Below, piece after piece: positions 1-64,000 of a stretch of DNA of 64,000 nucleotides. The stretch lies in sequence record LR597658, one strand, 5' to 3'. Positions within the stretch are counted from its first letter, which is position 1; each line of letters starts with the position of its first letter. The notes under the pieces were generated by a model that was given only the letters and a program-made list of their open reading frames with translations, made no database searches and had not been told where the DNA came from. The stretch comes from Escherichia phage VpaE1_ev108. The position numbers were made by a program, and so were the translations under genes.

Positions 1-15
1 AACGACCACGCAGAA

Positions 16-2355
16 GTGATTAAGAGTTCAACTTCTTTAGAGACGTCTCAAGCAAAGATTACAATGACACCTGAAATGTTCAGCCTTTTGAGTTCTGGTG
101 TATACACATTTAAAGAAAGGGCAGTTATTCGTGAACTGTCATGTAACGCAGTAGATGCTCAGAAAGAAGCTGGAAAAGAGAACATCCCATTCCATGTGCA
201 TTTACCTACTCGTTTTGAGCCTTACTTTGAAGTTCGTGATTTTGGAACTGGATTAACTCATGACAAAGTTATGAGCTTGTACCTAAACTACGGGGCTTCT
301 ACAAAGAATGACTCCAATGACTACATTGGTGCAATGGGTATCGGCTCAAAGTCACCATTTGCAATTGCTCAGTCATTCACAGTATCTAGCTATGTTGATG
401 GTGTTGTTAATAAGTACTCTGTTTACCTTGAGAATGGTATCCCTCAAGTAACTAAGCTGACAACTAACCCAACAAAAGAACCTAATGGTTTAGCTGTACG
501 TGTGGCAGTTGCTGACCACCGTATCTCAAAGTTCTTTGAAGAAGCTGGTAATGTATACTCATACTTTGCTGTAAAACCAGAAAGTAATATTGTGTACGAC
601 GATGTATTAGCAGATATGAACGTCATTGCCCGTGAAGAGGGTGTTTATGATGCCATGATTCATAAGCAAAGTTGGCGTTCTAGTGGTAACAGGACAGAGT
701 TTAATGTGGTGATGGGTAACATTTCCTACCCTGTTAACATGGAAGCATTACTTGGTGATGACTTCTTCAAAGTATTGCCAGAATTTTTCCGTAGGAGCGT
801 AGACCTTGTAAACATCTACATGCCTATTGGTTCAGTTGCTATTGCAGCTTCTCGTGAAGCATTGCAGATGAATGACACGACAAAAAATGTTATCATTGAG
901 GCTACTAAAAAGATAACTGAAGCCATTACAAAGGATGTTATCAAGAAAGTTAATAGCCAACCTACACTCATGGATGCTGCACAGGCTTATGCTGAGTTAC
1001 GTTTGAACTCACGAGAGATGTTTAATGCTGTGTGTCCAAAGCTAGAGTGGGGAGGCGTTAAGCTTGATTCTCTGGAAGAAGAATTGCTAAACATTCGTCG
1101 TGGGATTATCTACGCAGAAGACGGCTCAGTCATTTATGAACGTGACGGTAAAGGTAATATTAAGGTTGACAGTAAAGGAAACAACATTCCTAAAGTGGAC
1201 TACCTATACAATCCAGTTGCTTATGTCAAGTTCAACTCTTTAGAGAGTAAGATTCGTGCAACAGCACTTTCCTACACTCAAGAGGCAAGTATGTTCAATA
1301 TCTTTGGTGCAATGCGTAAAAGCCAAATTGAACAGTTTTTGTTCGTGATTAATGACCGTCGCAATAAAAACGGAACTGAGAAGACTGTAGGACGCAATCA
1401 AATCTTGCGTGGTGCATGTCGAGACTACGCCAACGAGTCAAGTCTGTTTCACAGATACAATGGTATTGTGTTTGTATTCTCGACTGAAAAAGAGCTAGAT
1501 GACTTAATCAACCTACACAAACTTGATAAAAGCTTGTTAAAGATTGTGAAAATGTCTGATAAGGAGCACCATTACCAGCGCAAAGAAGCTGTAAGGGGTG
1601 TTGTAAAACTCTGGAAAGCTGTTCCAGCAGAAGGTGTAGCTTCCTATAAAGAGGTTTCAGAGGACTTTGATACAATTGAAGAACCTCAGCTTTACATTAA
1701 GGCAGTTGGTGACACAGTTGATGGCGAATGTTTTTGCTCATCTCCAGAAGATGTAGCTAAGTCAGTCGCTAATGTTCTAGGGAAGACAGTCTATGTTTTC
1801 CGAAAAGCAAATTGGAAAAAGATACCAGAAGACTGGATTGAAGTAGATGAGAAGCTCTTGAACGACAGCTTAACTGATGTTCACTGGATTAATCATAACA
1901 GGTATATGACACGTATCTATATGAATGGTGTTCTTGACCTTACAAGCAGTTGGATTATCGCCAGAAACTTTACATTCAATAACAGGAAGATTTCTCGTGG
2001 TTATTGCTATTCACGAGATACTAACAAAACTATCTTCCTAGAAGGCAATGAAGATGCTGTAGAGGCAATGTTCGGTAAAATCCAATACGTTGCTGCACCA
2101 TTTGCATACACTTATACTGTTAGTGTATTGAAAACTTTGAAAGACTGTCTTGACAATGATACAAAGCTTTACAAGAAAATTAAGAAAGCTGGTGACCGCA
2201 TGGTCATTAAGGTGACAAACTACCTTTCAAAAAGAAAACAAGAAAACTTCTTGCTTTCTCATTTAGATTGGAATAAAGTGTCGCCTATCGAAGTGAGTAA
2301 GTTCTTAGGCTTTGATGTGAAGTGTGTTCCAGAAGGGACTACAATTTACGATTAA
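16..2355 (+). CDS. rIIA: rIIA-like protein with N-terminal GHKL-type ATPase fold (frame is open to window start, may be 5'-truncated)
   Basis: 779 aa ORF; GHKL motifs ELSCNAVDA (N-box), RDFGTGL (G1), GAMGIGSKS (G2); followed by second large early ORF as in rIIA/rIIB pairs. Confidence 0.6.
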   Translation: MIKSSTSLETSQAKITMTPEMFSLLSSGVYTFKERAVIRELSCNAVDAQKEAGKENIPFHVHLPTRFEPYFEVRDFGTGLTHDKVMSLYLNYGASTKNDSNDYIGAMGIGSKSPFAIAQSFTVSSYVDGVVNKYSVYLENGIPQVTKLTTNPTKEPNGLAVRVAVADHRISKFFEEAGNVYSYFAVKPESNIVYDDVLADMNVIAREEGVYDAMIHKQSWRSSGNRTEFNVVMGNISYPVNMEALLGDDFFKVLPEFFRRSVDLVNIYMPIGSVAIAASREALQMNDTTKNVIIEATKKITEAITKDVIKKVNSQPTLMDAAQAYAELRLNSREMFNAVCPKLEWGGVKLDSLEEELLNIRRGIIYAEDGSVIYERDGKGNIKVDSKGNNIPKVDYLYNPVAYVKFNSLESKIRATALSYTQEASMFNIFGAMRKSQIEQFLFVINDRRNKNGTEKTVGRNQILRGACRDYANESSLFHRYNGIVFVFSTEKELDDLINLHKLDKSLLKIVKMSDKEHHYQRKEAVRGVVKLWKAVPAEGVASYKEVSEDFDTIEEPQLYIKAVGDTVDGECFCSSPEDVAKSVANVLGKTVYVFRKANWKKIPEDWIEVDEKLLNDSLTDVHWINHNRYMTRIYMNGVLDLTSSWIIARNFTFNNRKISRGYCYSRDTNKTIFLEGNEDAVEAMFGKIQYVAAPFAYTYTVSVLKTLKDCLDNDTKLYKKIKKAGDRMVIKVTNYLSKRKQENFLLSHLDWNKVSPIEVSKFLGFDVKCVPEGTTIYD

Positions 2356-2434
2356 AGTGTTTGACAAGGGGCTTTGAAGCCCCTTAGAATAGCATCACAA
2401 AATGATTTATTAACTAACAAGAGAGAGTAATAAG

Positions 2435-3544
2435 ATGACTACTAAAACTAAAGCACAGATTGACGCAGAAATTTACAAACTGGTTAAAGAAGGTAAGCTG
2501 ACTAAAACAGCTATTGCACAGAAATTTAATACTTCAACCCGTTCAGTTGGTCGTGCTGTAGAGCGTCATGAAGCAACTTTAAAAGGGGATAAGAAGGCAA
2601 CTTCTACACCAGCTACGAAGACTTTGAAGCAAGTTGCTAAGACATTTAAAAAGAAAGCTGACAAACCAGTTGAAAAGGTCGTTAAAGATGCTGTACAGAA
2701 AGCTCCAGTAAATAAACTGCATGAAGCTATGCAGAAAGATGACAAAATTGAGTACATGATTACTGGCGACTCTGTAATTATGACTTATGGTTCAGAATCT
2801 GAAATTGTTGAGTCTACTCATCCGAACTATCAAGAGATTGTAGTTCATGTTGTGAAAGGTGAGTTCAAGAAAGCCTTTGAACTGATGAATATTCGTAAGT
2901 CTATCGAAAACTTCACTCAGGGTGCTATCACAATCAAAGGTGACAAGCTATTCTACGGTGCTGTTGAGATGCGTTCTACTCTGGTTGACCGTATTCTTCA
3001 CATGATGAAGACTGGAGATAAAGGCTTTGAACGCCTTGTGATGTTCTTCGAAAAACTGATGGAAAACCCATCTAAAGACTCTGTAGAACAACTTTGGGGC
3101 TTTGTATCTCACCTTGATGTTGAAATTGATGAAGAAGGCTACATCATTGGTTGGAAGAAAGTATCTACTCGTGAAGGTAAGCTGGTTGACTCCCACACCT
3201 ACAAAGTTCCTAACGATTTGGGTAACATTGTAGAGATGCCACGTTGGATGGTTGATAATAACCGTAACGTGACTTGCTCTCAAGGTCTTCATGTTGGTGC
3301 TTGGGATTATGTTCGTAGCTTCTCAGGTGATACAATCCTGAAAGTTCGTGTCCACCCACGAGATGTTGTATCTGTTCCAACTGATTACAATGATATGAAA
3401 ATGCGTTCATCACGTTATGAAGTTGCAGCTATCGTTGATAGCCAGCGTAATGTTCTGAAAGCATGGGATGGCAAGACTGAAGCTCTACATGTTATCGTTG
3501 GTACTGCTGGCGAACTTATTTCTCAGCGTAAACGTGAAATCTAA
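2435..3544 (+). CDS. rIIB-like protein (putative), N-terminal HTH-like segment
   Basis: 369 aa ORF immediately downstream of rIIA-like gene; SD-like AGAGAG upstream; assignment by position/size only. Confidence 0.4.
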   Translation: MTTKTKAQIDAEIYKLVKEGKLTKTAIAQKFNTSTRSVGRAVERHEATLKGDKKATSTPATKTLKQVAKTFKKKADKPVEKVVKDAVQKAPVNKLHEAMQKDDKIEYMITGDSVIMTYGSESEIVESTHPNYQEIVVHVVKGEFKKAFELMNIRKSIENFTQGAITIKGDKLFYGAVEMRSTLVDRILHMMKTGDKGFERLVMFFEKLMENPSKDSVEQLWGFVSHLDVEIDEEGYIIGWKKVSTREGKLVDSHTYKVPNDLGNIVEMPRWMVDNNRNVTCSQGLHVGAWDYVRSFSGDTILKVRVHPRDVVSVPTDYNDMKMRSSRYEVAAIVDSQRNVLKAWDGKTEALHVIVGTAGELISQRKREI

Positions 3545-3560
3545 TAAGTAATTCTCTTAA

Positions 3561-3587
3561 AAGGCTGCTTCGGCGGCCTTTTTTATT
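3561..3587 (+). terminator. intrinsic terminator
   Basis: GGCTGC-ttcg-GCGGCC hairpin followed by TTTTTTATTT. Confidence 0.6.
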
Positions 3588-3645
3588 TGTATTTTGTGCA
3601 GAGTGCTGTATAATTGTTGTCACGATAAACTAAACAGGAGAACCA

Positions 3646-4194
3646 ATGAAGAAATTGATTCTAGGTTTGTGCTTAATGTTTACAGCACACTTATCTTATG
3701 CAGTTGACTGCCCAGAGCTATCAATTAGCCAAAAAGTGAACATGTTAAAAGCTTACCAGTATGGCGAGAATAACATGGGTAAAGGTTGGGGTATCACTCT
3801 AGCAGCTATAGCCTTACAAGAGTCAGAGTTAGGTCTGAAGGTAGAAAATAAAAAGACACATGATTATGGTATTTTCCAGAATCACTTGAAGACTGTTGTA
3901 AAGCGTAACAAAATTAGCCCTAATGTGGCTAAAAAGAAACTCTTAAGAGACTTTGATTATGCTGCGAAGGAAACTCACAAAGAGCTTGAGTTTTGGACAA
4001 AGGTGCATGGTCAGCCAAAGTCAAAGAAGACTTTACAAAAAGTTTTAGCATCATATAATGCTGGGTATTCGTACAGAATCCCTAAAGCTAAGAAGTATTC
4101 TCAAGATGTCTATAACAACATGAAAGTAATTGCTCAATGTGAATTTGCAACAAACATTTCTAAGGTAAATCATGAAAAAATTAAGAAAGTCTGA
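3646..4194 (+). CDS. secreted lytic transglycosylase-like protein (SLT motifs)
   Basis: signal-peptide-like N-terminus MKKLILGLCLMFTAHLSYA; SLT family-1 motifs ESELG, YGIFQ, SYNAGYS. Confidence 0.5.
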   Translation: MKKLILGLCLMFTAHLSYAVDCPELSISQKVNMLKAYQYGENNMGKGWGITLAAIALQESELGLKVENKKTHDYGIFQNHLKTVVKRNKISPNVAKKKLLRDFDYAAKETHKELEFWTKVHGQPKSKKTLQKVLASYNAGYSYRIPKAKKYSQDVYNNMKVIAQCEFATNISKVNHEKIKKV

Positions 4195-4867
4195 TGAAGT
4201 ACTGTGTCATGCTTATGACTTACATCCTCATGAGTTAGGTCTTGATTCCTGTGTATGGTCTCCAGAACAGTGTAGGGATTTTGAAGACACTGCAAGAGAA
4301 GTTGTATGTTCACTTGAAGAGTTCCACACATCAGAACCAATTGTGAACGTTGTGGACAAAGAGACTGGACAATCTATAGGAGTAAGTCGTGATAGCTTAG
4401 TCATAGTCAATAAAGACCTTGTAGAAAAAGGGAATCTCATCTTAGCAGATATTGATGGTGTTCTTACAAATTTTAATCACGAAGATTGTTCAACGGAATT
4501 GACTGATGGGTCATTCTCACAGTACACTAATCTTCTTGATTCTGTAAGAGCAAAACCAACGTATGTTTTTAGTATTATTGATGCAATTGCTAATCATGCT
4601 GCCATTGGACTCTTGACAGCGAGAGGTGAATCTCAGAGAATACCTACTGAGATGTTTTTAAGGCATAACATAGAGCATGACTACATGCTTTTTATGCGTG
4701 GTTTTGGAACTAACTCTATAAGTGCAGAAAGTTTGAAAGTGAGGATGATTCAGTCTTGCATCCTGCCTTACTTTAATATAGTATGTTTTATAGAAGACAC
4801 AGAGAAGAATGTGCAGAAGGTGAACAGAATCCTTCCACACATTAAAACCATGTTAGTTAAACATTGA
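4172..4867 (+). CDS. HAD-superfamily phosphatase-like protein
   Basis: motif I LILADIDGVL (DxDGx), candidate motif II LLTAR and motif IV FIEDTEKN; overlaps upstream gene by 23 nt. Confidence 0.4.
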   Translation: MKKLRKSDEVLCHAYDLHPHELGLDSCVWSPEQCRDFEDTAREVVCSLEEFHTSEPIVNVVDKETGQSIGVSRDSLVIVNKDLVEKGNLILADIDGVLTNFNHEDCSTELTDGSFSQYTNLLDSVRAKPTYVFSIIDAIANHAAIGLLTARGESQRIPTEMFLRHNIEHDYMLFMRGFGTNSISAESLKVRMIQSCILPYFNIVCFIEDTEKNVQKVNRILPHIKTMLVKH

Positions 4868-4877
4868 GAGAAAACTT

Positions 4878-5342
4878 ATGAACAATATCATTACGGTAGC
4901 ACTGGACGATACGGTAAACAAATCTGCAATAGTTCGTAAAATGATTCAAGGTAACTTTGAAGGTAAAATTTTTCGTGCTGTTAATGTAAAAGCTGATGGC
5001 AGCATTCGTGAATATCGTGCATTATTGAATGTTAAAAAACACGTAAAAGGTGCTGGTTCAACTACTGCACACAAAGAAAACCTGATGACTATCTATGATA
5101 TGGGCAAGGCTTCAGAGTTAGGTGCTGAAGGTATCGTTAAAGAAGGTGCTCCGTATCGCTCTTTCAATCTGGAAACTACTCTTATGCTTTCCTTTACAAG
5201 TGGTTCTAAAACAATCACTTATCTCTTTACTGATGCTGCAACGGTATCTGCTATTAAGGATAGCACTGTCAAAGCTGGCGTAGTTGCTGCTGCAAAAGCT
5301 TCTTCGATGGCTGCGAATATCCTTGCTAAAGTCCTCGGTTAA
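4878..5342 (+). CDS. hypothetical protein
   Basis: 154 aa ORF, GAGAG SD upstream, terminator downstream. Confidence 0.55.
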   Translation: MNNIITVALDDTVNKSAIVRKMIQGNFEGKIFRAVNVKADGSIREYRALLNVKKHVKGAGSTTAHKENLMTIYDMGKASELGAEGIVKEGAPYRSFNLETTLMLSFTSGSKTITYLFTDAATVSAIKDSTVKAGVVAAAKASSMAANILAKVLG

Positions 5343-5353
5343 GGTTAAGATAC

Positions 5354-5380
5354 AGGCTCCTTCGGGAGCCTTTTTCATTT
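5354..5380 (+). terminator. intrinsic terminator
   Basis: AGGCTCC-ttcg-GGAGCCT hairpin followed by TTTTTCATTTT. Confidence 0.65.
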
Positions 5381-5394
5381 TAGGAGATTGTTAA

Positions 5395-5742
5395 ATGACA
5401 TTTAAAGAGTTCTGTCAAGCTACTTTCATAATTGTTTTCTTAGTTGGTGCAGGTGTCTGGGGAGGATACTCTTACAGAGACTATCAAGTTGCTGAAACTG
5501 AGCTAAATAATGAGAAACTAATAAGTGTTGCTAAAGATGCTTATCAGGAAGGTTTAGCCACACTCAGCACCAATTACAAAAATGATTTGAAAGACGTGCT
5601 TGCTAAGAATAAGCACACAAAAGAGGTACTAACATATGAAAAGACTAAGCCAGAGTTTTATAATGTTTGTGTTACTGATAATTATGTCAGGGTGTTCAAC
5701 GAACAAAGTGAACAGTACATTCAAAAACTCCCAAGTAAGTGA
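5395..5742 (+). CDS. membrane protein with N-terminal TM helix (i-spanin-like architecture?)
   Basis: hydrophobic segment FIIVFLVGAGVWGG then charged helical region; GGAGA SD upstream. Confidence 0.45.
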   Translation: MTFKEFCQATFIIVFLVGAGVWGGYSYRDYQVAETELNNEKLISVAKDAYQEGLATLSTNYKNDLKDVLAKNKHTKEVLTYEKTKPEFYNVCVTDNYVRVFNEQSEQYIQKLPSK

Positions 5743-5905
5743 GAGTGACAAGTACACTCAAGAAGAGTCAAGATTCACTGTCAAAGGTAATACTGGTAGT
5801 GATGTGGCAGCAGCCCTTGAGTTTTATCGTGATGGTTTTTACCAGTGCACAATCAAAGCTAATAACCTTATTGATATGATTTTATTAGGAAACAAACAGC
5901 AATGA
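5636..5905 (+). CDS. small lipoprotein (o-spanin-like or exclusion lipoprotein?)
   Basis: lipobox-like signal MKRLSQSFIMFVLLIIMSGC; starts inside 3' end of preceding gene in another frame; AGAGG SD upstream. Confidence 0.45.
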   Translation: MKRLSQSFIMFVLLIIMSGCSTNKVNSTFKNSQVSESDKYTQEESRFTVKGNTGSDVAAALEFYRDGFYQCTIKANNLIDMILLGNKQQ

Positions 5906-6171
5906 CAGAGAATGAAGACACTTTCTATGTAGAAGGGTACTTACTACTACCACGACCAAAAGAAACTTATATGCGTGTTGATTTCTCACCAACCATTATG
6001 GACAACGTGATGTGTCATATCTTTATGCAAGGTGTCACAGCACAGCTTAAGCATGTTGGTAAAGAGTGCAAAATAAAGGTTGACACTCATCCAGAAATCA
6101 AAGAGAATCACTACACATGGTTCTTACCAGACTCTAAAGAAATCTTAGCAGTTCTTAAAACGAGGAAATGA
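5902..6171 (+). CDS. hypothetical protein
   Basis: 89 aa ORF, ATGA start/stop overlap with upstream gene. Confidence 0.5.
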   Translation: MTENEDTFYVEGYLLLPRPKETYMRVDFSPTIMDNVMCHIFMQGVTAQLKHVGKECKIKVDTHPEIKENHYTWFLPDSKEILAVLKTRK

Positions 6172-6482
6172 TTATGCAATTCCAGCCAACAAATCGTGGA
6201 TTTTCTTATGCAGAATTTAAAGATGCTAAAGGGGAAATTTGTACTTTACAAGAGAGTTCATCATATGAACCATGTATCTGGTTAGGTGCTAAAGAGGTCT
6301 CTGTTCAGTACCTAGATGGTGGCTGGAAAACACTTGATATCCCAGCATTAGTAGGCAAAGATTTTGTAGGTAACCAAAGAATGAAACTCAATCAAGAACA
6401 GGTAAAAGAACTGTTGCCGTACCTTCAATACTTTGCTGAAAATGGTGAATTACCAACAGAGGAACTTACAAATGCAGATTAA
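6168..6482 (+). CDS. hypothetical protein
   Basis: 104 aa ORF, GAGGA SD, coupled to upstream gene. Confidence 0.5.
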   Translation: MIMQFQPTNRGFSYAEFKDAKGEICTLQESSSYEPCIWLGAKEVSVQYLDGGWKTLDIPALVGKDFVGNQRMKLNQEQVKELLPYLQYFAENGELPTEELTNAD

Positions 6483-6798
6483 TGGAAGAGACTTTGTAGC
6501 CGTTTACTACGAGAAAGATAAAGAAGTTGGCGTAGCACAAGTAACTTATGGCAATGGTAAGTGGTTATATGGAACAATCGCAGTAGTAGGAACAAGAAGT
6601 GATACAAAAACTTTTAAAGATTGTGTTGACCTTCTTGAAGAATCCATACACAATCATTGGTGTCTGATATGGATGACTGATAACGAAGTGATGGAGCGTT
6701 TCAAAAAGATTGATATCAACATTGACAGTATTGAGCATGTTGATTTATATGAACTAACTGAGAAGGTAAACTATGAAAGTAATACTAGCCAGAGATAA
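6472..6798 (+). CDS. hypothetical protein
   Basis: ORF-track start 6433 overlaps upstream gene by 50 nt; in-frame ATG at 6472 has GAGGA SD 8 nt upstream. Confidence 0.45.
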   Translation: MQINGRDFVAVYYEKDKEVGVAQVTYGNGKWLYGTIAVVGTRSDTKTFKDCVDLLEESIHNHWCLIWMTDNEVMERFKKIDINIDSIEHVDLYELTEKVNYESNTSQR

Positions 6799-7000
6799 AA
6801 AGACACGAAAACTTATAAGGTCAGCAGTATTCATTGGACGAAATGAGGTCATCCCATTTACAGCAAATGATGTGATAGCTTACAGGAAGAACTTAGTATT
6901 CACTGACTGCTTACGTGGCTTCATCTCTGAACCATTGGAAGACTTTAAAAGTCGTTGTGGTAAAGGTATCATCATTCAAGAGGCAATTATTCATGGCTGA
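6773..7000 (+). CDS. hypothetical protein
   Basis: 75 aa ORF in co-directional block. Confidence 0.4.
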   Translation: MKVILARDKKTRKLIRSAVFIGRNEVIPFTANDVIAYRKNLVFTDCLRGFISEPLEDFKSRCGKGIIIQEAIIHG

Positions 7001-7193
7001 CTTCTGTAAAGACTGTTCTATCGAAATGTTCGGACGTGATACAGGTGACTTAAAAGGTCTTATCACTGAAGATGATTTTAAAGCTGGTTATGCAATGCCA
7101 GTAATCTGTGAAGGTTGTGGGTGCATCTGGGTAGACCATGAGGGGCAACGTGTAAAACCTTCAGAAGATAAAGAATCTTGGGAGAGATGCTAA
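6993..7193 (+). CDS. small Cys-rich zinc-ribbon-like protein
   Basis: in-frame ATG at 6993 overlapping upstream stop (ATGGCTGA); CKDC ... CEGCGC motifs. Confidence 0.4.
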   Translation: MADFCKDCSIEMFGRDTGDLKGLITEDDFKAGYAMPVICEGCGCIWVDHEGQRVKPSEDKESWERC

Positions 7194-7979
7194 ATGGGTA
7201 TTGTAAAAATCATCAATGGTGATATCTTTGCTGCATTTGATAAAGGTAAGTTTGACATCATTGGTCATGGTTGTAACTGCATGAACCTAATGGGCGCAGG
7301 TATCGCTGACAAGATTTCTAAACTTTACCCAAAAGCATATGAGACCGATACAGAAGTTTATCTCTATGCAGGTGGTATAGGTCACAAACCCTGTGAGAAT
7401 TTACTAGGTAATTTCTCTGTAGCACGCTTAAAACAAGGTCGTATAGCTAACCTTTACACTCAGCTTAAGACTGGTAAAGATGCCCGATACAGTGCTTTAG
7501 AGTCATCTTTGAAACAGCTTAACAGATACTGTGAAGTTAATCAGTTGAAGAAAGTTGGTTTACCTATGATTGGTGCAGGTATCGGTGGACTTGACCCTCA
7601 AGCCATCACAGTTATCATCAATCAGGTGATGAAGAGTGTAGATGTTTATCTGTATGTCTATGAAGGCGAGATGTACCACAAGTTACGCTCAGGTTGGAAG
7701 AACTACTGTGAACCAGAATACTTTGCAGGTGTAGCAGTGTTCACAGATAACGCAGTTACCCTCTTCAGACGAAGAAAAGGTAAGATACATCAAAGTAACC
7801 CTCCGGTTGAAAAGATGTCTCTAAGTAACGCTCTAGTTACCCACCTGTCAAAGAGCAATCACAGAATTGCTGTAACATTTGGTAGTGATGCAGAAGCTTA
7901 TATCTATGCAAGAACTGATGAGGATATCGAGGCAATCTTCTCTTCACCAGAGCTTACCTTCTTAGACGCAAAGAACTAA
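7194..7979 (+). CDS. Poa1p-like macro domain protein (ADP-ribose / ADP-ribose-1''-phosphate processing)
   Basis: INGDIF ... IIGHGCNCMNLMGAGIADKISKLYPKAYE closely matches the Poa1p-type macro signature (IHSCNC..GGGIA..YPKA); GGGAGAG SD. Confidence 0.7.
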   Translation: MGIVKIINGDIFAAFDKGKFDIIGHGCNCMNLMGAGIADKISKLYPKAYETDTEVYLYAGGIGHKPCENLLGNFSVARLKQGRIANLYTQLKTGKDARYSALESSLKQLNRYCEVNQLKKVGLPMIGAGIGGLDPQAITVIINQVMKSVDVYLYVYEGEMYHKLRSGWKNYCEPEYFAGVAVFTDNAVTLFRRRKGKIHQSNPPVEKMSLSNALVTHLSKSNHRIAVTFGSDAEAYIYARTDEDIEAIFSSPELTFLDAKN

Positions 7980-8048
7980 GAAACCTCGTAGTATATTCAC
8001 AATAGACTAAGCCTTTCTTATCTGGTAAATTTTTCAGGTAAGGAGGGC

Positions 8049-8231
8049 TTTTTCATTTCAGATTTGTGCAGGTAGAGTTCTGTAGAGAAATCTATAGAGA
8101 AAATTTTGAACTCCAAAGAGAAAATTCATTTTCAAACTGTGCAGGTAATCTCCAAAGAGCTTTTTCATTTTCAAAACGTGCAGACCCCGCTCAGGTCGGG
8201 CAAGAAAAATCATTTTAGAATTGTGCAGGTA
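8049..8231. repeat. four direct repeats of ~26 bp (TTCATTTTCAAANYGTGCAGGTA) in intergenic region
   Basis: copies at about 8050, 8121, 8161 and 8205; a related TTTTGTGCAG motif also lies upstream of the gene at 3646. Confidence 0.6.
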
Positions 8232-8246
8232 GGTTTTTATAGACAG

Positions 8247-8290
8247 CCAGCCCAACCCCTCTCCCCCTCTTACTCCCCCTCTCCCCAAAA
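8247..8290. repeat. polypyrimidine (C/T-rich) tract
   Basis: AGCCCAACCCCTCTCCCCCTCTTACTCCCCCTCTCCCC in an otherwise AT-rich genome. Confidence 0.6.
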
Positions 8291-8394
8291 GTCAAGAGAA
8301 AAATTTGTAGCGGATTGAAAAATAATTCTTGATTTGCGTTCTGTTTTGTGGTAGTCGTGCGCACCCGTTTCATTACAGTTTTGCCAAAAATATT

Positions 8395-8438
8395 TTTAAA
8401 ATTTTTATTGACTCTTTGAACGTGGTTATCTAATATTT
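8395..8438 (+). promoter_or_regulatory. sigma70-like promoter
   Basis: TTGACT - 17 nt - TAATAT preceded by AT-rich TTTTTAAAATTTTTA. Confidence 0.5.
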
Positions 8439-8440
8439 AC

Positions 8441-8499
8441 ATCAACGGGGAGGGAATGACCTTCCCCACTAAATAAAATCCTAAACTGGAGATTCAAAA
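8441..8499 (+). repeat. type-A hairpin-leader cassette (copy 1 of 7)
   Basis: CAACGGGGAGGGAATGACCTTCCCC hairpin + ACTAAATAAA(A/G)TCCT(T)AAACT(A)GGAGATTC(A/T)AAAATG leader. Confidence 0.7.
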
Positions 8500-8688
8500 A
8501 TGGCATCAAGAAAAATTAAAGTTGGCGATGAGGTTAACATTAAGCACGAATACTCTTACAAAATGCTAACTATACGCTCTTATAAGGTTTATCAGGTGGA
8601 AGCTATCCACAAAGATAATACTTTTTCCTTAAAAGGGTATAGCGAACGTTTCCCTGCTGAACTCTTTGAGAAATGGAGCGCGAAATAA
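8500..8688 (+). CDS. hypothetical small protein
   Basis: 62 aa ORF directly behind type-A cassette (GGAGA SD). Confidence 0.55.
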   Translation: MASRKIKVGDEVNIKHEYSYKMLTIRSYKVYQVEAIHKDNTFSLKGYSERFPAELFEKWSAK

Positions 8689-8894
8689 TGCTTTACAGTC
8701 GTGAATTGATGGTTACAACTAACGTTAACACAAAGGCAAAACGTTTTTACATGAAAATCTGTGGCGTATGGTCCAGAATATCAGAAGCCGACTATTGCAA
8801 CTATGTAGAAACAGCTATTAATTCTAATTGCTACCTTACAAGAAACACTAAGAAATTTACAAGGCAGGCAGCGATTTACTACTACGACAAATAA
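8688..8894 (+). CDS. hypothetical small protein
   Basis: ATG overlapping upstream stop (TAATG); 68 aa. Confidence 0.45.
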   Translation: MLYSRELMVTTNVNTKAKRFYMKICGVWSRISEADYCNYVETAINSNCYLTRNTKKFTRQAAIYYYDK

Positions 8895-8980
8895 AGTACT
8901 TTACAGGGGGCTTAAAAGCTGATATCTTAAGCCCCAGATAAAGAGCTTTACCACTAAATCCTAAATTGGAGAACTTAAAA
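8892..8980 (+). repeat. type-B hairpin-leader cassette (copy 1 of 6)
   Basis: TAAAGTACTTTACA-GGGGCTTA..TAAGCCCC hairpin-AGATAAAGAGCTTTACCACTAAATCCTAAATTGGAGA..AAAAATG. Confidence 0.7.
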
Positions 8981-9361
8981 ATGGCATACCGTGCACCTAA
9001 ATTCATCAACAAAGACAACTTTCGCAACGCACTGGAGAAGTCACTTGATGAAAATTTTAAAGGTAATGTTATTGTTGTTCACTCGTTTAATTTTAAGTAT
9101 GATGTAAACGGGAATAGAATCAACCATTACACGGCAACCATGTTAGATGGTACACTTTCAAGTGAAAAAGCCATTTTACATGCACTTGCAGGACGTGGTA
9201 AAAACCTGATAAGATGCGATAAGAGACGTTATCAGGGTGGCGCATATGGTTATGATGATGCTGTTTATCATCTTGAAAATATGGGCTATTCAGTGGAAAA
9301 AGCTGGAGTGTCTCAAATAATCGGCAGTGACGGCTATGTGACAATTTTCAAAATTAACTGA
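8981..9361 (+). CDS. hypothetical protein
   Basis: ATG at 8981 behind type-B cassette (ORF-track start 8966 is a TTG inside the repeat). Confidence 0.55.
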   Translation: MAYRAPKFINKDNFRNALEKSLDENFKGNVIVVHSFNFKYDVNGNRINHYTATMLDGTLSSEKAILHALAGRGKNLIRCDKRRYQGGAYGYDDAVYHLENMGYSVEKAGVSQIIGSDGYVTIFKIN

Positions 9362-9449
9362 TAAAGTACTTTACAAGGGGCTTATAGTTCGATAAAGTAA
9401 GCCCCAGATAAAGAGCTTTACCACTAAATCCTAAATTGGAGATTCAAAA
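9362..9449 (+). repeat. type-B hairpin-leader cassette (copy 2)
   Basis: near-identical to copies at 10786 and 11915. Confidence 0.7.
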
Positions 9450-9707
9450 ATGGCTATTATCAAAAACGTTGTAATTCCTGCAAAAACTCGTGATGACGCT
9501 CGCATCATGGCGAAAAAGTTAGGCGGGAAAGTGGTTGACAATGGAAAACAATCCGCTGTAAGGTGGAACGTGAAGTCGGATAAGCAATTAACCTTAAAAC
9601 GTAATTCAAACAACCTTTTTAAAGGTGTAAAATCACTCGGTAAAGTGAACGTGTTTACCAAAAAAGGCTATAAAATGCACTTATCATTAACTGGCAATTT
9701 AATCTGA
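9450..9707 (+). CDS. hypothetical basic small protein
   Basis: 85 aa ORF behind type-B cassette. Confidence 0.55.
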   Translation: MAIIKNVVIPAKTRDDARIMAKKLGGKVVDNGKQSAVRWNVKSDKQLTLKRNSNNLFKGVKSLGKVNVFTKKGYKMHLSLTGNLI

Positions 9708-9802
9708 TAAAGTACTTTACAGGGGGCTTAAAAGTTGGTATCTTAAGCCCCAGATAAAGAGCTTTACCACTAAATCAAGTCCTTAAACTAGGAGACTCAA
9801 AA
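9707..9802 (+). repeat. type-B hairpin-leader cassette (copy 3, variant loop)
   Basis: GGGGGCTTAAAAGTTGGTATCTTAAGCCCC hairpin + conserved leader. Confidence 0.7.
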
Positions 9803-10099
9803 ATGAAATTATCAAATAAAGTTAGGGAAAATCTAAGCAAGTTACTCAACAAAATTGATTTTATCGAGACCTCAAGAAATACTCATGAGGTTATGGAATG
9901 GTTACACGGCAAAATAAAAGGCCGTCGTGTAGTGATTTGCTTATGGAATAGTTGCAGGGAGTATAAAAAGCCTGTATTGCAAATTAATGTTTATGATGAT
10001 ACTTGTAAAAGTCCTGTTAAGTCTGAAAGTGATTTACTAGAGTCTTATGAGATAACTTTAAATGGCAAAGTATCACGTAAAGAGGAAGCACCATGTTAA
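9803..10099 (+). CDS. hypothetical protein
   Basis: 98 aa ORF behind type-B cassette. Confidence 0.55.
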   Translation: MKLSNKVRENLSKLLNKIDFIETSRNTHEVMEWLHGKIKGRRVVICLWNSCREYKKPVLQINVYDDTCKSPVKSESDLLESYEITLNGKVSRKEEAPC

Positions 10100-10425
10100 T
10101 GATGGGTATCACTGCAATCATTGCCATTATAGCACTGTACAAGGCTTATAGCGCATATAATTTGGCAAGTAAGGCAATCACGCAACAGGTTAATAATAGC
10201 CTTGTAATGAGCTTTCTGGAGCGTTTAAGTGATGAACAAATAAAACGGTTAGAAATGAGCTTCAGATTTCAATCAAAAACTTATCAAATCAGCGACATTT
10301 TCAAAGATAATTTTCAGCTTGTCGATGATTATAACTCTCTGATAAATGCTTTAAATATCAGTGACTTAAAAGACTATTACACTGTAATTGTCCAAGAACT
10401 GAACAAACGAAAAAATTTCTCTTGA
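10093..10425 (+). CDS. hypothetical membrane protein
   Basis: N-terminal hydrophobic helix MLMMGITAIIAIIALY; overlaps upstream stop. Confidence 0.5.
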   Translation: MLMMGITAIIAIIALYKAYSAYNLASKAITQQVNNSLVMSFLERLSDEQIKRLEMSFRFQSKTYQISDIFKDNFQLVDDYNSLINALNISDLKDYYTVIVQELNKRKNFS

Positions 10426-10450
10426 TTTTAGTTTTAAAAACAAGTAAATT

Positions 10451-10515
10451 ACTAATCAACGGGGAGGGAATGACCTTCCCCACTAAGTAAAGTCCTTAAA
10501 CTAGGAGATTCTAAA
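10451..10515 (+). repeat. type-A hairpin-leader cassette (copy 2)
   Basis: ACTAATCAACGGGGAGGGAATGACCTTCCCC + leader. Confidence 0.7.
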
Positions 10516-10788
10516 ATGTACACTACTAACAACGGTCGCACCTTAAACGTAACCCTACGCCACTATGTAAACGGTGTAATGCACTTCGAGGATTTACAAG
10601 CTGAACAGCACATTTTGGATTGGCAACTTGCAGGATTCCAAAAAACTGCTACCGGATACGGGAAAAAGATTCCAACTAGCTGGAAAGTATACTACGAAGG
10701 CCGTTTGCGTAGAATTTATCAAGATGTATGCGGCAATAGCGCATCAAGTTACATCATAGTAAAAGGCAAAAAGCTGCATTTAGCATAA
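10516..10788 (+). CDS. hypothetical protein
   Basis: 90 aa ORF behind type-A cassette. Confidence 0.55.
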   Translation: MYTTNNGRTLNVTLRHYVNGVMHFEDLQAEQHILDWQLAGFQKTATGYGKKIPTSWKVYYEGRLRRIYQDVCGNSASSYIIVKGKKLHLA

Positions 10789-10873
10789 AGTACTTTACAA
10801 GGGGCTTATAGTTCGATAAAGTAAGCCCCAGATAAAGAGCTTTACCACTAAATCCTAAATTGGAGATTCAAAA
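10786..10873 (+). repeat. type-B hairpin-leader cassette (copy 4)
   Basis: repeat begins at the upstream stop codon. Confidence 0.7.
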
Positions 10874-11278
10874 ATGGCTATTAATAATCGTGAGTTATCT
10901 ATCTTAAAAGCACGTTTGACCGTCAACCGGATTAATGTTATCACATCATCAGCACCAGATGAAACATTGCAAAACATTATTGGGAAGATTCAAAGTATTA
11001 TCTTAGACGTTGAAAGCGTAAAAAACTCATTGGCTGACGTTGCAGCCGGTATCACGCTAGACGGTGCACAACATGAAATGGCCGACATGTTAGGCAAATC
11101 AAAGGTAATGAATAAAGAGCTTGATTTAAAGATGTTCCGATTTGCTGTTAAAGTGTGGCTATCCGTCGAGTATGACGCTAATTTTGCAATCGCTGATTTC
11201 TTTGCCACTTGGTTACAACGTAACTTAACAAATCATGATTTCCGTGATGTCTGTGATGCAATCTACGCAGAACTTTAA
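10874..11278 (+). CDS. hypothetical protein
   Basis: 134 aa ORF behind type-B cassette. Confidence 0.55.
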   Translation: MAINNRELSILKARLTVNRINVITSSAPDETLQNIIGKIQSIILDVESVKNSLADVAAGITLDGAQHEMADMLGKSKVMNKELDLKMFRFAVKVWLSVEYDANFAIADFFATWLQRNLTNHDFRDVCDAIYAEL

Positions 11279-11316
11279 AAAGATGTTGACACTGATTTTT
11301 AGATAGATTAAATTAC
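11275..11316 (+). promoter_or_regulatory. sigma70-like promoter
   Basis: AAAAAGATG-TTGACA - 17 nt - TAAATT. Confidence 0.5.
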
Positions 11317-11378
11317 TCATCAACGGGGAGGCAATAACCTCCCTACTAAATAAAGTCCTTAAACTAGGAGATTCTAAA
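11314..11378 (+). repeat. type-A hairpin-leader cassette (copy 3, compensatory stem variant)
   Basis: GGGGAGGCAATAACCTCCCTAC: stem changed on both strands relative to other copies. Confidence 0.7.
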
Positions 11379-11576
11379 ATGGCTATTATTAACGGCTTAA
11401 CCATTGAAACAACACACATCAAAGATATCAAAGTTGGTGATGTAGTCCTTTCCCACGGCGTAGAAAAAACTGTCACTGCAAAGGATATCAAAGAGGATTC
11501 TTTCATGGGTAGAACTCTCTTCGGTGATTCTTATTGCTTAGGTTATCTTGCAGTTTTAAAAGTTGTCAAAAATTAA
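11379..11576 (+). CDS. hypothetical small protein
   Basis: 65 aa ORF behind type-A cassette. Confidence 0.5.
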   Translation: MAIINGLTIETTHIKDIKVGDVVLSHGVEKTVTAKDIKEDSFMGRTLFGDSYCLGYLAVLKVVKN

Positions 11577-11577
11577 G

Positions 11578-11669
11578 TAATAAAGTACTTTACAAGGGGC
11601 TTAAAAAGTTGGTATCTTAAGCCCCAGATAAAGAGCTTTACGCAGTCCTTAAACTAGGAGATTAAAAAA
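11578..11669 (+). repeat. type-B hairpin-leader cassette (copy 5)
   Basis: GGGGCTTAAAAAGTTGGTATCTTAAGCCCC + leader variant. Confidence 0.7.
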
Positions 11670-11915
11670 ATGATGAACTATTTCAATGTCCCTGATACCT
11701 GCCGACTATTGACACAAGAAGAAAACTTGGGTAAACCTTTTCTTTACCACATGCCAGACAACACCCCAAAAACTTATAGTTACAATGTCAACCGTTTTAC
11801 CGCATACGCTGCAAAGAACGGTTATAAGTTGGTCACTCAAAAAGTAATGCTGGTTACAACCGCTGACGAGATTCCTACAGTTGCAGTTAAACTAATTTTC
11901 TCAAAAAAAAGTTAA
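11670..11915 (+). CDS. hypothetical protein
   Basis: 81 aa ORF behind type-B cassette. Confidence 0.55.
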   Translation: MMNYFNVPDTCRLLTQEENLGKPFLYHMPDNTPKTYSYNVNRFTAYAAKNGYKLVTQKVMLVTTADEIPTVAVKLIFSKKS

Positions 11916-12004
11916 ATAAAGTACTTTACAAGGGGCTTATAGTTCGATAAAGTAAGCCCCAGATAAAGAGCTTTACCACTAAATCCTAAACTGGAGATTC
12001 AAAA
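11915..12004 (+). repeat. type-B hairpin-leader cassette (copy 6)
   Basis: near-identical to copies at 9362 and 10786. Confidence 0.7.
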
Positions 12005-12568
12005 ATGAAATGCTATCACGGAACTACCCTCAAAAACTTTGTAAACCTGCTGAATGGTGGCGACAAGCCGGAAGGAATCTGGAACTGCTCATACATGGAT
12101 GATTGTTTCTACGTTTACCCAATGAACAAGATTATCAAAACGGAATGTCTGGAAGATGAGGAAGATTCTTACATTCGTGAACGCTGCATTCAAAACGCTT
12201 TAGAATCTGGGCTTATTACGGCAGCTTTCCAAATGGAAACGCAGGACGTAATTGTCATTGAGATGGATATCCCAGAGGAAGAGCTAGAGGATGATTATTC
12301 TTGTGACAACATGAGCGATATCGCCAGCTTTACCGGACACTTTGATAAAAATTGGATTATTGGCCTTCACTCGACGAAATTTAGTGCGATGTATGCACCT
12401 TTCTTTGTACCAGATGCAACTAACCGCAATTTAGGCTATGTTGACGATGATTTGTTAAGTATGGCGAAAATTGTACAGAATAGCGGTGATAGTTCCGTGT
12501 TTTGTGACTTGCTGGATAAAATCACGGCAAACATCACAGAGCGCAATTTAAAAGACTTTTTAGGTTAA
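12005..12568 (+). CDS. hypothetical acidic protein
   Basis: 187 aa ORF behind type-B cassette. Confidence 0.55.
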   Translation: MKCYHGTTLKNFVNLLNGGDKPEGIWNCSYMDDCFYVYPMNKIIKTECLEDEEDSYIRERCIQNALESGLITAAFQMETQDVIVIEMDIPEEELEDDYSCDNMSDIASFTGHFDKNWIIGLHSTKFSAMYAPFFVPDATNRNLGYVDDDLLSMAKIVQNSGDSSVFCDLLDKITANITERNLKDFLG

Positions 12569-12631
12569 TCAGTACAAAGACACCAACTTCCAACTTAAGG
12601 CCCATACAGGGCCATTTAAAGGGCTTAAATC

Positions 12632-12865
12632 ATGCTTACAACCATTTATCTTATCCTTTCTATTTGTAATGGTCATTCATGTGATTTTAAAGGGCTTGAG
12701 GAGTTTACAGGGAGTAAAGAAAATGCTATTCAAGTTTGCCAGATAGCAAGACAAGACTATCCCGCCAGTGATGATATTCAATGCTACTTTAAGACAGAAG
12801 ATGAAGACGGCGTCTATTTTGACAGTGTCGATGGTCAATATGAAATTATCATTGAAAAAGACTAG
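12632..12865 (+). CDS. hypothetical small protein
   Basis: 77 aa ORF; preceded by a different hairpin (GGCCCATACAGGGCC). Confidence 0.45.
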   Translation: MLTTIYLILSICNGHSCDFKGLEEFTGSKENAIQVCQIARQDYPASDDIQCYFKTEDEDGVYFDSVDGQYEIIIEKD

Positions 12866-12890
12866 ACAAGCCTGATAAAAGTCTGTAAAT

Positions 12891-12956
12891 TGTCAATCAA
12901 CGGGGAGGGAATGACCTTCCCCACTAAATAAAGTCCTTAAACTAGGAGATTCTAAA
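12891..12956 (+). repeat. type-A hairpin-leader cassette (copy 4)
   Basis: TGTCAATCAACGGGGAGGGAATGACCTTCCCC + leader. Confidence 0.7.
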
Positions 12957-13298
12957 ATGGCTTATGTAACTGTAATTACCGATAAAGAAGATTCATCTTG
13001 GTCAACTCAAGTAAGTGATAAGATGTCACCTATGCAGTGCCTAAAATACTTTGAGCAGTGGAACAAAGGCGAGGATGTCAGCCCCTTTCAAGTGATGCAA
13101 ATTATCCATACAGATAACGAAGGGAACAAAACGACACTTAATAGCGAGTATTACGCAAATCGTTTTGAGAGTCGAGTTGAAACGATGAAGGGGCTGCGTG
13201 AGGCCGGATATGGGCACATTGCCGCCTTGTTATGGGATAGCCTACTAAAAAATCAGCGTATCAGCTATGTAAAACCTGAAAAAATATTCATCAGTTAA
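12957..13298 (+). CDS. hypothetical protein
   Basis: 113 aa ORF behind type-A cassette. Confidence 0.55.
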   Translation: MAYVTVITDKEDSSWSTQVSDKMSPMQCLKYFEQWNKGEDVSPFQVMQIIHTDNEGNKTTLNSEYYANRFESRVETMKGLREAGYGHIAALLWDSLLKNQRISYVKPEKIFIS

Positions 13299-13319
13299 TC
13301 AATAACTTACAAAAAACTT

Positions 13320-13360
13320 TTAAAAAGATGTTGACAATCCCTCTTGACATTGGTAACTTT
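13320..13360 (+). promoter_or_regulatory. sigma70-like promoter (tandem TTGACA boxes)
   Basis: TTAAAAAGATG-TTGACA - 17 nt - TAACTT. Confidence 0.45.
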
Positions 13361-13454
13361 GTTCGAGGGGGGTTTATCTAAAAGGGATTAACTTAAAAGA
13401 TTCTTTATAGATAGACTTAAAAAAATTGCTTGCAATCAGATATCAAAACAAGTA

Positions 13455-13522
13455 AATTACTCATCAACGGGGAGGCAATAACCTCCCTACTAAGTAAAGT
13501 CCTTAAACTAGGAGATTCTAAA
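13455..13522 (+). repeat. type-A hairpin-leader cassette (copy 5)
   Basis: same compensatory stem variant as copy 3. Confidence 0.7.
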
Positions 13523-14053
13523 ATGAACAAGTTCAAAGCTATCAACTATATTCGTTCAAATAATGTAATGTCTAAGCCCGTTAAAGATACCTATGAATTT
13601 CGTTGTAATGGGGTACACTTTGCAACCATTACCAAATCAGAAAACGGGGCTTATTACGTTCATCGTCGTAATGTTGCAACCGTTGTAGTCTCTCACTTTA
13701 TGCAAGCTGTCGCGGAATTATTACCGTTATTCTTAGAGATTTATCTAGATGAGTGTAAAAACGTTCACAATCACGTTAAAAACCTTTTAAATAGTTATAA
13801 AATGGCTTATGAACGTTCTATCAAGTCCTTAAACAAGTTTTACAACGCACCTAAAAATACTGTATCAATAGCCTATGCTGCAAATGGTGAGATGGTAAAC
13901 TTATCCAATGTGGAAGAAATCAAGCTGCATGATTTACGCCCTAGCGGTTACTCTAAGACTCTCGGTGAAGGTTTAACGTTCAATATCAAGAACTTAGAGA
14001 AAACTTTAAAAGATATTGAAAAAGATATTGACGAGACAATCAAAAATCTGTAA
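13523..14053 (+). CDS. hypothetical protein
   Basis: ATG at 13523 behind cassette; ORF-track start 13430 would translate through the repeat. Confidence 0.55.
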   Translation: MNKFKAINYIRSNNVMSKPVKDTYEFRCNGVHFATITKSENGAYYVHRRNVATVVVSHFMQAVAELLPLFLEIYLDECKNVHNHVKNLLNSYKMAYERSIKSLNKFYNAPKNTVSIAYAANGEMVNLSNVEEIKLHDLRPSGYSKTLGEGLTFNIKNLEKTLKDIEKDIDETIKNL

Positions 14054-14114
14054 ATTGTCAATCAACGGGGGATGACCTCCCCCACTAAATAAAATCCTAA
14101 ACTGGAGATTCAAA
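14051..14114 (+). repeat. type-A hairpin-leader cassette (copy 6, variant stem GGGGGA/TCCCCC)
   Basis: CAACGGGGGATGACCTCCCCCAC + leader. Confidence 0.7.
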
Positions 14115-14378
14115 ATGGAACACGTCGAACTGACCACACTTTTACAAATTGCAACCGACAAAGAGGATGTAGCACTATTCCATCGTATCGAGAGTGATTT
14201 GTTCAATGGTGAAATCATTAAAGAGTCTTACGAAGTTGTCGGATTCAAAGACGGTAAAGCGTTCGGATTCTTTGACCTCGACAAAGGCAAAGCGGTTACA
14301 AAATATGATGTTTTATCTTGTGAGATTCTGACAAAATACAACGAAAAAAGACTTGCAACATACGCCAACATGCAGTAA
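14115..14378 (+). CDS. hypothetical protein
   Basis: 87 aa ORF behind type-A cassette. Confidence 0.55.
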   Translation: MEHVELTTLLQIATDKEDVALFHRIESDLFNGEIIKESYEVVGFKDGKAFGFFDLDKGKAVTKYDVLSCEILTKYNEKRLATYANMQ

Positions 14379-14458
14379 ATTACTAATCAACGGGGAGGGA
14401 ATGACCTTCCCCACTAAATAAAGTCCTTAAACTACTTCCTAAACTGGAGATTCTAAAA
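14376..14458 (+). repeat. type-A hairpin-leader cassette (copy 7, leader partly duplicated)
   Basis: leader contains CCTTAAACTACTTCCTAAACTGGAGA duplication. Confidence 0.7.
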
Positions 14459-14707
14459 ATGGCAACTATCCGCGCTACTGTTAACGAGTTCGGTTTTTCC
14501 TCTCTGGATGTTAAATTTGACATTGCAGGCACTGATAACACCTTTGAAATGGTGAAAAGTCTTATCAGTCAGACCATCAAAGATTATAATCCTTCGGATG
14601 AGTTCTGGGAGGAAACAAAACAAGAAGTTCTCAAGGATGGTTATACTTATCACTATTGGGGAGAAAAAATCGTCTCCCTGTACTACAACAAACAAGATTA
14701 TAACTAA
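14459..14707 (+). CDS. hypothetical protein
   Basis: 82 aa ORF behind type-A cassette. Confidence 0.55.
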   Translation: MATIRATVNEFGFSSLDVKFDIAGTDNTFEMVKSLISQTIKDYNPSDEFWEETKQEVLKDGYTYHYWGEKIVSLYYNKQDYN

Positions 14708-14745
14708 TCGACGCAGCGGGGCTAAATAGCCCCAGATACCTCAAC

Positions 14746-14770
14746 AGCCCCTATTTAAAGGGGCTTTTTT
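14746..14770 (+). terminator. intrinsic terminator closing the small-ORF array
   Basis: GCCCCT-atttaa-AGGGGC hairpin followed by TTTTTT; preceded by a type-B-like hairpin GGGGCTAAATAGCCCC. Confidence 0.6.
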
Positions 14771-16341
14771 ACGTCTATCCAATCCTTATACAATCCCTTT
14801 CCAGAATCTTATCAGACCTTAAAAGCAATAACTCTATAGTCTACTCTATAACCTCTTATCAAATCAACTTAAATAAAAGCCAATAACCCCCAGAAAGGGG
14901 ATGGCCCATTTAAACGCTCTATAAAGCTCTATAACAGCCTTATCAACCTAACTTAAGGGATTGCATTAACCAACCTTAAAAAGCTCTTTACAGGGCTTTA
15001 TAGAGACTTAAAAGAATCTTATAAGGGTGTAAGCTTTATTATCTCATTAGTATTCTTGTGAATATCTAAACAACCCCTTGATAGTCACTAAAAAGTATGT
15101 TATAGGGGCTTTAAAGTTACTTTGAAGTAGCTTAAAAGTTACGTAAAAGAGGCTATAAAGTTACGTAAATGCTAGCCCCCTTAACATTTTCTTAACAATT
15201 TCTTAACAAACCCTACATAGTTATGCTTGTTAGCAACTTGTTAGCCCCTTGTTAAATCTCTGTTAATACCACGTAAAAGCTTTGTAAGAGTCTTTGACAT
15301 AGCCTTTAAAGCTTCTGTAAAGCCCTATAAAGAGCTTTCTTCATAGTTGGGGTGTAATTACTAGGAAGAGCCTTAAAAGAGCTTACAAGGAGCTATAGAG
15401 AGCTTTTAAGAGGGCTATTTAAAGAGTCACTAAGAGGGAAAGGGAACGATAAGAAAGAGATAGTGACCATGTTAATAGCTTGTTAAAAAGATTAAACACT
15501 TGTTAGAGACTTGTTAATTATCTTAACAAAATAACTCTTAACATTTAACTACTTAGCTCTTGTTAGTCATCTGTTAAGATTCTGTAAAGACTATTCAGCA
15601 CTTGTTAGAAAACTGTTACAACCTTGTTAGACTTGTTAAGAATCTGTTAAGACCTTTGAAGAGTTGTTAAGAAGATGTGAGAACTGTTAAGAGATTGTTA
15701 AGGATATTTTAAAATTTTGCAAAGGGGATGTTACAGGGATGTTAAGGGCTACCAAGCAGATATACATCTTCTACAGATATTTTTCAGTTCCTTCAAAGAC
15801 CCTAAAAAATGACTTGATAGTCCTATTTTATAAAAATTTTAAGATTCTGAATAATTACCTATACAGCCTTTTAAAAATACAGGTAATAACAGGCTTATAA
15901 GATACCTTGTTAGTACCGTGTTAGACCTTGTGAGATAAGGTCTGTAAAGATATTCCTGTTAAGTTTGTTAAAACAGTCTATATAGAGGCTTAGTAGCACC
16001 TAGTGAACACCTATAGAGAGTAACATAGCTGACATAGAGATTAAGAGGTGTATAGGAGCTTCTAAGAGGATGTAGAGAGATGGTTAAGGTGATTGTATAG
16101 GTTGTTTAGAAGGCTTGTTAGAGGGCTATTTAGAAGGGCTATACAGAGGGCTATTAAGACCACTAGATAGATACTAAGATACTATATAGTACTATATAAC
16201 TATATAGAGAGTAAGATTAAGAAGGTTGTTAAGAAGGATAGATATTTTATTCACATATGATGGTGACCCAGAGGTTGGGACAACCGATAAAATTTTATAA
16301 AAATTAAAAAGCCCCCGATTAAGGAGGCTCTTAAGATATTT
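14771..16341. promoter_or_regulatory. 1.6 kb ORF-free, motif-dense region between convergent gene blocks (candidate origin / regulatory hub)
   Basis: no ORF of 60 aa or more on either strand; more than 20 copies of YTGTTAAG/CTTGTTAG between about 15180 and 16240; tandem ~20 bp units of GCT(A/T)T(A/T)AAAG.. and palindromic CTTWWAAG 8-mers. Confidence 0.5.
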
Positions 16342-16890
16342 TTAAATCAGTGTTTCCAGAACTGTTTTTAGGGATGACTTAGTTGTCTGATAAAAATGAG
16401 TGAATCCATTGTTGTTATCAAATATCTGCATCATGATATCATCTCCCTTGATTGGGTACACTCGGATATCATAGTGAAAACCATTAAAGACACAAGAACC
16501 ACTATAGAATGCACTAAAGTCAGCCACTGAGATATACTCTTCATGACCTGAGATTTTTATACAGACACCCTTACTTGGTCTCTTAGGGTTGATATCTTCC
16601 ATCACAGACATACTCTGTCCACCAAGAGATACCATAGTGACCACTTTACGGTTCTTCTGTTTAAAGTACATCTTAACTTTCTGTAAAGTGTCTTCATAGA
16701 ACGGATAAGACCTTTCTACAAAGATTCCTTCAAGTGGCTCTTTACCATTTTCAACTTCTCGGTTATGCCGTACTGCAAAGATAATTTGTTCGAACCAGTC
16801 AAGATTTTCTTCGGAGAGTGCTTCCCGAACATCCTTCCAGTCAAGTACTAAGTAGTTACCTTCAACTTCTTTTAAGTTATCTTTTTCCAT
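16342..16890 (-). CDS. hypothetical protein
   Basis: start moved to in-frame ATG at 16890, 13 nt below upstream stop; ORF-track start 16965 would overlap by 62 nt. Confidence 0.45.
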   Translation of the reverse strand: MEKDNLKEVEGNYLVLDWKDVREALSEENLDWFEQIIFAVRHNREVENGKEPLEGIFVERSYPFYEDTLQKVKMYFKQKNRKVVTMVSLGGQSMSVMEDINPKRPSKGVCIKISGHEEYISVADFSAFYSGSCVFNGFHYDIRVYPIKGDDIMMQIFDNNNGFTHFYQTTKSSLKTVLETLI

Positions 16891-16903
16891 AGCTATCACA
16901 CCA

Positions 16904-17368
16904 TTATCGTAAAACTTGATATTCTGGTACTGCGAATTTATTACTATTGTTCTTGATGAGGTCATCCTCTGAAACTAAAAATGTAATACCACATAAGTGT
17001 CTGTAACGACTATCATACTCGAATATCTTAAACAGATATTTACCATCATGATAAACCTGTTGCACTTCACCTTCTGCAACAATCTCGCCTGTAATAAAAT
17101 TTTTTAGTTTATACACATTACCAACTTTAGGTACTGTTTTCATCTCAGGCTCTTTTAGTGCTACACCTATTTTTGCATCACCGAGTAAATGAGAACTCTC
17201 AAAAGCTACGTGTTTCATATAAGCTTCTGAGCATTCCCAGATAAAACAATGTACAAGAACCTTAGCAGCATGTCTTGAACAGTTCAACTTATCACAAATT
17301 TCTGTGTACATCTCATCTTTAGTAGAATTGTCAAGCATTGCTCTTTGCACTACTTCTTTAATTTTCAT
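16904..17368 (-). CDS. hypothetical protein
   Basis: 154 aa ORF in co-directional minus block. Confidence 0.5.
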   Translation of the reverse strand: MKIKEVVQRAMLDNSTKDEMYTEICDKLNCSRHAAKVLVHCFIWECSEAYMKHVAFESSHLLGDAKIGVALKEPEMKTVPKVGNVYKLKNFITGEIVAEGEVQQVYHDGKYLFKIFEYDSRYRHLCGITFLVSEDDLIKNNSNKFAVPEYQVLR

Positions 17369-17786
17369 AAGCTCTCCGAATAACCCTATTAAGCATCTCT
17401 AAAGTCAGCTTTCCAGATTCTAAATGCGGCATAACAAGCTTTAAAGCTTTTTCAACATCATGCACAACATCTATTATACCTTCTGCATAGGCTTCCACAA
17501 GGATATCTTTTACGTTTTGTGGATTACCTTTTTGTGGTATCACTAGGCACATATCAAACTCATTTGCTTGGGGATGGTTCTTACCACGCCAGAAACCGTC
17601 CTTATCAAAGCTTATAAAGTTATCCTCATTAAAATTAATACCACAAACCTCAAATTTGTCTAGCACTATGCAATTGAGAGGGTAAAAATCACTCATATCA
17701 CTAATTCCAAGAAACTTAACAGTAGCTATATACCTCTGTGTCTTTGCATCTACAATGTCAAGCTCTTTACCTACATGCTCTTTCAT
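17358..17786 (-). CDS. hypothetical protein
   Basis: 142 aa ORF. Confidence 0.5.
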   Translation of the reverse strand: MKEHVGKELDIVDAKTQRYIATVKFLGISDMSDFYPLNCIVLDKFEVCGINFNEDNFISFDKDGFWRGKNHPQANEFDMCLVIPQKGNPQNVKDILVEAYAEGIIDVVHDVEKALKLVMPHLESGKLTLEMLNRVIRRAYEN

Positions 17787-17838
17787 TTCGCTACCTTCTA
17801 AGTTTCTACAAAGGGGCTATCAAGTAACCCCTAAGTTA

Positions 17839-18063
17839 TTACTCAGACTTTTCAGTCTTCTTATCGGATTTCTTACTAGTCTTCTTCTCAGCTTTCTGTT
17901 CAGACTCCTTCTCAGGAGTTGCCTTGATAACCATATCAAGAAGCTCTGATAAGTCACTCTTCAGCAAAGTAACAGGCTGCTCGTTGTAGAAGTTTTTGTC
18001 AAGATAAACTTTAAACTCTTCTATAGAAGGAAATCCAAAAATTGGTACAGGTGTCTTAATCAT
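17839..18063 (-). CDS. hypothetical small protein with Lys/Glu-rich tail
   Basis: 74 aa ORF. Confidence 0.45.
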   Translation of the reverse strand: MIKTPVPIFGFPSIEEFKVYLDKNFYNEQPVTLLKSDLSELLDMVIKATPEKESEQKAEKKTSKKSDKKTEKSE

Positions 18064-18139
18064 TACTTAGTCTCTCCATAGGCATCTTTTAAGATTGCCT
18101 TGTTAATCATTTCAGCGATTGCAAAACGAACACATACAG

Positions 18140-18643
18140 CTATAATTGTAGGTTGCATTCTTTACTTACCTCTTCAAGTTTAATCTCCGAGTCCTTAAGT
18201 CGTTTCTTATGAACTCTGAATCTCATTAGTGCGATGATGATACCAACTAAAGGGACAGCATACAAGTACCAAACATCATATACCTTTGCAGTAATCTGTG
18301 TAATGGTTAAGTCTTGAGCTATGGAACTGATTGCTGATACTGCCAGTAATGTTGCTAGGAAAAATGCCAGTACCATTACCGTACTTAAACAACCTCTGGC
18401 ATGGTGTTCATGCTTAATGCACTTATTCTTTTCGTCAACAACCCTGTTGTAGTCATTTGTAAAGTCTCTGTAGAAAGCTTTCAAGTATTCTTGAGTGTAG
18501 CCTTCAAAGCAACCTGTACCATACCAATAATCACCACCAAAGTGTGCTATGATACCGGTATCCCCATTTGGTTTGGTTACTCTCAAAGAGGTGTGATGAC
18601 GAGTATCTTGATAGTCTATTTTGTATCTTTCTTCATAAATCAT
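18140..18643 (-). CDS. hypothetical membrane protein
   Basis: start at ATG 18643 (ATGA overlap with upstream stop, GAGGGA SD); hydrophobic segment VMVLAFFLATLLAVSAISSIA. Confidence 0.5.
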   Translation of the reverse strand: MIYEERYKIDYQDTRHHTSLRVTKPNGDTGIIAHFGGDYWYGTGCFEGYTQEYLKAFYRDFTNDYNRVVDEKNKCIKHEHHARGCLSTVMVLAFFLATLLAVSAISSIAQDLTITQITAKVYDVWYLYAVPLVGIIIALMRFRVHKKRLKDSEIKLEEVSKECNLQL

Positions 18644-18873
18644 TTTCCAATCCCTCTCAATCGTTTGTTCCACTCAAGGTCAACAAGTCTTTGCAGGACT
18701 TTCCCTCTAGGTGTTACACCTTTTAAATCTGCATCGTAGCAACGGTAAAAGTCACCTTCAGCGTGTTTACCATAGCATTTTCTGATATTCTGACTTCTAC
18801 GATATTGTTCTAATAGGGACAGCTTGTAGTAATCTTCAACTGTAGTTAGTTTTTTCATTCTTTCACCACGCAT
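18640..18873 (-). CDS. hypothetical small protein
   Basis: 77 aa ORF. Confidence 0.45.
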   Translation of the reverse strand: MRGERMKKLTTVEDYYKLSLLEQYRRSQNIRKCYGKHAEGDFYRCYDADLKGVTPRGKVLQRLVDLEWNKRLRGIGK

Positions 18874-18931
18874 CTTCTTAAGAAGCTAAAAAGGGAACTA
18901 CCTCTCAATAGCTCCCATTATAATCAATATT

Positions 18932-19522
18932 TTATACTCGGCAAGAGTACTTCTTAGGCATTAATGCGCTACGTTTGTTACTCTCTTCACTCAACAATGC
19001 GATAAAGTCATCACCTTTACCTTTCCACGGGCTGAATGAAGGGATATGCTCACGAATAGCCTCAATAACCGTCTTAAGTGCTGTATTTTTCATCCACCAA
19101 TCAGAATCTGCTGATGCCACTACGTAGTATCCACCTTCATCAGTCAGAATTGGCTCTGAGATACATGGTGAAATCAAAGTTGTGACGATTGAACCATTGT
19201 TCATGTAGTATGTACGCTTAATAACCTTTTCAAGAAGCTTGTGAAGGTCACCAAATAGTGTTACAAGTTCTTTGTGGTCGATGTCTTTTTCAAGGCTTGC
19301 TCGGTACTTCAATAGTGCAGCATCAACCTCTCTGTCATTAAACTTGAAATATTGAACTTCATCAACAAGGCAAACACTGATATTGTTCACATTCATAGTC
19401 AACTTACAAACTTTTGCAGGAGAGTTGATGCTTGGTTGAAAAAGTGCAACACACCCTTCAATGTTTCCAAAATGTTGGACTAGTGTTACTTGTGGAGTAA
19501 TATTCTGTTGCTCTTCGGACAT
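18932..19522 (-). CDS. hypothetical protein
   Basis: 196 aa ORF. Confidence 0.5.
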   Translation of the reverse strand: MSEEQQNITPQVTLVQHFGNIEGCVALFQPSINSPAKVCKLTMNVNNISVCLVDEVQYFKFNDREVDAALLKYRASLEKDIDHKELVTLFGDLHKLLEKVIKRTYYMNNGSIVTTLISPCISEPILTDEGGYYVVASADSDWWMKNTALKTVIEAIREHIPSFSPWKGKGDDFIALLSEESNKRSALMPKKYSCRV

Positions 19523-19866
19523 TACAGTTTCCTCATTAAATACTTTTTAAGTTGTGTGTTAGGTTTCTCAAAAACTTCTATAGAAGATATCTTGACAGAT
19601 TCACCACGCATACCTGTGTGTTTGAATATATAGTACTCTAACATCCCTATGTACTTTGCTGGTAAGTCATGCTTGACATATACCGTCACAGAATCTTCAA
19701 ACTCAACAACCTTTGTACCATCTTTGTAGTTAAACTCTTTAGGATGGTTGTAGTTGTCTATATCGTACATTAAGAAGAGTCTTTTACGTTGTAAGTCAAG
19801 CTTATTTGTTAAAGACTCTTTGATATCTGAGAAGTTTTTGTACACTGTGACATGGAGCTTACTCAT
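19522..19866 (-). CDS. hypothetical protein
   Basis: 114 aa ORF. Confidence 0.5.
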   Translation of the reverse strand: MSKLHVTVYKNFSDIKESLTNKLDLQRKRLFLMYDIDNYNHPKEFNYKDGTKVVEFEDSVTVYVKHDLPAKYIGMLEYYIFKHTGMRGESVKISSIEVFEKPNTQLKKYLMRKL

Positions 19867-20152
19867 CGTTAAACTCTCTGACGAAGAAATAGTTGACTTT
19901 GTTATTACCTACCATAAGGTCAAAGCAGGTATTCTCAAAAGGTTTGTTGTAGGCATCATATGAAACATATGGGTCAGCTACTTGCTTAGTAGTGAGCTTT
20001 TTACTTGATGGATTTAAGAGGCCACCATACAGTTTCTTGATAGCCTCTTCTACAACAGACCAGATGATTTCGTCAGTAATTTCTTCGTACAGGTCAAGTT
20101 CACGCTCTAGTGAGAAGTCACAAATAGGGAAAATAACCTGTACTTTACTCAT
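19859..20152 (-). CDS. hypothetical protein
   Basis: 97 aa ORF. Confidence 0.5.
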   Translation of the reverse strand: MSKVQVIFPICDFSLERELDLYEEITDEIIWSVVEEAIKKLYGGLLNPSSKKLTTKQVADPYVSYDAYNKPFENTCFDLMVGNNKVNYFFVREFNDE

Positions 20153-20550
20153 TAACGAATCACCTGTGAGACTTGAATTGCTTCAGTTACTGACAAGTCA
20201 CCTACTTTCTCTTCTTTGATAAAGGTGAAGGTAAGTTCAACAGGCTCTCGCTCTTCTTGCTCAACTGGAACACCATTAAGCTCATCAAAGATTGATTGTG
20301 TTGTCCAATCTTCACCACCATCTGGGTAGTGGATTGCGTAAAGAGGGAACTCCCTGTCAAACCAACCAAATACAGGACAACCATCTTCATCATCTCGTAC
20401 TCGATGAAGTGTGCTTCCAGACCCTGTAAACTGAAGGAATAAATCTCCGTTGCACTTGTATATTACTGCATCGGCAAAACCTATATCTTCTCGACCATCA
20501 TGGCCAAACGTGTCAACTTTTACTTGGATATCTCTAACATCTTTATTCAT
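20152..20550 (-). CDS. hypothetical acidic protein
   Basis: 132 aa ORF. Confidence 0.5.
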   Translation of the reverse strand: MNKDVRDIQVKVDTFGHDGREDIGFADAVIYKCNGDLFLQFTGSGSTLHRVRDDEDGCPVFGWFDREFPLYAIHYPDGGEDWTTQSIFDELNGVPVEQEEREPVELTFTFIKEEKVGDLSVTEAIQVSQVIR

Positions 20551-20941
20551 AAAAACCTCTCTCTGCTTGTTCGATTTTTGCTCTTAAAGTTTCGCAATGA
20601 TGTAGATGGTAGTTAGCTTCTTGTTCATGTGTTGCTAACTGCCTTTCCAGAACAGTTTTATAGTAACCTGCAAGTTGCTCTTTTGTCAATGGGTGCTCTG
20701 AAATAATATCAAGTCCACTTTCGCCAAGAGGGTTGAATTGTCCATGCTCATTGACATTGTAAGTCTCAAACTTGAACAGACCATTGTTCACAGACTCAAT
20801 AGGCGACAGCTCAACAAGCTCTACAGTAAACCGTGTATATACCTTGTCACCTCTTGAAACCACATTGTTTCCGACAATGCGTACAAGCGAGCCATTACGA
20901 GTGTACTTAAAAGTTCCAAAGTCACTAGCCCAAAGTTTCAT
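20543..20941 (-). CDS. hypothetical protein
   Basis: 132 aa ORF; AGGAG SD; follows terminator. Confidence 0.5.
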   Translation of the reverse strand: MKLWASDFGTFKYTRNGSLVRIVGNNVVSRGDKVYTRFTVELVELSPIESVNNGLFKFETYNVNEHGQFNPLGESGLDIISEHPLTKEQLAGYYKTVLERQLATHEQEANYHLHHCETLRAKIEQAERGFYE

Positions 20942-20956
20942 AGCTTTCTCCTTAGA

Positions 20957-20994
20957 AAATAAAAAAAAAAAAAAAAAGGCTCCCGAAGGAGCCT
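20957..20994 (-). terminator. intrinsic terminator with 17-nt homopolymer run
   Basis: on the minus strand AGGCTCC-ttcg-GGAGCCT hairpin followed by T17 (A17 at 20961-20977 on plus). Confidence 0.7.
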
Positions 20995-21003
20995 ATGAAG
21001 ATA

Positions 21004-21468
21004 TTATTTTGGATATACACTGTCAAGATAAATGTCAGCTTCCATTCTACGTCTGTTTTTCAGGCCGTTTGAAGTGACCTTCTTACCTTTTACTGTGACC
21101 TTGTTCCACCACTGCATAGCTTCTGCACAACCGACCTTATTACCAGCATTGTGGCGCTTGATAAATGTAGAGTCCTGCATAGCTGTGATACCAATGTTGT
21201 ATGTTTCACTTACAAGTGCATCAAACTCATTCTGAGAAGTTGGAACCTTGATGGCTTTGTTCACTGCTGCAACGAACTTTTCAACATCTGCAAGAAGATA
21301 CTGTTCAGCTTGTTCAGCGGTAATCTTCATACCCATCTTAACAGGCTTCCCACCAATACGAATTGTCCCATACCCAATTGTGGGGATTCCAGCAGAATCT
21401 TCGTAAGCCTCAAGCTTAAGACCTTCAAAGAACTTAATAGCTTCTAAACCTTTTCTTGAGAGTTGCAT
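21004..21468 (-). CDS. endolysin, T4-type lysozyme (GH24)
   Basis: LEAIKFFEGLKLEAYEDSAGIPTIGYGT matches the catalytic Glu/Asp/Thr region of T4 lysozyme-family proteins. Confidence 0.8.
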   Translation of the reverse strand: MQLSRKGLEAIKFFEGLKLEAYEDSAGIPTIGYGTIRIGGKPVKMGMKITAEQAEQYLLADVEKFVAAVNKAIKVPTSQNEFDALVSETYNIGITAMQDSTFIKRHNAGNKVGCAEAMQWWNKVTVKGKKVTSNGLKNRRRMEADIYLDSVYPK

Positions 21469-22352
21469 TATGCCTCCCCTGCTGGGTTAACAGTAACTGT
21501 TGCTGCATTAGATGTTACAGAGCCACCTGCACCAGTAACTACACAGGTGTAGCTTCCTGCATCAGCAGCGGTTGCACCTTCTTTGGTGTAAGTTGCAGCA
21601 GTTGCGTCTGGGATGACTTCCTCACCTTTCTTCCACTGATAACCTGTTGCACCTGTTGCCACAACATTCAACGTTAAGGTCTCACCTTCATTGATTTCTT
21701 GATTGGTTGGCTGTTGAGTGATGACAGGAAGTGCATTCACAGTCACTGTTGCTGCATCTGAGGTAACACTTGTTCCACCCTCTCCAGATACAACACAAGT
21801 GTATGAACCAGCGTCAGAAGGTGCTACTGACTGTTTTGTGTAAGTTGCAGAATTGGCACTAGGGATGTCCTCACCATCCTTCTTCCACTGATATCCAGTG
21901 GCGTTAGTTGCTAGAATGCTTAGAGTAAGTGTGCCACCCTCATTGACTGTTTGACCTGTTGGTTGCTGAGTAATTGCTGGTGGCTTAATAGCATCCTTCA
22001 ACTTAGCATTCAACATTGAGAACGGCTTAACTCTTGCCAACCATTCACAGTAAATTGTGTCAACATCTTTACCATTGATGATTGCATACTGCAAATCCAT
22101 GAAGAAATCAGCAGTTCTCATCTGTGCACCAACACTGTAAAGCAATTCATCACTAAATGGAACTTTGTAGTCTGGTTTGTAGTCAAACTTCTTAACTTCT
22201 GCAATATCAGCTTCAGGCCAATACGAACTATAGGTAAGTGGTAAAATAGCCTCTTGATATGTTCTAAAATCATATCTCTTACCAGCCTTTACGTTCGCAA
22301 CGAAGCCCTTCACAAACTCTTTGAAGTCTGGGTAAGTCTTTGCTTTAATCAT
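21468..22352 (-). CDS. hypothetical protein with two C-terminal Ig-like repeats
   Basis: two ~85 aa repeats (..TGYQWKK.GE.IP.A..ATYTK......DAGSYTCVV.G.GG); N-terminal ~125 aa paralogous to next gene. Confidence 0.5.
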   Translation of the reverse strand: MIKAKTYPDFKEFVKGFVANVKAGKRYDFRTYQEAILPLTYSSYWPEADIAEVKKFDYKPDYKVPFSDELLYSVGAQMRTADFFMDLQYAIINGKDVDTIYCEWLARVKPFSMLNAKLKDAIKPPAITQQPTGQTVNEGGTLTLSILATNATGYQWKKDGEDIPSANSATYTKQSVAPSDAGSYTCVVSGEGGTSVTSDAATVTVNALPVITQQPTNQEINEGETLTLNVVATGATGYQWKKGEEVIPDATAATYTKEGATAADAGSYTCVVTGAGGSVTSNAATVTVNPAGEA

Positions 22353-22720
22353 TTCTTTTTAGCCTCTAAATGTGCGTTTAGTCTAAAATAACCTTTGTGA
22401 TGCGGAGATACATCACCAACAACAATACCTTTAACCTTATAGCCTTTACCAATTACATACTGGATATCCATAAGGAATCTTCCAAGACCAACAATATGGA
22501 ACATTGGATATAATAGATTCTCAGAATCTGGAATATTGATTTCAGGTTTGTAGGTGCGTTGTTCGCTTGTTGGTGTAATATCTTCTTCAGGCCATTTACT
22601 GAGTCTCCATGTCAAAGGTGTTGGGATAACATCATTAAGGTTGTACCTTTCACCATTTTGCACGGAATTGATATAGGATTGTAGGAAGCAATAAAAGTCT
22701 TTTGCACTCTTAGCTTTCAT
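22349..22720 (-). CDS. hypothetical protein, paralog of N-terminal domain of 21468-22352
   Basis: shared pattern MKAK..F..F......V..G.RY .. YKP .. LLY .. MDLQY.I..GK .. LNA.L. Confidence 0.5.
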   Translation of the reverse strand: MKAKSAKDFYCFLQSYINSVQNGERYNLNDVIPTPLTWRLSKWPEEDITPTSEQRTYKPEINIPDSENLLYPMFHIVGLGRFLMDIQYVIGKGYKVKGIVVGDVSPHHKGYFRLNAHLEAKKK

Positions 22721-22767
22721 TAAATATCCTTATAAATAGTTAAAGGGGCATCAGCCCCTATTCACAC

Positions 22768-23358
22768 TTAAGCTTTGGTCTTAAGTAGGTTCTTAAGTTT
22801 TTTAAGATTCATACTCTCATCAAACTTAAAACCAAATCCATTGACATAATCAATGAACTCGGATTTCTTACTGAGTGACAATGCGTAACTCATATCAAAG
22901 TTCTTACTTGTTTCTGCGTCTGGACTAGAGTTCACATCAAATGAAATTTCTGTAGGCTCTTGCTTACTTTTCCTCATATTATCAACCAACAAACATGTAT
23001 AGTTTGCTGGATAGAAGTTTACACTACCATCAACGTAGCTGTACTTATTATTATGGATAAGGTTGGAAAATACCTTAAGGAATGTTTCTGAGTCGTGGCA
23101 AACAAGTTTGAATTGGCTGCTCTCTCCAAGCGCAACTAATGAGTACGGACTTTCACTATCAAAGTCATAATTTGGATTCGATGCCGTCACTGTTACACGC
23201 ATCAAGTTATTAGCAATAGTCTTCTGTTTAAAAGAATTTTGAACATAGTGAAGACCTCTATCACACTGATTGACTAGCTCTTTAAGCAGGTCATTTGCAT
23301 ATGGTGAATTAATTGATACAGAGCCATCACTATTGTAATTAAAACTTACTGTTAACAT
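22768..23358 (-). CDS. hypothetical protein
   Basis: 196 aa ORF. Confidence 0.5.
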   Translation of the reverse strand: MLTVSFNYNSDGSVSINSPYANDLLKELVNQCDRGLHYVQNSFKQKTIANNLMRVTVTASNPNYDFDSESPYSLVALGESSQFKLVCHDSETFLKVFSNLIHNNKYSYVDGSVNFYPANYTCLLVDNMRKSKQEPTEISFDVNSSPDAETSKNFDMSYALSLSKKSEFIDYVNGFGFKFDESMNLKKLKNLLKTKA

Positions 23359-23585
23359 TTTTCAGTTCTCCTGCGGTTTATAATTTTGCTGCAATAGAGA
23401 AACGAAGTAAACTCACTGGAAGAAACCATTAAGTGTTGTTCACTAGATTGAGCCATTGCCCTGAAATACATTCCAGTCAAAGCATCATAGTGACTATTCT
23501 TTCCAATTGAGGTTATATAGCCATGACTCTTTGCAGTTTGATATAAATCTATAATATCTGCGATTTCTAATTGGGAACTACACAT
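23352..23585 (-). CDS. hypothetical small protein
   Basis: 77 aa ORF. Confidence 0.4.
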   Translation of the reverse strand: MCSSQLEIADIIDLYQTAKSHGYITSIGKNSHYDALTGMYFRAMAQSSEQHLMVSSSEFTSFLYCSKIINRRRTEKC

Positions 23586-23749
23586 AGATAATCCTCTTGT
23601 CTTCTGTAATTTTGAAAGAACAGGTACAGACCAATTTCAGAGGACGAATAGTAGATTAATTCTACCCTTTTTGATTCCTTACAGTGATTGGTATTCTTAC
23701 CTTTCTTCGGTTTATTTGATTTTCTCATTAAGTCTCCTTTGTAGAACAA
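23567..23749 (-). CDS. hypothetical small basic protein
   Basis: 60 aa ORF, first gene of the minus block. Confidence 0.35.
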   Translation of the reverse strand: MFYKGDLMRKSNKPKKGKNTNHCKESKRVELIYYSSSEIGLYLFFQNYRRQEDYLCVVPN

Positions 23750-23821
23750 GGCAGACCTACAGCTTTAAGTAAGATGGTACAGTAATCCATACAACAAGTC
23801 AAGAACTATTGCAAGTTAAAA

Positions 23822-23870
23822 AAGTTGTTGACAAAGTACTTGACAAGGTGTAGGCTTATAAATACTTAGA
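23822..23870 (+). promoter_or_regulatory. tandem sigma70-like promoters in divergent intergenic region
   Basis: AAAAAGTTG-TTGACA..TTGACA followed by TAGGCT / TACTTA at 17-nt spacing. Confidence 0.4.
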
Positions 23871-23977
23871 AGATAACTTAAAAGGTTCCTCTAAAAAGGC
23901 TATTTAAACAGATATCTTTCTGGATATCTATCTTTTATCTTAAAAGCCTTTTAAGAGGTCTTATAAGAGGCATACCA

Positions 23978-24349
23978 ATGAAAAACAGAACAAACAAAGG
24001 CCAGTTTAAAAAAGGCCAGTCTGGAAACCCATCTGGAAGACCAAAAGGCTCTCGTAACAAAAGCTCACTTGTAAAAGCTCAACTGACCATTGATAATTCT
24101 GCTGAGTTTGCTGCAAAGTTGTTTGAGGCGATTGTTACAAGGGACGCTGCTAAGCTTGCAGAGTTCGGGTTAAACACAGACGACGTAACCATCAAGAGCA
24201 TGATTGAGGTAGGTAAAACTATCTTTACTCACTCAGCAGGTGAGATGAAAGCACTTGCAGCAGACACTAAGAAGACTCCTGATAATGGTGGTCAACAACA
24301 GACAGATAACAAACCAACGTTCTCTGCTGTTGCAACCCTCAAAAAATAA
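23978..24349 (+). CDS. hypothetical protein with GNPSGRPKG motif
   Basis: 123 aa ORF, AGAGG SD; basic Gly/Pro N-terminus. Confidence 0.5.
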   Translation: MKNRTNKGQFKKGQSGNPSGRPKGSRNKSSLVKAQLTIDNSAEFAAKLFEAIVTRDAAKLAEFGLNTDDVTIKSMIEVGKTIFTHSAGEMKALAADTKKTPDNGGQQQTDNKPTFSAVATLKK

Positions 24350-24392
24350 TTTTAAAAGGTGTTGACAGACTCTACAAAGTTGCTCTAAAGTC
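24345..24392 (+). promoter_or_regulatory. sigma70-like promoter
   Basis: TTTTAAAAGGTG-TTGACA - 18 nt - TAAAGT. Confidence 0.45.
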
Positions 24393-24430
24393 TGTCACAT
24401 CAACAAACAAAATGAGAGAAGAGAGTAAAT

Positions 24431-25846
24431 ATGAGCGAATTATTTAAACATGCGCACCTTCATGCAGGTCGAACTGAAAATGGTGCTATAAACCATACTT
24501 CATCAATGTCTGCTCTTGTAGACTTTTACAAAGCTGCGGGTTCTAGCCGTAGCAATGTAGAAATCTTACCAGACCTGTTCTACAAAGCTTTGCGTGAGGA
24601 TGTTGATGTTGCAGTTCGTATTTTGCTTCATATGCGAGATGTACGAGAGGGTATGGGTGAGCGTAAAGCTTTCCGAACCGTTTTGCTTCAAGCAATTGAA
24701 GATAAAGTTTTAGAGCCTACACAGGTTCTTCGCATTATGGATAAGATTGCAGAACTTGGTCGTTTTGATGACTTCAAAATCTTCGTAGGTACTCGTTTCG
24801 AGACAGATGCCTTCAAACATTTAGAAGCAGCATTACTAGACCCTGCAACAGCAGGTTTGGCAGCTAAGTGGTTACCACGAGTAAAACCACGTCATAAGCA
24901 GTTTGTAAAACGTTTCTGCAAGTTTGCCAACTTGAGTGAGAAAGAGTACCGCACACTGTTGTCTGCACTATCTGATACAGTTGAGCAAAAAATCTCTGCT
25001 AATGAGTTTGGTAAGATTGACTACAGTAAGATTCCTTCTCTTGCTGCTGCACGTTACCAAAAGCTGTTTAACCGTAAAGATGGAGAGCGTTACAAAGCTT
25101 ACATCGAGTCCTTATCAAAAGGTGAGACTAAGATTAACGCTGGTGCTGTTTACCCATACGATGTGATTAAATCTGTTAAGTATGGTAATGCAGATGTTGC
25201 TAATGAGCAGTGGAAAGCACTACCAAACTGGATGGCAGAAGGTGAAAACATCTTGTGTATGTCTGATGTATCAAGTTCAATGTCTTGGGTGAATTTTGGC
25301 TCCATTACTGCTCTGGATATTGGTGTATCACTTGCCTTGTATGTAGCAGAACGCAATACAGGTTGCTTTAAGAATGAGTTAATGGTTTATTCAACAAACC
25401 CTCACTTCATCGAACTGAGTGGTGATTTACGAAACCGTCATCGTCAGGTGATGCGACACGTTGAATATGGCTCAACTAACTTACAAGCAGCTTTTGACCG
25501 CATTCTTGAAACAGGTAAAAGAAACAACTTGACTCAGAAAGATATGCCAAGTAAGCTTATCATCTTCTCCGATATGGAGTTCAATCAGGTTGATGGAGCT
25601 AACGGTCGTACAAACTTTGAAGCAATTCAGAGTAAGTACAAAAAAGCTGGATATGAGATGCCACAACTGGTATTCTGGTACTTAGCAAACCGTAATGGTA
25701 CTTGCGAAGTATCTGTTAAGGATAACGGTGTAGCAATGGTATCAGGGTTCTCTCCAGCCACTTTAAAAGCTCTGCTTGGTGGTGAGAAGTTTGACCCAAT
25801 CAGCGTAATGCTCAAAGCAGTAATGATTGACCGTTATATCTGGTAA
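24431..25846 (+). CDS. Ro60/TROVE-like protein with C-terminal vWA domain (MIDAS motif)
   Basis: GENILCMSDVSSSMSW (DxSxS MIDAS, cf. Ro60 ..DVSASM as recalled), GSTNLQAAF, LIIFSDMEFN vWA motifs; ~270 aa helical N-terminal region; GAGAG SD. Confidence 0.6.
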   Translation: MSELFKHAHLHAGRTENGAINHTSSMSALVDFYKAAGSSRSNVEILPDLFYKALREDVDVAVRILLHMRDVREGMGERKAFRTVLLQAIEDKVLEPTQVLRIMDKIAELGRFDDFKIFVGTRFETDAFKHLEAALLDPATAGLAAKWLPRVKPRHKQFVKRFCKFANLSEKEYRTLLSALSDTVEQKISANEFGKIDYSKIPSLAAARYQKLFNRKDGERYKAYIESLSKGETKINAGAVYPYDVIKSVKYGNADVANEQWKALPNWMAEGENILCMSDVSSSMSWVNFGSITALDIGVSLALYVAERNTGCFKNELMVYSTNPHFIELSGDLRNRHRQVMRHVEYGSTNLQAAFDRILETGKRNNLTQKDMPSKLIIFSDMEFNQVDGANGRTNFEAIQSKYKKAGYEMPQLVFWYLANRNGTCEVSVKDNGVAMVSGFSPATLKALLGGEKFDPISVMLKAVMIDRYIW

Positions 25847-25849
25847 AAA

Positions 25850-25895
25850 GTTTTAAAAAGGGTATTGACAATGTGTTTAATACCCTTTAATATGT
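25850..25895 (+). promoter_or_regulatory. sigma70-like promoter upstream of tRNA island
   Basis: TTTTAAAAAGGGTA-TTGACA - 17 nt - TAATAT. Confidence 0.55.
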
Positions 25896-25949
25896 TCTAC
25901 ATAGAAACGAAATGAGAGCTTTTCTAAGATACTGAAAAATATTTTAAAA

Positions 25950-25990
25950 AAGTTCTTGACAATCACTAAAAAATAATGTTAAAGTGGTTA
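25950..25990 (+). promoter_or_regulatory. sigma70-like promoter upstream of tRNA island
   Basis: TTTTAAAAAAGTTC-TTGACA - 18 nt - TAAAGT. Confidence 0.45.
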
Positions 25991-26011
25991 CATAGAGTTT
26001 GAAAAGTTTAT

Positions 26012-26088
26012 CTCTGTTTAGCTCAGCTTGGTAGAGCGTTCCGTTTGGGGCGGTAAGGCCGGAGGTTCAAGTCCTCCAACAGAGACCA
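26012..26088 (+). tRNA. tRNA-Pro (anticodon UGG)
   Basis: acceptor CTCTGTT/AACAGAG, T-arm GGAGG-TTCAAGT-CCTCC, loop ttTGGgg, encoded CCA. Confidence 0.6.
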
Positions 26089-26095
26089 AATTAAT

Positions 26096-26173
26096 GTTCC
26101 AGTAGACAAAATGGTAAAGTCACCACTCTTTCAAAGTGGATATCTGAGGGTTCAAATCCCTTCTGGAACGCCA
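26096..26173 (+). tRNA. tRNA-Glu (anticodon UUC)
   Basis: acceptor GTTCCAG/CTGGAAC, T-loop TTCAAAT, anticodon stem CCACT/AGTGG, loop ctTTCaa, CCA. Confidence 0.65.
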
Positions 26174-26178
26174 GTTTT

Positions 26179-26256
26179 GACAGAAGACCAATTACAGCAA
26201 ACTTAATCTTATTCATCTGAAGGTAAATCGGACAAAGAAGAGATTTGGTCTGGTCA
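26179..26256 (+). repeat. E1: conserved bulged-stem element (CAGAAGACCAA ... TTGGTCTGG)
   Basis: 5' block CAGAAGACCAATTACAGCAA and 3' block TTGGTCTGG form a 7 bp helix enclosing ~52 nt. Confidence 0.5.
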
Positions 26257-26264
26257 TTAAGAAT

Positions 26265-26341
26265 TGCGGGTATAGAGAAAGGGCGTCTCACATGTCTCAT
26301 TAGCATGGTATCGGCAGGTTCGACTCCTGCACCCGCCTCCA
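26265..26341 (+). tRNA. tRNA with CAU anticodon (Met, fMet or Ile-lysidine type)
   Basis: T-arm GCAGG-TTCGACT-CCTGC, acceptor with mismatch at pair 1-72, loop ctCATta, CCA. Confidence 0.5.
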
Positions 26342-26345
26342 AATT

Positions 26346-26415
26346 TACAGAAGACCGTTTACAGCAATATTTATTAAATTTTTAGCGGAAAAAATTGAAA
26401 GATACGGTCTGGTAA
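26346..26415 (+). repeat. E2: conserved bulged-stem element (CAGAAGACCGT ... ACGGTCTGG)
   Basis: same flanks as E1 with compensatory AA/TT to GT/AC change in the helix. Confidence 0.5.
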
Positions 26416-26425
26416 TACTAAACAT

Positions 26426-26502
26426 GGTTAGGAAGCACATAAGGTATGTGCGGTCGCCTGTTAAGCGAATGGCACAGGGTTCGAATCCCTGACTAACCGC
26501 CA
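26426..26502 (+). tRNA. tRNA-Asn (anticodon GUU)
   Basis: T-arm CAGGG-TTCGAAT-CCCTG, loop ctGTTaa, CCA. Confidence 0.65.
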
Positions 26503-26571
26503 AATTTAGGAGAGAAGCGATTGCTCACCGATTTGTAAGGTGCAAGTCCTTAGCCTGAATAGAAATTAAAT

Positions 26572-26659
26572 GTGTCGTTATCCCGTAGATGGTAGCGGTG
26601 GGGACTGTAAATCCCTTGTCATTGAGACTCGGTAGGTTCGACTCCTACACGGCACACCA
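26572..26659 (+). tRNA. tRNA-Tyr (anticodon GUA), long variable arm
   Basis: 88 nt; acceptor GTGTCGT/ACGGCAC, anticodon stem GGGGA/TCCCT, loop ctGTAaa, T-loop TTCGACT, CCA. Confidence 0.65.
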
Positions 26660-26664
26660 ATAAA

Positions 26665-26742
26665 GGTTATGTAGTTTAATTTGGTTAAAATACTCCCCTG
26701 TCACGGGAGATGATGAGGGTTCAAATCCCTTCGTAACCGCCA
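26665..26742 (+). tRNA. tRNA-Asp (anticodon GUC)
   Basis: anticodon stem CTCCC/GGGAG, loop ctGTCac, T-loop TTCAAAT, CCA. Confidence 0.7.
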
Positions 26743-26801
26743 ATTTTGAGAGGGCTATTTAGCCCCTCCCTTAAAGGGTTCTTACGAGTATTCTTTAAAG
26801 G

Positions 26802-26880
26802 AGCAGAAGACCAAATTCAGCAAGTTACTTAAAATTTCAAGCCAATTTAATTTTGAAAAATTTAAAACTTGGTCTGGCTC
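26802..26880 (+). repeat. E3: conserved bulged-stem element (CAGAAGACCAA ... TTGGTCTGG)
   Basis: same conserved flanks, ~54 nt AT-rich insert. Confidence 0.5.
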
Positions 26881-26888
26881 AACAAATT

Positions 26889-27024
26889 TACAGAAGACCG
26901 TTTACAGCAAAACTTAACAATCTATTTCTCCGGTAAAGAAAAGGCGAAGGTTCGATTCCTTCACTCGGCAGATGTCGAGTTGGTGTAATGGTAGTACTTA
27001 AGATGATAAACAACGGTCTGGTAA
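26889..27024 (+). ncRNA. E4: candidate structured RNA, bulged stem enclosing a tRNA-like T-arm (Y-RNA-like?)
   Basis: CAGAAGACCGT ... ACGGTCTGG helix; interior has perfect T-arm GAAGG-TTCGATT-CCTTC, a second hairpin ACTCG..CGAGT and D-loop-like AGTTGGTGTAATGGTAG, but no acceptor stem. Confidence 0.35.
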
Positions 27025-27170
27025 TTATCTTTGTAGATAAGTTATTAAGCTTACCTGTGAGTATGCGACCACAAAGGGTGAAAGGGTAAATTCTAGATTT
27101 AAACCCAAAAAGGCACATCGCTACAGACCTTAAGCAAGTCTGGGTAGCTTATCTACAAAGATAATTTAAT

Positions 27171-27246
27171 GGAAGTGTAGCAGAATGGTGATGCGGCAGA
27201 CTTTTAATCTGACAGGCGATGGGTTCGAATCCCTCCACTTCTACCA
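27171..27246 (+). tRNA. tRNA-Lys (anticodon UUU)
   Basis: acceptor GGAAGTG/CACTTCT, loop ctTTTaa, T-loop TTCGAAT, CCA. Confidence 0.6.
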
Positions 27247-27250
27247 ATAT

Positions 27251-27327
27251 GGTTCAGTCGCAGATAAGGTAATGCAAGGGTCTCATAAGCCCTATGAATG
27301 TGGGTTCGATTCCCATCTGAACCTCCA
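27251..27327 (+). tRNA. tRNA-Met (anticodon CAU; GGG/CCC anticodon stem)
   Basis: acceptor GGTTCAG/CTGAACC, loop ctCATaa, T-arm GTGGG-TTCGATT-CCCAT, CCA. Confidence 0.65.
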
Positions 27328-27328
27328 A

Positions 27329-27404
27329 GCTGGTATAGTTAAGAAGGTTATAACACTCCCCTGATAAGGGAACATCGGTGGTTCGATTCCACCTACCAGT
27401 ACCA
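27329..27404 (+). tRNA. tRNA-Ile (anticodon GAU)
   Basis: loop ctGATaa, T-arm GGTGG-TTCGATT-CCACC, CCA. Confidence 0.65.
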
Positions 27405-27411
27405 ATTTCAA

Positions 27412-27450
27412 TAAAGTTGTTGACATTGAGATGTGACTACTTTATAGTAA
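27412..27450 (+). promoter_or_regulatory. sigma70-like promoter internal to tRNA island
   Basis: AAAGTTG-TTGACA - 17 nt - TATAGT. Confidence 0.55.
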
Positions 27451-27651
27451 CCTTAGTTTTCGTTGCGTAGCGTCTATTTTGCAAATTTAAAATAAATGCA
27501 AACGACAATGTTTTTCTGGCAGTAGCTTGATAGGCTAAACACCAGTGAGGTCTTCCAATCCCTCATCAAAGAATTTGGCGTACTCGCCCACGGTATGATT
27601 AATAAGGTGGGCATCTTTAAGGGCTTTCTAAGAGAGTCTTTAAAGATTAAT

Positions 27652-27728
27652 GCACCCTTAGTTCAACTGGACAGAGCAAATGACTTCTAATCATTGAGTT
27701 ACAGGTTCGAATCCTGTAGGGTGTGCCA
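27652..27728 (+). tRNA. tRNA-Arg (anticodon UCU)
   Basis: acceptor GCACCCT/AGGGTGT, anticodon stem AATGA/TCATT, loop ctTCTaa, T-arm ACAGG-TTCGAAT-CCTGT, CCA. Confidence 0.7.
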
Positions 27729-27870
27729 ATTAGTTAGCAGATTACTTAGACGACCTAAGCGGGTCTTCCTGTAGGGAGGTGGTCTGTATCTCATGTTTTC
27801 CAGAACATGTAAATAATCTGAGAAGGGGCTTTACAGTGTTGAGATAATACGGTAAGCTTCGAATTATAGT

Positions 27871-27953
27871 ATGGGACGATGTTAAGACTCTAAGGCATGA
27901 GCAACGGCTTCCAACACCGTTTCAAAGGGGTTCAACTCCTCCGTCCCATGCCA
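27871..27953 (+). tRNA. tRNA-Trp-like (anticodon CCA), atypical 83 nt with enlarged D region
   Basis: perfect acceptor ATGGGAC/GTCCCAT, T-loop TTCAACT, loop ttCCAac, CCA; D-arm cannot be folded canonically. Confidence 0.4.
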
Positions 27954-27966
27954 AAATCTTATTAGG

Positions 27967-28054
27967 GGTAGGTAGCGGCTAATGGTAGCCAAACTGTCTT
28001 GAAAACAGTTGCCACTGTAGAGATACGGTGAGGGTTCGACTCCTTTACTTACCG
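27967..28054 (+). tRNA. tRNA-Ser (anticodon UGA), long variable arm, no encoded CCA
   Basis: 88 nt; anticodon stem ACTGT/ACAGT, loop ctTGAaa, 3-bp D stem, T-loop TTCGACT. Confidence 0.6.
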
Positions 28055-28210
28055 CCTAATAAGATTTAAAGCCAAGCTTCATTCGGATGTTGCTTTGGTA
28101 TCCCGCGTGTATTGTTGTACACACTGATAAAGCACCTAGTAGGTGTCACGGAGAAGAGATAATATCAAGCTCTCCAAAGGTTCTAGTCACCGGATTAAAC
28201 AAGACTATGC

Positions 28211-28233
28211 AAAGACCTTTTTAGGTCTTTTTA
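28211..28233 (+). terminator. hairpin plus T-run inside tRNA island
   Basis: AAGACC-ttttta-GGTCTT followed by TTTTAG; stem uses the same AGACC/GGTCT motif as the E elements. Confidence 0.35.
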
Positions 28234-28311
28234 GAGGGCTTCTAAGGTTATTACAGCTTGTTGTGGAACCTTGTTGCTTAGGTTCTTAGAAGTTCTCTAA
28301 AAAGATTTAAT

Positions 28312-28389
28312 GGGAGATTGACGGTAATTGGTAAACCTATCTCGCTTAGAACGAGATGTTTGAGGGTTCGAATCCCTTGTCTCCTACCA
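28312..28389 (+). tRNA. tRNA with UAG anticodon (Leu by anticodon; class-I length)
   Basis: acceptor GGGAGAT/GTCTCCT, anticodon stem TCTCG/CGAGA, loop ctTAGaa, T-arm GAGGG-TTCGAAT-CCCTT, CCA; short variable arm. Confidence 0.5.
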
Positions 28390-28396
28390 AATTAAT

Positions 28397-28472
28397 GCAG
28401 GTGTAGCAAAATGGTTATGCGGCTGACTCTTAATCAGTAAGACGATGGGTTCAATTCCCTCCACCTGTACCA
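28397..28472 (+). tRNA. tRNA-Lys (anticodon CUU)
   Basis: acceptor GCAGGTG/CACCTGT, loop ctCTTaa, T-loop TTCAATT, CCA. Confidence 0.55.
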
Positions 28473-28477
28473 AAAAT

Positions 28478-28553
28478 GGGGTCATAGTTTATATGGTTAA
28501 AATTCGAGTTTTGCAAACTTGGGAACTGAGTTCAATTCTCAGTGACTCCACCA
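28478..28553 (+). tRNA. tRNA-Ala (anticodon UGC)
   Basis: G3:U70 pair in acceptor stem, loop ttTGCaa, T-arm CTGAG-TTCAATT-CTCAG, CCA. Confidence 0.7.
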
Positions 28554-28559
28554 ATTAGT

Positions 28560-28634
28560 GCATCCATAGTTTAAACGGGAAAATTACAGTCTTCCAAACT
28601 GAGGTTGAGGGTTCGATTCCCTCTGGATGCTCCA
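28560..28634 (+). tRNA. tRNA-Gly (anticodon UCC)
   Basis: perfect acceptor GCATCCA/TGGATGC, loop ctTCCaa, T-loop TTCGATT, CCA. Confidence 0.7.
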
Positions 28635-28641
28635 AATTAAT

Positions 28642-28717
28642 GCTTCTATCGTATAATTGGCTATTACGGTTGCCTTGTAAGTAACTTATCAGGGTTCGAA
28701 TCCTTGTGGGAGCACCA
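28642..28717 (+). tRNA. tRNA-Thr (anticodon UGU)
   Basis: anticodon stem GTTGC/GTAAC, loop ctTGTaa, T-arm CAGGG-TTCGAAT-CCTTG, CCA. Confidence 0.65.
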
Positions 28718-28814
28718 ATTTAGAGGTCAAGTGAAAGACCGCTTTGAGTCAACTGAAGACCGTAACAAATTCCACGGAGTTGAGTTAGCGGCACAACTCC
28801 AGACCTCTTCTCAC

Positions 28815-28889
28815 ACTCGCTTAGTTTATATGGTAAAACACCACCCTTACAAGATGAAGAAAAAGGTTCAAGTCCTTTAGTGAGTACCA
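28815..28889 (+). tRNA. tRNA-Val-like (anticodon UAC), weak anticodon stem, possible pseudo-tRNA
   Basis: acceptor ACTCGCT/AGTGAGT, D-arm GTTT..AAAC, loop ctTACaa, T-arm AAAGG-TTCAAGT-CCTTT, CCA; anticodon stem pairs only 3 of 5. Confidence 0.4.
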
Positions 28890-28890
28890 T

Positions 28891-28968
28891 GTTCCAGTAT
28901 CCCAATTGGCAGAGGATGCAAGCTCAAACCTTGTACTAGTGACGGTTCGAATCCGTCTTGGAACACCA
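28891..28968 (+). tRNA. tRNA with CAA anticodon (Leu by anticodon; class-I length)
   Basis: acceptor GTTCCAG/TTGGAAC, anticodon stem GCAAG/CTTGT, loop ctCAAac, T-arm GACGG-TTCGAAT-CCGTC, CCA. Confidence 0.5.
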
Positions 28969-28973
28969 ATTTT

Positions 28974-29049
28974 GCAGGATTAGTTCAAATGGATAGAGCA
29001 ACAGTCTACGAAGCTGTTAATAGGGGTTCGAATCCCTTATCCTGCGCCA
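28974..29049 (+). tRNA. tRNA-Arg (anticodon ACG)
   Basis: perfect acceptor GCAGGAT/ATCCTGC, D-arm GTTC..GAGC, loop ctACGaa, T-loop TTCGAAT, CCA. Confidence 0.7.
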
Positions 29050-29068
29050 ATTTAAAGAGGCTATTTAG

Positions 29069-29626
29069 ATGAGATATTTGAAGTATGCTTCATGGATTTT
29101 CTTAGCTTTGTTAGAACCATTTGCAGCAATCTTAGCAGTTATCTTAGCACCTTTTGTAGTTCCATTCTACAGTGAGAAGAAAGGACACTTACCTTTCGGG
29201 TTCAGATGGATGGAGACATATGACAACCCAATTGATGGTGATGAAGGTCACGTTAAAAGATGGGCTAATATTAGATGGATTGGTAAACTAGGTGTCTACA
29301 TGCAAAGAGTCGGATGGCTCTGGAGAAACAAAGCTTATAACTTCTCTTACCATGTGTTAGGAAGAGATGTAAAAGATGTTACTAAGTGGAAAGGTAATAT
29401 CAACGTAAGTTCTAACCCTGAAGATAATCAGACAGGTTATCTCCTAATGTGGAACAGTAATGCTTGGGGATTATTCGCTTTTACCCCATCAATTAAAATC
29501 TTTGGTAAACAGTTTTACTGGAGAATTTATATTGGGTGGAAGCTAAAAAGTGTTGTCCCAGAAGAAAGAGCATTCTCAAGGGAAAGAGTTATGTTGGCAT
29601 TCTTTATTCATCCACTAAGAAAGTAA
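29069..29626 (+). CDS. hypothetical Trp-rich membrane protein embedded in tRNA island
   Basis: 185 aa ORF; N-terminal hydrophobic segment WIFLALLEPFAAILAVILAPFVV; AAGAGG SD; TTA/AGA-rich codon usage unlike structural genes. Confidence 0.55.
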   Translation: MRYLKYASWIFLALLEPFAAILAVILAPFVVPFYSEKKGHLPFGFRWMETYDNPIDGDEGHVKRWANIRWIGKLGVYMQRVGWLWRNKAYNFSYHVLGRDVKDVTKWKGNINVSSNPEDNQTGYLLMWNSNAWGLFAFTPSIKIFGKQFYWRIYIGWKLKSVVPEERAFSRERVMLAFFIHPLRK

Positions 29627-29634
29627 AGATTTAA

Positions 29635-29710
29635 AGGGGATTAGTTTACAAGGTTAAAACCTCGGTCTTTGAAATCGAAGAAGTTGGTTCAATTCCAACA
29701 TCCCCCGCCA
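29635..29710 (+). tRNA. tRNA-Gln (anticodon UUG)
   Basis: anticodon stem TCGGT/ATCGA, loop ctTTGaa, T-arm GTTGG-TTCAATT-CCAAC, CCA. Confidence 0.55.
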
Positions 29711-29712
29711 AT

Positions 29713-29791
29713 GCTCCATTACTCCAATTGGCAGAGAGGCCAGACTTAAAATCTGTGTTATGTATCGGTTCGAATCCGATATGGAGTACCA
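29713..29791 (+). tRNA. tRNA with UAA anticodon (Leu by anticodon; class-I length)
   Basis: acceptor GCTCCAT/ATGGAGT, loop ctTAAaa, T-arm ATCGG-TTCGAAT-CCGAT, CCA; variable region about 8 nt. Confidence 0.45.
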
Positions 29792-29796
29792 AATTT

Positions 29797-29872
29797 AGCG
29801 GTATAGCATAACTGGCAATGCAGCAGCCTCTGAAGCTGTCCTATTAAGGTTCAAATCCTTATGCCGCTGCCA
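29797..29872 (+). tRNA. tRNA-Gln (anticodon CUG)
   Basis: anticodon stem GCAGC/GCTGT, loop ctCTGaa, T-arm TAAGG-TTCAAAT-CCTTA, CCA. Confidence 0.6.
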
Positions 29873-29903
29873 CTTCTAAGGATTCTTGCGAGAGTCCTTA
29901 AAT

Positions 29904-29979
29904 GTGGCCTTATCATAAACGGTAATGACCCATGCTGTGAACATGGTCTATACGGGTTCAAATCCCGTAGGTCACCCCA
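29904..29979 (+). tRNA. tRNA-His (anticodon GUG)
   Basis: anticodon stem CCATG/CATGG, loop ctGTGaa, T-arm ACGGG-TTCAAAT-CCCGT, CCA. Confidence 0.65.
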
Positions 29980-29984
29980 ATTTA

Positions 29985-30061
29985 TAGTCCAAGTAGCTTA
30001 TATGGTTAAAGCGCGTGTCTGAAAAACATGAGAAGAGGGTTCAAATCCCACTGGACTACCA
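29985..30061 (+). tRNA. tRNA-Phe (anticodon GAA)
   Basis: perfect acceptor TAGTCCA/TGGACTA, loop ctGAAaa, T-loop TTCAAAT. Confidence 0.6.
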
Positions 30062-30077
30062 ATTTCAAAGGTGCTTA

Positions 30078-30812
30078 ATGAAAGAGATGACAGAACAAGG
30101 TAAGGAGATTTTTAATCTCTTAAAAACCGGTAAAGGGTTCTCTAACCCACTTATTACTGGTGCAGCAGTTCTCGGTGGAACCGTAGCTGCTTCTACATCA
30201 CTTGTAAGCTCTATTAGTTCTGTAACAGACCCTACAATGAAGGAGAAACTTGTTGCTGCTGGACTTACAACAGTCCTTCTAAACAGCTTTACAACAAGCC
30301 TTACAAGCACTACAGCAACTACTAAAACTCTGACAGACTACGGTCAAAAGTCTATTGATGAGTTTTCATCACGTATGCAGGTAGCAAAGGGGTATTCCAA
30401 TGTTATGGGTGCAGCAGGAGAACAAGTTGGTTGTACACCATTCAGTGGTATCATGGGTGTTGCTACAGAGTATGGTCAAAAAGCTATTGACATGATGAAC
30501 AGTACACTAGATAGTGTTAATGGTGTGTTAAGTGACTTGCAAGATGCTATTGATAAGGGTCTTGATACTGTTTCTGATTTAGCTAATCAGGCTGTTAGTA
30601 AGATTAATGAAGGTATTTCAAAGATTACAGCTTATGCAGATGAAGTTGTGCAGATGATTGAAGAAGAAGCTGCCCTTATTGCAGAGTACCTTAAAACGAA
30701 TATCAATGGGTTCTTAGCAGGTATCTTACCAGACTGGTTTGATGATGCCTGTAAAACTGGTGTAATTGACACTATTGCAACACCAGAAATGAAGAGCGCA
30801 TTACAGAAATAA
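30078..30812 (+). CDS. hypothetical Ser/Thr-rich coiled-coil protein
   Basis: start moved to ATG 30078 because ORF-track start 30015 lies inside tRNA-Phe; 244 aa. Confidence 0.5.
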   Translation: MKEMTEQGKEIFNLLKTGKGFSNPLITGAAVLGGTVAASTSLVSSISSVTDPTMKEKLVAAGLTTVLLNSFTTSLTSTTATTKTLTDYGQKSIDEFSSRMQVAKGYSNVMGAAGEQVGCTPFSGIMGVATEYGQKAIDMMNSTLDSVNGVLSDLQDAIDKGLDTVSDLANQAVSKINEGISKITAYADEVVQMIEEEAALIAEYLKTNINGFLAGILPDWFDDACKTGVIDTIATPEMKSALQK

Positions 30813-30813
30813 T

Positions 30814-30906
30814 GGAAGATTAACCCTAAAAGGTAAGGGAGCAGTTTGCTAAACTGCCAGTAGCTGAGAAATCGGTGTACCAGTTCAAGTCTGGTATCTT
30901 CCTCCA
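30814..30906 (+). tRNA. tRNA-Ser (anticodon GCU), long variable arm
   Basis: 93 nt; acceptor GGAAGAT/ATCTTCC, anticodon stem GCAGT/ACTGC, loop ttGCTaa, T-arm ACCAG-TTCAAGT-CTGGT, CCA. Confidence 0.65.
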
Positions 30907-30910
30907 ATTT

Positions 30911-30986
30911 GAATCCGTGACAGAAATGGCTATGTGCCTGTCTGCAAAACAGGTTTATAAGGGTTCGAGTCCCTTCGGATTCTCCA
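30911..30986 (+). tRNA. tRNA-Cys (anticodon GCA)
   Basis: perfect acceptor GAATCCG/CGGATTC, anticodon stem CCTGT/ACAGG, loop ctGCAaa, T-loop TTCGAGT, CCA. Confidence 0.7.
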
Positions 30987-31023
30987 AGTTATTTTACTCT
31001 CTCTCAATTAAAATAATAATAAT

Positions 31024-31084
31024 GCCCTGCTATAAGTATTCTTCCTTTCGCTACCGAAGAGTATTTTTAGACAGGGCTTTTTTA
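31024..31084 (+). terminator. compound hairpin terminator after tRNA island
   Basis: GCCCTG ... CAGGGC outer stem with inner TATTCTTC/GAAGAGTA hairpin, followed by TTTTTTT. Confidence 0.5.
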
Positions 31085-31148
31085 CAGAGTTATACTTTAT
31101 AAGAAGGCTTATACAGTATGTCTCTGACGTACATTGTGGTTTCTCCTT

Positions 31149-31172
31149 GACGGTCTCTGTGCCGTCTTTTTT
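31149..31172 (+). terminator. intrinsic terminator
   Basis: GACGG-tctctgtg-CCGTC followed by TTTTTT. Confidence 0.6.
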
Positions 31173-31208
31173 AAGGAGAAACATGGTTAATTATTTGGAG
31201 AAAACATA

Positions 31209-31409
31209 ATGAGTGAGACCGTTTATAAAGAACTTTATGAAGCTAACAAAAAGCTAGAATTTATGCAGAATACTATCATGGCAATTGCAGACAGACTGTC
31301 TGTAGCAACAGGTATTGATATTAAAGAAGCATCTATGGATGCACTTCTTGATGCCGTTGATGCAAAGTTCGAAGTTAAGAAAGAAGAGACTGCTACAGAC
31401 TCTGAATAA
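31209..31409 (+). CDS. hypothetical small acidic protein upstream of terminase
   Basis: 66 aa ORF, GGAGA SD. Confidence 0.5.
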   Translation: MSETVYKELYEANKKLEFMQNTIMAIADRLSVATGIDIKEASMDALLDAVDAKFEVKKEETATDSE

Positions 31410-31430
31410 TTCTATTTGCGGAGGTGCTTA

Positions 31431-33032
31431 ATGGACTTAAATGCTGTTAAGCAGAAGCGAGTGGAAGATGTTAGGAAAGTCCTAGCTGGAGAGTTGGGGC
31501 TTTCTGATGAAGTAAAAGAAATTATCAAATCATTCGGTAAAGACCCCTCTAAATTCCTTCCAACTCAAATTCTGACTTTATTAAGATACACACCAGACCA
31601 AGTTCGCCTTATCTTTAAATTGATGACTGATAAGAACTATGTAGCCCCTCAGCCGGGTTCTCAAGAGGTCTTTTTAAATACTAATGCTGACTTGGTTCTC
31701 TATGGTGGTGCTGCGGGTGCTGGTAAGACTGCTGCATTGTTAATGGACTCTTTAAGGTTTATTGACGACCCTAACTATAATGCTGTATATTTCCGTCGAA
31801 ATACAACACAGTTACAAGGTGGTTTATGGCCTGCTGCAAAGAAACTATTTGGTAAGTTTGGTGGGGTTCCTCACGAGCAGAAGATGACTATCACATTCCC
31901 TTCTGGGGCAACTATCAAGTTTACTTATTTAGAACTTGAAAAACACGCTGAAGGTCATCAGGGTATTGAATACTCAGCTATTTACTTTGACGAAGGTACA
32001 CACTTCTCTGCTTCACAGATTTCATACCTACAAACCCGTCTACGTTCTGGTGCTGAAGGTGATTCATACATGAAGATTTCTATGAACCCAGACAGAGACC
32101 ACTTTATTTACGATTGGGTAGAACCTTTCTTAGATGAAGAAGGTTATCCAGACCCTGAAAAGTGTGGTCGTATTCGTTGGTATGTAATGAATGATGGTGT
32201 GATGGTTTCTGATTGGGAGAGAGACAAGATTCTTGAAATGTTCCCTCTTGAGATTCCTCAAACATACACCTTTATCTCTGGTACGATTGATGATAACCCA
32301 ATCCTTGACTTCTTAGAACCTAAGTACCGTGGTAAGTTGGAAAACAACACCCCTGTAAACGTTGCAAGACTTCGTTTCGGTAACTGGAAGGCTCGTGCAG
32401 AAGGTTCAAACTACTGGCAAAGACAATGGTGTGAGATTGTTGATTCACTCCCAGAAGATGTATTTGATGTTAGAGCATGGGACTTAGCAGCAACTTTACC
32501 ATCTGAGATTAACCCTAATCCAGACTGGACAGCAGGTGTTAAGATGGGTAAATCTAAAAAAGACGGTTGCTATTATATCATTGATGTAGTAAGATTTAGA
32601 GATAGACCCTCTGGAGTCGAAACACAAATTAATTTGACTGCTGAAAGTGACGGTAAGCGAACTGGTATTTTTATCCCTCAAGACCCAGGCGCTGCTGGTA
32701 AATCCTACGCAACATCCCTCATCAGGAAACTTGCCGAGAAAGGTTATCGAGCAAGAGCTAAACCAACAAATAAAGATAAAGTTACCCGATTTGCGGGGTT
32801 TTCTGCTGCTTCTGAAGCTGGACTTGTAAAAGTCTTGAGAGGTAGTTGGAATGAAGCTTACTTCCAAGAACTTGAAGGCTTTTGTGGTGATGGTAAAACT
32901 AAAGATGACCAAGTGGATGCTACCAGTGATGCTTTCAACAGTCTTAACGAAGTTAAATTATTCAAGCCACCATCAATGGGTGCTCACACAGACTTAGTGA
33001 GAGGAAACCCATATGAGGGGCTTAGACGTTGA
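31431..33032 (+). CDS. terminase large subunit
   Basis: Walker A LYGGAAGAGKT, ATPase then nuclease-sized C-terminal region; ATG 31431 with GGAGG SD (ORF-track start 31416 is TTG). Confidence 0.8.
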   Translation: MDLNAVKQKRVEDVRKVLAGELGLSDEVKEIIKSFGKDPSKFLPTQILTLLRYTPDQVRLIFKLMTDKNYVAPQPGSQEVFLNTNADLVLYGGAAGAGKTAALLMDSLRFIDDPNYNAVYFRRNTTQLQGGLWPAAKKLFGKFGGVPHEQKMTITFPSGATIKFTYLELEKHAEGHQGIEYSAIYFDEGTHFSASQISYLQTRLRSGAEGDSYMKISMNPDRDHFIYDWVEPFLDEEGYPDPEKCGRIRWYVMNDGVMVSDWERDKILEMFPLEIPQTYTFISGTIDDNPILDFLEPKYRGKLENNTPVNVARLRFGNWKARAEGSNYWQRQWCEIVDSLPEDVFDVRAWDLAATLPSEINPNPDWTAGVKMGKSKKDGCYYIIDVVRFRDRPSGVETQINLTAESDGKRTGIFIPQDPGAAGKSYATSLIRKLAEKGYRARAKPTNKDKVTRFAGFSAASEAGLVKVLRGSWNEAYFQELEGFCGDGKTKDDQVDATSDAFNSLNEVKLFKPPSMGAHTDLVRGNPYEGLRR

Positions 33033-33048
33033 TAGCTAGGTGAGAAGA

Positions 33049-34515
33049 ATGGCAGAAATTACAGAAACACAAGAAAGCTTACCACCATTTAGAATGGGTG
33101 AAGTAGGTTCTTTGGGTCTGAAGGTTAAGAATGGAAGAATCTATGAAGAACCTCGTCAGGCACTAAGGTTCCCTGAAAGTATTAAAACTTTCCAATTAAT
33201 GATGCGTGACCCTGCTGTAGCAGCATCTGTGAATATTATTAAGATGTTTGTCAGAAAAGTCAACTGGAGATTCGTACCTCCAAAGGGAAAAGAGCAAGAC
33301 CCTAAAATGCTTGAAAGAGCAGACTTCTTTAATTCTTTAATGGATGACATGGAGCATGATTGGGCAGATTTTATTAACTCTGTAATGTCATTCTGCACTT
33401 ATGGGTTCTGTGTTAACGAAAAGGTTTATAAGAAACGTCAGGGTAAAAAAGGAAAGTACCAGTCAAAATTTGATGATGGTCTAATTGGGTGGGCTAAATT
33501 ACCAATCAGAAACCAGTCAACACTTGATAAGTGGTATTTTGACGAAGACTTTAGGAAAGTTACTGGTGTTAGACAGAATCTGAGAAATGTTTCACATATT
33601 GCTGGAGCAATTAATCTTGGAGAAAGACCTCTAACAAGAAAACTTCCACGAGCTAAATTCATGCTGTTTAAGTATGACGATGAATATGGAAATCCAGAAG
33701 GTCGTTCACCACTACTTAATGCTTATGTACCGTGGAAATATAAAGTACAGATTGAAGAGTATGAGGCTGTTGGCGTTTCAAGAGACTTAGTAGGTATGCC
33801 AAAGATTGGTTTACCACCAGACTATCTAGATGAAAATGCAGAACCTGAAAAGAAAGCTTTCGTACAATACTGCAAAACTGTTGTTAACGATATGATTGCT
33901 AATGATAGAGCAGGTTTAATCTGGCCTAGATATATCGACCCAGATACTAAAGAGGATATCTTTGAGTTCTCATTAGTTTCTAGACAGGGTGCTAAAGCAT
34001 ATGATACAGGTTCTATCATTGACAGATATTCCAAGCAAATCATGATGGCATTTATGTCGGATGTTCTTGCTATGGGTCAGTCAAAATATGGTTCATTCTC
34101 TCTTGCAGATTCTAAGACAAGCCTGTTAGCAATGTCAGTAGATATTCTGCTGAAGCAAATTAAGAACGTAATTAACCGTGATTTAGTTGCACAGACTTAT
34201 GCTCTTAATATGTGGGATGATGAAGAACATGTACAAATCACATATGATGATATCGAAACTCCAGACCTTGAAGCAATTGGTTCTTATATTCAGAAGACTG
34301 TTGCAGTAGGTGCTTTGGAAGTTGACAAAGAGCTATCTAACAAACTTAGAGAGCATATTGGTCTCCCTCCTGCTGATGAGTCTCAGCCAGTATCTGAAAA
34401 GCTTTCTCCAAATAGCCAAAGCCGCTCAGGAGATGGTTATAAGACCGCTGGAGAAGGTACTGCAAAGACACCTTCAGCGAAAGACCCAAGCACAGCAAAT
34501 AAGGCAAATAAATAA
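33049..34515 (+). CDS. portal protein
   Basis: ~490 aa ORF immediately after terminase, followed by protease/scaffold and capsid genes. Confidence 0.65.
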   Translation: MAEITETQESLPPFRMGEVGSLGLKVKNGRIYEEPRQALRFPESIKTFQLMMRDPAVAASVNIIKMFVRKVNWRFVPPKGKEQDPKMLERADFFNSLMDDMEHDWADFINSVMSFCTYGFCVNEKVYKKRQGKKGKYQSKFDDGLIGWAKLPIRNQSTLDKWYFDEDFRKVTGVRQNLRNVSHIAGAINLGERPLTRKLPRAKFMLFKYDDEYGNPEGRSPLLNAYVPWKYKVQIEEYEAVGVSRDLVGMPKIGLPPDYLDENAEPEKKAFVQYCKTVVNDMIANDRAGLIWPRYIDPDTKEDIFEFSLVSRQGAKAYDTGSIIDRYSKQIMMAFMSDVLAMGQSKYGSFSLADSKTSLLAMSVDILLKQIKNVINRDLVAQTYALNMWDDEEHVQITYDDIETPDLEAIGSYIQKTVAVGALEVDKELSNKLREHIGLPPADESQPVSEKLSPNSQSRSGDGYKTAGEGTAKTPSAKDPSTANKANK

Positions 34516-35015
34516 TGGCTGAAGTTATCTCTATTTCAAATGCTACACGAGTGCATTCGTATAGAGGTGTTCTTATTATCACTGACAAATTATCTGTAGA
34601 GGCTGGCTCAAGGGTCAGCCTTTCAGGTTATGTAAGTGATGGTGGAACCTCTGACGTTTTCACTATTTGCAGGTTACTTGATGCACCAATGAGTGGAAAA
34701 CCGTTTATTTTAGGAAATTGTAGTGAAATTGTTAAAATTCCATTTGACAGTTCATGCCTTTTGGGTGTAAAGTTATATAACTGCGAGAATAAACGTATCA
34801 ATGTTAATAGCATTGAAGCCGCTTTCATTACCCTCGACACTGCATTTCAATCTCCAATGACAGTTAATAAAGAAACAAACAGACTTGAGTACATTTTTTC
34901 ACAAAATGATTACAAAGTACTTGTCAAAGGTAAAGTATATGATATGATTGTAAATGTGGTAGATGAATCTGGTAACCATTCAACAGTCCTTAAACAAAAA
35001 GTAAGGTTTAATTAA
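34515..35015 (+). CDS. hypothetical head-module protein
   Basis: 166 aa ORF coupled to portal stop. Confidence 0.5.
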   Translation: MAEVISISNATRVHSYRGVLIITDKLSVEAGSRVSLSGYVSDGGTSDVFTICRLLDAPMSGKPFILGNCSEIVKIPFDSSCLLGVKLYNCENKRINVNSIEAAFITLDTAFQSPMTVNKETNRLEYIFSQNDYKVLVKGKVYDMIVNVVDESGNHSTVLKQKVRFN

Positions 35016-35347
35016 TGGGAACATTAACTATTGATGGTAAGAATAAAATCCTCGCCACGCTAACCCCAACGACTATTATTTTACACAATGTAGACCCAAC
35101 GGCAGACCCTACAGCAAATAAGGTTACTCAGCCAGTGGCTATTTATTTTTCTGAACCGGATAATGGCTTAATTGCCTCAGAAGATACAGTTAATATTACT
35201 GTTCCAGCTTCTGCAACGGTCTCACACTATAGCTTGTGGGATGCTAACGATAAATGCGTGGCAACTGGTGCTCTTAGCAAACCTCAATTCTTTGCTGAAG
35301 AAGGTATCTATGTTATCTCTTCAGTCTCTGTAGATTTAAACAAATAG
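35015..35347 (+). CDS. hypothetical head-module protein
   Basis: 110 aa ORF. Confidence 0.5.
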   Translation: MGTLTIDGKNKILATLTPTTIILHNVDPTADPTANKVTQPVAIYFSEPDNGLIASEDTVNITVPASATVSHYSLWDANDKCVATGALSKPQFFAEEGIYVISSVSVDLNK

Positions 35348-35358
35348 GGTGAGTAAAA

Positions 35359-36705
35359 ATGAGTTCGAATATCTTCAGACTTGCTGATAGATTATTCAAC
35401 CAACCTTTACTAGCCACTGAATCATTAGCTCACTCAGCAGCAACTTATGTGAATAACAGATTGCTGGGTGATGTCCAAGCAGCAGTAAACTTTGATAAAC
35501 CCAAAGGTGAAGCAAGAAGTCTTTTAAAAGTAAAAGATGACATTGCTATTATCCCTATTATGGGTGGTTTAACCCATCGTATGACATTCATTGATGCAAT
35601 GTGTACAGGTGGATTAAGCTCTTATGAAGGTTTGCGTAGAGGCTTTGACGAAGCTTTAGCAGATGAGTCAATCAAGACTATTGTTCTGCACATCGATTCT
35701 GGTGGTGGTGAAGCTTCAGGTTGCTTTGAATTAGCACGTCACATCATGGCTTCAAGAGGCCAAAAGAAAATTATTGCTTATGTAGATGAGTTCGCTTGTT
35801 CCGCTGCATATGCTCTTGCATCTTCTGCTGAAGAAATTATTGCATCACCAGATGCAGATGTTGGTTCTATTGGTGTAATCATGGTTCATCAGGAATTAAC
35901 TAAGGCATTTGAAAAGAATGGCGTAACAATTAACGTCATCAAAGCTGGTGAGTTTAAAGGTATGGGTTCACCATTCCAAGCACTTTCAGAAGAAAGCAAA
36001 GAAAGACTTCAAAAGAGAATTAATGATACCTACGCAACCTTTACAGGTTTTGTAGCTGAAGCTCGTAATCTCTCTGAAGAAGCTGTAAAGAATACTGAGG
36101 CGAATGTTTATTCTGCTCAGGAAGCTCTTGAACTTGGTTTAATTAACTCAATCATGTCTCAAGATGATTTCTTAAATTACTTACAAGGTTCTGAAGAGGC
36201 TCCTGTAAGTTTAAACGTTAACAATTCAGGTGAAGAAATGACTGAACAAGAAAAGCAAGAACTAGAAGCTTTGCGTCTTCAGGTTGCTCAAATGAAAGCT
36301 AAAGAACAGGAAGCTGCTTTGTCAGATTTGACTAATAAGATTTCTGCTTCTGCTGAAGCTTTTGGATTTGATGCAAAAGAAGCTGCAACGACTATTTTAG
36401 GTGCTGGTCTTGATAACCCTCTGAGTGTTCTGTTTATGAATGCTATGGAAGGTGCTAACCAGAAACTTAATGAAACTATCGCGTCCCATGCTTCTGCAAT
36501 GGAAGAAAAAGAATCAGAAATTACCAAGCTGAAAGAAACTGCTGGTGCTGTTCTTGAACATTCTAATGCTATGGAAGAAATGGGTAATGACGGCGAAGCT
36601 GATTTGGTTGAAGAAGAAAAAGAACCAGCTAAGAATGCTTCCGAAGACACCGCTGAACAACGCAAACTGGCTCTCCAGAATGCTCTAAAATCTCTTATCA
36701 AATAA
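35359..36705 (+). CDS. prohead protease (S49/ClpP-like) fused to scaffold-like coiled-coil domain
   Basis: IIPIMGGL ... LHIDSGGGE ... SAAYALASSAEEIIASP resembles S49 peptidase core; C-terminal 150 aa Glu/Ala/Lys-rich coiled coil. Confidence 0.65.
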   Translation: MSSNIFRLADRLFNQPLLATESLAHSAATYVNNRLLGDVQAAVNFDKPKGEARSLLKVKDDIAIIPIMGGLTHRMTFIDAMCTGGLSSYEGLRRGFDEALADESIKTIVLHIDSGGGEASGCFELARHIMASRGQKKIIAYVDEFACSAAYALASSAEEIIASPDADVGSIGVIMVHQELTKAFEKNGVTINVIKAGEFKGMGSPFQALSEESKERLQKRINDTYATFTGFVAEARNLSEEAVKNTEANVYSAQEALELGLINSIMSQDDFLNYLQGSEEAPVSLNVNNSGEEMTEQEKQELEALRLQVAQMKAKEQEAALSDLTNKISASAEAFGFDAKEAATTILGAGLDNPLSVLFMNAMEGANQKLNETIASHASAMEEKESEITKLKETAGAVLEHSNAMEEMGNDGEADLVEEEKEPAKNASEDTAEQRKLALQNALKSLIK

Positions 36706-36716
36706 GGAACACAATA

Positions 36717-37094
36717 ATGGCATATCAAGGTTTTACTAAGTTAGGTAACAGAGAACCTCTGAATGATATCATTCTTTGGGAACAGATTACCCCAACAGGC
36801 CACTCTCGTAAAGAGTACACTCCACAGGCATCTACAGAGTATCGTGTAGGTGAAGTTCTGAAAGCAGATGGTACTAAGGTACAAGCTGGAGAAGAAGCCC
36901 AAGCAGACTCTGTATGTATCGTTAATTTCTACGCAGACCTGCAACTGTCTTATCATGGTCAGTTGAAAGTAGTAGGTATCCACCGTGATGCAGAACTGAA
37001 AGACCTGCTAACTCTTGAATCAAGCGTTGATGCTACTGAAGTCAAGAAAGCTCTGGCTGCTAAAGGTATTGATTTCGTACCAACTGGCCTGTAA
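36717..37094 (+). CDS. hypothetical capsid-associated protein (decoration?)
   Basis: 125 aa ORF between protease and capsid genes, codon usage of highly expressed genes. Confidence 0.45.
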   Translation: MAYQGFTKLGNREPLNDIILWEQITPTGHSRKEYTPQASTEYRVGEVLKADGTKVQAGEEAQADSVCIVNFYADLQLSYHGQLKVVGIHRDAELKDLLTLESSVDATEVKKALAAKGIDFVPTGL

Positions 37095-37127
37095 TAACAA
37101 TAATAAGACATTCTGGAGAATTTTACA

Positions 37128-38234
37128 ATGTTGACTAATTCTGAAAAAAGCAGATTTTTCCTTGCTGACCTGACTGGTGAAGTCCAGTCTATCCCAAATA
37201 CTTATGGGTATATTTCCAACTTAGGTCTGTTCCGTTCAGCACCAATCACCCAAACTACTTTCCTTATGGACTTGACTGATTGGGATGTTAGCTTGCTTGA
37301 TGCGGTAGACCGTGATAGCCGTAAAGCAGAGACTAGCGCACCTGAGCGTGTTCGTCAAATCAGCTTCCCAATGATGTACTTCAAAGAAGTTGAAAGCATC
37401 ACTCCTGATGAAATTCAGGGTGTACGTCAGCCAGGCACTGCAAACGAACTGACTACTGAAGCTGTAGTACGTGCTAAGAAGCTGATGAAGATTCGTACCA
37501 AGTTCGATATTACTCGTGAGTTCCTGTTTATGCAAGCTCTGAAGGGTAAAGTTGTTGATGCTCGTGGTACTCTGTACGCTGACCTGTACAAGCAGTTCGA
37601 CGTTGAGAAGAAGACTATTTACTTTGACCTTGACAATCCTAATGCTGATATCGACGCTTCTATTGAAGAACTGCGTATGCACATGGAAGATGAAGCTAAG
37701 ACTGGCACTGTAATCAACGGTGAAGAGATTCACGTAGTTGTTGACCGTGTATTCTTCAGCAAACTGGTTAAGCATCCTAAGATTCGTGATGCTTATCTTG
37801 CACAGCAGACTCCACTGGCTTGGCAACAGATTACTGGTTCTCTGAGAACTGGTGGTGCTGACGGCGTTCAGGCTCATATGAATACTTTCTACTACGGTGG
37901 TGTTAAGTTTGTCCAGTACAACGGTAAGTTCAAAGACAAGCGTGGTAAGGTTCACACTCTGGTTAGCATTGACAGCGTAGCAGACACTGTTGGTGTTGGT
38001 CATGCTTTCCCTAACGTAGCTATGCTGGGTGAAGCTAACAACATCTTCGAAGTTGCATATGGTCCATGTCCTAAGATGGGTTACGCAAATACACTTGGTC
38101 AGGAACTGTACGTATTCGAATACGAAAAAGACCGTGACGAAGGTATTGACTTCGAAGCTCACTCTTACATGCTGCCATACTGTACTCGTCCTCAGTTGCT
38201 GGTAGATGTTCGCGCTGACGCTAAAGGCGAATGA
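37128..38234 (+). CDS. major capsid protein (putative)
   Basis: 368 aa ORF at canonical position after protease/scaffold; high-expression codon bias. Confidence 0.6.
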   Translation: MLTNSEKSRFFLADLTGEVQSIPNTYGYISNLGLFRSAPITQTTFLMDLTDWDVSLLDAVDRDSRKAETSAPERVRQISFPMMYFKEVESITPDEIQGVRQPGTANELTTEAVVRAKKLMKIRTKFDITREFLFMQALKGKVVDARGTLYADLYKQFDVEKKTIYFDLDNPNADIDASIEELRMHMEDEAKTGTVINGEEIHVVVDRVFFSKLVKHPKIRDAYLAQQTPLAWQQITGSLRTGGADGVQAHMNTFYYGGVKFVQYNGKFKDKRGKVHTLVSIDSVADTVGVGHAFPNVAMLGEANNIFEVAYGPCPKMGYANTLGQELYVFEYEKDRDEGIDFEAHSYMLPYCTRPQLLVDVRADAKGE

Positions 38235-38255
38235 TATTCTTAAGGAGGGTTATGA

Positions 38256-38705
38256 ATGTGTTATACAGGCGACCCAGCCAATAACCCTCTTGATAGAGTA
38301 AGAATCCTCTGCACAGACACCAATAATGATGAAATTCTTATTGAACAGTCTGTGCTAGAGTGGTTCTATCTAGAATCTGGAAAGGATGAAAAGAAAGCAG
38401 CCATCAAAGCTCTTAAATATTTACTCTTTCAAGTAGCCAAGATGGGAGATGAGAAGGTTGGTGGTGTTTATTTACGTAACTCTTCCAGATTCAAATCTCT
38501 GAAAGCTGTTTATGACGACCTTGTTAAAAGCTCTGTTTCAGGACTACCCTATGCAGGTGGTATTAATCAGTGTGATATTGACATGCGTCGTCAGAATCCT
38601 TGCTCTGTCAAGAAATACACAGAATATGGTGATGCTGCCAGATACGAAGGCAGAGATTACTGCAACCGTGTTAATGGCGTATTTATTATCGAGCGAGATG
38701 AATAA
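38256..38705 (+). CDS. hypothetical head-tail joining protein
   Basis: 149 aa ORF, AAGGAGGG SD. Confidence 0.45.
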   Translation: MCYTGDPANNPLDRVRILCTDTNNDEILIEQSVLEWFYLESGKDEKKAAIKALKYLLFQVAKMGDEKVGGVYLRNSSRFKSLKAVYDDLVKSSVSGLPYAGGINQCDIDMRRQNPCSVKKYTEYGDAARYEGRDYCNRVNGVFIIERDE

Positions 38706-39187
38706 TGGTTAAAAGGGTTATTCACCCCGCTAGAGCAAAATTAGTCGGGGCTATGAAGAACTTGCAAACGGCTAATGCTCAAGTTGGGTATTTTCAAGAA
38801 CAAGGTCAACATAGCTCTGGTTTTTCTTATCCTGCTTTAATGTATTTGCAAGAAGTTATTGGGGTTCCTTCAGCTTCTGGTAAAGTATATCGTAGGTTGT
38901 TTGAAATCACTATGATGCTAAACAAACAGACCTTGTTAGAGCAGACTAAGAAGAATCTATATAAGCAACTTAGCAGTCTCAACACAGACCCTTCAAATAC
39001 CTTAGAAGCATTTGCAAAGAATGCTCAAAAGGCAATTAAAAGGGGTTTTGGTAATTCTGCTATCCTCCCTCCTAACGCACCTTCCACAGTCAAGAAAAAA
39101 GGCTTTAACGCACCTCTTGTTGAGACAGGTGACTTAAGGGATAACCTTGCTTATAAAATTTCTACTAAGAAGGGTATTAAAAAATGA
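38705..39187 (+). CDS. hypothetical head-tail joining protein
   Basis: 160 aa ORF. Confidence 0.45.
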   Translation: MVKRVIHPARAKLVGAMKNLQTANAQVGYFQEQGQHSSGFSYPALMYLQEVIGVPSASGKVYRRLFEITMMLNKQTLLEQTKKNLYKQLSSLNTDPSNTLEAFAKNAQKAIKRGFGNSAILPPNAPSTVKKKGFNAPLVETGDLRDNLAYKISTKKGIKK

Positions 39188-39585
39188 GACTCTTAAACAG
39201 ACACAGCTTTGTAGTAAAGCGTAAAGTCTCTGAAGACGGTTATTATAATGATGATGGTGATTGGGTAGCTTCACAAGATATTGTAGAGGTTAACTGTAAA
39301 GGTAATATCCAGCCATATATCAAAGGTTCTGTAAAGAATGGTACACAGATTGCTTTACCGGAAGGTATTAGACTAACCGATACAAGAATCCTGTATACTA
39401 CATATAAACTTAGAACTTCAGATGATGTAGAGTGGAATGAGTCTGATATTGTTATGATTGATGGTCATGAGTATGAAGTATTTATGACTATGGATTGGTC
39501 ACAGCAATTAGCCCATACATCCCATTATGAATATATCATTATTAGAAGGGATAAAATGAATGCAGTTAGAAACAGCAGAACTTGA
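39184..39585 (+). CDS. hypothetical head-tail joining protein
   Basis: 133 aa ORF. Confidence 0.45.
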   Translation: MRLLNRHSFVVKRKVSEDGYYNDDGDWVASQDIVEVNCKGNIQPYIKGSVKNGTQIALPEGIRLTDTRILYTTYKLRTSDDVEWNESDIVMIDGHEYEVFMTMDWSQQLAHTSHYEYIIIRRDKMNAVRNSRT

Positions 39586-40159
39586 AAAAGGTCTAGTTAG
39601 AACCTTAGTGGATGTTATTGGTCACAGATTAGCTCGTGATAAAAATAATAGACCAAACGTAATTAGAGCTTACCCTTCTGATAACTCAAATGACAAAGGT
39701 TTAAAACCTGACCAGCCATTTATTACCGTATATTGTCAAGATGCTGCAACACCTTATGGTTGGGTTCTTGATAAGTTTGTTGAAGATGATGTAGTTTGTT
39801 ACAGAATCGCTTTTCAGATTCCTGTATTGATTACGGTAAATGGTAAAGGTGCTCACAGTATTATGCTTGAGCTTAAACAAAGATTAGAGATGAGTTCAGT
39901 CAGAGATTTAATCCTTGAAGAAACAGGAGCTACAGTATTAGACACTGGAGCAATCCCTAACGATTACACTTATCTCAATACAGATTTCGAAAATTCTGCG
40001 CCTCTTGTTGTAACTCTTGTAAAAAACTCAGTCCTGAAAGATGAACGTGGAAGTATTATTGAGCGTGTCATTGTTGATGGTGAGTTGGTTTATGAAGAAG
40101 GGCAAGAGCCACCAGAATATACTATCCATCTAGATGTAGACTCCAAAGGGGTAAAATAA
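39560..40159 (+). CDS. hypothetical tail completion protein
   Basis: 199 aa ORF. Confidence 0.45.
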   Translation: MQLETAELEKGLVRTLVDVIGHRLARDKNNRPNVIRAYPSDNSNDKGLKPDQPFITVYCQDAATPYGWVLDKFVEDDVVCYRIAFQIPVLITVNGKGAHSIMLELKQRLEMSSVRDLILEETGATVLDTGAIPNDYTYLNTDFENSAPLVVTLVKNSVLKDERGSIIERVIVDGELVYEEGQEPPEYTIHLDVDSKGVK

Positions 40160-41512
40160 ATGTGGAATCCAATTGTTAATGTAGATATTACATTGAACAC
40201 CGCAGGAACTACAAGAGAAGGTTTTGGTTTGCCACTATTCTTAGCTTCAACAGATAACTTTGAAGAAAGAGTGCGTGGTTACACTTCCTTAACTGAAGTT
40301 GCTGAAGATTTCGATGAGAATACTGCTGCATATAAGGCTGCTAAACAACTTTGGAGTCAGACTCCTAAAGTAACTCAGCTTTATATTGGTAGACGCGCTA
40401 TGCAGTACACTGTATCAATTCCTGATGAGGTTACTGAGAGCACGGACTACTCAATTACTGTAGCTGTCGGTGGGGGAATGTCACAACCATTCCAGTACAC
40501 CTCACAAGGTGAAGATACTGCCGAGAATGTATTACAACAGTTTAAAACACAGATTGAAGCTGACCAATCAATTAAAGATAAAGTTTCAGTCAATGTTACT
40601 GGTAGCAACGGTTCTGCCACAATGGTCATCTCCAAAGCTGGTGACAATGATTTCGTGAAGGTAACCACTACAGCACAAACTGTGTCTATTGCAAGCACAA
40701 CTGCTGATACAGCGTCAACTGCTCTGGCAGCTATTGAAGCTTATTCTACCGACTGGTATTTCATTGCAGCAGAAGACAGAACTCAACAGTTTGTCTTAGC
40801 AATGGCTTCTGAGATTCAGGCTCGTAAGAAAATCTTCTTCACAGCTAACTCTGATGTAGCAGCACTACAAGGTACAGAATTAAACAGTGCAAATGATGTT
40901 CCAGCACAGCTTGCTAAGAGTATGTATACTCGCACAGTTTGCTTGTGGCATCACACAGCGGCAGAAGATTATCCAGAGATGGCATATATTGCTTATGGTG
41001 CTCCATACGATGCAGGGTCAATTGCTTGGGGTAATGCTCAGTTGACTGGTGTAGCTGCTTCTTTACAGCCAGCTAATAAGAGACCTCTGACAAGCATTCA
41101 GAAGTCAGCTTTAGATGCACGTCACTGTAACTTTATCGACCTTGATGGTGGTGTTCCAGTGGTTCGTAGAGGGATTACTTCTGGTGGGGAATGGATTGAT
41201 ATCGTCCGTGGTGTTGACTGGTTAGAATCAGACCTGAAAACTTCTCTGAGAGACTTGCTAATTAACCAGAAGGGTGGTAAGATTACTTATGATGATACTG
41301 GTATTACCCGTATTCGTCAAGTCATTGAAACCTCTCTACAAAGAGCAGTCAACAGAAACTTCCTGTCATCTTACACAGTTAATGTTCCTAAAGCCTCTCA
41401 AGTTGCTTTGGCAGACAAGAAAGCTCGTATCCTGAAAGATGTTACCTTCGCAGGTATCTTAGCAGGGGCTATCTTGGATGTTGACTTGAAAGGTACAGTG
41501 GCTTACGAATAA
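40160..41512 (+). CDS. tail sheath protein (putative)
   Basis: 450 aa ORF immediately upstream of a 148 aa tube-sized gene and chaperone/tape-measure genes. Confidence 0.5.
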   Translation: MWNPIVNVDITLNTAGTTREGFGLPLFLASTDNFEERVRGYTSLTEVAEDFDENTAAYKAAKQLWSQTPKVTQLYIGRRAMQYTVSIPDEVTESTDYSITVAVGGGMSQPFQYTSQGEDTAENVLQQFKTQIEADQSIKDKVSVNVTGSNGSATMVISKAGDNDFVKVTTTAQTVSIASTTADTASTALAAIEAYSTDWYFIAAEDRTQQFVLAMASEIQARKKIFFTANSDVAALQGTELNSANDVPAQLAKSMYTRTVCLWHHTAAEDYPEMAYIAYGAPYDAGSIAWGNAQLTGVAASLQPANKRPLTSIQKSALDARHCNFIDLDGGVPVVRRGITSGGEWIDIVRGVDWLESDLKTSLRDLLINQKGGKITYDDTGITRIRQVIETSLQRAVNRNFLSSYTVNVPKASQVALADKKARILKDVTFAGILAGAILDVDLKGTVAYE

Positions 41513-41527
41513 TAGAGGTAAATTGGA

Positions 41528-41974
41528 ATGGCTATGTATCAGCAATATTCCCCTAAAGACGTTGTATGTAGCTGGAATGGTATTGCCATTGAAGGCTTTG
41601 CCCCAGACTCATTTTTACGTCTACAGAGAACATCACCACTTATCACACCAGTTGTAGGTGCAGGTGGTCAGGTTGCTCTGACAAGAAATGCAGACAAGAC
41701 AGGTACTATTGAGATTGAGCTAATGCAGACTTCTCTCTCTAACCAGATGCTTTCTGCAATTCAAGCTAAACAAGACAACATGGAACTTGAAGAAGATATC
41801 TCTTCTAACTTCGTAATCTACGACCCATCAGGCTCTGTTCTGGCAACTGGTATTAATGCTTGGTTGCAGGAATTACCACAGATTGAACTTGGGCGTGACC
41901 AGAACTCTAAAACTTGGATTTTTGGTTGTGAGAAGCTAGACTACACTTCTACAATTCCAGCGTCAAGTGTTTAA
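41528..41974 (+). CDS. tail tube protein (putative)
   Basis: 148 aa ORF followed by strong terminator. Confidence 0.5.
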   Translation: MAMYQQYSPKDVVCSWNGIAIEGFAPDSFLRLQRTSPLITPVVGAGGQVALTRNADKTGTIEIELMQTSLSNQMLSAIQAKQDNMELEEDISSNFVIYDPSGSVLATGINAWLQELPQIELGRDQNSKTWIFGCEKLDYTSTIPASSV

Positions 41975-41986
41975 TAAATCCTATAA

Positions 41987-42019
41987 GGGGGAGACTTTAA
42001 AAGGTCTTCCCCTTTTTTG
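41987..42019 (+). terminator. intrinsic terminator
   Basis: GGGGGAGAC-tttaaaag-GTCTTCCCC followed by TTTTTT. Confidence 0.7.
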
Positions 42020-42047
42020 TTTCTTTTAAAAGTATTAAGGAATCACA

Positions 42048-42446
42048 ATGAAAACAGAATCTAAAGTAATTAATGGTAAGAAAGTAAATATCGTTCTGCT
42101 TGGGGCAAGAGATGGTATTAAGATGTCTATGAAGTTGGGTAAAATTGTTGTTCCAACCTTTGCACAGATGCTATCAAGTCTGACTGATAAAGATAAGAAA
42201 GAGGCTCCAATGGTTCCATTTAAAGAACTTGTTGAAGCTTGTTTTGACAGAATTGAAGAAATTAACCTTGAAGAAATGGCTACCCTGTTATTTCAAGGGG
42301 CAACTGTTGATGACTTCCCACTCAATATTGATACATACTTCCAAGCAAACTACGGTGAGTTTATTGATTACTTAGCATTTGCGCTGGAGGCAAACTTCGG
42401 AAGTTTTTTCGAAGCAAGCATTTTCAAAAGCCTAACTTCTCAGTAA
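42048..42446 (+). CDS. tail assembly chaperone (putative)
   Basis: 132 aa ORF between tube and tape measure. Confidence 0.45.
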   Translation: MKTESKVINGKKVNIVLLGARDGIKMSMKLGKIVVPTFAQMLSSLTDKDKKEAPMVPFKELVEACFDRIEEINLEEMATLLFQGATVDDFPLNIDTYFQANYGEFIDYLAFALEANFGSFFEASIFKSLTSQ

Positions 42447-42448
42447 AC

Positions 42449-42687
42449 ATGGGTAATACTCTACAGACACCACTAACTGATGCTGCTGTAGAGGCAACCT
42501 ATGAAGAAGCAGACGAGATGAAATTTGTGCTTGCTATTTATGGTATGGAAGGGTGTAAAGAAACACTTGACCAACTCTTTGCTATGACATTCTCTGATTT
42601 ATTATCATTGAGACAATTTCTTGAAATTCAGAGGTCGTATAAAGAGGAAATTGCTTACAACGAACTTAGAAGAGCAGGAAAAATGTA

Positions 42688-42688
<1 letters not shown>
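42449..42688 (+). CDS. tail assembly chaperone, second ORF (putative)
   Basis: 79 aa ORF starting 2 nt after upstream stop. Confidence 0.4.
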
Positions 42689-50707
<8,019 letters not shown>

Positions 50708-50709
50708 TA

Positions 50710-51882
50710 ATGGCAGTAGGTGAAATTCAAATTAGTGCCTTGCCTCAAGCATCCTTACCAATTGACCTTAGTGATATCTTCCATCTTAAGCAGGGTATTG
50801 AGGATAAGAGGTGTACTCTTGAGCAATTACTTGCTCCACACGCAAGCCTAAGAAATAACCCTCATGGTGTTACTAAAACACAAATTGGTTTAGATAATGT
50901 TATTAATGCTCTTCAGTTAGTCGCTGCAAATAACTTATCAGATATTGTTAATGTAGCTGAGGCAAGAGCAAATCTACAGATTATGTCTTCAGAAGAGGTT
51001 AATAACCTTGTCCAGCAACATATCAAGGACAAGAGTAACCCACACAATACAACTAAGGCACAGGTTGGTTTAAGTAATGTTCAGAACTGGACAACATCTA
51101 ATCTGTATAACGAAGATGCAGATAAGTATGCTACAGCAAGAGCAGTAAATAACTTGTACAAGGCTGTTCAGGCTTCTTATCCAGTAGGTACTATCCATCT
51201 TTCTATGAACTCTGCAAACCCTTCCACATACTTAATTTGTGGAGGTACTTGGGAGTTAGTTTCAAAAGGCAGGGCATTGGTTGGCTATGACTCTGATACA
51301 AGACCAGCAGGTTCTGTATTTGGCGCTTCAACTGTCACTTTGTCAGTTAATAACATGCCTCAGCACTCCCACTCTGTGTCTCTTAGCGGTGGTGGTCACA
51401 CTCATAATGCAACTGTGTCAATTTCAGCTTTTGATTATGGGACTAAGACTACAAACTCTTTTGACTATGGGACAAAAGCTACTAACACAACTGGTAACCA
51501 TACACACAGTGTGTCAGGTAACACTAGCACCAATGGTACTCACAACCATGATGTGTATCCTAGAGAAAATGATGGCACTGGTAATGCTGTGGCTGACTCT
51601 AATGGTGGTGGTGCAAGAAGGACATCAAGGACTTCTAGTGATGGTGCGCACTCACACAGCTTTAACGTCACATCTGGTGCATCAGGTGACCACAGCCACA
51701 CGGTTGGTATTGGTGCTCACAGTCATACAGTTGGTATTGGTTCACATACGCATAGTGGCACTGTAACAGTTTCTTCTTCTGAACATACACATAGTGGCAA
51801 TACAAATAGTGTTGGTGGAGGTCAGGCAGTTAATATTGAACAGCCATCCTTCGTACTGTATGTATGGCAGAGAACAGCTTAA
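50710..51882 (+). CDS. tail fibre protein with C-terminal His-x-His repeat array
   Basis: C-terminal third has at least 8 HxH units (GGGHTHNATVS, GNHTHSVSG, GAHSHSFNV, GDHSHTVGIGAHSHTVGIGSHTHSG, EHTHSG). Confidence 0.65.
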   Translation: MAVGEIQISALPQASLPIDLSDIFHLKQGIEDKRCTLEQLLAPHASLRNNPHGVTKTQIGLDNVINALQLVAANNLSDIVNVAEARANLQIMSSEEVNNLVQQHIKDKSNPHNTTKAQVGLSNVQNWTTSNLYNEDADKYATARAVNNLYKAVQASYPVGTIHLSMNSANPSTYLICGGTWELVSKGRALVGYDSDTRPAGSVFGASTVTLSVNNMPQHSHSVSLSGGGHTHNATVSISAFDYGTKTTNSFDYGTKATNTTGNHTHSVSGNTSTNGTHNHDVYPRENDGTGNAVADSNGGGARRTSRTSSDGAHSHSFNVTSGASGDHSHTVGIGAHSHTVGIGSHTHSGTVTVSSSEHTHSGNTNSVGGGQAVNIEQPSFVLYVWQRTA

Positions 51883-51891
51883 TTTCTTTAC

Positions 51892-51913
51892 AGGGGCTTT
51901 ATAGCCCCTTTTA
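51892..51913 (+). terminator. hairpin, weak terminator
   Basis: AGGGGCT-tta-TAGCCCCT followed by TTTTAAG. Confidence 0.35.
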
Positions 51914-51928
51914 AGAGGAAAATTTATA

Positions 51929-54280
51929 ATGGCAGATTACAAATTGAGTGAGCTAAACTCAATCGACACAATCCGTTCAGATGACCTTCTTCATGTCAGA
52001 GTTAAAAAGAGACCTGAAATGCTGGGTGATGAAGACCGTCGAATGACCTATCAAGATTTCTTAACATCTTTTAAGCTTGAAAGATTTGTTCAGATTGCTG
52101 GTAGCACTATGACGGGTGACTTAGGAATTGTTAAGCTACTTTACGGTGGCAAGGCTGTATTCGACCCCACAGGCTCTTCTGAGATTACTGTTGGTGATGT
52201 TTTAAAGACTTTTAAAATCAACGCAAACGGCCTTAAACTAACTATTGCAGACGCTTCAAGGTCGGCAACTGTTTATCATACTTTGAATAAGCCAAGCCCT
52301 AATGAACTTGGGATGAGAACTAATGAAGAGAATGACGCAAGGTATGCAAGACTAGCCGTGAATAATACCTTTAGAGGTACTCAAGCTATCCTCTCTGACA
52401 ATGAAGCGCTCATTATTAAAAATATCACTCAAGGTGCTCCACTCTATCTTCGTGGTCAAGATGCAGATGGTACTAACAGATGGTATCTAGGTAATGATAA
52501 TAGGGGTACAAATAATCTTGTATTGAAGAATGTAAAGTCTGACGTTTCAATTGCTATTTTAGAGAATTTGGTGACAGTCAACAGAACTCTTCAAATTGCT
52601 GGCCAAGTTCAGCCTTCAAGTTTTGCTAACTTAGATGCTAGGTATTTTACCCAGACAGCAGCTAATCAGAGATTTGCGCAGTTAGCTGGCAATAATACAT
52701 TTAGTGGTTCTAATATTTTCACTAATTTTGTTATTAAGAAGAATGCTAATGCTATTACTATTCAAAATGTAGATACAACTGCGGCTTTGTATATCCAAGC
52801 AAGGAAATCAGATGGAACTAATAAGTGGTACATTGGTAATGATGGTGATGAAAACATTGTAAACATCTATAACTATTTAGCAAAAACACAAATCTCATTA
52901 GGTAACACCATTACCATGAGCAGAACAGTCCAAATTGGTGGTCAAGTACAACCTTCTGATTGGACTAACATTGATTCTAGATATATTCCGGCAGCCACTT
53001 TGAGTAATCTCCCTAAACTTAATGTGTCTAATACTTTTACAAATGTGCAAACTATTGTATCTAACAACGAGGGTTTGGTATTAAGGAACTTGACACAGGG
53101 GCAGCCACTATATATCCGTGGTGTTGATACTGAGAATGTTTCTAGATGGTGGTTAGGTGTAGGTGGTCCAAACTCTAATGTGGTAACACTTAACAACAAC
53201 TATTCTGACACTAAAATCTCACTTGGTGGCTCATCAGTAATGACTAATAAGAGCTTAGCTATTACTGGTCAAGTACAACCTTCTGACTTCTCTAACTTAG
53301 ATGCTAGATACTATACCCAATCTGCCGCAAACGCAAGGTATATGCTTGCAAGTATCACTGGTACAGCTTCTGAAAAGGATGGTGATGGTGTTGCATGGGA
53401 TGCAAAAACAGGTCTTTATAAGGTTACTAACACCACTGGACAGTCTTCTTCACTTGTATATCACATGTTTTTAGGGACTAGTTCTACACCATCTGCACAA
53501 TTAAAGTTTTCGTTTAAAAATGGTGGGATGTGGTATAGAACATCAAGAGATGCCTATGGCTTCGAAGTTAATTGGTCTAAAGTTTACACGGAAGCACAAA
53601 AACCAACCCCTTCAGAGATTGGTGCATACACTAAAGCTGAAACTGACCAGAAAATTGCAACAGCAATTAGTGACTCTACAGACCTTAACAAAATCTATCC
53701 AGTTGGTATTGTAACGTGGTTTAACAGTAATGTTAACCCTAATACAGCACTCCCTGGTCTAACTTGGACGTACCTGAATAATGGTGTTGGTAGAACTATC
53801 AGAATCGCAGCAGCAAACGGTTCAGATGTTGCTACAACTGGTGGTTCAGATTCTGTGACATTAGCTGTTGGTAACTTACCATCACACACTCACAGTTTCT
53901 CTGCTACCACTTCATCTTTTGATTATGGTACGAAGAACACTAACAGTACTGGTGCACATACCCATTCAGTTAGTGGTACTGCTGCATCTGCTGGGCAACA
54001 CGCACACAGAATTTCACAGGGTGACAACGCTAACGTTTCATCAGGTAGAGTCGCATCTTCAAACTCTGCTCAGACCCATGTTGGTTGGACTGAAAATGAT
54101 GGTGTTCACACCCACTCAGTTAGTGGTACTGCTGCATCTGCTGGTGGACATGCTCACTCTGTAGGTATTGGTGCTCACAGCCACACAGTTAGTGGTAACA
54201 CTGGTGGTACAGGTTCTGGTTCAGCATTTAGTGTTACTAACCAGTTCTACAAGTTAATGGCTTGGGTAAGAACTGCTTAA
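51929..54280 (+). CDS. long tail fibre protein with internal repeats and C-terminal HxH array
   Basis: 783 aa; repeated blocks (..LYLRGQDADGTNRWYLGND.. / ..LYIQARKSDGTNKWYIGND.. / ..LYIRGVDTENVSRWWLGVG..); C-terminal HTHSFS, GAHTHSVSG, HAHSVGIGAHSHTVSG. Confidence 0.65.
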   Translation: MADYKLSELNSIDTIRSDDLLHVRVKKRPEMLGDEDRRMTYQDFLTSFKLERFVQIAGSTMTGDLGIVKLLYGGKAVFDPTGSSEITVGDVLKTFKINANGLKLTIADASRSATVYHTLNKPSPNELGMRTNEENDARYARLAVNNTFRGTQAILSDNEALIIKNITQGAPLYLRGQDADGTNRWYLGNDNRGTNNLVLKNVKSDVSIAILENLVTVNRTLQIAGQVQPSSFANLDARYFTQTAANQRFAQLAGNNTFSGSNIFTNFVIKKNANAITIQNVDTTAALYIQARKSDGTNKWYIGNDGDENIVNIYNYLAKTQISLGNTITMSRTVQIGGQVQPSDWTNIDSRYIPAATLSNLPKLNVSNTFTNVQTIVSNNEGLVLRNLTQGQPLYIRGVDTENVSRWWLGVGGPNSNVVTLNNNYSDTKISLGGSSVMTNKSLAITGQVQPSDFSNLDARYYTQSAANARYMLASITGTASEKDGDGVAWDAKTGLYKVTNTTGQSSSLVYHMFLGTSSTPSAQLKFSFKNGGMWYRTSRDAYGFEVNWSKVYTEAQKPTPSEIGAYTKAETDQKIATAISDSTDLNKIYPVGIVTWFNSNVNPNTALPGLTWTYLNNGVGRTIRIAAANGSDVATTGGSDSVTLAVGNLPSHTHSFSATTSSFDYGTKNTNSTGAHTHSVSGTAASAGQHAHRISQGDNANVSSGRVASSNSAQTHVGWTENDGVHTHSVSGTAASAGGHAHSVGIGAHSHTVSGNTGGTGSGSAFSVTNQFYKLMAWVRTA

Positions 54281-54359
54281 TCCCTTGTTGACTGATTGTT
54301 AAGATGGTGTTAATATTCTTTATGGGTATTCTCACCATCTTGGCTGATGAGGTGATTAA

Positions 54360-54554
54360 ATGCCTACAATCCTAGCAATTCTTCTAAAAAATCTAGGTAG
54401 CTTCTTCTGGAAACTCATTTTATCCCTCCTAAGTGAATACATGATTGAGAAAGTGTTCTTTAAGCTTGCAAGATACCTTGCGAGTAAAACAGACACACCT
54501 ATTGATGATGAGTTCGTAGATAACTTAGAAAAAGCTTTTAAGGGGGAGAAATAA
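54360..54554 (+). CDS. small membrane protein (holin-like?)
   Basis: 64 aa, hydrophobic N-terminus ILAILLKNLGSFFWKLILSLL, GAGGTG SD. Confidence 0.4.
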   Translation: MPTILAILLKNLGSFFWKLILSLLSEYMIEKVFFKLARYLASKTDTPIDDEFVDNLEKAFKGEK

Positions 54555-54926
54555 ATGAAGTGGCTAGAGGAAGCTTTTAAAAATAATATTGGTGCAATTG
54601 TAGTTGGTATTTTTAGTGTTATTGGGATGTATACCACTATGCAAGTTTCAAGTGGTAAACAAGAAGTGTCTGTCACAACAAAGTTACAGCAGCTAGATAA
54701 TTATTCCAAAAGTAACTATTCAGCTATTCGTGATTTACAGTCTGACATGAGACTGATTCAGCTAGGGATGGAGAACCAGAAAGTTCAGTTAGAGAATGTT
54801 AAGGGTGAAAACGCAAAACTTACCAAAACTCTTGATAAATTCTCTGACAGTGTGAATAATCTGGCTCAATCAGTATCAGCCCTCCAAGCTATTACTGAGA
54901 AGAACACAAAGAATACTGAAAAATAA
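54555..54926 (+). CDS. membrane-anchored coiled-coil protein
   Basis: N-terminal TM segment IGAIVVGIFSVIGMY followed by coiled coil; 123 aa. Confidence 0.45.
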   Translation: MKWLEEAFKNNIGAIVVGIFSVIGMYTTMQVSSGKQEVSVTTKLQQLDNYSKSNYSAIRDLQSDMRLIQLGMENQKVQLENVKGENAKLTKTLDKFSDSVNNLAQSVSALQAITEKNTKNTEK

Positions 54927-54931
54927 AATTT

Positions 54932-54960
54932 AAGGCTCCTTTTTACGGGAGCCTTTTTTG
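54932..54960. terminator. terminator hairpin between convergent blocks
   Basis: AGGCTCC-tttttacg-GGAGCCT followed by TTTTTTGTTTT on plus; AT-rich run on the other side. Confidence 0.6.
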
Positions 54961-54962
54961 TT

Positions 54963-55862
54963 TTACTTACCTACTGACAGAGGTGCTTCAATCTTCCCTG
55001 CATGTTGGTAGTTGTTAATGCCACCAATAAAATCACTTGCAGTAAGATGTTTTAAGTCACTTAAAGTGTTAAGTGGTAGCCCAATCTCAAAAGTAGGTGC
55101 ATGGAACTCTTCATTGTTCATCAGTTCATAAACCTGCTTCATATGGTTATGATAAATCTGAGTATCTCCAAAGACACCTATCAAGTATCGTGGAGTGTAT
55201 CCAGTCATCTTACAAAGAACTTCTAAGATGAAGCCATAAGACGCAATATTAAACGGAAGTCCTAAAAAGGTGTCTACAGAACGCTGATACCATTGTAAGT
55301 CAACTTCACCTTCATTAGTGATATAAATCTGAAACAGAACATGGCAAGGTGCTAAAGCCATCGAGTTAGCTGAAATATCTGCTGCATTCCAAGCATTAAC
55401 AAGCATGTAACGGTCTGTGATATCACCTTTCATCTTCGTTACTAAGGTTTCTAACTGGTCTACAACACAACCATTATGACCCTCAAAGTTTCTCCACTGA
55501 ACCCCGTAGATTCTACCACCTGCATCCTCTAACCAGTCTTGTTCAGAGGAATAATTAGAGCTTAACCAGCGTTTAAAATCATCTGACCAGATAGTCCAGC
55601 GTTCCCCATCATTTTCACCCCAAGTACGGTAACGAAGTTCACCAAGCTTATTCTCACCGTTCAGGAACCATAAAGCTTCCCCAATAACTTGCCGTGTAAA
55701 CACCTGTTTAGATGTTAAGAGTGGAAAACCAGTACGCATATCAAAGCGAAACTGTGGTGGAGCAAATGCAGAGATAACATCTCCAGTTCTTGTAGTACGC
55801 AGTTCACCAACGGATAAAACATGGTTCAGGATATTTTTGTAACTTGTATCTGCTTGTGACAT
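54963..55862 (-). CDS. thyA: thymidylate synthase
   Basis: 299 aa; conserved motifs EALWFLNGE, catalytic ALAPCHVLFQ, no interruption. Confidence 0.85.
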   Translation of the reverse strand: MSQADTSYKNILNHVLSVGELRTTRTGDVISAFAPPQFRFDMRTGFPLLTSKQVFTRQVIGEALWFLNGENKLGELRYRTWGENDGERWTIWSDDFKRWLSSNYSSEQDWLEDAGGRIYGVQWRNFEGHNGCVVDQLETLVTKMKGDITDRYMLVNAWNAADISANSMALAPCHVLFQIYITNEGEVDLQWYQRSVDTFLGLPFNIASYGFILEVLCKMTGYTPRYLIGVFGDTQIYHNHMKQVYELMNNEEFHAPTFEIGLPLNTLSDLKHLTASDFIGGINNYQHAGKIEAPLSVGK

Positions 55863-55863
55863 A

Positions 55864-56409
55864 TCAAAAGTGTCCTTTTACTTGTGGAACATAAATTTCA
55901 AAGGTTGCTTTACCATCCTCTGATGGTTTTGACTGTACCTTTGTAAATACACGGTTATCATACAGCTTCTCAAAGAAGTTTTCAAAAGGTAAATACACAG
56001 TGGCCTCTTCAGTAACTTTATGGAAAACTGTATGGAAAACTACACCAGCATATGGTAAAGCATTGACAAGGACACCTGCACCACCAATTACAAAGATATC
56101 TTCATCAATAGAGCTATCGAGATACTTCAAAAATGCTCCAAAGGATTCTTTGCTGGCCTTAGCATACATTACCTCATCTTTGCCAAAGTCTATGCCTAAG
56201 TATGGTACAGAGTTTGTTAAGATGAGGTTTGCACGTTCTGGTAAAGGTTTACTACCCAGAGTCTTGAAAGTCTCATTCCCCATTACTACTAAGTTGTTTT
56301 TAGTGAGTCTCTTAAACTCTTGCATATCCTGTTTATGTCGAGGCCACGGCATACCAGTTGGAGTACCAAACTCCCCATTTTCACCACTTGCAAAGATTAA
56401 TTTAATCAT
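55864..56409 (-). CDS. frd: dihydrofolate reductase
   Basis: 181 aa; MIKLIFASGENGEFG..GMPWPRHKQDMQEFKRLT..VVMGNETF; stop abuts thyA start. Confidence 0.8.
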   Translation of the reverse strand: MIKLIFASGENGEFGTPTGMPWPRHKQDMQEFKRLTKNNLVVMGNETFKTLGSKPLPERANLILTNSVPYLGIDFGKDEVMYAKASKESFGAFLKYLDSSIDEDIFVIGGAGVLVNALPYAGVVFHTVFHKVTEEATVYLPFENFFEKLYDNRVFTKVQSKPSEDGKATFEIYVPQVKGHF

Positions 56410-56666
56410 TTTGTAAATCCTTTCTTAATGAACCAGTTGATAACATTCTTCACAGCTTTATTGCTATGGTAGATTAAGTGTGGTGTAGGTTGGTATGAAC
56501 CATAAGCCCAGAAAGCAATGATTTCATTACATCCTGTACACCTTGTACTCTCTTCAGCAATATGACCGTTGACTATTTCACTTACCTCGCCTTGTAAGTC
56601 TGTACACCCACAATGTGGGCATCGGATAGGTGTTCCATCAGACTCATAGCAGTGTTCAATTTTCAT
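56406..56666 (-). CDS. small Cys-rich zinc-binding protein
   Basis: 86 aa; CPHCGC ... CTGC motifs. Confidence 0.45.
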   Translation of the reverse strand: MKIEHCYESDGTPIRCPHCGCTDLQGEVSEIVNGHIAEESTRCTGCNEIIAFWAYGSYQPTPHLIYHSNKAVKNVINWFIKKGFTK

Positions 56667-57182
56667 CTATTTAACCTCAAAAACTGGCTCAAGAACCAAT
56701 ATAAAGTCTACACAGTCATCTTCTTCATCCAGAATACCATCAAAGTTCTTAGGAACGAAGTCGAAGAGGCTCATCACAAAGCAGTCAGAAGTGACCTTGA
56801 TAGTTCCTCCCATGTTCTCTACAGTTAACACTGTACGACTTTCTTTTACCTCCCTCAGAAGATTACCCACAAAGTCATCTAAGAAGTACTTCATTAGTGA
56901 CTTAAAACCTTTAGGATAATCTGTACCAGAGTATGTTTCAATCTGAGGCACAAGCTTAACATTTATACTAGTCTTTGTTAAGAACGTGTTAGAGAACATA
57001 CTATCAGGTAACTTACAAACACTCTTTCCAGTACCTTCATGTTCAATCTCAACAAAACCAGCTTCGTCGCCACATGTAACTATTTTAAAAGATGCTTCAT
57101 TCTCATACTGTGAAGCCATAAACTTTTTAAGCATCTCTTTAAGGAAATCTGCATGAGCATCTTGTAAGTAGATATCAATCAT
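56667..57182 (-). CDS. hypothetical protein
   Basis: 171 aa ORF. Confidence 0.5.
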   Translation of the reverse strand: MIDIYLQDAHADFLKEMLKKFMASQYENEASFKIVTCGDEAGFVEIEHEGTGKSVCKLPDSMFSNTFLTKTSINVKLVPQIETYSGTDYPKGFKSLMKYFLDDFVGNLLREVKESRTVLTVENMGGTIKVTSDCFVMSLFDFVPKNFDGILDEEDDCVDFILVLEPVFEVK

Positions 57183-57195
57183 AGTTAATCACCTA

Positions 57196-57555
57196 TTATG
57201 GGAACAAACACTTAATGTCATCGTTTTTGAAAACGAAACTTGTGTAGTTATGACCATCAACATCCAACCAAACAGCCTGAACATCTACACCATCAAGATT
57301 CTGGTAAAGCTCTTTGATGAAGTGGTCTTTCACAATCTGGCTACTAGTGGTTTCCAGCTTGATGTTTGAGATTGCTGAACCTACAGCCATATAGCCCATG
57401 ACACGTTTCTTCTCAGTGTGCTTAATCTTACCATCTTTGTAAGCCATAATGAGATTGGAGAGAATCTTCACACCATAATACTTTTCAAGGTGAGTTGGTA
57501 CGCCATAAAAGCCTAATGCGAAGTTTTCAGAGTGGATAATGTTTTCACGTTTCAT
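57196..57555 (-). CDS. hypothetical protein
   Basis: 119 aa ORF. Confidence 0.5.
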   Translation of the reverse strand: MKRENIIHSENFALGFYGVPTHLEKYYGVKILSNLIMAYKDGKIKHTEKKRVMGYMAVGSAISNIKLETTSSQIVKDHFIKELYQNLDGVDVQAVWLDVDGHNYTSFVFKNDDIKCLFP

Positions 57556-57556
57556 A

Positions 57557-57856
57557 TTAATCTGCCAACCTTAAATTGAAATTAACACCAAATTTTTCAC
57601 ATACTTCCAACATATACTCAAGGGAGACGTTACCAGTGAGATGGATTATGTTGGATACACGAGCCTGAGAGATACCACAAATTTTAGCAACTTGCTCTTG
57701 AGAAAGACCTCTGGATTTAATCTCTCTCTTAAAACGATGTGCAACGAAGTCTCTCATTTCGTCTACATCCATTGGACAAATATAACTCTCCATTTCAGCC
57801 TCTCTATCAGCCTCCCAATCATCTTGTGGGGCATAAGGGTCAAAAACCTCATTCAT
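57557..57856 (-). CDS. XRE-type helix-turn-helix DNA-binding protein
   Basis: LSQEQVAKICGISQARVSNI HTH; start set to ATG 57856 (GGAAG SD) 2 nt after upstream stop. Confidence 0.55.
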   Translation of the reverse strand: MNEVFDPYAPQDDWEADREAEMESYICPMDVDEMRDFVAHRFKREIKSRGLSQEQVAKICGISQARVSNIIHLTGNVSLEYMLEVCEKFGVNFNLRLAD

Positions 57857-58061
57857 CTTTCTTCTTCCGTTTGCGTGAAGTGTCAATCAATGAATCTATG
57901 TTTGTAGCCCTAACCTTTTCACGTTCATCATTAAGATAATCATCAAGAGCCTTTTCAATCTGTGAATCATCTTGACAGATAACTGTAAAGACTGTAAATC
58001 CGTCTGTATCGTCAATTATCTTACCATAACCGCTTCTGGGATGTAACTTTTTAAGAGCCAT
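57849..58061 (-). CDS. hypothetical small protein coupled to HTH gene
   Basis: 70 aa ORF, Lys-rich C-terminus. Confidence 0.4.
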   Translation of the reverse strand: MALKKLHPRSGYGKIIDDTDGFTVFTVICQDDSQIEKALDDYLNDEREKVRATNIDSLIDTSRKRKKKDE

Positions 58062-58062
58062 A

Positions 58063-58446
58063 TCAAATACCTGTGCAGCTTCTATTTTCTAAGAAATACT
58101 CCACACCATACATAGCTTTTTGCATCAAATCTTCTTTAAACTGAATACGATGATTGAGCATAGTCTGTACATCAATATCGTCATGGTGTTTCTCTTTAAT
58201 ACTTGCAGATTGCAGGAAATACTCTGCAAGAACACGATACTGGTAGTCAGTCACCTTATCGGTCATCTCTGTCAAAGACTCTTCAGAGATTGGTTTAAGT
58301 AGCTCACCATTAGCTAGGGCAACACCTTTTACAATCTGGCAAGTGTCTTCTGGAACACCTGATAAGTCCACATTTGGAAGTTCTGTTGCATTGACTGGTA
58401 AATTCATTGCCATAACCATTGCAGCAGCTAATAAAATCTTTTTCAT
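58063..58446 (-). CDS. secreted/periplasmic protein
   Basis: signal peptide MKKILLAAAMVMAMNLPVNA; 127 aa. Confidence 0.5.
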   Translation of the reverse strand: MKKILLAAAMVMAMNLPVNATELPNVDLSGVPEDTCQIVKGVALANGELLKPISEESLTEMTDKVTDYQYRVLAEYFLQSASIKEKHHDDIDVQTMLNHRIQFKEDLMQKAMYGVEYFLENRSCTGI

Positions 58447-58555
58447 AATGACCTCAAAGTTATATTAAATTTTGTATTACATTGAGTATAAAAATAAGCT
58501 ATAACACCTGACTTGTCAACAGATTTTATAGCTTATTTGGCAGATTTTTTATAAG

Positions 58556-58800
58556 GCTACTGCCATCCTTCCATACATTACCTTACCACACCTAACCATA
58601 CCTAACCAAACTACACCATACAATACCTTGTTAAAAGACCCTTTTAAAGACCTTTTAAAAAGGTAAGTCTCATTTTAATGTAGCTGAGACTAACTACCCA
58701 CACCAGACCCTACCTTACCACACCAGACCTCACCCTACCCCACCATACCGTATACTACCTCATTAAAAGACCCTGTTTAAAGACCTTTTAAAAAGGAGCC
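58556..58800. repeat. long direct repeat LR1 (~250 bp) with 70 bp core shared with LR2
   Basis: core 58631-58700 near-identical to 60023-60093; core motif AAGACCCTNTTTAAAGACCTTTTAAAAAGG present twice in LR1; CA-rich degenerate flanks. Confidence 0.7.
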
Positions 58801-58815
58801 TCCGAAGAGGCTGCC
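58790..58815 (-). terminator. intrinsic terminator (minus strand)
   Basis: minus-strand GCAGCCTC-ttcg-GAGGCTCC hairpin followed by TTTTTAAAAGG. Confidence 0.5.
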
Positions 58816-58823
58816 TAGTCAAC

Positions 58824-59264
58824 TTAGAAAGGTTTTCTACGTTGCTTGTTAATGTTAGCTTTCATAGCAGCTAAATGGTTTTGCTGTTCAATCAGTCGTG
58901 AACGTTCTTGATGACTAAGTGCCATAGTGTTCACATTCTCAATTGCTTGAGTGGCTTGCTTTAAAGCACGACCAATCTTACCAGACATTTTGCGTTTTGC
59001 AATAGTTGCTTGATGCTTAGGTTCAACCAAACGATAACCAACACCCATTGAAGCAACCAGATAAATCTTCTCTTCTTTAAGAAGTTTCTCAATAAACTTC
59101 TCAAGTCGGTTTAGACGTGTAAGTGCATAAGCCTTCATTTCATCTTCGTACTTAACAATGTCACCTTGATAAGTTGGCTTCACAATACCTAAGAAGGTGT
59201 CCATCTCGGAATGTGATACAGTGTCACCGTAACTAAACTTTGCTGCTAATGCTTTTGTATTCAT
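58824..59264 (-). CDS. hypothetical protein with basic C-terminus
   Basis: 146 aa ORF bracketed by LR1/LR2. Confidence 0.5.
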   Translation of the reverse strand: MNTKALAAKFSYGDTVSHSEMDTFLGIVKPTYQGDIVKYEDEMKAYALTRLNRLEKFIEKLLKEEKIYLVASMGVGYRLVEPKHQATIAKRKMSGKIGRALKQATQAIENVNTMALSHQERSRLIEQQNHLAAMKANINKQRRKPF

Positions 59265-59266
59265 AA

Positions 59267-59872
<606 letters not shown>

Positions 59873-59946
59873 TTAGTTGATTGTTAAGTTGTTTGTAAAG
59901 AACCCTCAACAGAAGACTCTTTAGAAACTTGGTAGATTTTTAACGT

Positions 59947-60185
59947 GGCTACTACCATCCACCCATACTTTACCTAACCAAGCCGAACATCACACAACCA
60001 GACCGAGCCGCACCCCGCCTTATTAAAAGACCCTCTTTAAAGACCTTTTAAAAAGGTAAGTCTCATTTTAATGTAGCTGAGACTAACTACCCATACCCTA
60101 CTTTACCTTACCGTACAGTACTTTACCCGACCACACCGGACAATACTTAACCCTACCTCACCCGACCGGACATCACTTAAAAACC
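59947..60185. repeat. long direct repeat LR2
   Basis: GGCTACTACCATCC ... core 60023-60093 matching LR1; CA/CG-rich degenerate flanks. Confidence 0.7.
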
Positions 60186-60423
60186 CTTTTCAAAGACTCT
60201 TAAGTGATGCTGGTGAGTACCCGTTGGTTTATGATGCTCAGTATACTCACCAAATTTTCTATGTCAACAACTTTTATAAAAAAGTTCTGATAGCTATATG
60301 CGTCACGAAACAAAAGATTGTAAACAAGACACCCATTGCAAAAGATGTGTCCAAAAGCTTACTTGCAACGTATGACAATACAAAGACAACCAGTATAAAT
60401 AGAATGACTGTACTGAACATAGT

Positions 60424-61524
60424 TTACTCATAATCCCTAATAACTAGCCCTACAGGAAACTGTAAAGAACCTTTACGAGTCATCTTCTGGAACTGAACAG
60501 TTAAAGGTTTCCCGATAAACTCTTCAGGATGTTCAGCAAGATACTGTTTCTTCTCGTGTGTAGTTTTCCATGAAACATCTACAAAGACGTTAGGAAGAGT
60601 CTCTACAACGAACTTGCCATGACCACGCTTATCGGTCTTTACACCAGTCACTTTAAACTCTTCAGTGTGCATCTTCTTGTGCTTAATCAAGAAGTATGAA
60701 CGGTGACAACACTCATAGAAGGAGTCTTCAGAGATTGAACGGTACATTGCACCTTCAAACTTAGCTTCAACCCACTTATCATGAGCTTCATCAAACTCTT
60801 CCCAAGAATTTACACGGATAGTCTGTACAGGAACCACTCTACAGGTATCCCCAATCTCAACAATGGGTGAGTTATCAATAACTTCACGACGCTCAGGCCA
60901 AGATTTTGAATTGTCACAGATATCATACCAGTAGAATTTAAGAAGGTGACGGTCTGGATTGTCAGCATTCTTAATCATAGAGACAATATCTTCTAAGTCC
61001 CAACCATGAGCATAAATCTCACCATCAAAGTCTTCAACTTGTGGATGTAATTTAAGCAACAAAAGCAAATCTGGAATTAGTTCTGCTGGAACGTTGTAAA
61101 CAGTATTCTCACGAGAATAAGCTGTGAAGCTAACTGAATCAGCATCTCTTGAAATTCTACAACGAACACCATCAAGTTTTGGTTGAGCATCAGCAGGAAA
61201 TTTCAAATACTTTGCATGACTAACCTTTGCAGCATCATGAGCAAGCTGTACACCTACCTTCTCAGTATTCTGTGCAGACTCTTTTGTGTAAGCATAACCT
61301 TTACGGTCAACTTGCTTTTTATACTTAGCAGCAACTTCAAAGAGGGCTTGCTGTTCAGCATTACGCTCATTCTTTTTACCGATGTTTTTAGGCTCTGCTG
61401 TATACTCTTCAAACATCATCTTGCCATTTTCTTTACCGTAGGTTGTAATAACTTTGTCACCTACAGCAACGCATGACCAGACGTTGAAAGAGCCATCTTT
61501 ATTTTGTTTGTACAGAATTGTCAT
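60424..61524 (-). CDS. ATP-dependent DNA ligase
   Basis: 366 aa; adenylation motif I KLDGVRC, FDGEIYAHG (motif III/IV-like), size like T7-type ligases. Confidence 0.75.
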   Translation of the reverse strand: MTILYKQNKDGSFNVWSCVAVGDKVITTYGKENGKMMFEEYTAEPKNIGKKNERNAEQQALFEVAAKYKKQVDRKGYAYTKESAQNTEKVGVQLAHDAAKVSHAKYLKFPADAQPKLDGVRCRISRDADSVSFTAYSRENTVYNVPAELIPDLLLLLKLHPQVEDFDGEIYAHGWDLEDIVSMIKNADNPDRHLLKFYWYDICDNSKSWPERREVIDNSPIVEIGDTCRVVPVQTIRVNSWEEFDEAHDKWVEAKFEGAMYRSISEDSFYECCHRSYFLIKHKKMHTEEFKVTGVKTDKRGHGKFVVETLPNVFVDVSWKTTHEKKQYLAEHPEEFIGKPLTVQFQKMTRKGSLQFPVGLVIRDYE

Positions 61525-61727
61525 TTTCTCTTACCACCAATCTCTACGTCGATAACTTGAACATCGCCAGCAACATCAAACTTATGTATGATGCTTTCCA
61601 CAGTATAAGTCCAACCATCAATGCGAACCATCTCACCTTCTCGTGGAACTATTGGATTACGTTGAGCTACAGTTGTAGTGGAGTGAACAACATCATAACG
61701 ATAGATATAGTTTACTAATACTTCCAT
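61521..61727 (-). CDS. hypothetical small protein
   Basis: start moved to ATG 61727 (GAGGT SD), just below upstream stop; ORF-track start 61826 overlaps lipoprotein gene by 89 nt. Confidence 0.45.
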   Translation of the reverse strand: MEVLVNYIYRYDVVHSTTTVAQRNPIVPREGEMVRIDGWTYTVESIIHKFDVAGDVQVIDVEIGGKRK

Positions 61728-61737
61728 CGTTAAAACC

Positions 61738-61995
61738 TCACTCAATAACCGTAGTATGTGATTGACCATTTTTGCCATAGCTATAAGATGTTGTTGTTTG
61801 AGAGTTTGGGCATCTGACAACAACAATATCTCTGCTTATAGCATCACCATTGAGTTTGTAGATTTTGCAGTCTTGCATCTCTGGAGGGAGGCTGTAAGAA
61901 GCATCTTTGTTTTCATAAGATGGGTTGCAGCCAGCCAGAAAAATTACTCCAAGTGCAACCATTGCTTTCACACAACTCTTAACCTTATTGTTCAC
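61738..61995 (-). CDS. small lipoprotein
   Basis: lipobox MVALGVIFLAGC; 85 aa. Confidence 0.55.
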   Translation of the reverse strand: MNNKVKSCVKAMVALGVIFLAGCNPSYENKDASYSLPPEMQDCKIYKLNGDAISRDIVVVRCPNSQTTTSYSYGKNGQSHTTVIE

Positions 61996-62127
61996 GATAG
62001 TCTACCTCTCTGTATGTTTTTAAATAGTGAGTGATGAGTTCTGGTAATTCACTACGTTTAACGTTTGAACGAAGAAGTGTCCAGTCAAAACCTTTACCAA
62101 CCCTTCCCCAGAGACTGTACATTTTCT

Positions 62128-62361
62128 TCATAGCAACTCCAGAATATCAATACGTTCGCCTTTGAGTACTCCAGTACGGTCTTTTGCAATCTTACCGTCA
62201 ACGATAAGGATGTGTGTAGACCTTAAAGCATCGTTGTTAAAGGTTTTTACGAACTTGCTAGGCATGACTACAATGGACATCTCCTGAATTAACTCTGGAG
62301 TGTAGCAGTTATCATGAAGTTGCTGAATAACGTCTGCAAGTGTCATTTTTGATGTCTCCAA
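62128..62361 (-). CDS. hypothetical small protein
   Basis: 77 aa ORF. Confidence 0.45.
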   Translation of the reverse strand: METSKMTLADVIQQLHDNCYTPELIQEMSIVVMPSKFVKTFNNDALRSTHILIVDGKIAKDRTGVLKGERIDILELL

Positions 62362-62552
62362 TACTCAATGTCAATAAGTTCTTGTGCAATGCTTTTAAGG
62401 TTACCTTTCAAGAAAACCTTCTCAGAACCTGAAAGAGATGAATTGTCAATTAACCTGTTCATTCTCTCAAACAACTTCTGCTTACGATTTTTGATAGTCT
62501 CCTTTGAAGCACCTTTCATCATTGCTGCATGGGTTCTTCCACGATGGCTCAT
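62343..62552 (-). CDS. hypothetical small basic protein
   Basis: 69 aa ORF. Confidence 0.4.
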   Translation of the reverse strand: MSHRGRTHAAMMKGASKETIKNRKQKLFERMNRLIDNSSLSGSEKVFLKGNLKSIAQELIDIEYWRHQK

Positions 62553-62603
62553 AATCCCTCCTATACAAGATGTAGTATAAGGTACTCTTCCCTGAGCACC
62601 TTG

Positions 62604-63119
62604 TCAACTTAGTTTTGCAAACTCTCCGTGGAGTTTAATAGCAGCTTCACAGTAAGCTTTATGGGCTTCTTCTTCTGTTGTGTATGTTCCTATATGTATG
62701 GTCTTGCCATTATGGTTAATCTGGGCTATCCACTTACCAGACTTGCTTCTACTTGTGCCTTTTAAGTTTTTTGATGTTCTAGGTTGTCTCCTATTAGACA
62801 TGTTCTGCTCTTTTGTGGCCTCTCTTAGATTGTCCCAAGCGTTATTCAAACCATCTCCATCTTTGTGGTCAATGTGTTTATCAGGCCACTTACCTGTCAT
62901 CCAGAACCAAGCAATTCGGTGATTGCCTGTCCTGTATCCTAAAATCTGTGTGTGCATATACACACCAGACCTTGTGCGCTTAATTGCTCCGGCTTGGCTT
63001 CCAATAACCACCCTACTACTATGTGGAGGTCTGCCAATCCATGTTAAGACCCCTGTTTCGGGGTCATAATCTAACCAAGACTTTAACTGTTCATGTGTGA
63101 ATCCACAATCTCTCATCAA
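62604..63119 (-). CDS. HNH homing endonuclease with C-terminal AP2-like DNA-binding domain
   Basis: HNH motif HIDHKDGDGLNNAWDNLR; AP2-like GKWIAQINHNGKTIHIGTYTTEEEAHKAY; start overlaps DNA polymerase stop (ATGA). Confidence 0.75.
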   Translation of the reverse strand: MMRDCGFTHEQLKSWLDYDPETGVLTWIGRPPHSSRVVIGSQAGAIKRTRSGVYMHTQILGYRTGNHRIAWFWMTGKWPDKHIDHKDGDGLNNAWDNLREATKEQNMSNRRQPRTSKNLKGTSRSKSGKWIAQINHNGKTIHIGTYTTEEEAHKAYCEAAIKLHGEFAKLS

Positions 63120-64000
63120 TGCACCTCATACCAGCTCTTACCAACCTTACCTGTGCCAGTTACAAGCGTCTCACTCTTCAAACCTAAATTCTTAGATGCC
63201 TGACCATACATCCAGTCAGTTATGGCTTTAACTTCTTGAGTCATACTTTCTGGGCATTCCCAACTGTTTTCATCGTGGTATGCCAGCAAAAGCCTAGCAC
63301 CGATTGCTGGTTTTCGTCCATTTAATTTTGTCAACCCTTCTTCACATGCTCTTCTACAAGCAAGGTTAATTGCCTCATTTTGAATCTGAGCCTCCGAACC
63401 CATAAGCAAATAATTCAATAACTTATGTGGAGATTTACACCACAACCAAGCTCCAGCAACCTTTACGAAGCCCCCTTTAGAGATTGCAGCGGTCTTACCA
63501 AACACCTCTTCAAGTGCCTTTTTAGTTGCTTTGTAGTCAGCTTCCAAGTCATCTAGCAGCTTCTTAATTTTAGGCAAACGAATAAAGTAAGTCTGTTTAG
63601 TCAGTGCACCTTCCTGAGTAGTTGCAGCTTTAATCGTCTTAGCAAACTTCTCATCACCTGCACCGAACAGCAGTGCATAGATACCATTCTTAGCTTTCTT
63701 ACGGCCTTTGCTAATCTCATGGAGAAGGTTCTCATCCTGAGTAGCTCGACAAGTCAAGATATCCTGCTCATCATTCAAGCTAAAGTAAATACTGTTCAAT
63801 GTATGTGCATCAGTCCCTGAATAGACAACGTACAGGTCATTCTCAGAGTCATAGCGAAGGTACTTATCAATCTCTGGGTTCAGGTACTCATCAAAATGTT
63901 TGCAGTAATAGCGTCCATCTTCTTGACGAATGAACTCAATTTCTTCTTTACCTTGCGTTACCGCTTTGGTGAAGTCTTTATCACCCATAAAGTTACAAAG
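63116..64000 (-). CDS. family-A DNA polymerase, C-terminal part (gene continues beyond window end)
   Basis: palm motifs KNGIYALLFGAG (motif B-like) and LLAYHDE (motif C); ends ..GKSWYEVH; upstream portion lies beyond 64000. Confidence 0.7.
   Translation of the reverse strand, partial: LCNFMGDKDFTKAVTQGKEEIEFIRQEDGRYYCKHFDEYLNPEIDKYLRYDSENDLYVVYSGTDAHTLNSIYFSLNDEQDILTCRATQDENLLHEISKGRKKAKNGIYALLFGAGDEKFAKTIKAATTQEGALTKQTYFIRLPKIKKLLDDLEADYKATKKALEEVFGKTAAISKGGFVKVAGAWLWCKSPHKLLNYLLMGSEAQIQNEAINLACRRACEEGLTKLNGRKPAIGARLLLAYHDENSWECPESMTQEVKAITDWMYGQASKNLGLKSETLVTGTGKVGKSWYEVH

Follow-up and report, generated by a model that had tools for sequence, protein, structure and literature searches.

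The DNA analysed here, hereafter the window, is the whole stretch of 64,000 nucleotides taken from Escherichia phage VpaE1_ev108 (record LR597658), a Felixounavirus (Felix O1-like myovirus). ARAGORN identified 26 tRNA genes between positions 26012 and 30986, all on the plus strand, and Rfam agreed. The 5.4-kb region of this tRNA island is shared widely: 235 phage records align with 80% or more of it, with identities of 90-99%, and VpaE1_ev78 is the nearest. A protein-coding gene of the DUF7338 family lies within the island, arranged with its neighbours as follows:

28974..29049, plus strand: tRNA-Arg(ACG), the upstream neighbour (ARAGORN; Rfam tRNA, 59.8 bits)
29050..29068, plus strand: leader of 19 nt with the Shine-Dalgarno sequence AAGAGG at 29056-29061 (read from the sequence)
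29069..29626, plus strand: DUF7338-family gene, 185 aa, with an ATG start and a TAA stop at 29624-29626 (ORF call, Pfam and PHROG)
29635..29710, plus strand: tRNA-Gln(UUG), the downstream neighbour (ARAGORN; Rfam, 56.6 bits)

The spacers around the gene measure 19 nt from tRNA-Arg(ACG) and 8 nt to tRNA-Gln(UUG), and the AAGAGG stands 7 nt before the ATG. A preliminary description of this DNA had placed a 185-aa ORF with its own Shine-Dalgarno sequence between these two tRNA genes; the ORF call and ARAGORN confirmed the first point and the leader the second. No rival ORF of 40 aa or more overlaps the gene in any frame, and the encoded protein is 100% identical to a CDS of VpaE1_ev78.

The homology search suggested at the outset returned a clear family assignment. 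The protein matched Pfam DUF7338 (PF24027) with E=1.3e-61 (207.9 bits against a cut-off of 27; residues 1-184 on model positions 1-176 of 180) and phrog_2143 (PHROG 2143) with E=2.2e-79 (residues 1-185 on profile positions 1-183 of 186). By the standards of both families it is a typical member, with the same length, a single N-terminal transmembrane (TM) segment and the WxWRN, TxDN and GWK motifs. According to tblastn, 565 phage records contain a homologue, and for 213 the identity is at least 90%; a profile search of 1.84 billion cluster representatives (50% identity clusters) retrieved 878 members. Nearly all of these are stand-alone proteins of 160-200 aa; ten longer members revealed no additional domain that was informative, and one of these proteins, P0033, is chimeric and ends in a tail-fibre C-terminus. 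As an annotation the gene is ordinary: hundreds of phage genomes have it annotated as a hypothetical protein, and it is filed in Pfam and PHROGs and, as a feature, is already known, that is, a catalogued domain of unknown function with an identical database entry. Scans of the protein against Pfam, NCBIfam and PADLOC gave no family besides DUF7338. Literature searches on DUF7338, PF24027, phrog_2143 and VOG0370 produced no mention of the family, and the Felixounavirus RNA-seq and late-gene literature and a comparative genome paper (PMC8300805) held nothing on the gene. An essentiality map exists for Bas63, a Felixounavirus (PhageMaP preprint).

Conservation of the reading frame in related phages was the check on which the gene could have fallen, and it left the gene standing: all 22 Felix-like metagenomic loci from IMG/VR keep the 185-codon frame without an indel (pooled pN/pS 0.09; dN/dS about 0.09), and the gene is also intact in Bas63 (where it is bas63_0153) and pinkbiff. 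That the ORF might be a spurious, untranslated chance frame between tRNA genes is next to impossible and effectively refuted by this conservation pattern, for although several short tRNA-overlapping ORFs in the island are clear artefacts (even if annotated in some records), only about 0.02 chance open frames of such length are expected per whole window, and the Pfam match, the 878 matches among cluster representatives, the low dN/dS with zero indels in 22 loci, the good Shine-Dalgarno sequence and the confident AlphaFold model all speak against it. Its sequence conservation shows that the 185-aa ORF is a real coding gene; the genus carries it as a fixed feature, and purifying selection on it is strong.

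The product had been described as a Trp-rich protein with a hydrophobic N-terminus, and so it proved. Its 11 Trp residues make up 5.9% of the protein, compared with 1.05% for all other proteins encoded in the window (binomial P = 5e-6), and one strongly hydrophobic segment covers residues about 6-33 (Kyte-Doolittle up to 2.38). The predicted pI is 9.9. We examined residue conservation in 149 representatives, down to 22% identity, and used three sub-alignments for the locus scans. Four segments stand out:

29084..29167 (codons 6-33), plus strand: single transmembrane helix with conserved E/D16, P28 and F29 (hydropathy 2.1-2.4; AlphaFold helix 2-33)
29189..29251 (codons 41-61), plus strand: juxtamembrane motif LPxxFxWMxTxDNxxDGDxGH (L41, T50, D52 and G57 invariant in alignment A1)
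29315..29344 (codons 83-92), plus strand: family signature W-L-W-R-N-K-A-Y-N-F (W83, R86 and N87 invariant in the 149 representatives)
29531..29542 (codons 155-158), plus strand: conserved I-G-W-K that closes a beta strand (G156 invariant; strand 147-157 in the model)

Besides the four residues that are invariant over the 149 representatives (W83, R86, N87 and G156), eight are conserved in at least 90% of them (P42, T50, D52, G57, G109, G123, W157 and K158). In the TM helix, P28 is invariant in alignment A1 and W9 and F29 nearly so. The W-L-W-R-N-K-A-Y-N-F signature also served as the search pattern for related loci. The charges that flank the TM segment favour an N-in/C-out orientation in 143 of 171 family members and the opposite one in 8. 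The AlphaFold2 model, computed from a 30-sequence alignment (pLDDT 93.5, pTM 0.83), comprises a long helix (residues 2-33), five short helices (43-96) and a five-stranded sheet (106-184). The structure search that had been proposed found no significant solved relative of this model: Foldseek gave no match below E = 0.6 against solved structures, and the matches in BFVD were family members only. A profile search of PDB sequences returned only a chance match to the flavivirus M protein (E=0.62), and this match probably explains the odd 'envelope protein' labels.

The product is predicted to be bitopic in the inner membrane: a short N-terminus that is positively charged lies in the cytoplasm, and one TM helix leads to a basic, Trp-rich alpha/beta domain of about 150 aa facing the periplasm. 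Because the invariant polar and aromatic residues begin directly after the helix, the prediction places T50, D52, N53, W83, R86, N87, Y90 and G156-W157-K158 at the membrane surface. A ligand site formed by T-x-D-N-x-x-D-G-D and W-x-W-R-N-x-A-Y would thus be exposed on the outer side of the inner membrane. An i-spanin (Rz) was considered and rejected, as the short helices and five-stranded sheet of the model include no coiled coil and no Phage_lysis/Rz family was matched in Pfam.

The gene is rich in AGA (11 of its 12 Arg codons) and TTA (7 of 16 Leu codons), and the island encodes tRNAs that read these codons, as the preliminary description had stated:

27652..27728, plus strand: tRNA-Arg(UCU), which decodes AGA (11 of the 12 Arg codons of the DUF7338 gene)
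29713..29791, plus strand: tRNA-Leu(UAA), which decodes TTA and TTG (10 of the 16 Leu codons of the DUF7338 gene)

It had further been claimed that this usage sets the gene apart from the structural genes, and this part of the claim failed. AGA accounts for 56% of the Arg codons in the structural genes of the window, versus 25% in the non-structural genes, and TTA for 31% of their Leu codons. When the codon adaptation comparison was run as the log-likelihood under structural-gene codon usage, the DUF7338 gene outranked 65 of the 67 other genes, so that hardly any gene is closer to the structural ones; it is the non-structural genes that depart from them. Its GC content (0.371) is also within one standard deviation of the window genes (0.386 +/- 0.027). 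Thus, the DUF7338 gene looks like an extreme case of the late-type genes of its own phage and not like foreign DNA.

The tight packing of the gene bears on how it is expressed. Scanning the 19-nt and 8-nt spacers for promoters and terminators gave no match, nor do they offer room for one. The candidate signals of the region, which are pattern matches only, and a second ORF of the island are placed as follows:

27420..27448, plus strand: sigma-70-like promoter candidate, TTGACA-17-TATAGT, 11/12, the nearest upstream (consensus scan, with total matches in the region not above those in shuffles)
30078-30812, plus strand: second island ORF (DUF7217), from ATG 30078 (start as in the Bas63 annotation), beginning 16 nt after tRNA-Phe and ending 1 nt before tRNA-Ser
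30135-30148, plus strand: weaker terminator-like match inside the second island ORF (pattern match only)
31116-31132, plus strand: weaker terminator-like match (pattern match only)
31149..31166, plus strand: terminator-like hairpin and T-run after tRNA-Cys, the first such pair past the island and the strongest beyond the tRNAs (pattern match only)

ATG 30078 is probably the true start of the DUF7217 ORF, which is packed between tRNAs as tightly as the DUF7338 gene. Of 24 comparison loci, 15 (Bas63 among them) have the leader ATTTAAAGAGGCTATTTAG, or a one-base variant of it, after tRNA-Arg(acg) or tRNA-Leu(caa), and a 256-257-nt insert with its own GAGG lies upstream of the DUF7338 gene in 9 of the 24. 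In Bas63 and three other loci tRNA-Arg(acg) is missing and tRNA-Leu(caa) carries the same leader. The spacer from the stop codon to the next tRNA is 8 nt in every one of the 24 Felix-like loci, despite varying flanking tRNAs; even L043, with tRNA-Asp and tRNA-Ser(tga) as neighbours, keeps it. Spacers of 19 and 8 nt without signals, the 3' one invariant in length, argue that the gene is not autonomous and is co-transcribed with the tRNAs.

The simplest reading of this spacing is that tRNA processing separates the island ORFs from the tRNAs. With no transcription signals of its own, the DUF7338 gene would be transcribed within the tRNA array; 3' maturation of the upstream tRNA-Arg(ACG) would set the 5' end of the mRNA, and the RNase P cut at the 5' end of tRNA-Gln(UUG), 8 nt past the stop codon, would set its 3' end. 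The invariant 8-nt spacing suggests that some phage mRNAs may be matured by the tRNA-processing machinery, a testable proposition. A literature search for phage ORFs inside tRNA clusters returned unrelated papers only. The promoter candidates of the island are sigma-70-like and the authors of the Felix O1 study assumed early tRNA transcription (PMC3185647); the 'late' timing of the gene is therefore read from its codon usage alone.

Family members outside the tRNA-island phages pointed to a possible role. Clustering of 288 loci at 60% identity left 65 groups. For 52 of these, non-redundant (<60% identity) and all outside the tRNA-island phages, we scanned up to 3 genes on either side for neighbours on the same strand. 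The neighbours included 15 matches to peptidoglycan-hydrolase families, together with holin and Rz families. Downstream of the homologue were Phage_lysozyme (three matches), GH108 (three), Peptidase_M15_4 (two), GH19 (two), Hydrolase_2, Peptidase_M15_3 and holin_4_1 (two); upstream were Phage_lysozyme (three), a GTA holin and many tail-fibre or chaperone families, the commonest upstream neighbours. A separate neighbour scan of 23 loci gave two Rz-type spanin (Phage_lysis) matches. The gene order is DUF7338, holin or TM protein, endolysin in six loci (L077, L079, L099, L010, L112 and L014), endolysin, DUF7338, TM proteins in two others (L245 and L252), and holin, lysozyme, Rz, Rz1, DUF7338, terminase in L015. 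Start and stop codons often abut or overlap (for example, 2296 versus 2299 in L010 and 6000/6001 in L015), which indicates co-expression in the late operon. Further, the partners in these cassettes vary (GH24, GH108 and M15 endolysins; holin_4_1, GTA_holin_3TM and class II holins), which suggests a generic target and not one specific protein partner.

The enrichment for lysis cassettes is moderate (with a null of 12%, P = 9e-4; raising the null to 20% gives 0.08), and the slot between tail-fibre and lysis modules is a classical site for cargo genes. The link of DUF7338 to lysis is therefore a lead, not proof. In the window itself, the endolysin (21004-21468, minus strand) is far from the DUF7338 gene and so are the spanins at 5395-5742, the position that corresponds to the separate i-spanin and o-spanin genes annotated in Bas63. 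Given these distances, the lysis link derives entirely from distant homologues (about 30-45% identity).

Association with lysis genes raises the question of whether the DUF7338 protein is the missing Felixounavirus holin, a class III-like protein with one TM segment and a large periplasmic domain. No holin was identified in Felix O1 (PMC3185647) and none is annotated in Bas63; the predicted topology resembles that of the T4 holin T, family members reside in lysis cassettes, and the records of phages HP1, GEC_vB_BS and P54 call the homologue a 'holin', although these labels are unreferenced annotations. We nevertheless regard a holin as improbable. No Pfam holin family was reported at E<=1, only DUF7338, and the comparison of the family profile with T by hhalign, using a T sequence 100% identical to the T4 record, gave a probability of 0.3%. 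The homologue also coexists with T in AnYang and Lw1, with a class II holin in L015 and with holin_4_1 and GTA_holin_3TM in L079, L080 and L099. The profile result and the coexistence with T led us to reject a T-type holin orthologue, and the company of T and unrelated holins likewise argues against the protein being the partner of one specific holin. Moreover, the window holds other TM proteins that are candidates for the function:

18140-18673, minus strand: 177-aa protein with two C-terminal TM segments, alternative holin candidate
54555-54926: 123-aa protein with an N-terminal TM segment, after the tail fibre, alternative holin candidate

The 'holin' label is thus unsupported for the DUF7338 family, a frequent annotation error that can now be corrected. 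Felixounaviruses, which are used for the biocontrol of Salmonella and E. coli, are still without an identified holin.

Residence among tRNA genes is the second context in which the family recurs. The homologue lies between same-strand tRNAs in the Avunavirus Av-05, in Straboviridae (L054-58 and L063) and in two jumbo-phage clusters, L116 (tRNA-Thr, ORF, tRNA-Ser) and L190 (tRNA-Ile, ORF, tRNA-Leu and further on), whose proteins are at most 37% identical to that of the window. In all other Straboviridae loci examined it is 70-1000 bp downstream of tRNA genes. The large virulent phages with the homologue in or just after tRNA arrays therefore include Felixounavirus, Avunavirus, several Straboviridae genera and the two jumbo clusters. 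We considered whether the ORF and an adjacent tRNA had been transferred en bloc and rejected it: the tRNA-Gln beside the ORF in the window shares 67% identity with its Av-05 counterpart, inside the range of the other shared tRNAs (58-89%). As the adjacent tRNA is not unusually similar across lineages, simple co-transfer fails to explain the linkage. A Pfam scan of the neighbours of the homologue in the T4-like and Av-05 loci matched no families.

A function tied to the tRNA array, for example against a tRNA-targeting defence or toxin that is membrane-associated or delivered from outside, or in coupling tRNA expression to an envelope process, would explain why the gene stays inside tRNA arrays. 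It would fit the embedding of the gene in such arrays in five or more lineages, between which protein identity has fallen to 30-37%, the different flanking tRNAs of Felixounavirus and L043, the proximity to tRNA genes in the remaining Straboviridae and the failure of en-bloc transfer as an explanation. However, outside the three groups of tRNA-island phages most non-redundant clusters (47 of 52) have no tRNA close by, and the homologue lies away from tRNAs in other large phages (L065, L070, L075, L132 and L203). The domain is predicted to face the periplasm, without obvious access to tRNA. In addition, tRNA arrays and accessory genes both gather at module junctions, and the linkage may be architectural or a matter of expression only. 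A tRNA-directed function is, on balance, very doubtful.

The gene had also been viewed as a moron-type insertion. Classical morons, such as lambda bor and HK97 gp15 (Hendrix and colleagues), are autonomous inserted transcription units, and they are recognized by their own promoter and terminator, atypical composition or codon usage and patchy presence in relatives. The DUF7338 gene, by comparison, has neither signal in its 19-nt and 8-nt spacers, has a typical GC content (0.371) and scores above 65 of 67 genes for structural-gene codons, and is present throughout the close relatives examined (22 Felix-like loci, Bas63 and pinkbiff). Without flanking signals, and with typical GC and late-gene codons, it does not qualify as a classical moron; a recent one was rejected on the same grounds and on its fixation in the genus under purifying selection. 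What stands of the earlier view is an accessory, horizontally shared gene for a membrane protein. The protein is 78% identical to that of the Avunavirus Av-05 and 55-62% identical to those of several Straboviridae genera, and such high identities across lineages, together with a patchy distribution among unrelated ones, point to horizontal spread. These sequence comparisons support DUF7338 as an accessory gene family shared horizontally among unrelated phage lineages.

Cargo of a moron-like kind could encode a superinfection-exclusion protein or an envelope protein that blocks a receptor or DNA injection, as T4 Imm/Sp, HK97 gp15 and Cor/Llp do. This is possible, though on the unlikely side. 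The predicted periplasm-facing membrane protein would suit such a role, as would its patchy but closely related occurrence across lineages, and the positions are suggestive as well: small-phage homologues directly follow tail-fibre and chaperone genes (DUF4376, Gp53-like_C, Gly_rich_2 and Phage_tail_APC), a lambdoid contig carries the homologue between Rz/Rz1 and terminase, the position of lambda bor, and T4-like phages hold it in plastic regions. Against exclusion cargo stand the missing promoter and terminator, the typical GC, the late-gene codon usage and the fixation under purifying selection. Temperate-type contigs also pack the homologue on the late-operon strand, an arrangement unsuited to expression from a prophage, and in L245 and L252 it is inside the lysis cassette, between endolysin and TM proteins. 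No similarity to exclusion or defence families was found in Pfam, NCBIfam or PADLOC.

The explanation we favour, if tentatively, is that DUF7338 is an accessory envelope or lysis protein acting on the periplasmic side of the inner membrane, and that its mRNA is probably cut from a tRNA precursor; we infer this from family-wide synteny and spacing. As a lysis-cassette accessory, the protein would act in a late envelope or lysis step on a generic target, perhaps the membrane as such or a lipid-linked intermediate of the wall or envelope, and not on one holin or endolysin. Its coding, rich in AGA and TTA, fits both the late genes of the phage and the tRNAs encoded alongside. The protein is not listed in the virion proteome of Felix O1 (PMC3185647), as expected for a non-structural protein. 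A more far-reaching version, which is rather doubtful, would make DUF7338 a new class of envelope effector, membrane-tethered and of an unseen fold, which binds or modifies a generic lipid-linked component to aid lysis, and would have its mRNAs in large virulent phages tRNA-punctuated, excised by RNase P and decoded by tRNAs of the same transcript. If true, RNase P excision and same-transcript decoding would explain the residence of the gene in tRNA arrays in at least five lineages. Two contexts of the family thus stand out sharply: in small phages it keeps to lysis cassettes or their surroundings, and in large virulent phages to tRNA arrays. Widespread, under strong selection and with a confident model that has no solved relative, DUF7338 is a good experimental target, and the parts that most merit experiment are its recurrent residence in tRNA arrays and its fold.

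Comparison with known systems places the favoured envelope or lysis accessory near, but apart from, several of them. With the T4 holin T and antiholin RI it shares the predicted N-in/C-out single pass, the large periplasmic domain and the association with lysis cassettes, but it has no sequence or profile similarity to T and is without a cytoplasmic N-terminal domain. Like the i-spanin Rz, it is predicted to sit in the inner membrane in type II orientation, with its C-terminal domain in the periplasm, and it is encoded in lysis cassettes of phages of diderm hosts; unlike Rz, it has a predicted compact alpha/beta fold in place of a coiled coil in the periplasm and no embedded or adjacent lipoprotein partner, and separate Rz/Rz1 genes accompany DUF7338 in the Felix-type phage, L010 and L015. 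It resembles classical morons as a small accessory gene for a membrane protein that sits at module junctions and spreads horizontally, and differs in not being patchy within its genus, in its late-operon strand and in its tight packing. The closest parallels to the proposed expression are mRNAs that are co-transcribed with tRNAs and freed by tRNA processing, as in the E. coli thrU-tyrU-glyT-thrT-tufB operon, the ORFs of the T4 tRNA region and the 'tRNA punctuation' of mitochondria. In the known bacterial examples the mRNA comes last in the tRNA operon. The DUF7338 ORF, whose processing we infer, stands instead between tRNAs, and it shares with these systems an ORF 8-19 nt from same-strand tRNAs with no signals between.

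The tRNA island accommodates a second protein-coding gene in addition to the DUF7338 membrane-protein ORF:

30015/30078..30812, + strand: DUF7217 (phrog_2114) gene, second in the tRNA island

The predicted DUF7217 product is rich in coiled coil and has weak matches to tape-measure and ZorA-like profiles. As listed, the gene begins at a GTG (30015) that overlaps tRNA-Phe; the true start is likely the ATG at 30078, located 16 nt past this tRNA. At the other end, a single nucleotide separates the stop codon from tRNA-Ser(gct). The tRNA genes punctuate DUF7217 as tightly as they do the DUF7338 ORF. The stretch immediately 5′ of the latter (window 28974-29068) varied among the Felix-like loci (L022-L043 and L020, all carrying DUF7338 homologues). 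Most of them have the tRNA-Arg(ACG) gene, which is cleanly absent from four, including that of the related phage Bas63; these four retain the same 19-nt leader before the DUF7338 ORF. Furthermore, an insert of 256-257 nt separates tRNA-Arg from the ORF in nine Felix-like loci.

Elsewhere in the island we identified a gap and four short ORFs positioned between the tRNA genes, overlapping them or antisense to them:

27404-27652, + strand: 248-nt gap from tRNA-Ile to tRNA-Arg(UCU)
26888..27118, − strand: short ORF, a CDS in GenBank as pinkbiff_41
27185..27364, + strand: short ORF, a CDS in GenBank as pinkbiff_40
27292..27426, − strand: short ORF
29646..29792, − strand: short ORF

All four ORFs look like annotation artefacts, including the two annotated in phage pinkbiff. 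Of the sigma-70-like promoter matches in this region, the best (11/12; 27420-27448) falls in the gap, which also contains matches to Rfam tmRNA models that scored below threshold (29 and 16 bits vs a gathering score of 47). These signals are probably chance matches or tRNA remnants. A longer ORF borders the island:

24431..25846, + strand: 471-aa ORF directly 5′ of the tRNA island, with DUF2828 and DUF7788 matches

Its homologue in Bas63, gp130, is described in the PhageMaP preprint as a Ro60-like protein that may counteract a defence system. The authors of that preprint also proposed that some of the island “tRNAs” could be Y-RNA-like partners.

Three additional ORFs were noted elsewhere in the window:

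18140..18673, − strand: 177-aa membrane-protein candidate with two C-terminal TM segments
54555..54926, + strand: 123-aa membrane-protein candidate with an N-terminal TM segment and coiled coil, immediately 3′ of the tail-fibre gene
3646..4194, + strand: 182-aa protein with a signal-peptide-like N-terminus, adjoining rIIB

The first two belong to a phage group without an assigned holin, and a Pfam search with their products returned no match above the curated cut-off for either. The product of 3646..4194 weakly matched the SLT (lytic transglycosylase) domain, under the cut-off (E=1.2e-3).

The association of DUF7338 with tRNA arrays, for which we found no published description, extends to other phages. 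Same-strand tRNA genes flank the DUF7338 genes of the window and of loci L044/L100 (Av-05, an Avunavirus), L054-L058, L063, L116 and L190. This embedding recurs in at least five large virulent phage lineages, at protein identities as low as ~30-37%. A homologue sharing 59% identity with the window’s DUF7338 gene was also present in an assembly of the marine Flavobacteriia Flagellimonas marina (L004). It lies on a 178-kb contig, the size of a T4-like enterobacterial phage, which most likely represents phage contamination of the assembly. Small phages that lack tRNAs encode members of the DUF7338 family inside or adjoining lysis cassettes.

Follow-up and report, generated by a model that had tools for sequence, protein, structure and literature searches.

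RESULTS

Spike and tail fibre genes of the phage

The DNA analysed here, a 64-kb stretch referred to below as the window, comes from a Felixounavirus, a Felix O1-like myovirus with 99.8% DNA identity to Escherichia phages vB_EcoM_ULIM8 and ULIM3, and a DNA search with the window returned 262 related records. It encodes a central spike (47034-47657, 207 aa) and, following the genes of the baseplate wedge and platform, a short tail fibre (STF; 50710-51882, 390 aa) followed by a long tail fibre (LTF; 51929-54280, 783 aa). Both fibre genes lie on the + strand, and the coordinates given for these ORFs in an earlier sequence-only reading were confirmed. The gene order is the same as in Bas63, LMP25, E9, BPS17L1 and humlepung. 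Bas63 (Escherichia phage JohannRWettstein, record MZ501086) is the subject of a 2025 cryo-EM paper (PMC12609058; PDB 9NDY), in which its fibres gp26 and gp27 are described with a collar, a needle and a head and its spike gp21 with H188/H190. Because all three are described there, the fibre and spike features reported below are real but already known. The features, with short-shaft and baseplate-binding roles at STF residues 1-155 assigned after Bas63 (PMC12609058), are as follows.

47034-47657, + strand: central spike (puncture apparatus), homologue of Bas63 gp21, with a phi92 gp138-type N-terminal domain
47595-47606, + strand: HTHH (H188, T189, H190, H191) at the spike apex, predicted iron site involving H188 and H190 of three chains
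50710-51174, + strand: STF residues 1-155, baseplate-binding domain and short shaft, homologue of Bas63 gp26 (PHROG 2097, tail fibre, E=6.5e-138)
51175-51363, + strand: first part of the STF collar domain, residues 156-218 (Pfam Gp10_C; aligned to T4 gp37 811-881)
51281-51766, + strand: 161-aa ORF in the +1 frame within the STF gene, not a gene (frame broken in relatives)
51364-51549, + strand: putative outgoing needle strand of STF, residues 219-280 (H-x-H at 219, 230, 264 and 278; two FDYGTK repeats)
51550-51648, + strand: head (tip) loop of STF, residues 281-313, predicted receptor-binding surface (aligned to the T4 tip subdomain)
51649-51792, + strand: putative returning needle strand of STF, residues 314-361 (H-x-H at 314, 328, 337, 346 and 359; 27-nt tandem repeat at 51685-51741)
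51793-51882, + strand: C-terminal collar strand of STF, residues 362-390, with stop codon (aligned to the T4 C-terminal collar 1010-1026)
51929-53356, + strand: LTF residues 1-476, baseplate-binding domain and rod with three repeats, homologue of Bas63 gp27 (PHROG 4277, 1334 bits)
53357-53680, + strand: LTF residues 477-584, gp37_C-type domain also found in phage Mu tail fibre S (Pfam PF12604, E=6e-20)
53696-53884, + strand: collar domain of LTF, residues 590-652 (aligned to the STF collar)
53885-54007, + strand: putative outgoing needle strand of LTF, residues 653-693 (H-x-H at 653, 677 and 691)
54008-54106, + strand: head (tip) loop of LTF, residues 694-726, predicted receptor-binding surface (aligned to the T4 tip)
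54107-54184, + strand: putative returning needle strand of LTF, residues 727-752 (H-x-H at 727, 741 and 750)
54185-54280, + strand: C-terminal collar strand of LTF, residues 753-783, with stop codon (conserved)

The PHROG matches extend over the full length of both fibres. Among relatives, conservation is 0.67-0.87 for STF residues 1-155 and 0.72 for residues 362-390; for LTF it is 0.82-0.86 in the collar and 0.86-1.0 in residues 753-783, where DNA identity within the genus is 0.96-0.98. The LTF rod matches Pfam gp37_trimer in three stretches (E=1e-62), carries direct DNA repeats spaced about 330 nt apart and is mosaic among relatives, and the domain that follows it (residues 477-584) matches residues 330-430 of PDB 8JU3 chain A (E=5e-21). 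Around the start of the putative returning strand of LTF, a match to the Pfam Phage_fiber repeat covers residues 723-735. Both collars resemble the C-terminal domain of T4 gp10, a tail collar fold, with matches to Pfam Gp10_C and to PDB 2FKK and 5HX2. For STF residues 154-269 the Pfam score is 64.4 bits against a cut-off of 27, and for the LTF collar it is 26 bits, just below that cut-off. The STF collar also aligns with the gp37 collar (811-881) and with gp10 itself; gp10, a baseplate protein, differs in that its collar lacks an inserted long H-x-H needle.

His-x-His arrays in register with the iron motifs of T4 gp37

The sequence-only reading had claimed dense His-x-His arrays at the C-termini of both fibres, and these were readily confirmed, with nine motifs in STF and six in LTF at the residues listed above. 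When the counts were compared with 20,000 shuffles of each protein, none reached nine for STF (mean 1.4, maximum 7) and none reached six for LTF (mean 0.3, maximum 3). No other ORF of at least 100 aa in the window contains more than two. The GAHSHTVGIG unit of STF corresponds to the 27-nt tandem repeat, which is present in 2.1 copies with 83% matches. Rather than being absent from homologues, the motifs hold their register across nine Ounavirinae fibres, in which the loop between the arrays is hypervariable, and the number in short fibres varies within the subfamily (9, 7 or 6).

The same regions are homologous to the tip of the T4 long tail fibre protein gp37. STF residues 146-362 match residues 18-228 of PDB 2XGF, the gp37 tip (E=3e-29), and LTF residues 647-762 match residues 93-218 of the same structure (E=4e-14). 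All seven T4 iron motifs (883, 915, 929, 966, 980, 989 and 998) are in register with motifs of STF, and six of the seven with motifs of LTF. Specifically, STF 219, 264 and 278 correspond to T4 H883, H915 and H929, and STF 314, 328, 337 and 346 to H966, H980, H989 and H998; in LTF, residues 653, 677 and 691 correspond to H883, H915 and H929, and residues 727, 741 and 750 to H966, H980 and H989. LTF thus differs from gp37 in having no equivalent of H998, whereas STF has two extra motifs, 230 and 359, with no T4 counterpart; lacking a solved equivalent, these two may not bind metal. Identity to gp37 differs sharply by part, at 63-67% in the stem, 23-40% in the collar and 7-15% in the tip. Along each alignment a collar is followed by four motifs (three in LTF), a variable loop, five motifs (three in LTF) and a collar strand, an order that fits a chain doubling back on itself. 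The core proposal of the sequence-only reading, that the motifs are of the metal-coordinating type found at fibre tips, is therefore borne out by homology and register with the gp37 iron motifs, and it is from this homology that we infer metal binding. T4 gp12 carries zinc at a similar His-x-His site, and the identity of the metal in the fibres here is uncertain. An AlphaFold2 monomer prediction of STF 140-390, made from a two-row alignment of window-derived sequences only, was unusable (pLDDT 32.4, pTM 0.15).

A conserved His-x-His motif near the apex of the central spike

The central spike is nearly identical to Bas63 gp21 (PDB 9NDY chain G; 205 of 207 residues, 0.990 identity, E=6e-143). 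Its residues 27-121 match Pfam PF18352 (E=6e-20; 71.5 bits against a cut-off of 26.1), which places its N-terminal domain with the gp138 type. HTHH occupies residues 188-191 within NEHTHHYYW, so that the sequence-only reading was right about the motif but not about its position, which is 16 residues short of the C-terminus rather than at the very end. A single H-x-H was reached by 19% of shuffles of the spike, and the motif is therefore not significant on chance statistics alone. Its support comes instead from conservation and from a solved homologue: H-[TV]-H-H-Y-Y-W-T-D is invariant in nine Ounavirinae spikes, down to 50% overall identity, and the motif corresponds to H188/H190 of the Bas63 puncture apparatus, which are modelled toward the trimer interior, "likely coordinating iron ions" (PMC12609058). 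Its assignment as a metal-type motif was thus upheld. Taking the orientation from Bas63 chain 9NDY_G (PMC12609058), the His-x-His of the spike apex is predicted to point into the trimer axis. By analogy with the gp21 trimer, H188 and H190 would bind one ion at the apex and give a stiffer membrane-piercing tip.

Other contractile-tail phages are known to have iron-loaded central spikes, among them gpV of P2 and gp138 of phi92 (Browning et al. 2012, as given in PMC12609058). Like them, the spike here has an N-terminal domain of family PF18352 and a His-x-His near its C-terminal apex. Direct matches between the spike and phi92 gp138 (PDB 3PQI, E=0.015) are weak. Similarity in sequence is restricted to the N-terminal domain, and at the apex of the spike here HTHH-YYW precedes an acidic tail of 16 residues.

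Divergence of the two tips and hypervariability of the heads

The loops between the arrays align with the T4 tip subdomain 932-959 (STF 281-307 and LTF 694-720; boundaries from PMC6957217), whose residues bind LPS and OmpC in T4 (PMC6957217). They are also the most variable parts of the fibres. For example, the bin at STF 281-300 has a pairwise identity of 0.16, the lowest conservation in the protein, and the bin at LTF 701-720 has 0.12. In DNA comparisons with relatives, identities above 0.9 give way suddenly, in the needle and head region, to values of about 0.4-0.5. Identity is 0.36-0.63 in the STF head loop and 0.39-0.51 in the LTF head loop, a region that is absent in phage mistaenkt. Against LMP25, STF is 0.92 identical up to position 51484, then 0.50-0.61, then 0.80-0.83; similarly, in LTF, identity remains 0.9 or higher in the collar and the final 90 nt but drops over 53915-54184. 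The receptor-binding part of each fibre is accordingly predicted to be the hypervariable loop that separates the outgoing array from the returning one (STF 281-313, LTF 694-726), and not, as the sequence-only reading had suggested, a region upstream of the repeats. The upstream difference between the two fibres consists of baseplate attachment and rod.

The two adjacent fibre genes both end in similar GAHSHTV(G/S)G units, and it might be supposed that the shared module arose by recent intragenomic duplication or gene conversion, with only the parts upstream of the repeats setting the receptor of each fibre. We consider this extremely improbable. The STF and LTF tips are about 41% identical, no closer to one another than each is to T4 gp37, which argues against a recent duplication, and the DNA-level alignment proposed in the sequence-only reading found only short shared stretches, the longest 27-71 nt at 60-82% identity. 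The upstream placement of the receptor-binding part is likewise opposed by the position of the least conserved segment of each protein, which lies between the arrays, as do the receptor-binding residues of T4 (PMC6957217). At the level of sequence, this reading is refuted. Modular exchange is indeed seen from phage to phage, affecting the tip and the LTF rod; the pattern is not one of upstream segments being traded while a shared repeat module stays in place. Such exchange raises the further idea that H-x-H stem sequences, in addition to their metal role, act as DNA-level recombination handles ("His boxes") for swapping head cassettes between phages and fibre types. In its favour, identity to relatives shifts abruptly within or beside the stem, and stem sequences are common to T4-like, Mu-like, P2-like and lambdoid fibres, with 667 matching phage records. 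However, the pattern could also reflect strong diversifying selection on the head together with purifying selection on its flanks, and we rate the handle idea slightly short of an even bet. The idea was reportedly put forward for T-even gp37/gp38 by Tetart et al. in J Mol Biol in 1998; the term "His box" itself was not found in our literature search.

A different possibility is that the His-rich repeats are mere low-complexity sequence, a G/S/T/H-rich beta-strand filler with no role in metal binding. The composition is certainly biased, with GGT, ACT, CAC and TCA codons dominant and an alternative frame open across the region, and no metal is known from any Felixounavirus fibre; none was seen in those of Bas63, whose density allowed only flexible model fitting (PMC12609058). 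Yet few histidines lie outside H-x-H motifs (18 of the 24 in STF are within them), and from Kolesnikvirus to T4 the motifs stay in register despite variation in the residues around them. Moreover, the homologous motifs of the T4 needle bind seven irons, with H929 and H931 essential and H929A and H931A lethal (PMC6957217). Repeats without a metal role are therefore very unlikely.

DISCUSSION

Probable metal-ladder tips on both fibres

We conclude that both fibres very probably end in T4-gp37-type metal-ladder tips bearing a receptor-specific head, with an ion likewise held at the spike apex. In the model that we favour, each chain would exit the collar and contribute an outgoing strand to a trimeric beta-needle of six strands, form a small head at the far end, and come back to end in the collar. 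Three His-x-His motifs, one per chain, would meet at every level of the needle and supply six imidazoles to a single metal ion in octahedral geometry (Fe2+ in T4). The resulting ladder, of up to nine ions in STF and up to six in LTF by motif count, would hold the interdigitated needle together and serve folding and rigidity rather than receptor recognition. Receptor specificity, directed at LPS for the genus, would reside in the hypervariable head loop, so that conserved needle flanks would frame a head cassette differing sharply between related phages.

The layout of collar, needle and tip is that of T4 gp37 785-1026 (PDB 2XGF), including the 9-residue GxHxHxVxI period of the returning strand. 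The tip loop is unrelated to that of T4 (4 of 27 residues identical), and the receptor of Felixounaviruses, which require the LPS core (PMC8594841), contrasts with the OmpC plus LPS of T4. In addition, the tips here are carried on much shorter, single-gene fibres. Folding of the T4 long tail fibre depends on the chaperones gp38 and gp57A, whereas no gp38-like chaperone gene was found by PHROG among the ORFs next to the fibres; for those downstream of LTF (54360-54554 and 54555-54926), the sole hits are PHROGs of unknown function and a very weak one to an Rz-like spanin (lysis; E=0.009).

Bas63 offers the closest comparison, sharing the genus, gene order and architecture, baseplate proteins gp19-gp25 that are 96-99% identical, and a 99% identical spike with H188/H190/H191. 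Both of its fibres have the gp37-like collar, needle and head, and its LTF also has six H-x-H motifs. Their topology is known through fitted predictions, since the density allowed only flexible fitting of AlphaFold models (PMC12609058). In contrast to the baseplate, identity is only 78% for STF and 68.5% for LTF, the head loops are unrelated in sequence, and an HHxH variant noted for Bas63 (PMC12609058) is absent from the LTF here. The Bas63 STF has seven motifs, two outgoing and five returning, with a third DYG repeat in place of the distal outgoing strand, whereas the STF here has nine (4 + 5) and retains a T4-like outgoing strand. Humlepung and mistaenkt share the 2 + 5 arrangement of Bas63, and the smaller number of outgoing motifs in these three phages indicates that the full ladder is not obligatory. 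The nine-motif STF, compared with seven motifs in Bas63 and T4, is a small addition, a minor variant.

Overall, the analysis adds little to published knowledge, and the structural description of Bas63 transfers to the phage studied here. One may tentatively go further, although we lean somewhat against it, and suppose both that STF (as also in LMP25, E9, BPS17L1 and Sf17) builds a nine-level metal ladder and that H-x-H units serve as handles for exchanging heads among Felix O1-like, T4-like and Mu-like phages. Were this true, the STF needle would exceed every solved gp37-type needle by two levels and be correspondingly longer. Assuming six STF and six LTF per virion, the numbers in Bas63, the ions would then total about 91 (6 x 9 + 6 x 6 + 1). 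STF 281-313 and LTF 694-726, each framed by conserved stems of the metal-binding type, are predicted to be the likely host-range determinants and are sensible targets for host-range engineering or sequence-based prediction. The difference in motif number (9, 7 or 6) may also aid modelling of needle length or metal content.

An open frame across the STF repeats

The ORF at 51281-51766 overlaps the STF repeats in the +1 frame. Its stop-free run of 168 codons is uncommon even for the composition of the region, since shuffling the codons of that region leaves the frame without a stop in 0.4% of cases, and one could imagine a real overlapping gene. In eight relatives, however, the longest open +1 runs are 98, 71, 50, 61, 60, 81, 49 and 66 codons, and no relative of less than about 85% identity keeps the frame open. 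The ORF has no PHROG match, and its translation is a low-complexity sequence rich in leucine, valine and threonine. With the frame broken in all eight relatives and no PHROG match, a gene is ruled out, its probability being practically nil, in agreement with the artefact proposed in the sequence-only reading. A similar ORF (53868-54164) overlies the repeat region of LTF.

Predicted histidine needles in both tail fibres

The spike and the two tail fibres, which the sequence-only reading had described as carrying His-x-His (H-x-H) motifs, were confirmed as open reading frames, as follows:

47034-47657 (+), spike, 207 aa; HTHH at residues 188-191, 16 residues short of the C-terminus
50710-51882 (+), short tail fibre (STF), 390 aa; nine H-x-H motifs, at residues 219, 230, 264, 278, 314, 328, 337, 346 and 359
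51685-51741, 27-nt tandem repeat corresponding to the GAHSHTVGIG unit
51929-54280 (+), long tail fibre (LTF), 783 aa; six H-x-H motifs, at residues 653, 677, 691, 727, 741 and 750

Indeed, the arrays of both fibres are dense, with counts above those of all 20,000 residue-shuffled versions of either protein: shuffled STF averaged 1.4 motifs (maximum 7; nine reached in 0/20,000) and shuffled LTF averaged 0.3 (maximum 3; six reached in 0/20,000). The motifs take up 18 of the 24 STF histidines, and among the remaining window ORFs of at least 100 aa the count never exceeds two.

The receptor-binding tip of T4 gp37 (PDB 2XGF) was matched by STF residues 146-362 (E=3e-29) and by LTF residues 647-762 (E=4e-14). 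STF also matched Pfam Gp10_C (64 bits) and PHROG 2097, while LTF matched the Pfam families gp37_trimer (three stretches), gp37_C and Phage_fiber repeat, with Gp10_C marginal. LTF residues 477-580 matched tail fibre protein S of phage Mu (PDB 8JU3; E=5e-21), which makes LTF a chimera that combines a T4-like rod, a Mu-S-like domain and a tip of gp37 type. The stretch encoding the Mu-S-homologous domain (window 53357-53680, LTF residues 477-584) is also covered by Pfam gp37_C.

To compare the tips directly, we aligned STF, LTF and the T4 gp37 C-terminus, taken from the T4 genome record. The needle iron sites of T4 gp37 comprise seven motifs, at 883, 915, 929, 966, 980, 989 and 998 (PMC6957217). 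Each of them aligns with an STF motif (219, 264, 278, 314, 328, 337 and 346, in order), and six of the seven also align with LTF motifs (all six of that fibre); STF motifs 230 and 359 differ in having no T4 counterpart. The proposal that these repeats form metal-coordinating fibre tips is supported by strong homology, and the feature is one already published for the genus in Bas63, Escherichia phage JohannRWettstein (PMC12609058).

Pairwise identity of the STF, LTF and T4 gp37 tips by subdomain, with the T4 boundaries of PMC6957217
Stem: 63-67%
Collar: 23-40%
Tip (T4 932-959; STF 281-307 and LTF 694-720 in the alignment): 7-15%

Overall, the STF and LTF tips are 41% identical, and each is 41-42% identical to T4 gp37; BLASTP aligned the two fibres at 38% over 190 residues. 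Their shared DNA is limited to stretches of 27-71 nt at 60-82% identity. These values rule out the recent duplication of the module that had been raised, the tips being as distant from one another as from T4. A tblastn search with STF matched 667 phage records, including T4-like, Mu-like, P2-like and lambdoid fibres, on which basis we call the gp37-type tip module widespread. Judged by sequence, the two tips are probably old paralogues or independent acquisitions of this module.

Receptor specificity is predicted to lie within the repeat module

Across nine Ounavirinae the H-x-H positions are kept in register, so that the motif is indeed present in homologues. Each fibre protein is least conserved in the loop that separates its outgoing array from its returning one, where mean pairwise identity drops to 0.16 (STF 281-300) and 0.12 (LTF 701-720); collars and N-termini stand at 0.7-0.9. 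Against seven relatives, DNA identity of >0.9 gives way sharply to about 0.4-0.5 where the needle and head of each fibre are encoded, with the same fall in blocks of the LTF rod, and recovers to 0.96-1.0 over the final 90 nt of LTF. The pattern is that of a mosaic of cassettes. The corresponding loop of T4 bears the residues that bind LPS and OmpC, and H929 and H931, histidines of the T4 iron motifs, are essential (PMC6957217). Since the least-conserved loop sits between the arrays and its T4 equivalent binds receptor, the receptor-binding part is predicted to lie inside the repeat module and not upstream of it, where the sequence-only reading had placed it; the upstream difference between STF and LTF is one of attachment domain and rod.

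Beyond the homology, motif register, conservation and mosaicism established here, the mechanism is modelled on that of T4 and Bas63. In both fibres the trimer would form an interdigitated needle with one ion per H-x-H level, held by six histidines, and the ions would stabilize the needle. The LPS core is the candidate ligand of the head loop, since phages of this genus require LPS (PMC8594841). One ion may be bound at the spike apex. An AlphaFold2 monomer prediction from a two-sequence alignment gave a pLDDT of 32.

The spike has a phi92 gp138-type N-terminal domain and is identical at 205 of 207 residues to PDB 9NDY chain G, 'Puncture apparatus (gp021)'. Its single H-x-H is statistically unremarkable, being reached by 19% of shuffles. 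The HTHH is nevertheless present as had been noted, and H-[TV]-H-H-Y-Y-W-T-D is invariant in 9/9 spikes, including Kolesnikvirus spikes of only 50% overall identity. H188 and H190 of the Bas63 puncture apparatus are turned inward and are likely iron ligands, as in the iron-loaded spikes reported by Browning et al. 2012 (PMC12609058).

Comparison with Bas63

For Bas63, seven H-x-H motifs were reported in STF and six in LTF, variation across the genus was placed in the two tips and in the beta-helix repeats of LTF, and the fibres were modelled only by fitting AlphaFold predictions into the density (PMC12609058). Compared directly with the Bas63 genome (MZ501086), the window is 96-99% identical in baseplate proteins, 99% in the spike, 78% in STF and 68.5% in LTF. 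The only difference worth noting is the STF motif count: seven in Bas63 (two outgoing, five returning) and nine in the window (four and five), where the outgoing strand is T4-like, unlike that of Bas63. Bas63 STF has only seven because a third DYG repeat replaces the distal outgoing strand. The nine-motif STF is common in our sample (window, LMP25, E9, BPS17L1 and Sf17); Bas63, humlepung and mistaenkt have seven motifs and Kolesnikvirus six. The window STF carries two tandem FDYGTK copies on its outgoing strand (residues 240-259; window 51427-51486; 30-nt spacing), and the third copy in Bas63, humlepung and mistaenkt replaces two H-x-H motifs.

An overlapping frame and the gene neighbourhood

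The +1-frame ORF 51281-51766, with 168 stop-free codons, had been read as an artefact. This is borne out: the longest open +1 run in eight relatives is 49-98 codons and a PHROG search with the ORF found no match, which together rule it out as a gene. A stop-free +1 frame arose in 0.4% of codon shuffles of the region and in 0 of shuffles of the N-terminal part; the ORF is a product of G/S/T/H codon composition and chance. A comparable ORF (53868-54164) lies over the LTF repeats.

The region shares 99.8% identity with Escherichia phages vB_EcoM_ULIM8 and ULIM3 and 98% with VpaE1_ev035, among 262 matching phage records that are mainly Felixounavirus. Its genes run from hub and spike through wedge proteins, a 100-aa protein, STF, LTF and two small ORFs to thymidylate synthase and DHFR on the opposite strand; this order is unchanged in every relative compared. 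The small ORFs (54360-54926, +) encode 64 and then 123 aa, the latter annotated as holin in some relatives. Directly after this block the coding strand switches (window ~54930-64000): thymidylate synthase (54963-55862) and DHFR (55864-56409) are both on the minus strand. GC skew flips there too, going from about +0.03 to -0.16. No gp38- or Tfa-type tail-fibre chaperone was recognizable adjoining either fibre gene; folding of the T4 gp37 tip requires gp38 and gp57A (PMC6957217). Elsewhere in the window, 26 tRNA genes are clustered at 26012-30986 (+), including tRNA-His(gtg), two tRNA-Ser, tRNA-Thr and tRNA-Gly, which read the commonest codons of the fibre repeat regions. Such large tRNA clusters are typical of Felix O1-like genomes.

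Variant long fibres in relatives

The long fibre of mistaenkt (Suspvirus, MN850587; L006, 5692-7893) has 733 aa, with the distal needle and the head missing entirely; the alignment gap spans window LTF residues ~687 to ~734. It keeps four H-x-H motifs (653, 677, 691 and 700), two of them almost adjacent, and would be a needle without a head loop. The long fibres of phage E9 (L002, 5654-8272) and Shigella phage Sf17 (L005, 5722-8100) have a different, larger distal insert and only four H-x-H motifs, with unrelated sequence in place of the inner outgoing and returning ones. In Kolesnikvirus SB18 (L007) and phiEa21-4 (L008), the long-fibre slot (5653-7161) is occupied by a protein of 502 aa that lacks H-x-H motifs, and more tail-fibre and tail genes come after it. 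The histidine needle of that genus is thus confined to STF, with its six motifs.

Follow-up and report, generated by a model that had tools for sequence, protein, structure and literature searches.

The locus analysed here lies towards the end of a 64,000-nt stretch of Escherichia phage VpaE1_ev108 (LR597658), called the window below. Every gene between 58 and 64 kb of the window is on the minus strand. The locus consists of the 3' part of a gene for a family A DNA polymerase and, directly after it, an ORF of 513 nt (170 aa; ORF listing and sequence) with the domains of an HNH-AP2 endonuclease. The features are as follows.

63116..64000, minus: DNA polymerase family A gene, 3' part with motifs B and C (Pfam DNA_pol_A; frame open to 64000)
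63672..63673, minus: insertion site of the motif B intron of relatives, between YA and LLFG (exon-junction mapping, 37 loci; the window is intronless here)
63119..63356, minus: 238-nt block at the polymerase 3' end, which tracks HNH presence in the window's own clade
63116..63133, minus: left edge of the putative mobile cassette, TGG TAT GAG GTG CAT TGA (last polymerase codons)
63127-63122, minus: HNH Shine-Dalgarno sequence GAGGTG, within the final polymerase codons (sequence)
62604..63116, minus: HNH-AP2 homing endonuclease gene, type A, ATG 63116-63114 and TGA 62606-62604 (ORF listing, Pfam, PHROG)
62799..62921, minus: HNH_3 nuclease domain, aa 66-106 (Pfam PF13392)
62625..62753, minus: AP2 DNA-binding domain, aa 122-164 (Pfam PF00847)
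62604..62672, minus: shared 69-nt 3' end of the ORF, encoding EEAHKAYCEAAIKLHGEFAKLS and the stop (alignment of the window, Alf5 and FO1a; junctions at 37 loci)
62602..62607, minus: TTGACA hexamer, right edge of the insertion (sequence and junction alignment)

The upstream ORF matches positions 181-381 of the 381 positions of the DNA_pol_A model, which correspond to the C-terminal half, where motifs B and C lie. Its frame is open through base 64000 (LCNF-MGDKDF), and the gene continues past the end of the window; the homolog in phage Andreotti is one CDS of 2721 nt. The initial annotation gave the endonuclease the span 62604-63988. This span is really the 513-nt HNH gene plus the final 873 nt of the polymerase gene, and the ATG at 63988 taken as the gene start is an internal Met codon of the polymerase, whose frame is open to the window end. 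The rest of that description was confirmed. An HNH-AP2 gene (HNH_3 and AP2 matches in Pfam) lies directly after a DNA polymerase gene (DNA_pol_A), and the reported overlap of its start with the polymerase stop is found as one shared base, TGATG, between the polymerase TGA (63118-63116) and the HNH ATG. With the listed TTG at 63119 as the HNH start, the overlap would be four bases. The polymerase C-terminus was rightly called intact, as it ends (...KSWYEVH) at the same residue as in relatives without the HNH gene (...KSWLEVH). It was also correct that the gene is neither an intein nor part of a split gene: the HNH frame differs from that of the polymerase, and neither an intron nor any other RNA family was found by Rfam around the HNH gene (window 61500-64000). 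An intein-encoded or intron-encoded endonuclease and a split polymerase were rejected, given that no polymerase sequence resumes after the HNH ORF. Thus, with its own frame, a polymerase that ends where the empty-site alleles end and no Rfam intron, the HNH gene is free-standing.

At the left edge, the segment 63116..63133 contains both the HNH ribosome-binding site and the TGATG overlap of stop and start. At the right edge, the HNH stop TGA falls within the TTGACA hexamer, which is seen in empty and occupied alleles alike, so that the insert fills the intergenic space exactly. The gene downstream encodes a 69-aa hypothetical protein and occurs in the empty alleles too; in the window this ORF spans about 62343-62560. 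No further copies of the HNH gene were detected in the 64-kb window by tblastn with all four types of the protein described below.

The 170-aa protein matches PHROG 99, 'HNH endonuclease', with an E value of 1.5e-63. In Pfam, the HNH_3 match (E 1.3e-14, 54 bits) and the AP2 match (E 1.9e-9, 38.1 bits) exceed their curated cut-offs of 24.8 and 33.3 bits, and the AP2 part also matches plant AP2/ERF domains in the PDB by sequence, namely WRI1 (E 3.3e-8), ERF096, TEM1 and AtERF1. The catalytic motif DH..N..N is formed by D83, H84, N96 and N105. In the intron-encoded enzyme I-HmuI, D74, H75, N87 and N96 reportedly were identified as catalytic or metal-binding residues in the structure paper. It is on these four positions (PDB 1u3e) that D83, H84, N96 and N105 align. 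All four residues are kept in 8 of 8 type A copies examined, frameshifts and stops are absent from the eight, and pairwise dN/dS among them is 0.05-0.17, including pairs with dS of about 1.1. Judging from these ratios, the type A gene is under purifying selection. An inactive HNH motif, which the initial annotation had named as a finding that would speak against its reading, is therefore not what the locus holds: the motif is intact and the gene is under selection. Profile score and active-site residues place the protein in the HNH endonuclease superfamily, and the AP2 domain C-terminal to HNH places it in the HNH-AP2 homing endonuclease family. Proteins 98-100% identical to it in Andreotti, Si3 and other phages are already annotated as homing or HNH endonucleases. 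At the same site, the proteins of another type, type D (loci L010, L016, L018, L022, L023 and L036), have Ser in the HNH motif (NLREADDFQS) in place of its last metal-binding Asn, and an Asn is found three residues further on; type D may differ in activity from the other types.

As for expression, a sigma-70 scan reported no promoter upstream of the HNH start, with counts not above those in shuffles, and it did not report the TTGACA at 62607. A promoter or terminator belonging to the HNH gene itself was rejected, with counts that do not exceed shuffles, and so was an RNA structure masking its ribosome-binding site, the fold of 63070-63170 being no better than shuffles (z = 0.75). The depositors of phage AYO145A annotate TTGACA...TATACT as a sigma-70 promoter, 'N15-18', although its spacer measures 22 nt; this element (L038 338-371) corresponds to window 62574-62607. 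In T4, the free-standing endonuclease gene mobE is promoterless and co-transcribed with the upstream nrdA (PMC2790892). By analogy, the HNH gene, which is without a convincing promoter, would probably be co-transcribed with the polymerase gene, and its translation would probably start from the GAGGTG inside the final polymerase codons.

The window belongs to the genus Felixounavirus. Its 2-kb region around the locus is 97% identical to LF110P4 and 96% to Escherichia phage Andreotti, and it matches 258 phage records, nearly all Felix O1-like, from phages of Escherichia, Salmonella, Shigella and Citrobacter. Some matches to the polymerase region, at 90-97% nucleotide identity, come from records assigned to phages of Campylobacter (MG065664.1, A132; MG065668.1, A126), Listeria (OK283618.1, LPML1) and, in one case, Staphylococcus; these host labels look doubtful. 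A comparison with relatives, which had been suggested for defining the homing site, was made with 37 loci (5 from GenBank and 32 from IMG/VR), in alignments of empty and occupied loci that are exact to the base. Between the polymerase stop and the conserved TTGACAAGGTGCTCA, two forms are found. The empty form reads CAC TAA TTAGTA TTGACA and has nine bases, and the occupied form has an HNH-AP2 gene of 167-177 codons. The empty junction is made up of the polymerase end, TAATTAGTA and then TTGACA, and the polymerase end of these alleles follows the pattern TGG CTT/TTR GAR GTN CAC TAA. A 64-nt junction-spanning probe found it in 103 phage records, and 14 of the 32 IMG/VR loci have it too; the absence of empty-site alleles, which had likewise been named as a counter-argument, is thus contradicted. 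Close relatives therefore differ by presence or absence of the gene at one exact site.

At least four HNH-AP2 protein types, 40-49% identical to each other, occupy this site.

Type A: the window, Andreotti, Si3, a Michonne-like locus, L029 and L030
Type B: Alf5
Type C: Felix O1 / FO1a gp94
Type D: BPS17W1 and others

Type A was found by tblastn in 46 records at 80% protein identity or more, and the wider HNH-AP2 family in 2828 phage records. The last 69 nt of the gene are nearly identical in nucleotide sequence across the four types, whereas the remainder of each gene is highly diverged. The boundary of this shared end is sharp and lies at GAAGAAGCCCAT in the window and in L004, L005, L010, L016, L022 and L036. 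The empty alleles are without the 69-nt sequence, so the downstream gene can do without it. From this distribution, it is likely the footprint of recombination between cassettes. Further downstream, L009, L012 and L021 have 30-240 nt after TTGACA without any alignment to the window, and many database matches break at window 62143/62149 or 62557. These observations suggest a second variable spot directly 3' of the HNH site.

Movement of the gene between phages was assessed from nucleotide identity to the window, which was compared between the HNH gene and the 500 nt of polymerase gene next to it.

Si3: HNH gene 98.6%, adjacent polymerase 500 nt 82.0%
L030: HNH gene 92.8%, adjacent polymerase 500 nt 77.5%
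L029: HNH gene 95.7%, adjacent polymerase 500 nt 67.3%, downstream sequence unrelated

In all three, the tract of high identity starts at TGGTATGAGGT (TGG TAT GAG GTR CAT TGA) and stops at ...GAGTTTGCAA. L029 comes from a lineage of Hafnia phages, and its identity to phage Zyzzx is 91.9%. Zyzzx is without the HNH gene and L029 carries it; the two differ by the cassette and by changes that all fall within the final 24 nt or so of the polymerase gene, which makes them a pair with and without the gene outside the window's own lineage. Such a pattern, in which identity is 93-99% for type A against 67-82% for the polymerase sequence beside it, argues that the gene moves horizontally and independently of the genes that flank it. 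The view of the initial annotation that the gene is a mobile element agrees with this comparison.

The polymerase sequence just before the gene shows a pattern of its own. Empty-site genomes of the window's clade are 93-98% identical to the window upstream of the 238-nt block and 65-82% identical inside it, with a sharp edge of identity at -237 from the polymerase end, whereas identity to the window stays at 93-100% throughout the block in genomes that bear an HNH gene of type A or B. Several residues are altered by it (RRACEEGLTK in the window, RRMIDEGLMK in empty-site phages). The pattern resembles co-conversion of flanking DNA or a nuclease-resistant variant of the target, a resemblance that is supportive, not decisive; from it, the putative target likely lies within the 3' end of the polymerase gene or close by. 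The block was rejected as a universal marker of the HNH gene, since in other clades blocks are shared with or without the gene: L017 (type A) and L020 (empty) have one block in common, and so do Si3 (type A) and L032-L034 (empty). Because the linkage is not universal, the block may be ordinary mosaicism.

In Si3 and many other relatives, the polymerase gene is split in motif B. The element responsible is a group I intron in L036 (Rfam RF00028, 62.1 bits against a gathering score of 50, E 1.8e-15), and it exists in two forms. The ORF-less form has 268 nt (L036 3817-4084; BPS17W1), and the long form has 801 nt with a 160-aa endonuclease VII-like ORF. The intron of Si3 is located at L002 5672-6433. 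An intron probe gave at least 80% coverage in 94 phage records out of the 258 related ones, and the ORF-less form is present in at least 45 of the 60 intron records listed. Database records mostly annotate two 'DNA polymerase' genes at this place and leave the intron unnamed.

Taken together, the domains, the active site, purifying selection, the presence/absence polymorphism and a cassette that is more similar between phages than its flanks lead to the reading that the ORF at 62604-63116 is quite probably a functional, free-standing HNH-AP2 homing endonuclease gene, inserted at a recurrent site between the polymerase stop and TTGACA. The overall interpretation given initially, a mobile HNH-AP2 homing endonuclease gene after the polymerase, is thus supported, and the coordinates alone needed correction. 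In a mixed infection, the enzyme would nick or cut the DNA of an empty-site phage around the 3' end of the polymerase gene or around the empty junction. Repair by recombination, with the HNH-bearing genome as template, would then bring in a cassette of about 520 bp, extending from the last 5-8 or so polymerase codons to ...GAGTTTGCAA, and flanking polymerase sequence of variable length would be copied along with it. In the literature searched, no cleavage or homing test of any Felixounavirus HNH gene was found. Presence and absence alone fit both gain by homing and gain by ordinary recombination with occasional precise loss afterwards, and do not tell the two apart. A further proposal, which we put forward tentatively and regard as less likely than not, is that the site after the polymerase is a hotspot of exchange among at least four HNH-AP2 cassettes, by way of the shared 69-nt 3' end. 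If this is true, one genus displays a series that runs from an intron with its own endonuclease, through an intron accompanied by a free-standing endonuclease, to a free-standing endonuclease alone.

Other explanations of the gene have to be weighed against this homing reading. The HNH enzyme could target the intron site in motif B (63672/63673), about 555 bp upstream of its gene, instead of its own insertion site, and home in collaboration with the intron. Collaborative homing is already established elsewhere (PMC3984707, PMC10448857), and the group I intron occupies motif B in many relatives. Moreover, every ORF-less-intron genome that was checked individually (about 30 records and the BPS17W1 group) has an insert of 475-528 nt at the HNH site, sizes that, as taken from match spans, would fit types A, B, C and D, and among about 85 empty-site records inspected there is no ORF-less-intron genome. 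The pair of HNH gene and ORF-less intron is thus present in relatives such as L036/BPS17W1. This association fits homing of the intron in trans, by analogy with mobE and the T4 nrdB intron; alternatively, it fits loss of the intron's own endonuclease after the free-standing one came, as discussed for ICP1 (PMC10448857). Both remain suggestive only, because the association rests on related isolates in which about four or five type combinations are clearly independent. The window itself does not carry such a pair, as its polymerase is uninterrupted and no intron was detected in it. However, the window and its closest relatives bear the HNH gene, are intronless and keep an uncut-type motif B: over the 24 nt compared, the window sequence, TATGCACTGCTGTTCGGTGCAGGT, matches empty-site intronless genomes exactly, so that with motif B as its target the enzyme would cut its own genome. 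The motif B insertion site was therefore judged an unlikely target of type A and rejected as such. In addition, most HNH-bearing loci of the IMG/VR sample are without the intron, and introns with their own ORF occur in genomes with the HNH gene and also with the empty site, so that the intron can do without the HNH gene. On balance, motif B as the target is improbable.

It is about equally improbable that the gene is kept because it benefits the phage, through marker exclusion, interference with competitors or a role in replication or DNA processing. This idea would agree with purifying selection that is strong even at dS of about 1 and with the position next to an essential replication gene, and in phage PhiPA3 an intron-encoded endonuclease reportedly mediates competition between co-infecting phages (PMC11620839). 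Nevertheless, about 40% of related genomes have no gene at the site, so that the gene is dispensable, and four interchangeable types fit the turnover of a selfish element. Competition by cutting the DNA of rivals would in any case be a result of the same homing mechanism and needs no separate one. Decay has also to be considered, since homing endonuclease genes often degenerate after fixation in a population, and type D alleles at the same site have the Ser in place of the last metal-binding Asn. That the window ORF is such a remnant, with its activity gone, is nevertheless very hard to reconcile with a type A gene that has all four active-site residues, eight copies free of frameshifts and stops, low dN/dS (0.05-0.17) and recent transfer between diverged phages.

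As a kind, the gene is ordinary for this phage group, already known and annotated, and by itself it matters little: it is a standard selfish element of a family tied to Felix O1 since 2004. What is new is limited to the comparative picture, namely the four alleles, the empty sites, the shared 3' end and the linkage with the ORF-less intron in relatives. The locus helps to account for mosaic breakpoints at the polymerase 3' end. Felixounaviruses are numerous, grow easily on E. coli K-12 and are used in biocontrol, and their locus provides natural empty alleles, four alternative endonuclease alleles and a neighbouring intron with and without its own endonuclease. The genus is thus a convenient system for homing, endonuclease turnover and intron mobilisation in trans outside the T4 model.

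Parts of this picture appear in earlier reports. In the genome paper of Felix O1, six HNH homologs are listed, with no introns reported and no functional data (PMC3185647). In the genome announcement of phage Mushroom, a split polymerase is described with a 383-bp gap without ORF, which is not named an intron (PMC4392139). For SPJ41, two introns were found by RNA scan, and HNH regions were noted as variable among felixounaviruses (PMC9951933). Proteins that combine HNH and AP2 domains, those of Felix O1 among them, are recognised as a family of homing endonucleases (PMC5318435, PMC10448857). As these two papers present the work of Magnani et al. (2004), HNH-AP2 homing endonucleases occur in phages, cyanobacteria and ciliates, and Felix O1 proteins are among the founding examples; like that family, the window protein has its HNH nuclease at the N-terminus and its AP2 DNA-binding domain at the C-terminus. 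So far as it is presented there, the study covers the domain family and DNA binding by a cyanobacterial AP2 domain, and homing and targets in Felix O1-like phages are outside its scope.

Among individual enzymes, I-HmuI of Bacillus phage SPO1 (PDB 1u3e) shares with the window protein the HNH_3-type active site, with the same spacing of Asp-His, Asn and Asn, although overall sequence similarity is marginal (E 0.05). The C-terminal DNA-binding modules of I-HmuI are of a different kind. Unlike the free-standing window gene, the gene of I-HmuI, a nicking enzyme, lies in a group I intron within a DNA polymerase gene. In T3/T7-like phages and cyanophage S-PM2, collaborative homing has been described, and 'HEG turnover' and the 'HEG island' come from ICP1 (PMC3984707, PMC10448857). 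These loci are similar to the present one in that nuclease genes stand at the boundaries of recombination tracts. However, the endonucleases of T3/T7-like phages and S-PM2 cut the intron insertion site, whereas the HNH-bearing window keeps an uncut-type site, which argues against the insertion site as the type A target.

A close parallel in setting is T4 mobE, a free-standing HNH homing endonuclease gene between nrdA and nrdB (Wilson and Edgell, 2009; PMC2790892). Its product makes a strand-specific nick in nrdB, the gene is inherited at high frequency, and it mobilises in trans a nearby intron whose own endonuclease is defunct (PMC2790892). Like mobE, the window gene is small, free-standing and of the HNH kind; it follows immediately on an essential gene for nucleotide metabolism or replication, lacks an obvious promoter and is sporadically distributed among relatives, in some of which a group I intron resides in the neighbouring essential gene. 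The association of ORF-less introns with HNH genes in the window's relatives likewise resembles the mobilisation of an intron in trans by mobE. Nicking and inheritance at high frequency have been demonstrated for mobE; in contrast to the window gene, mobE is without an AP2 domain, and the window, unlike the setting of mobE, is intronless.
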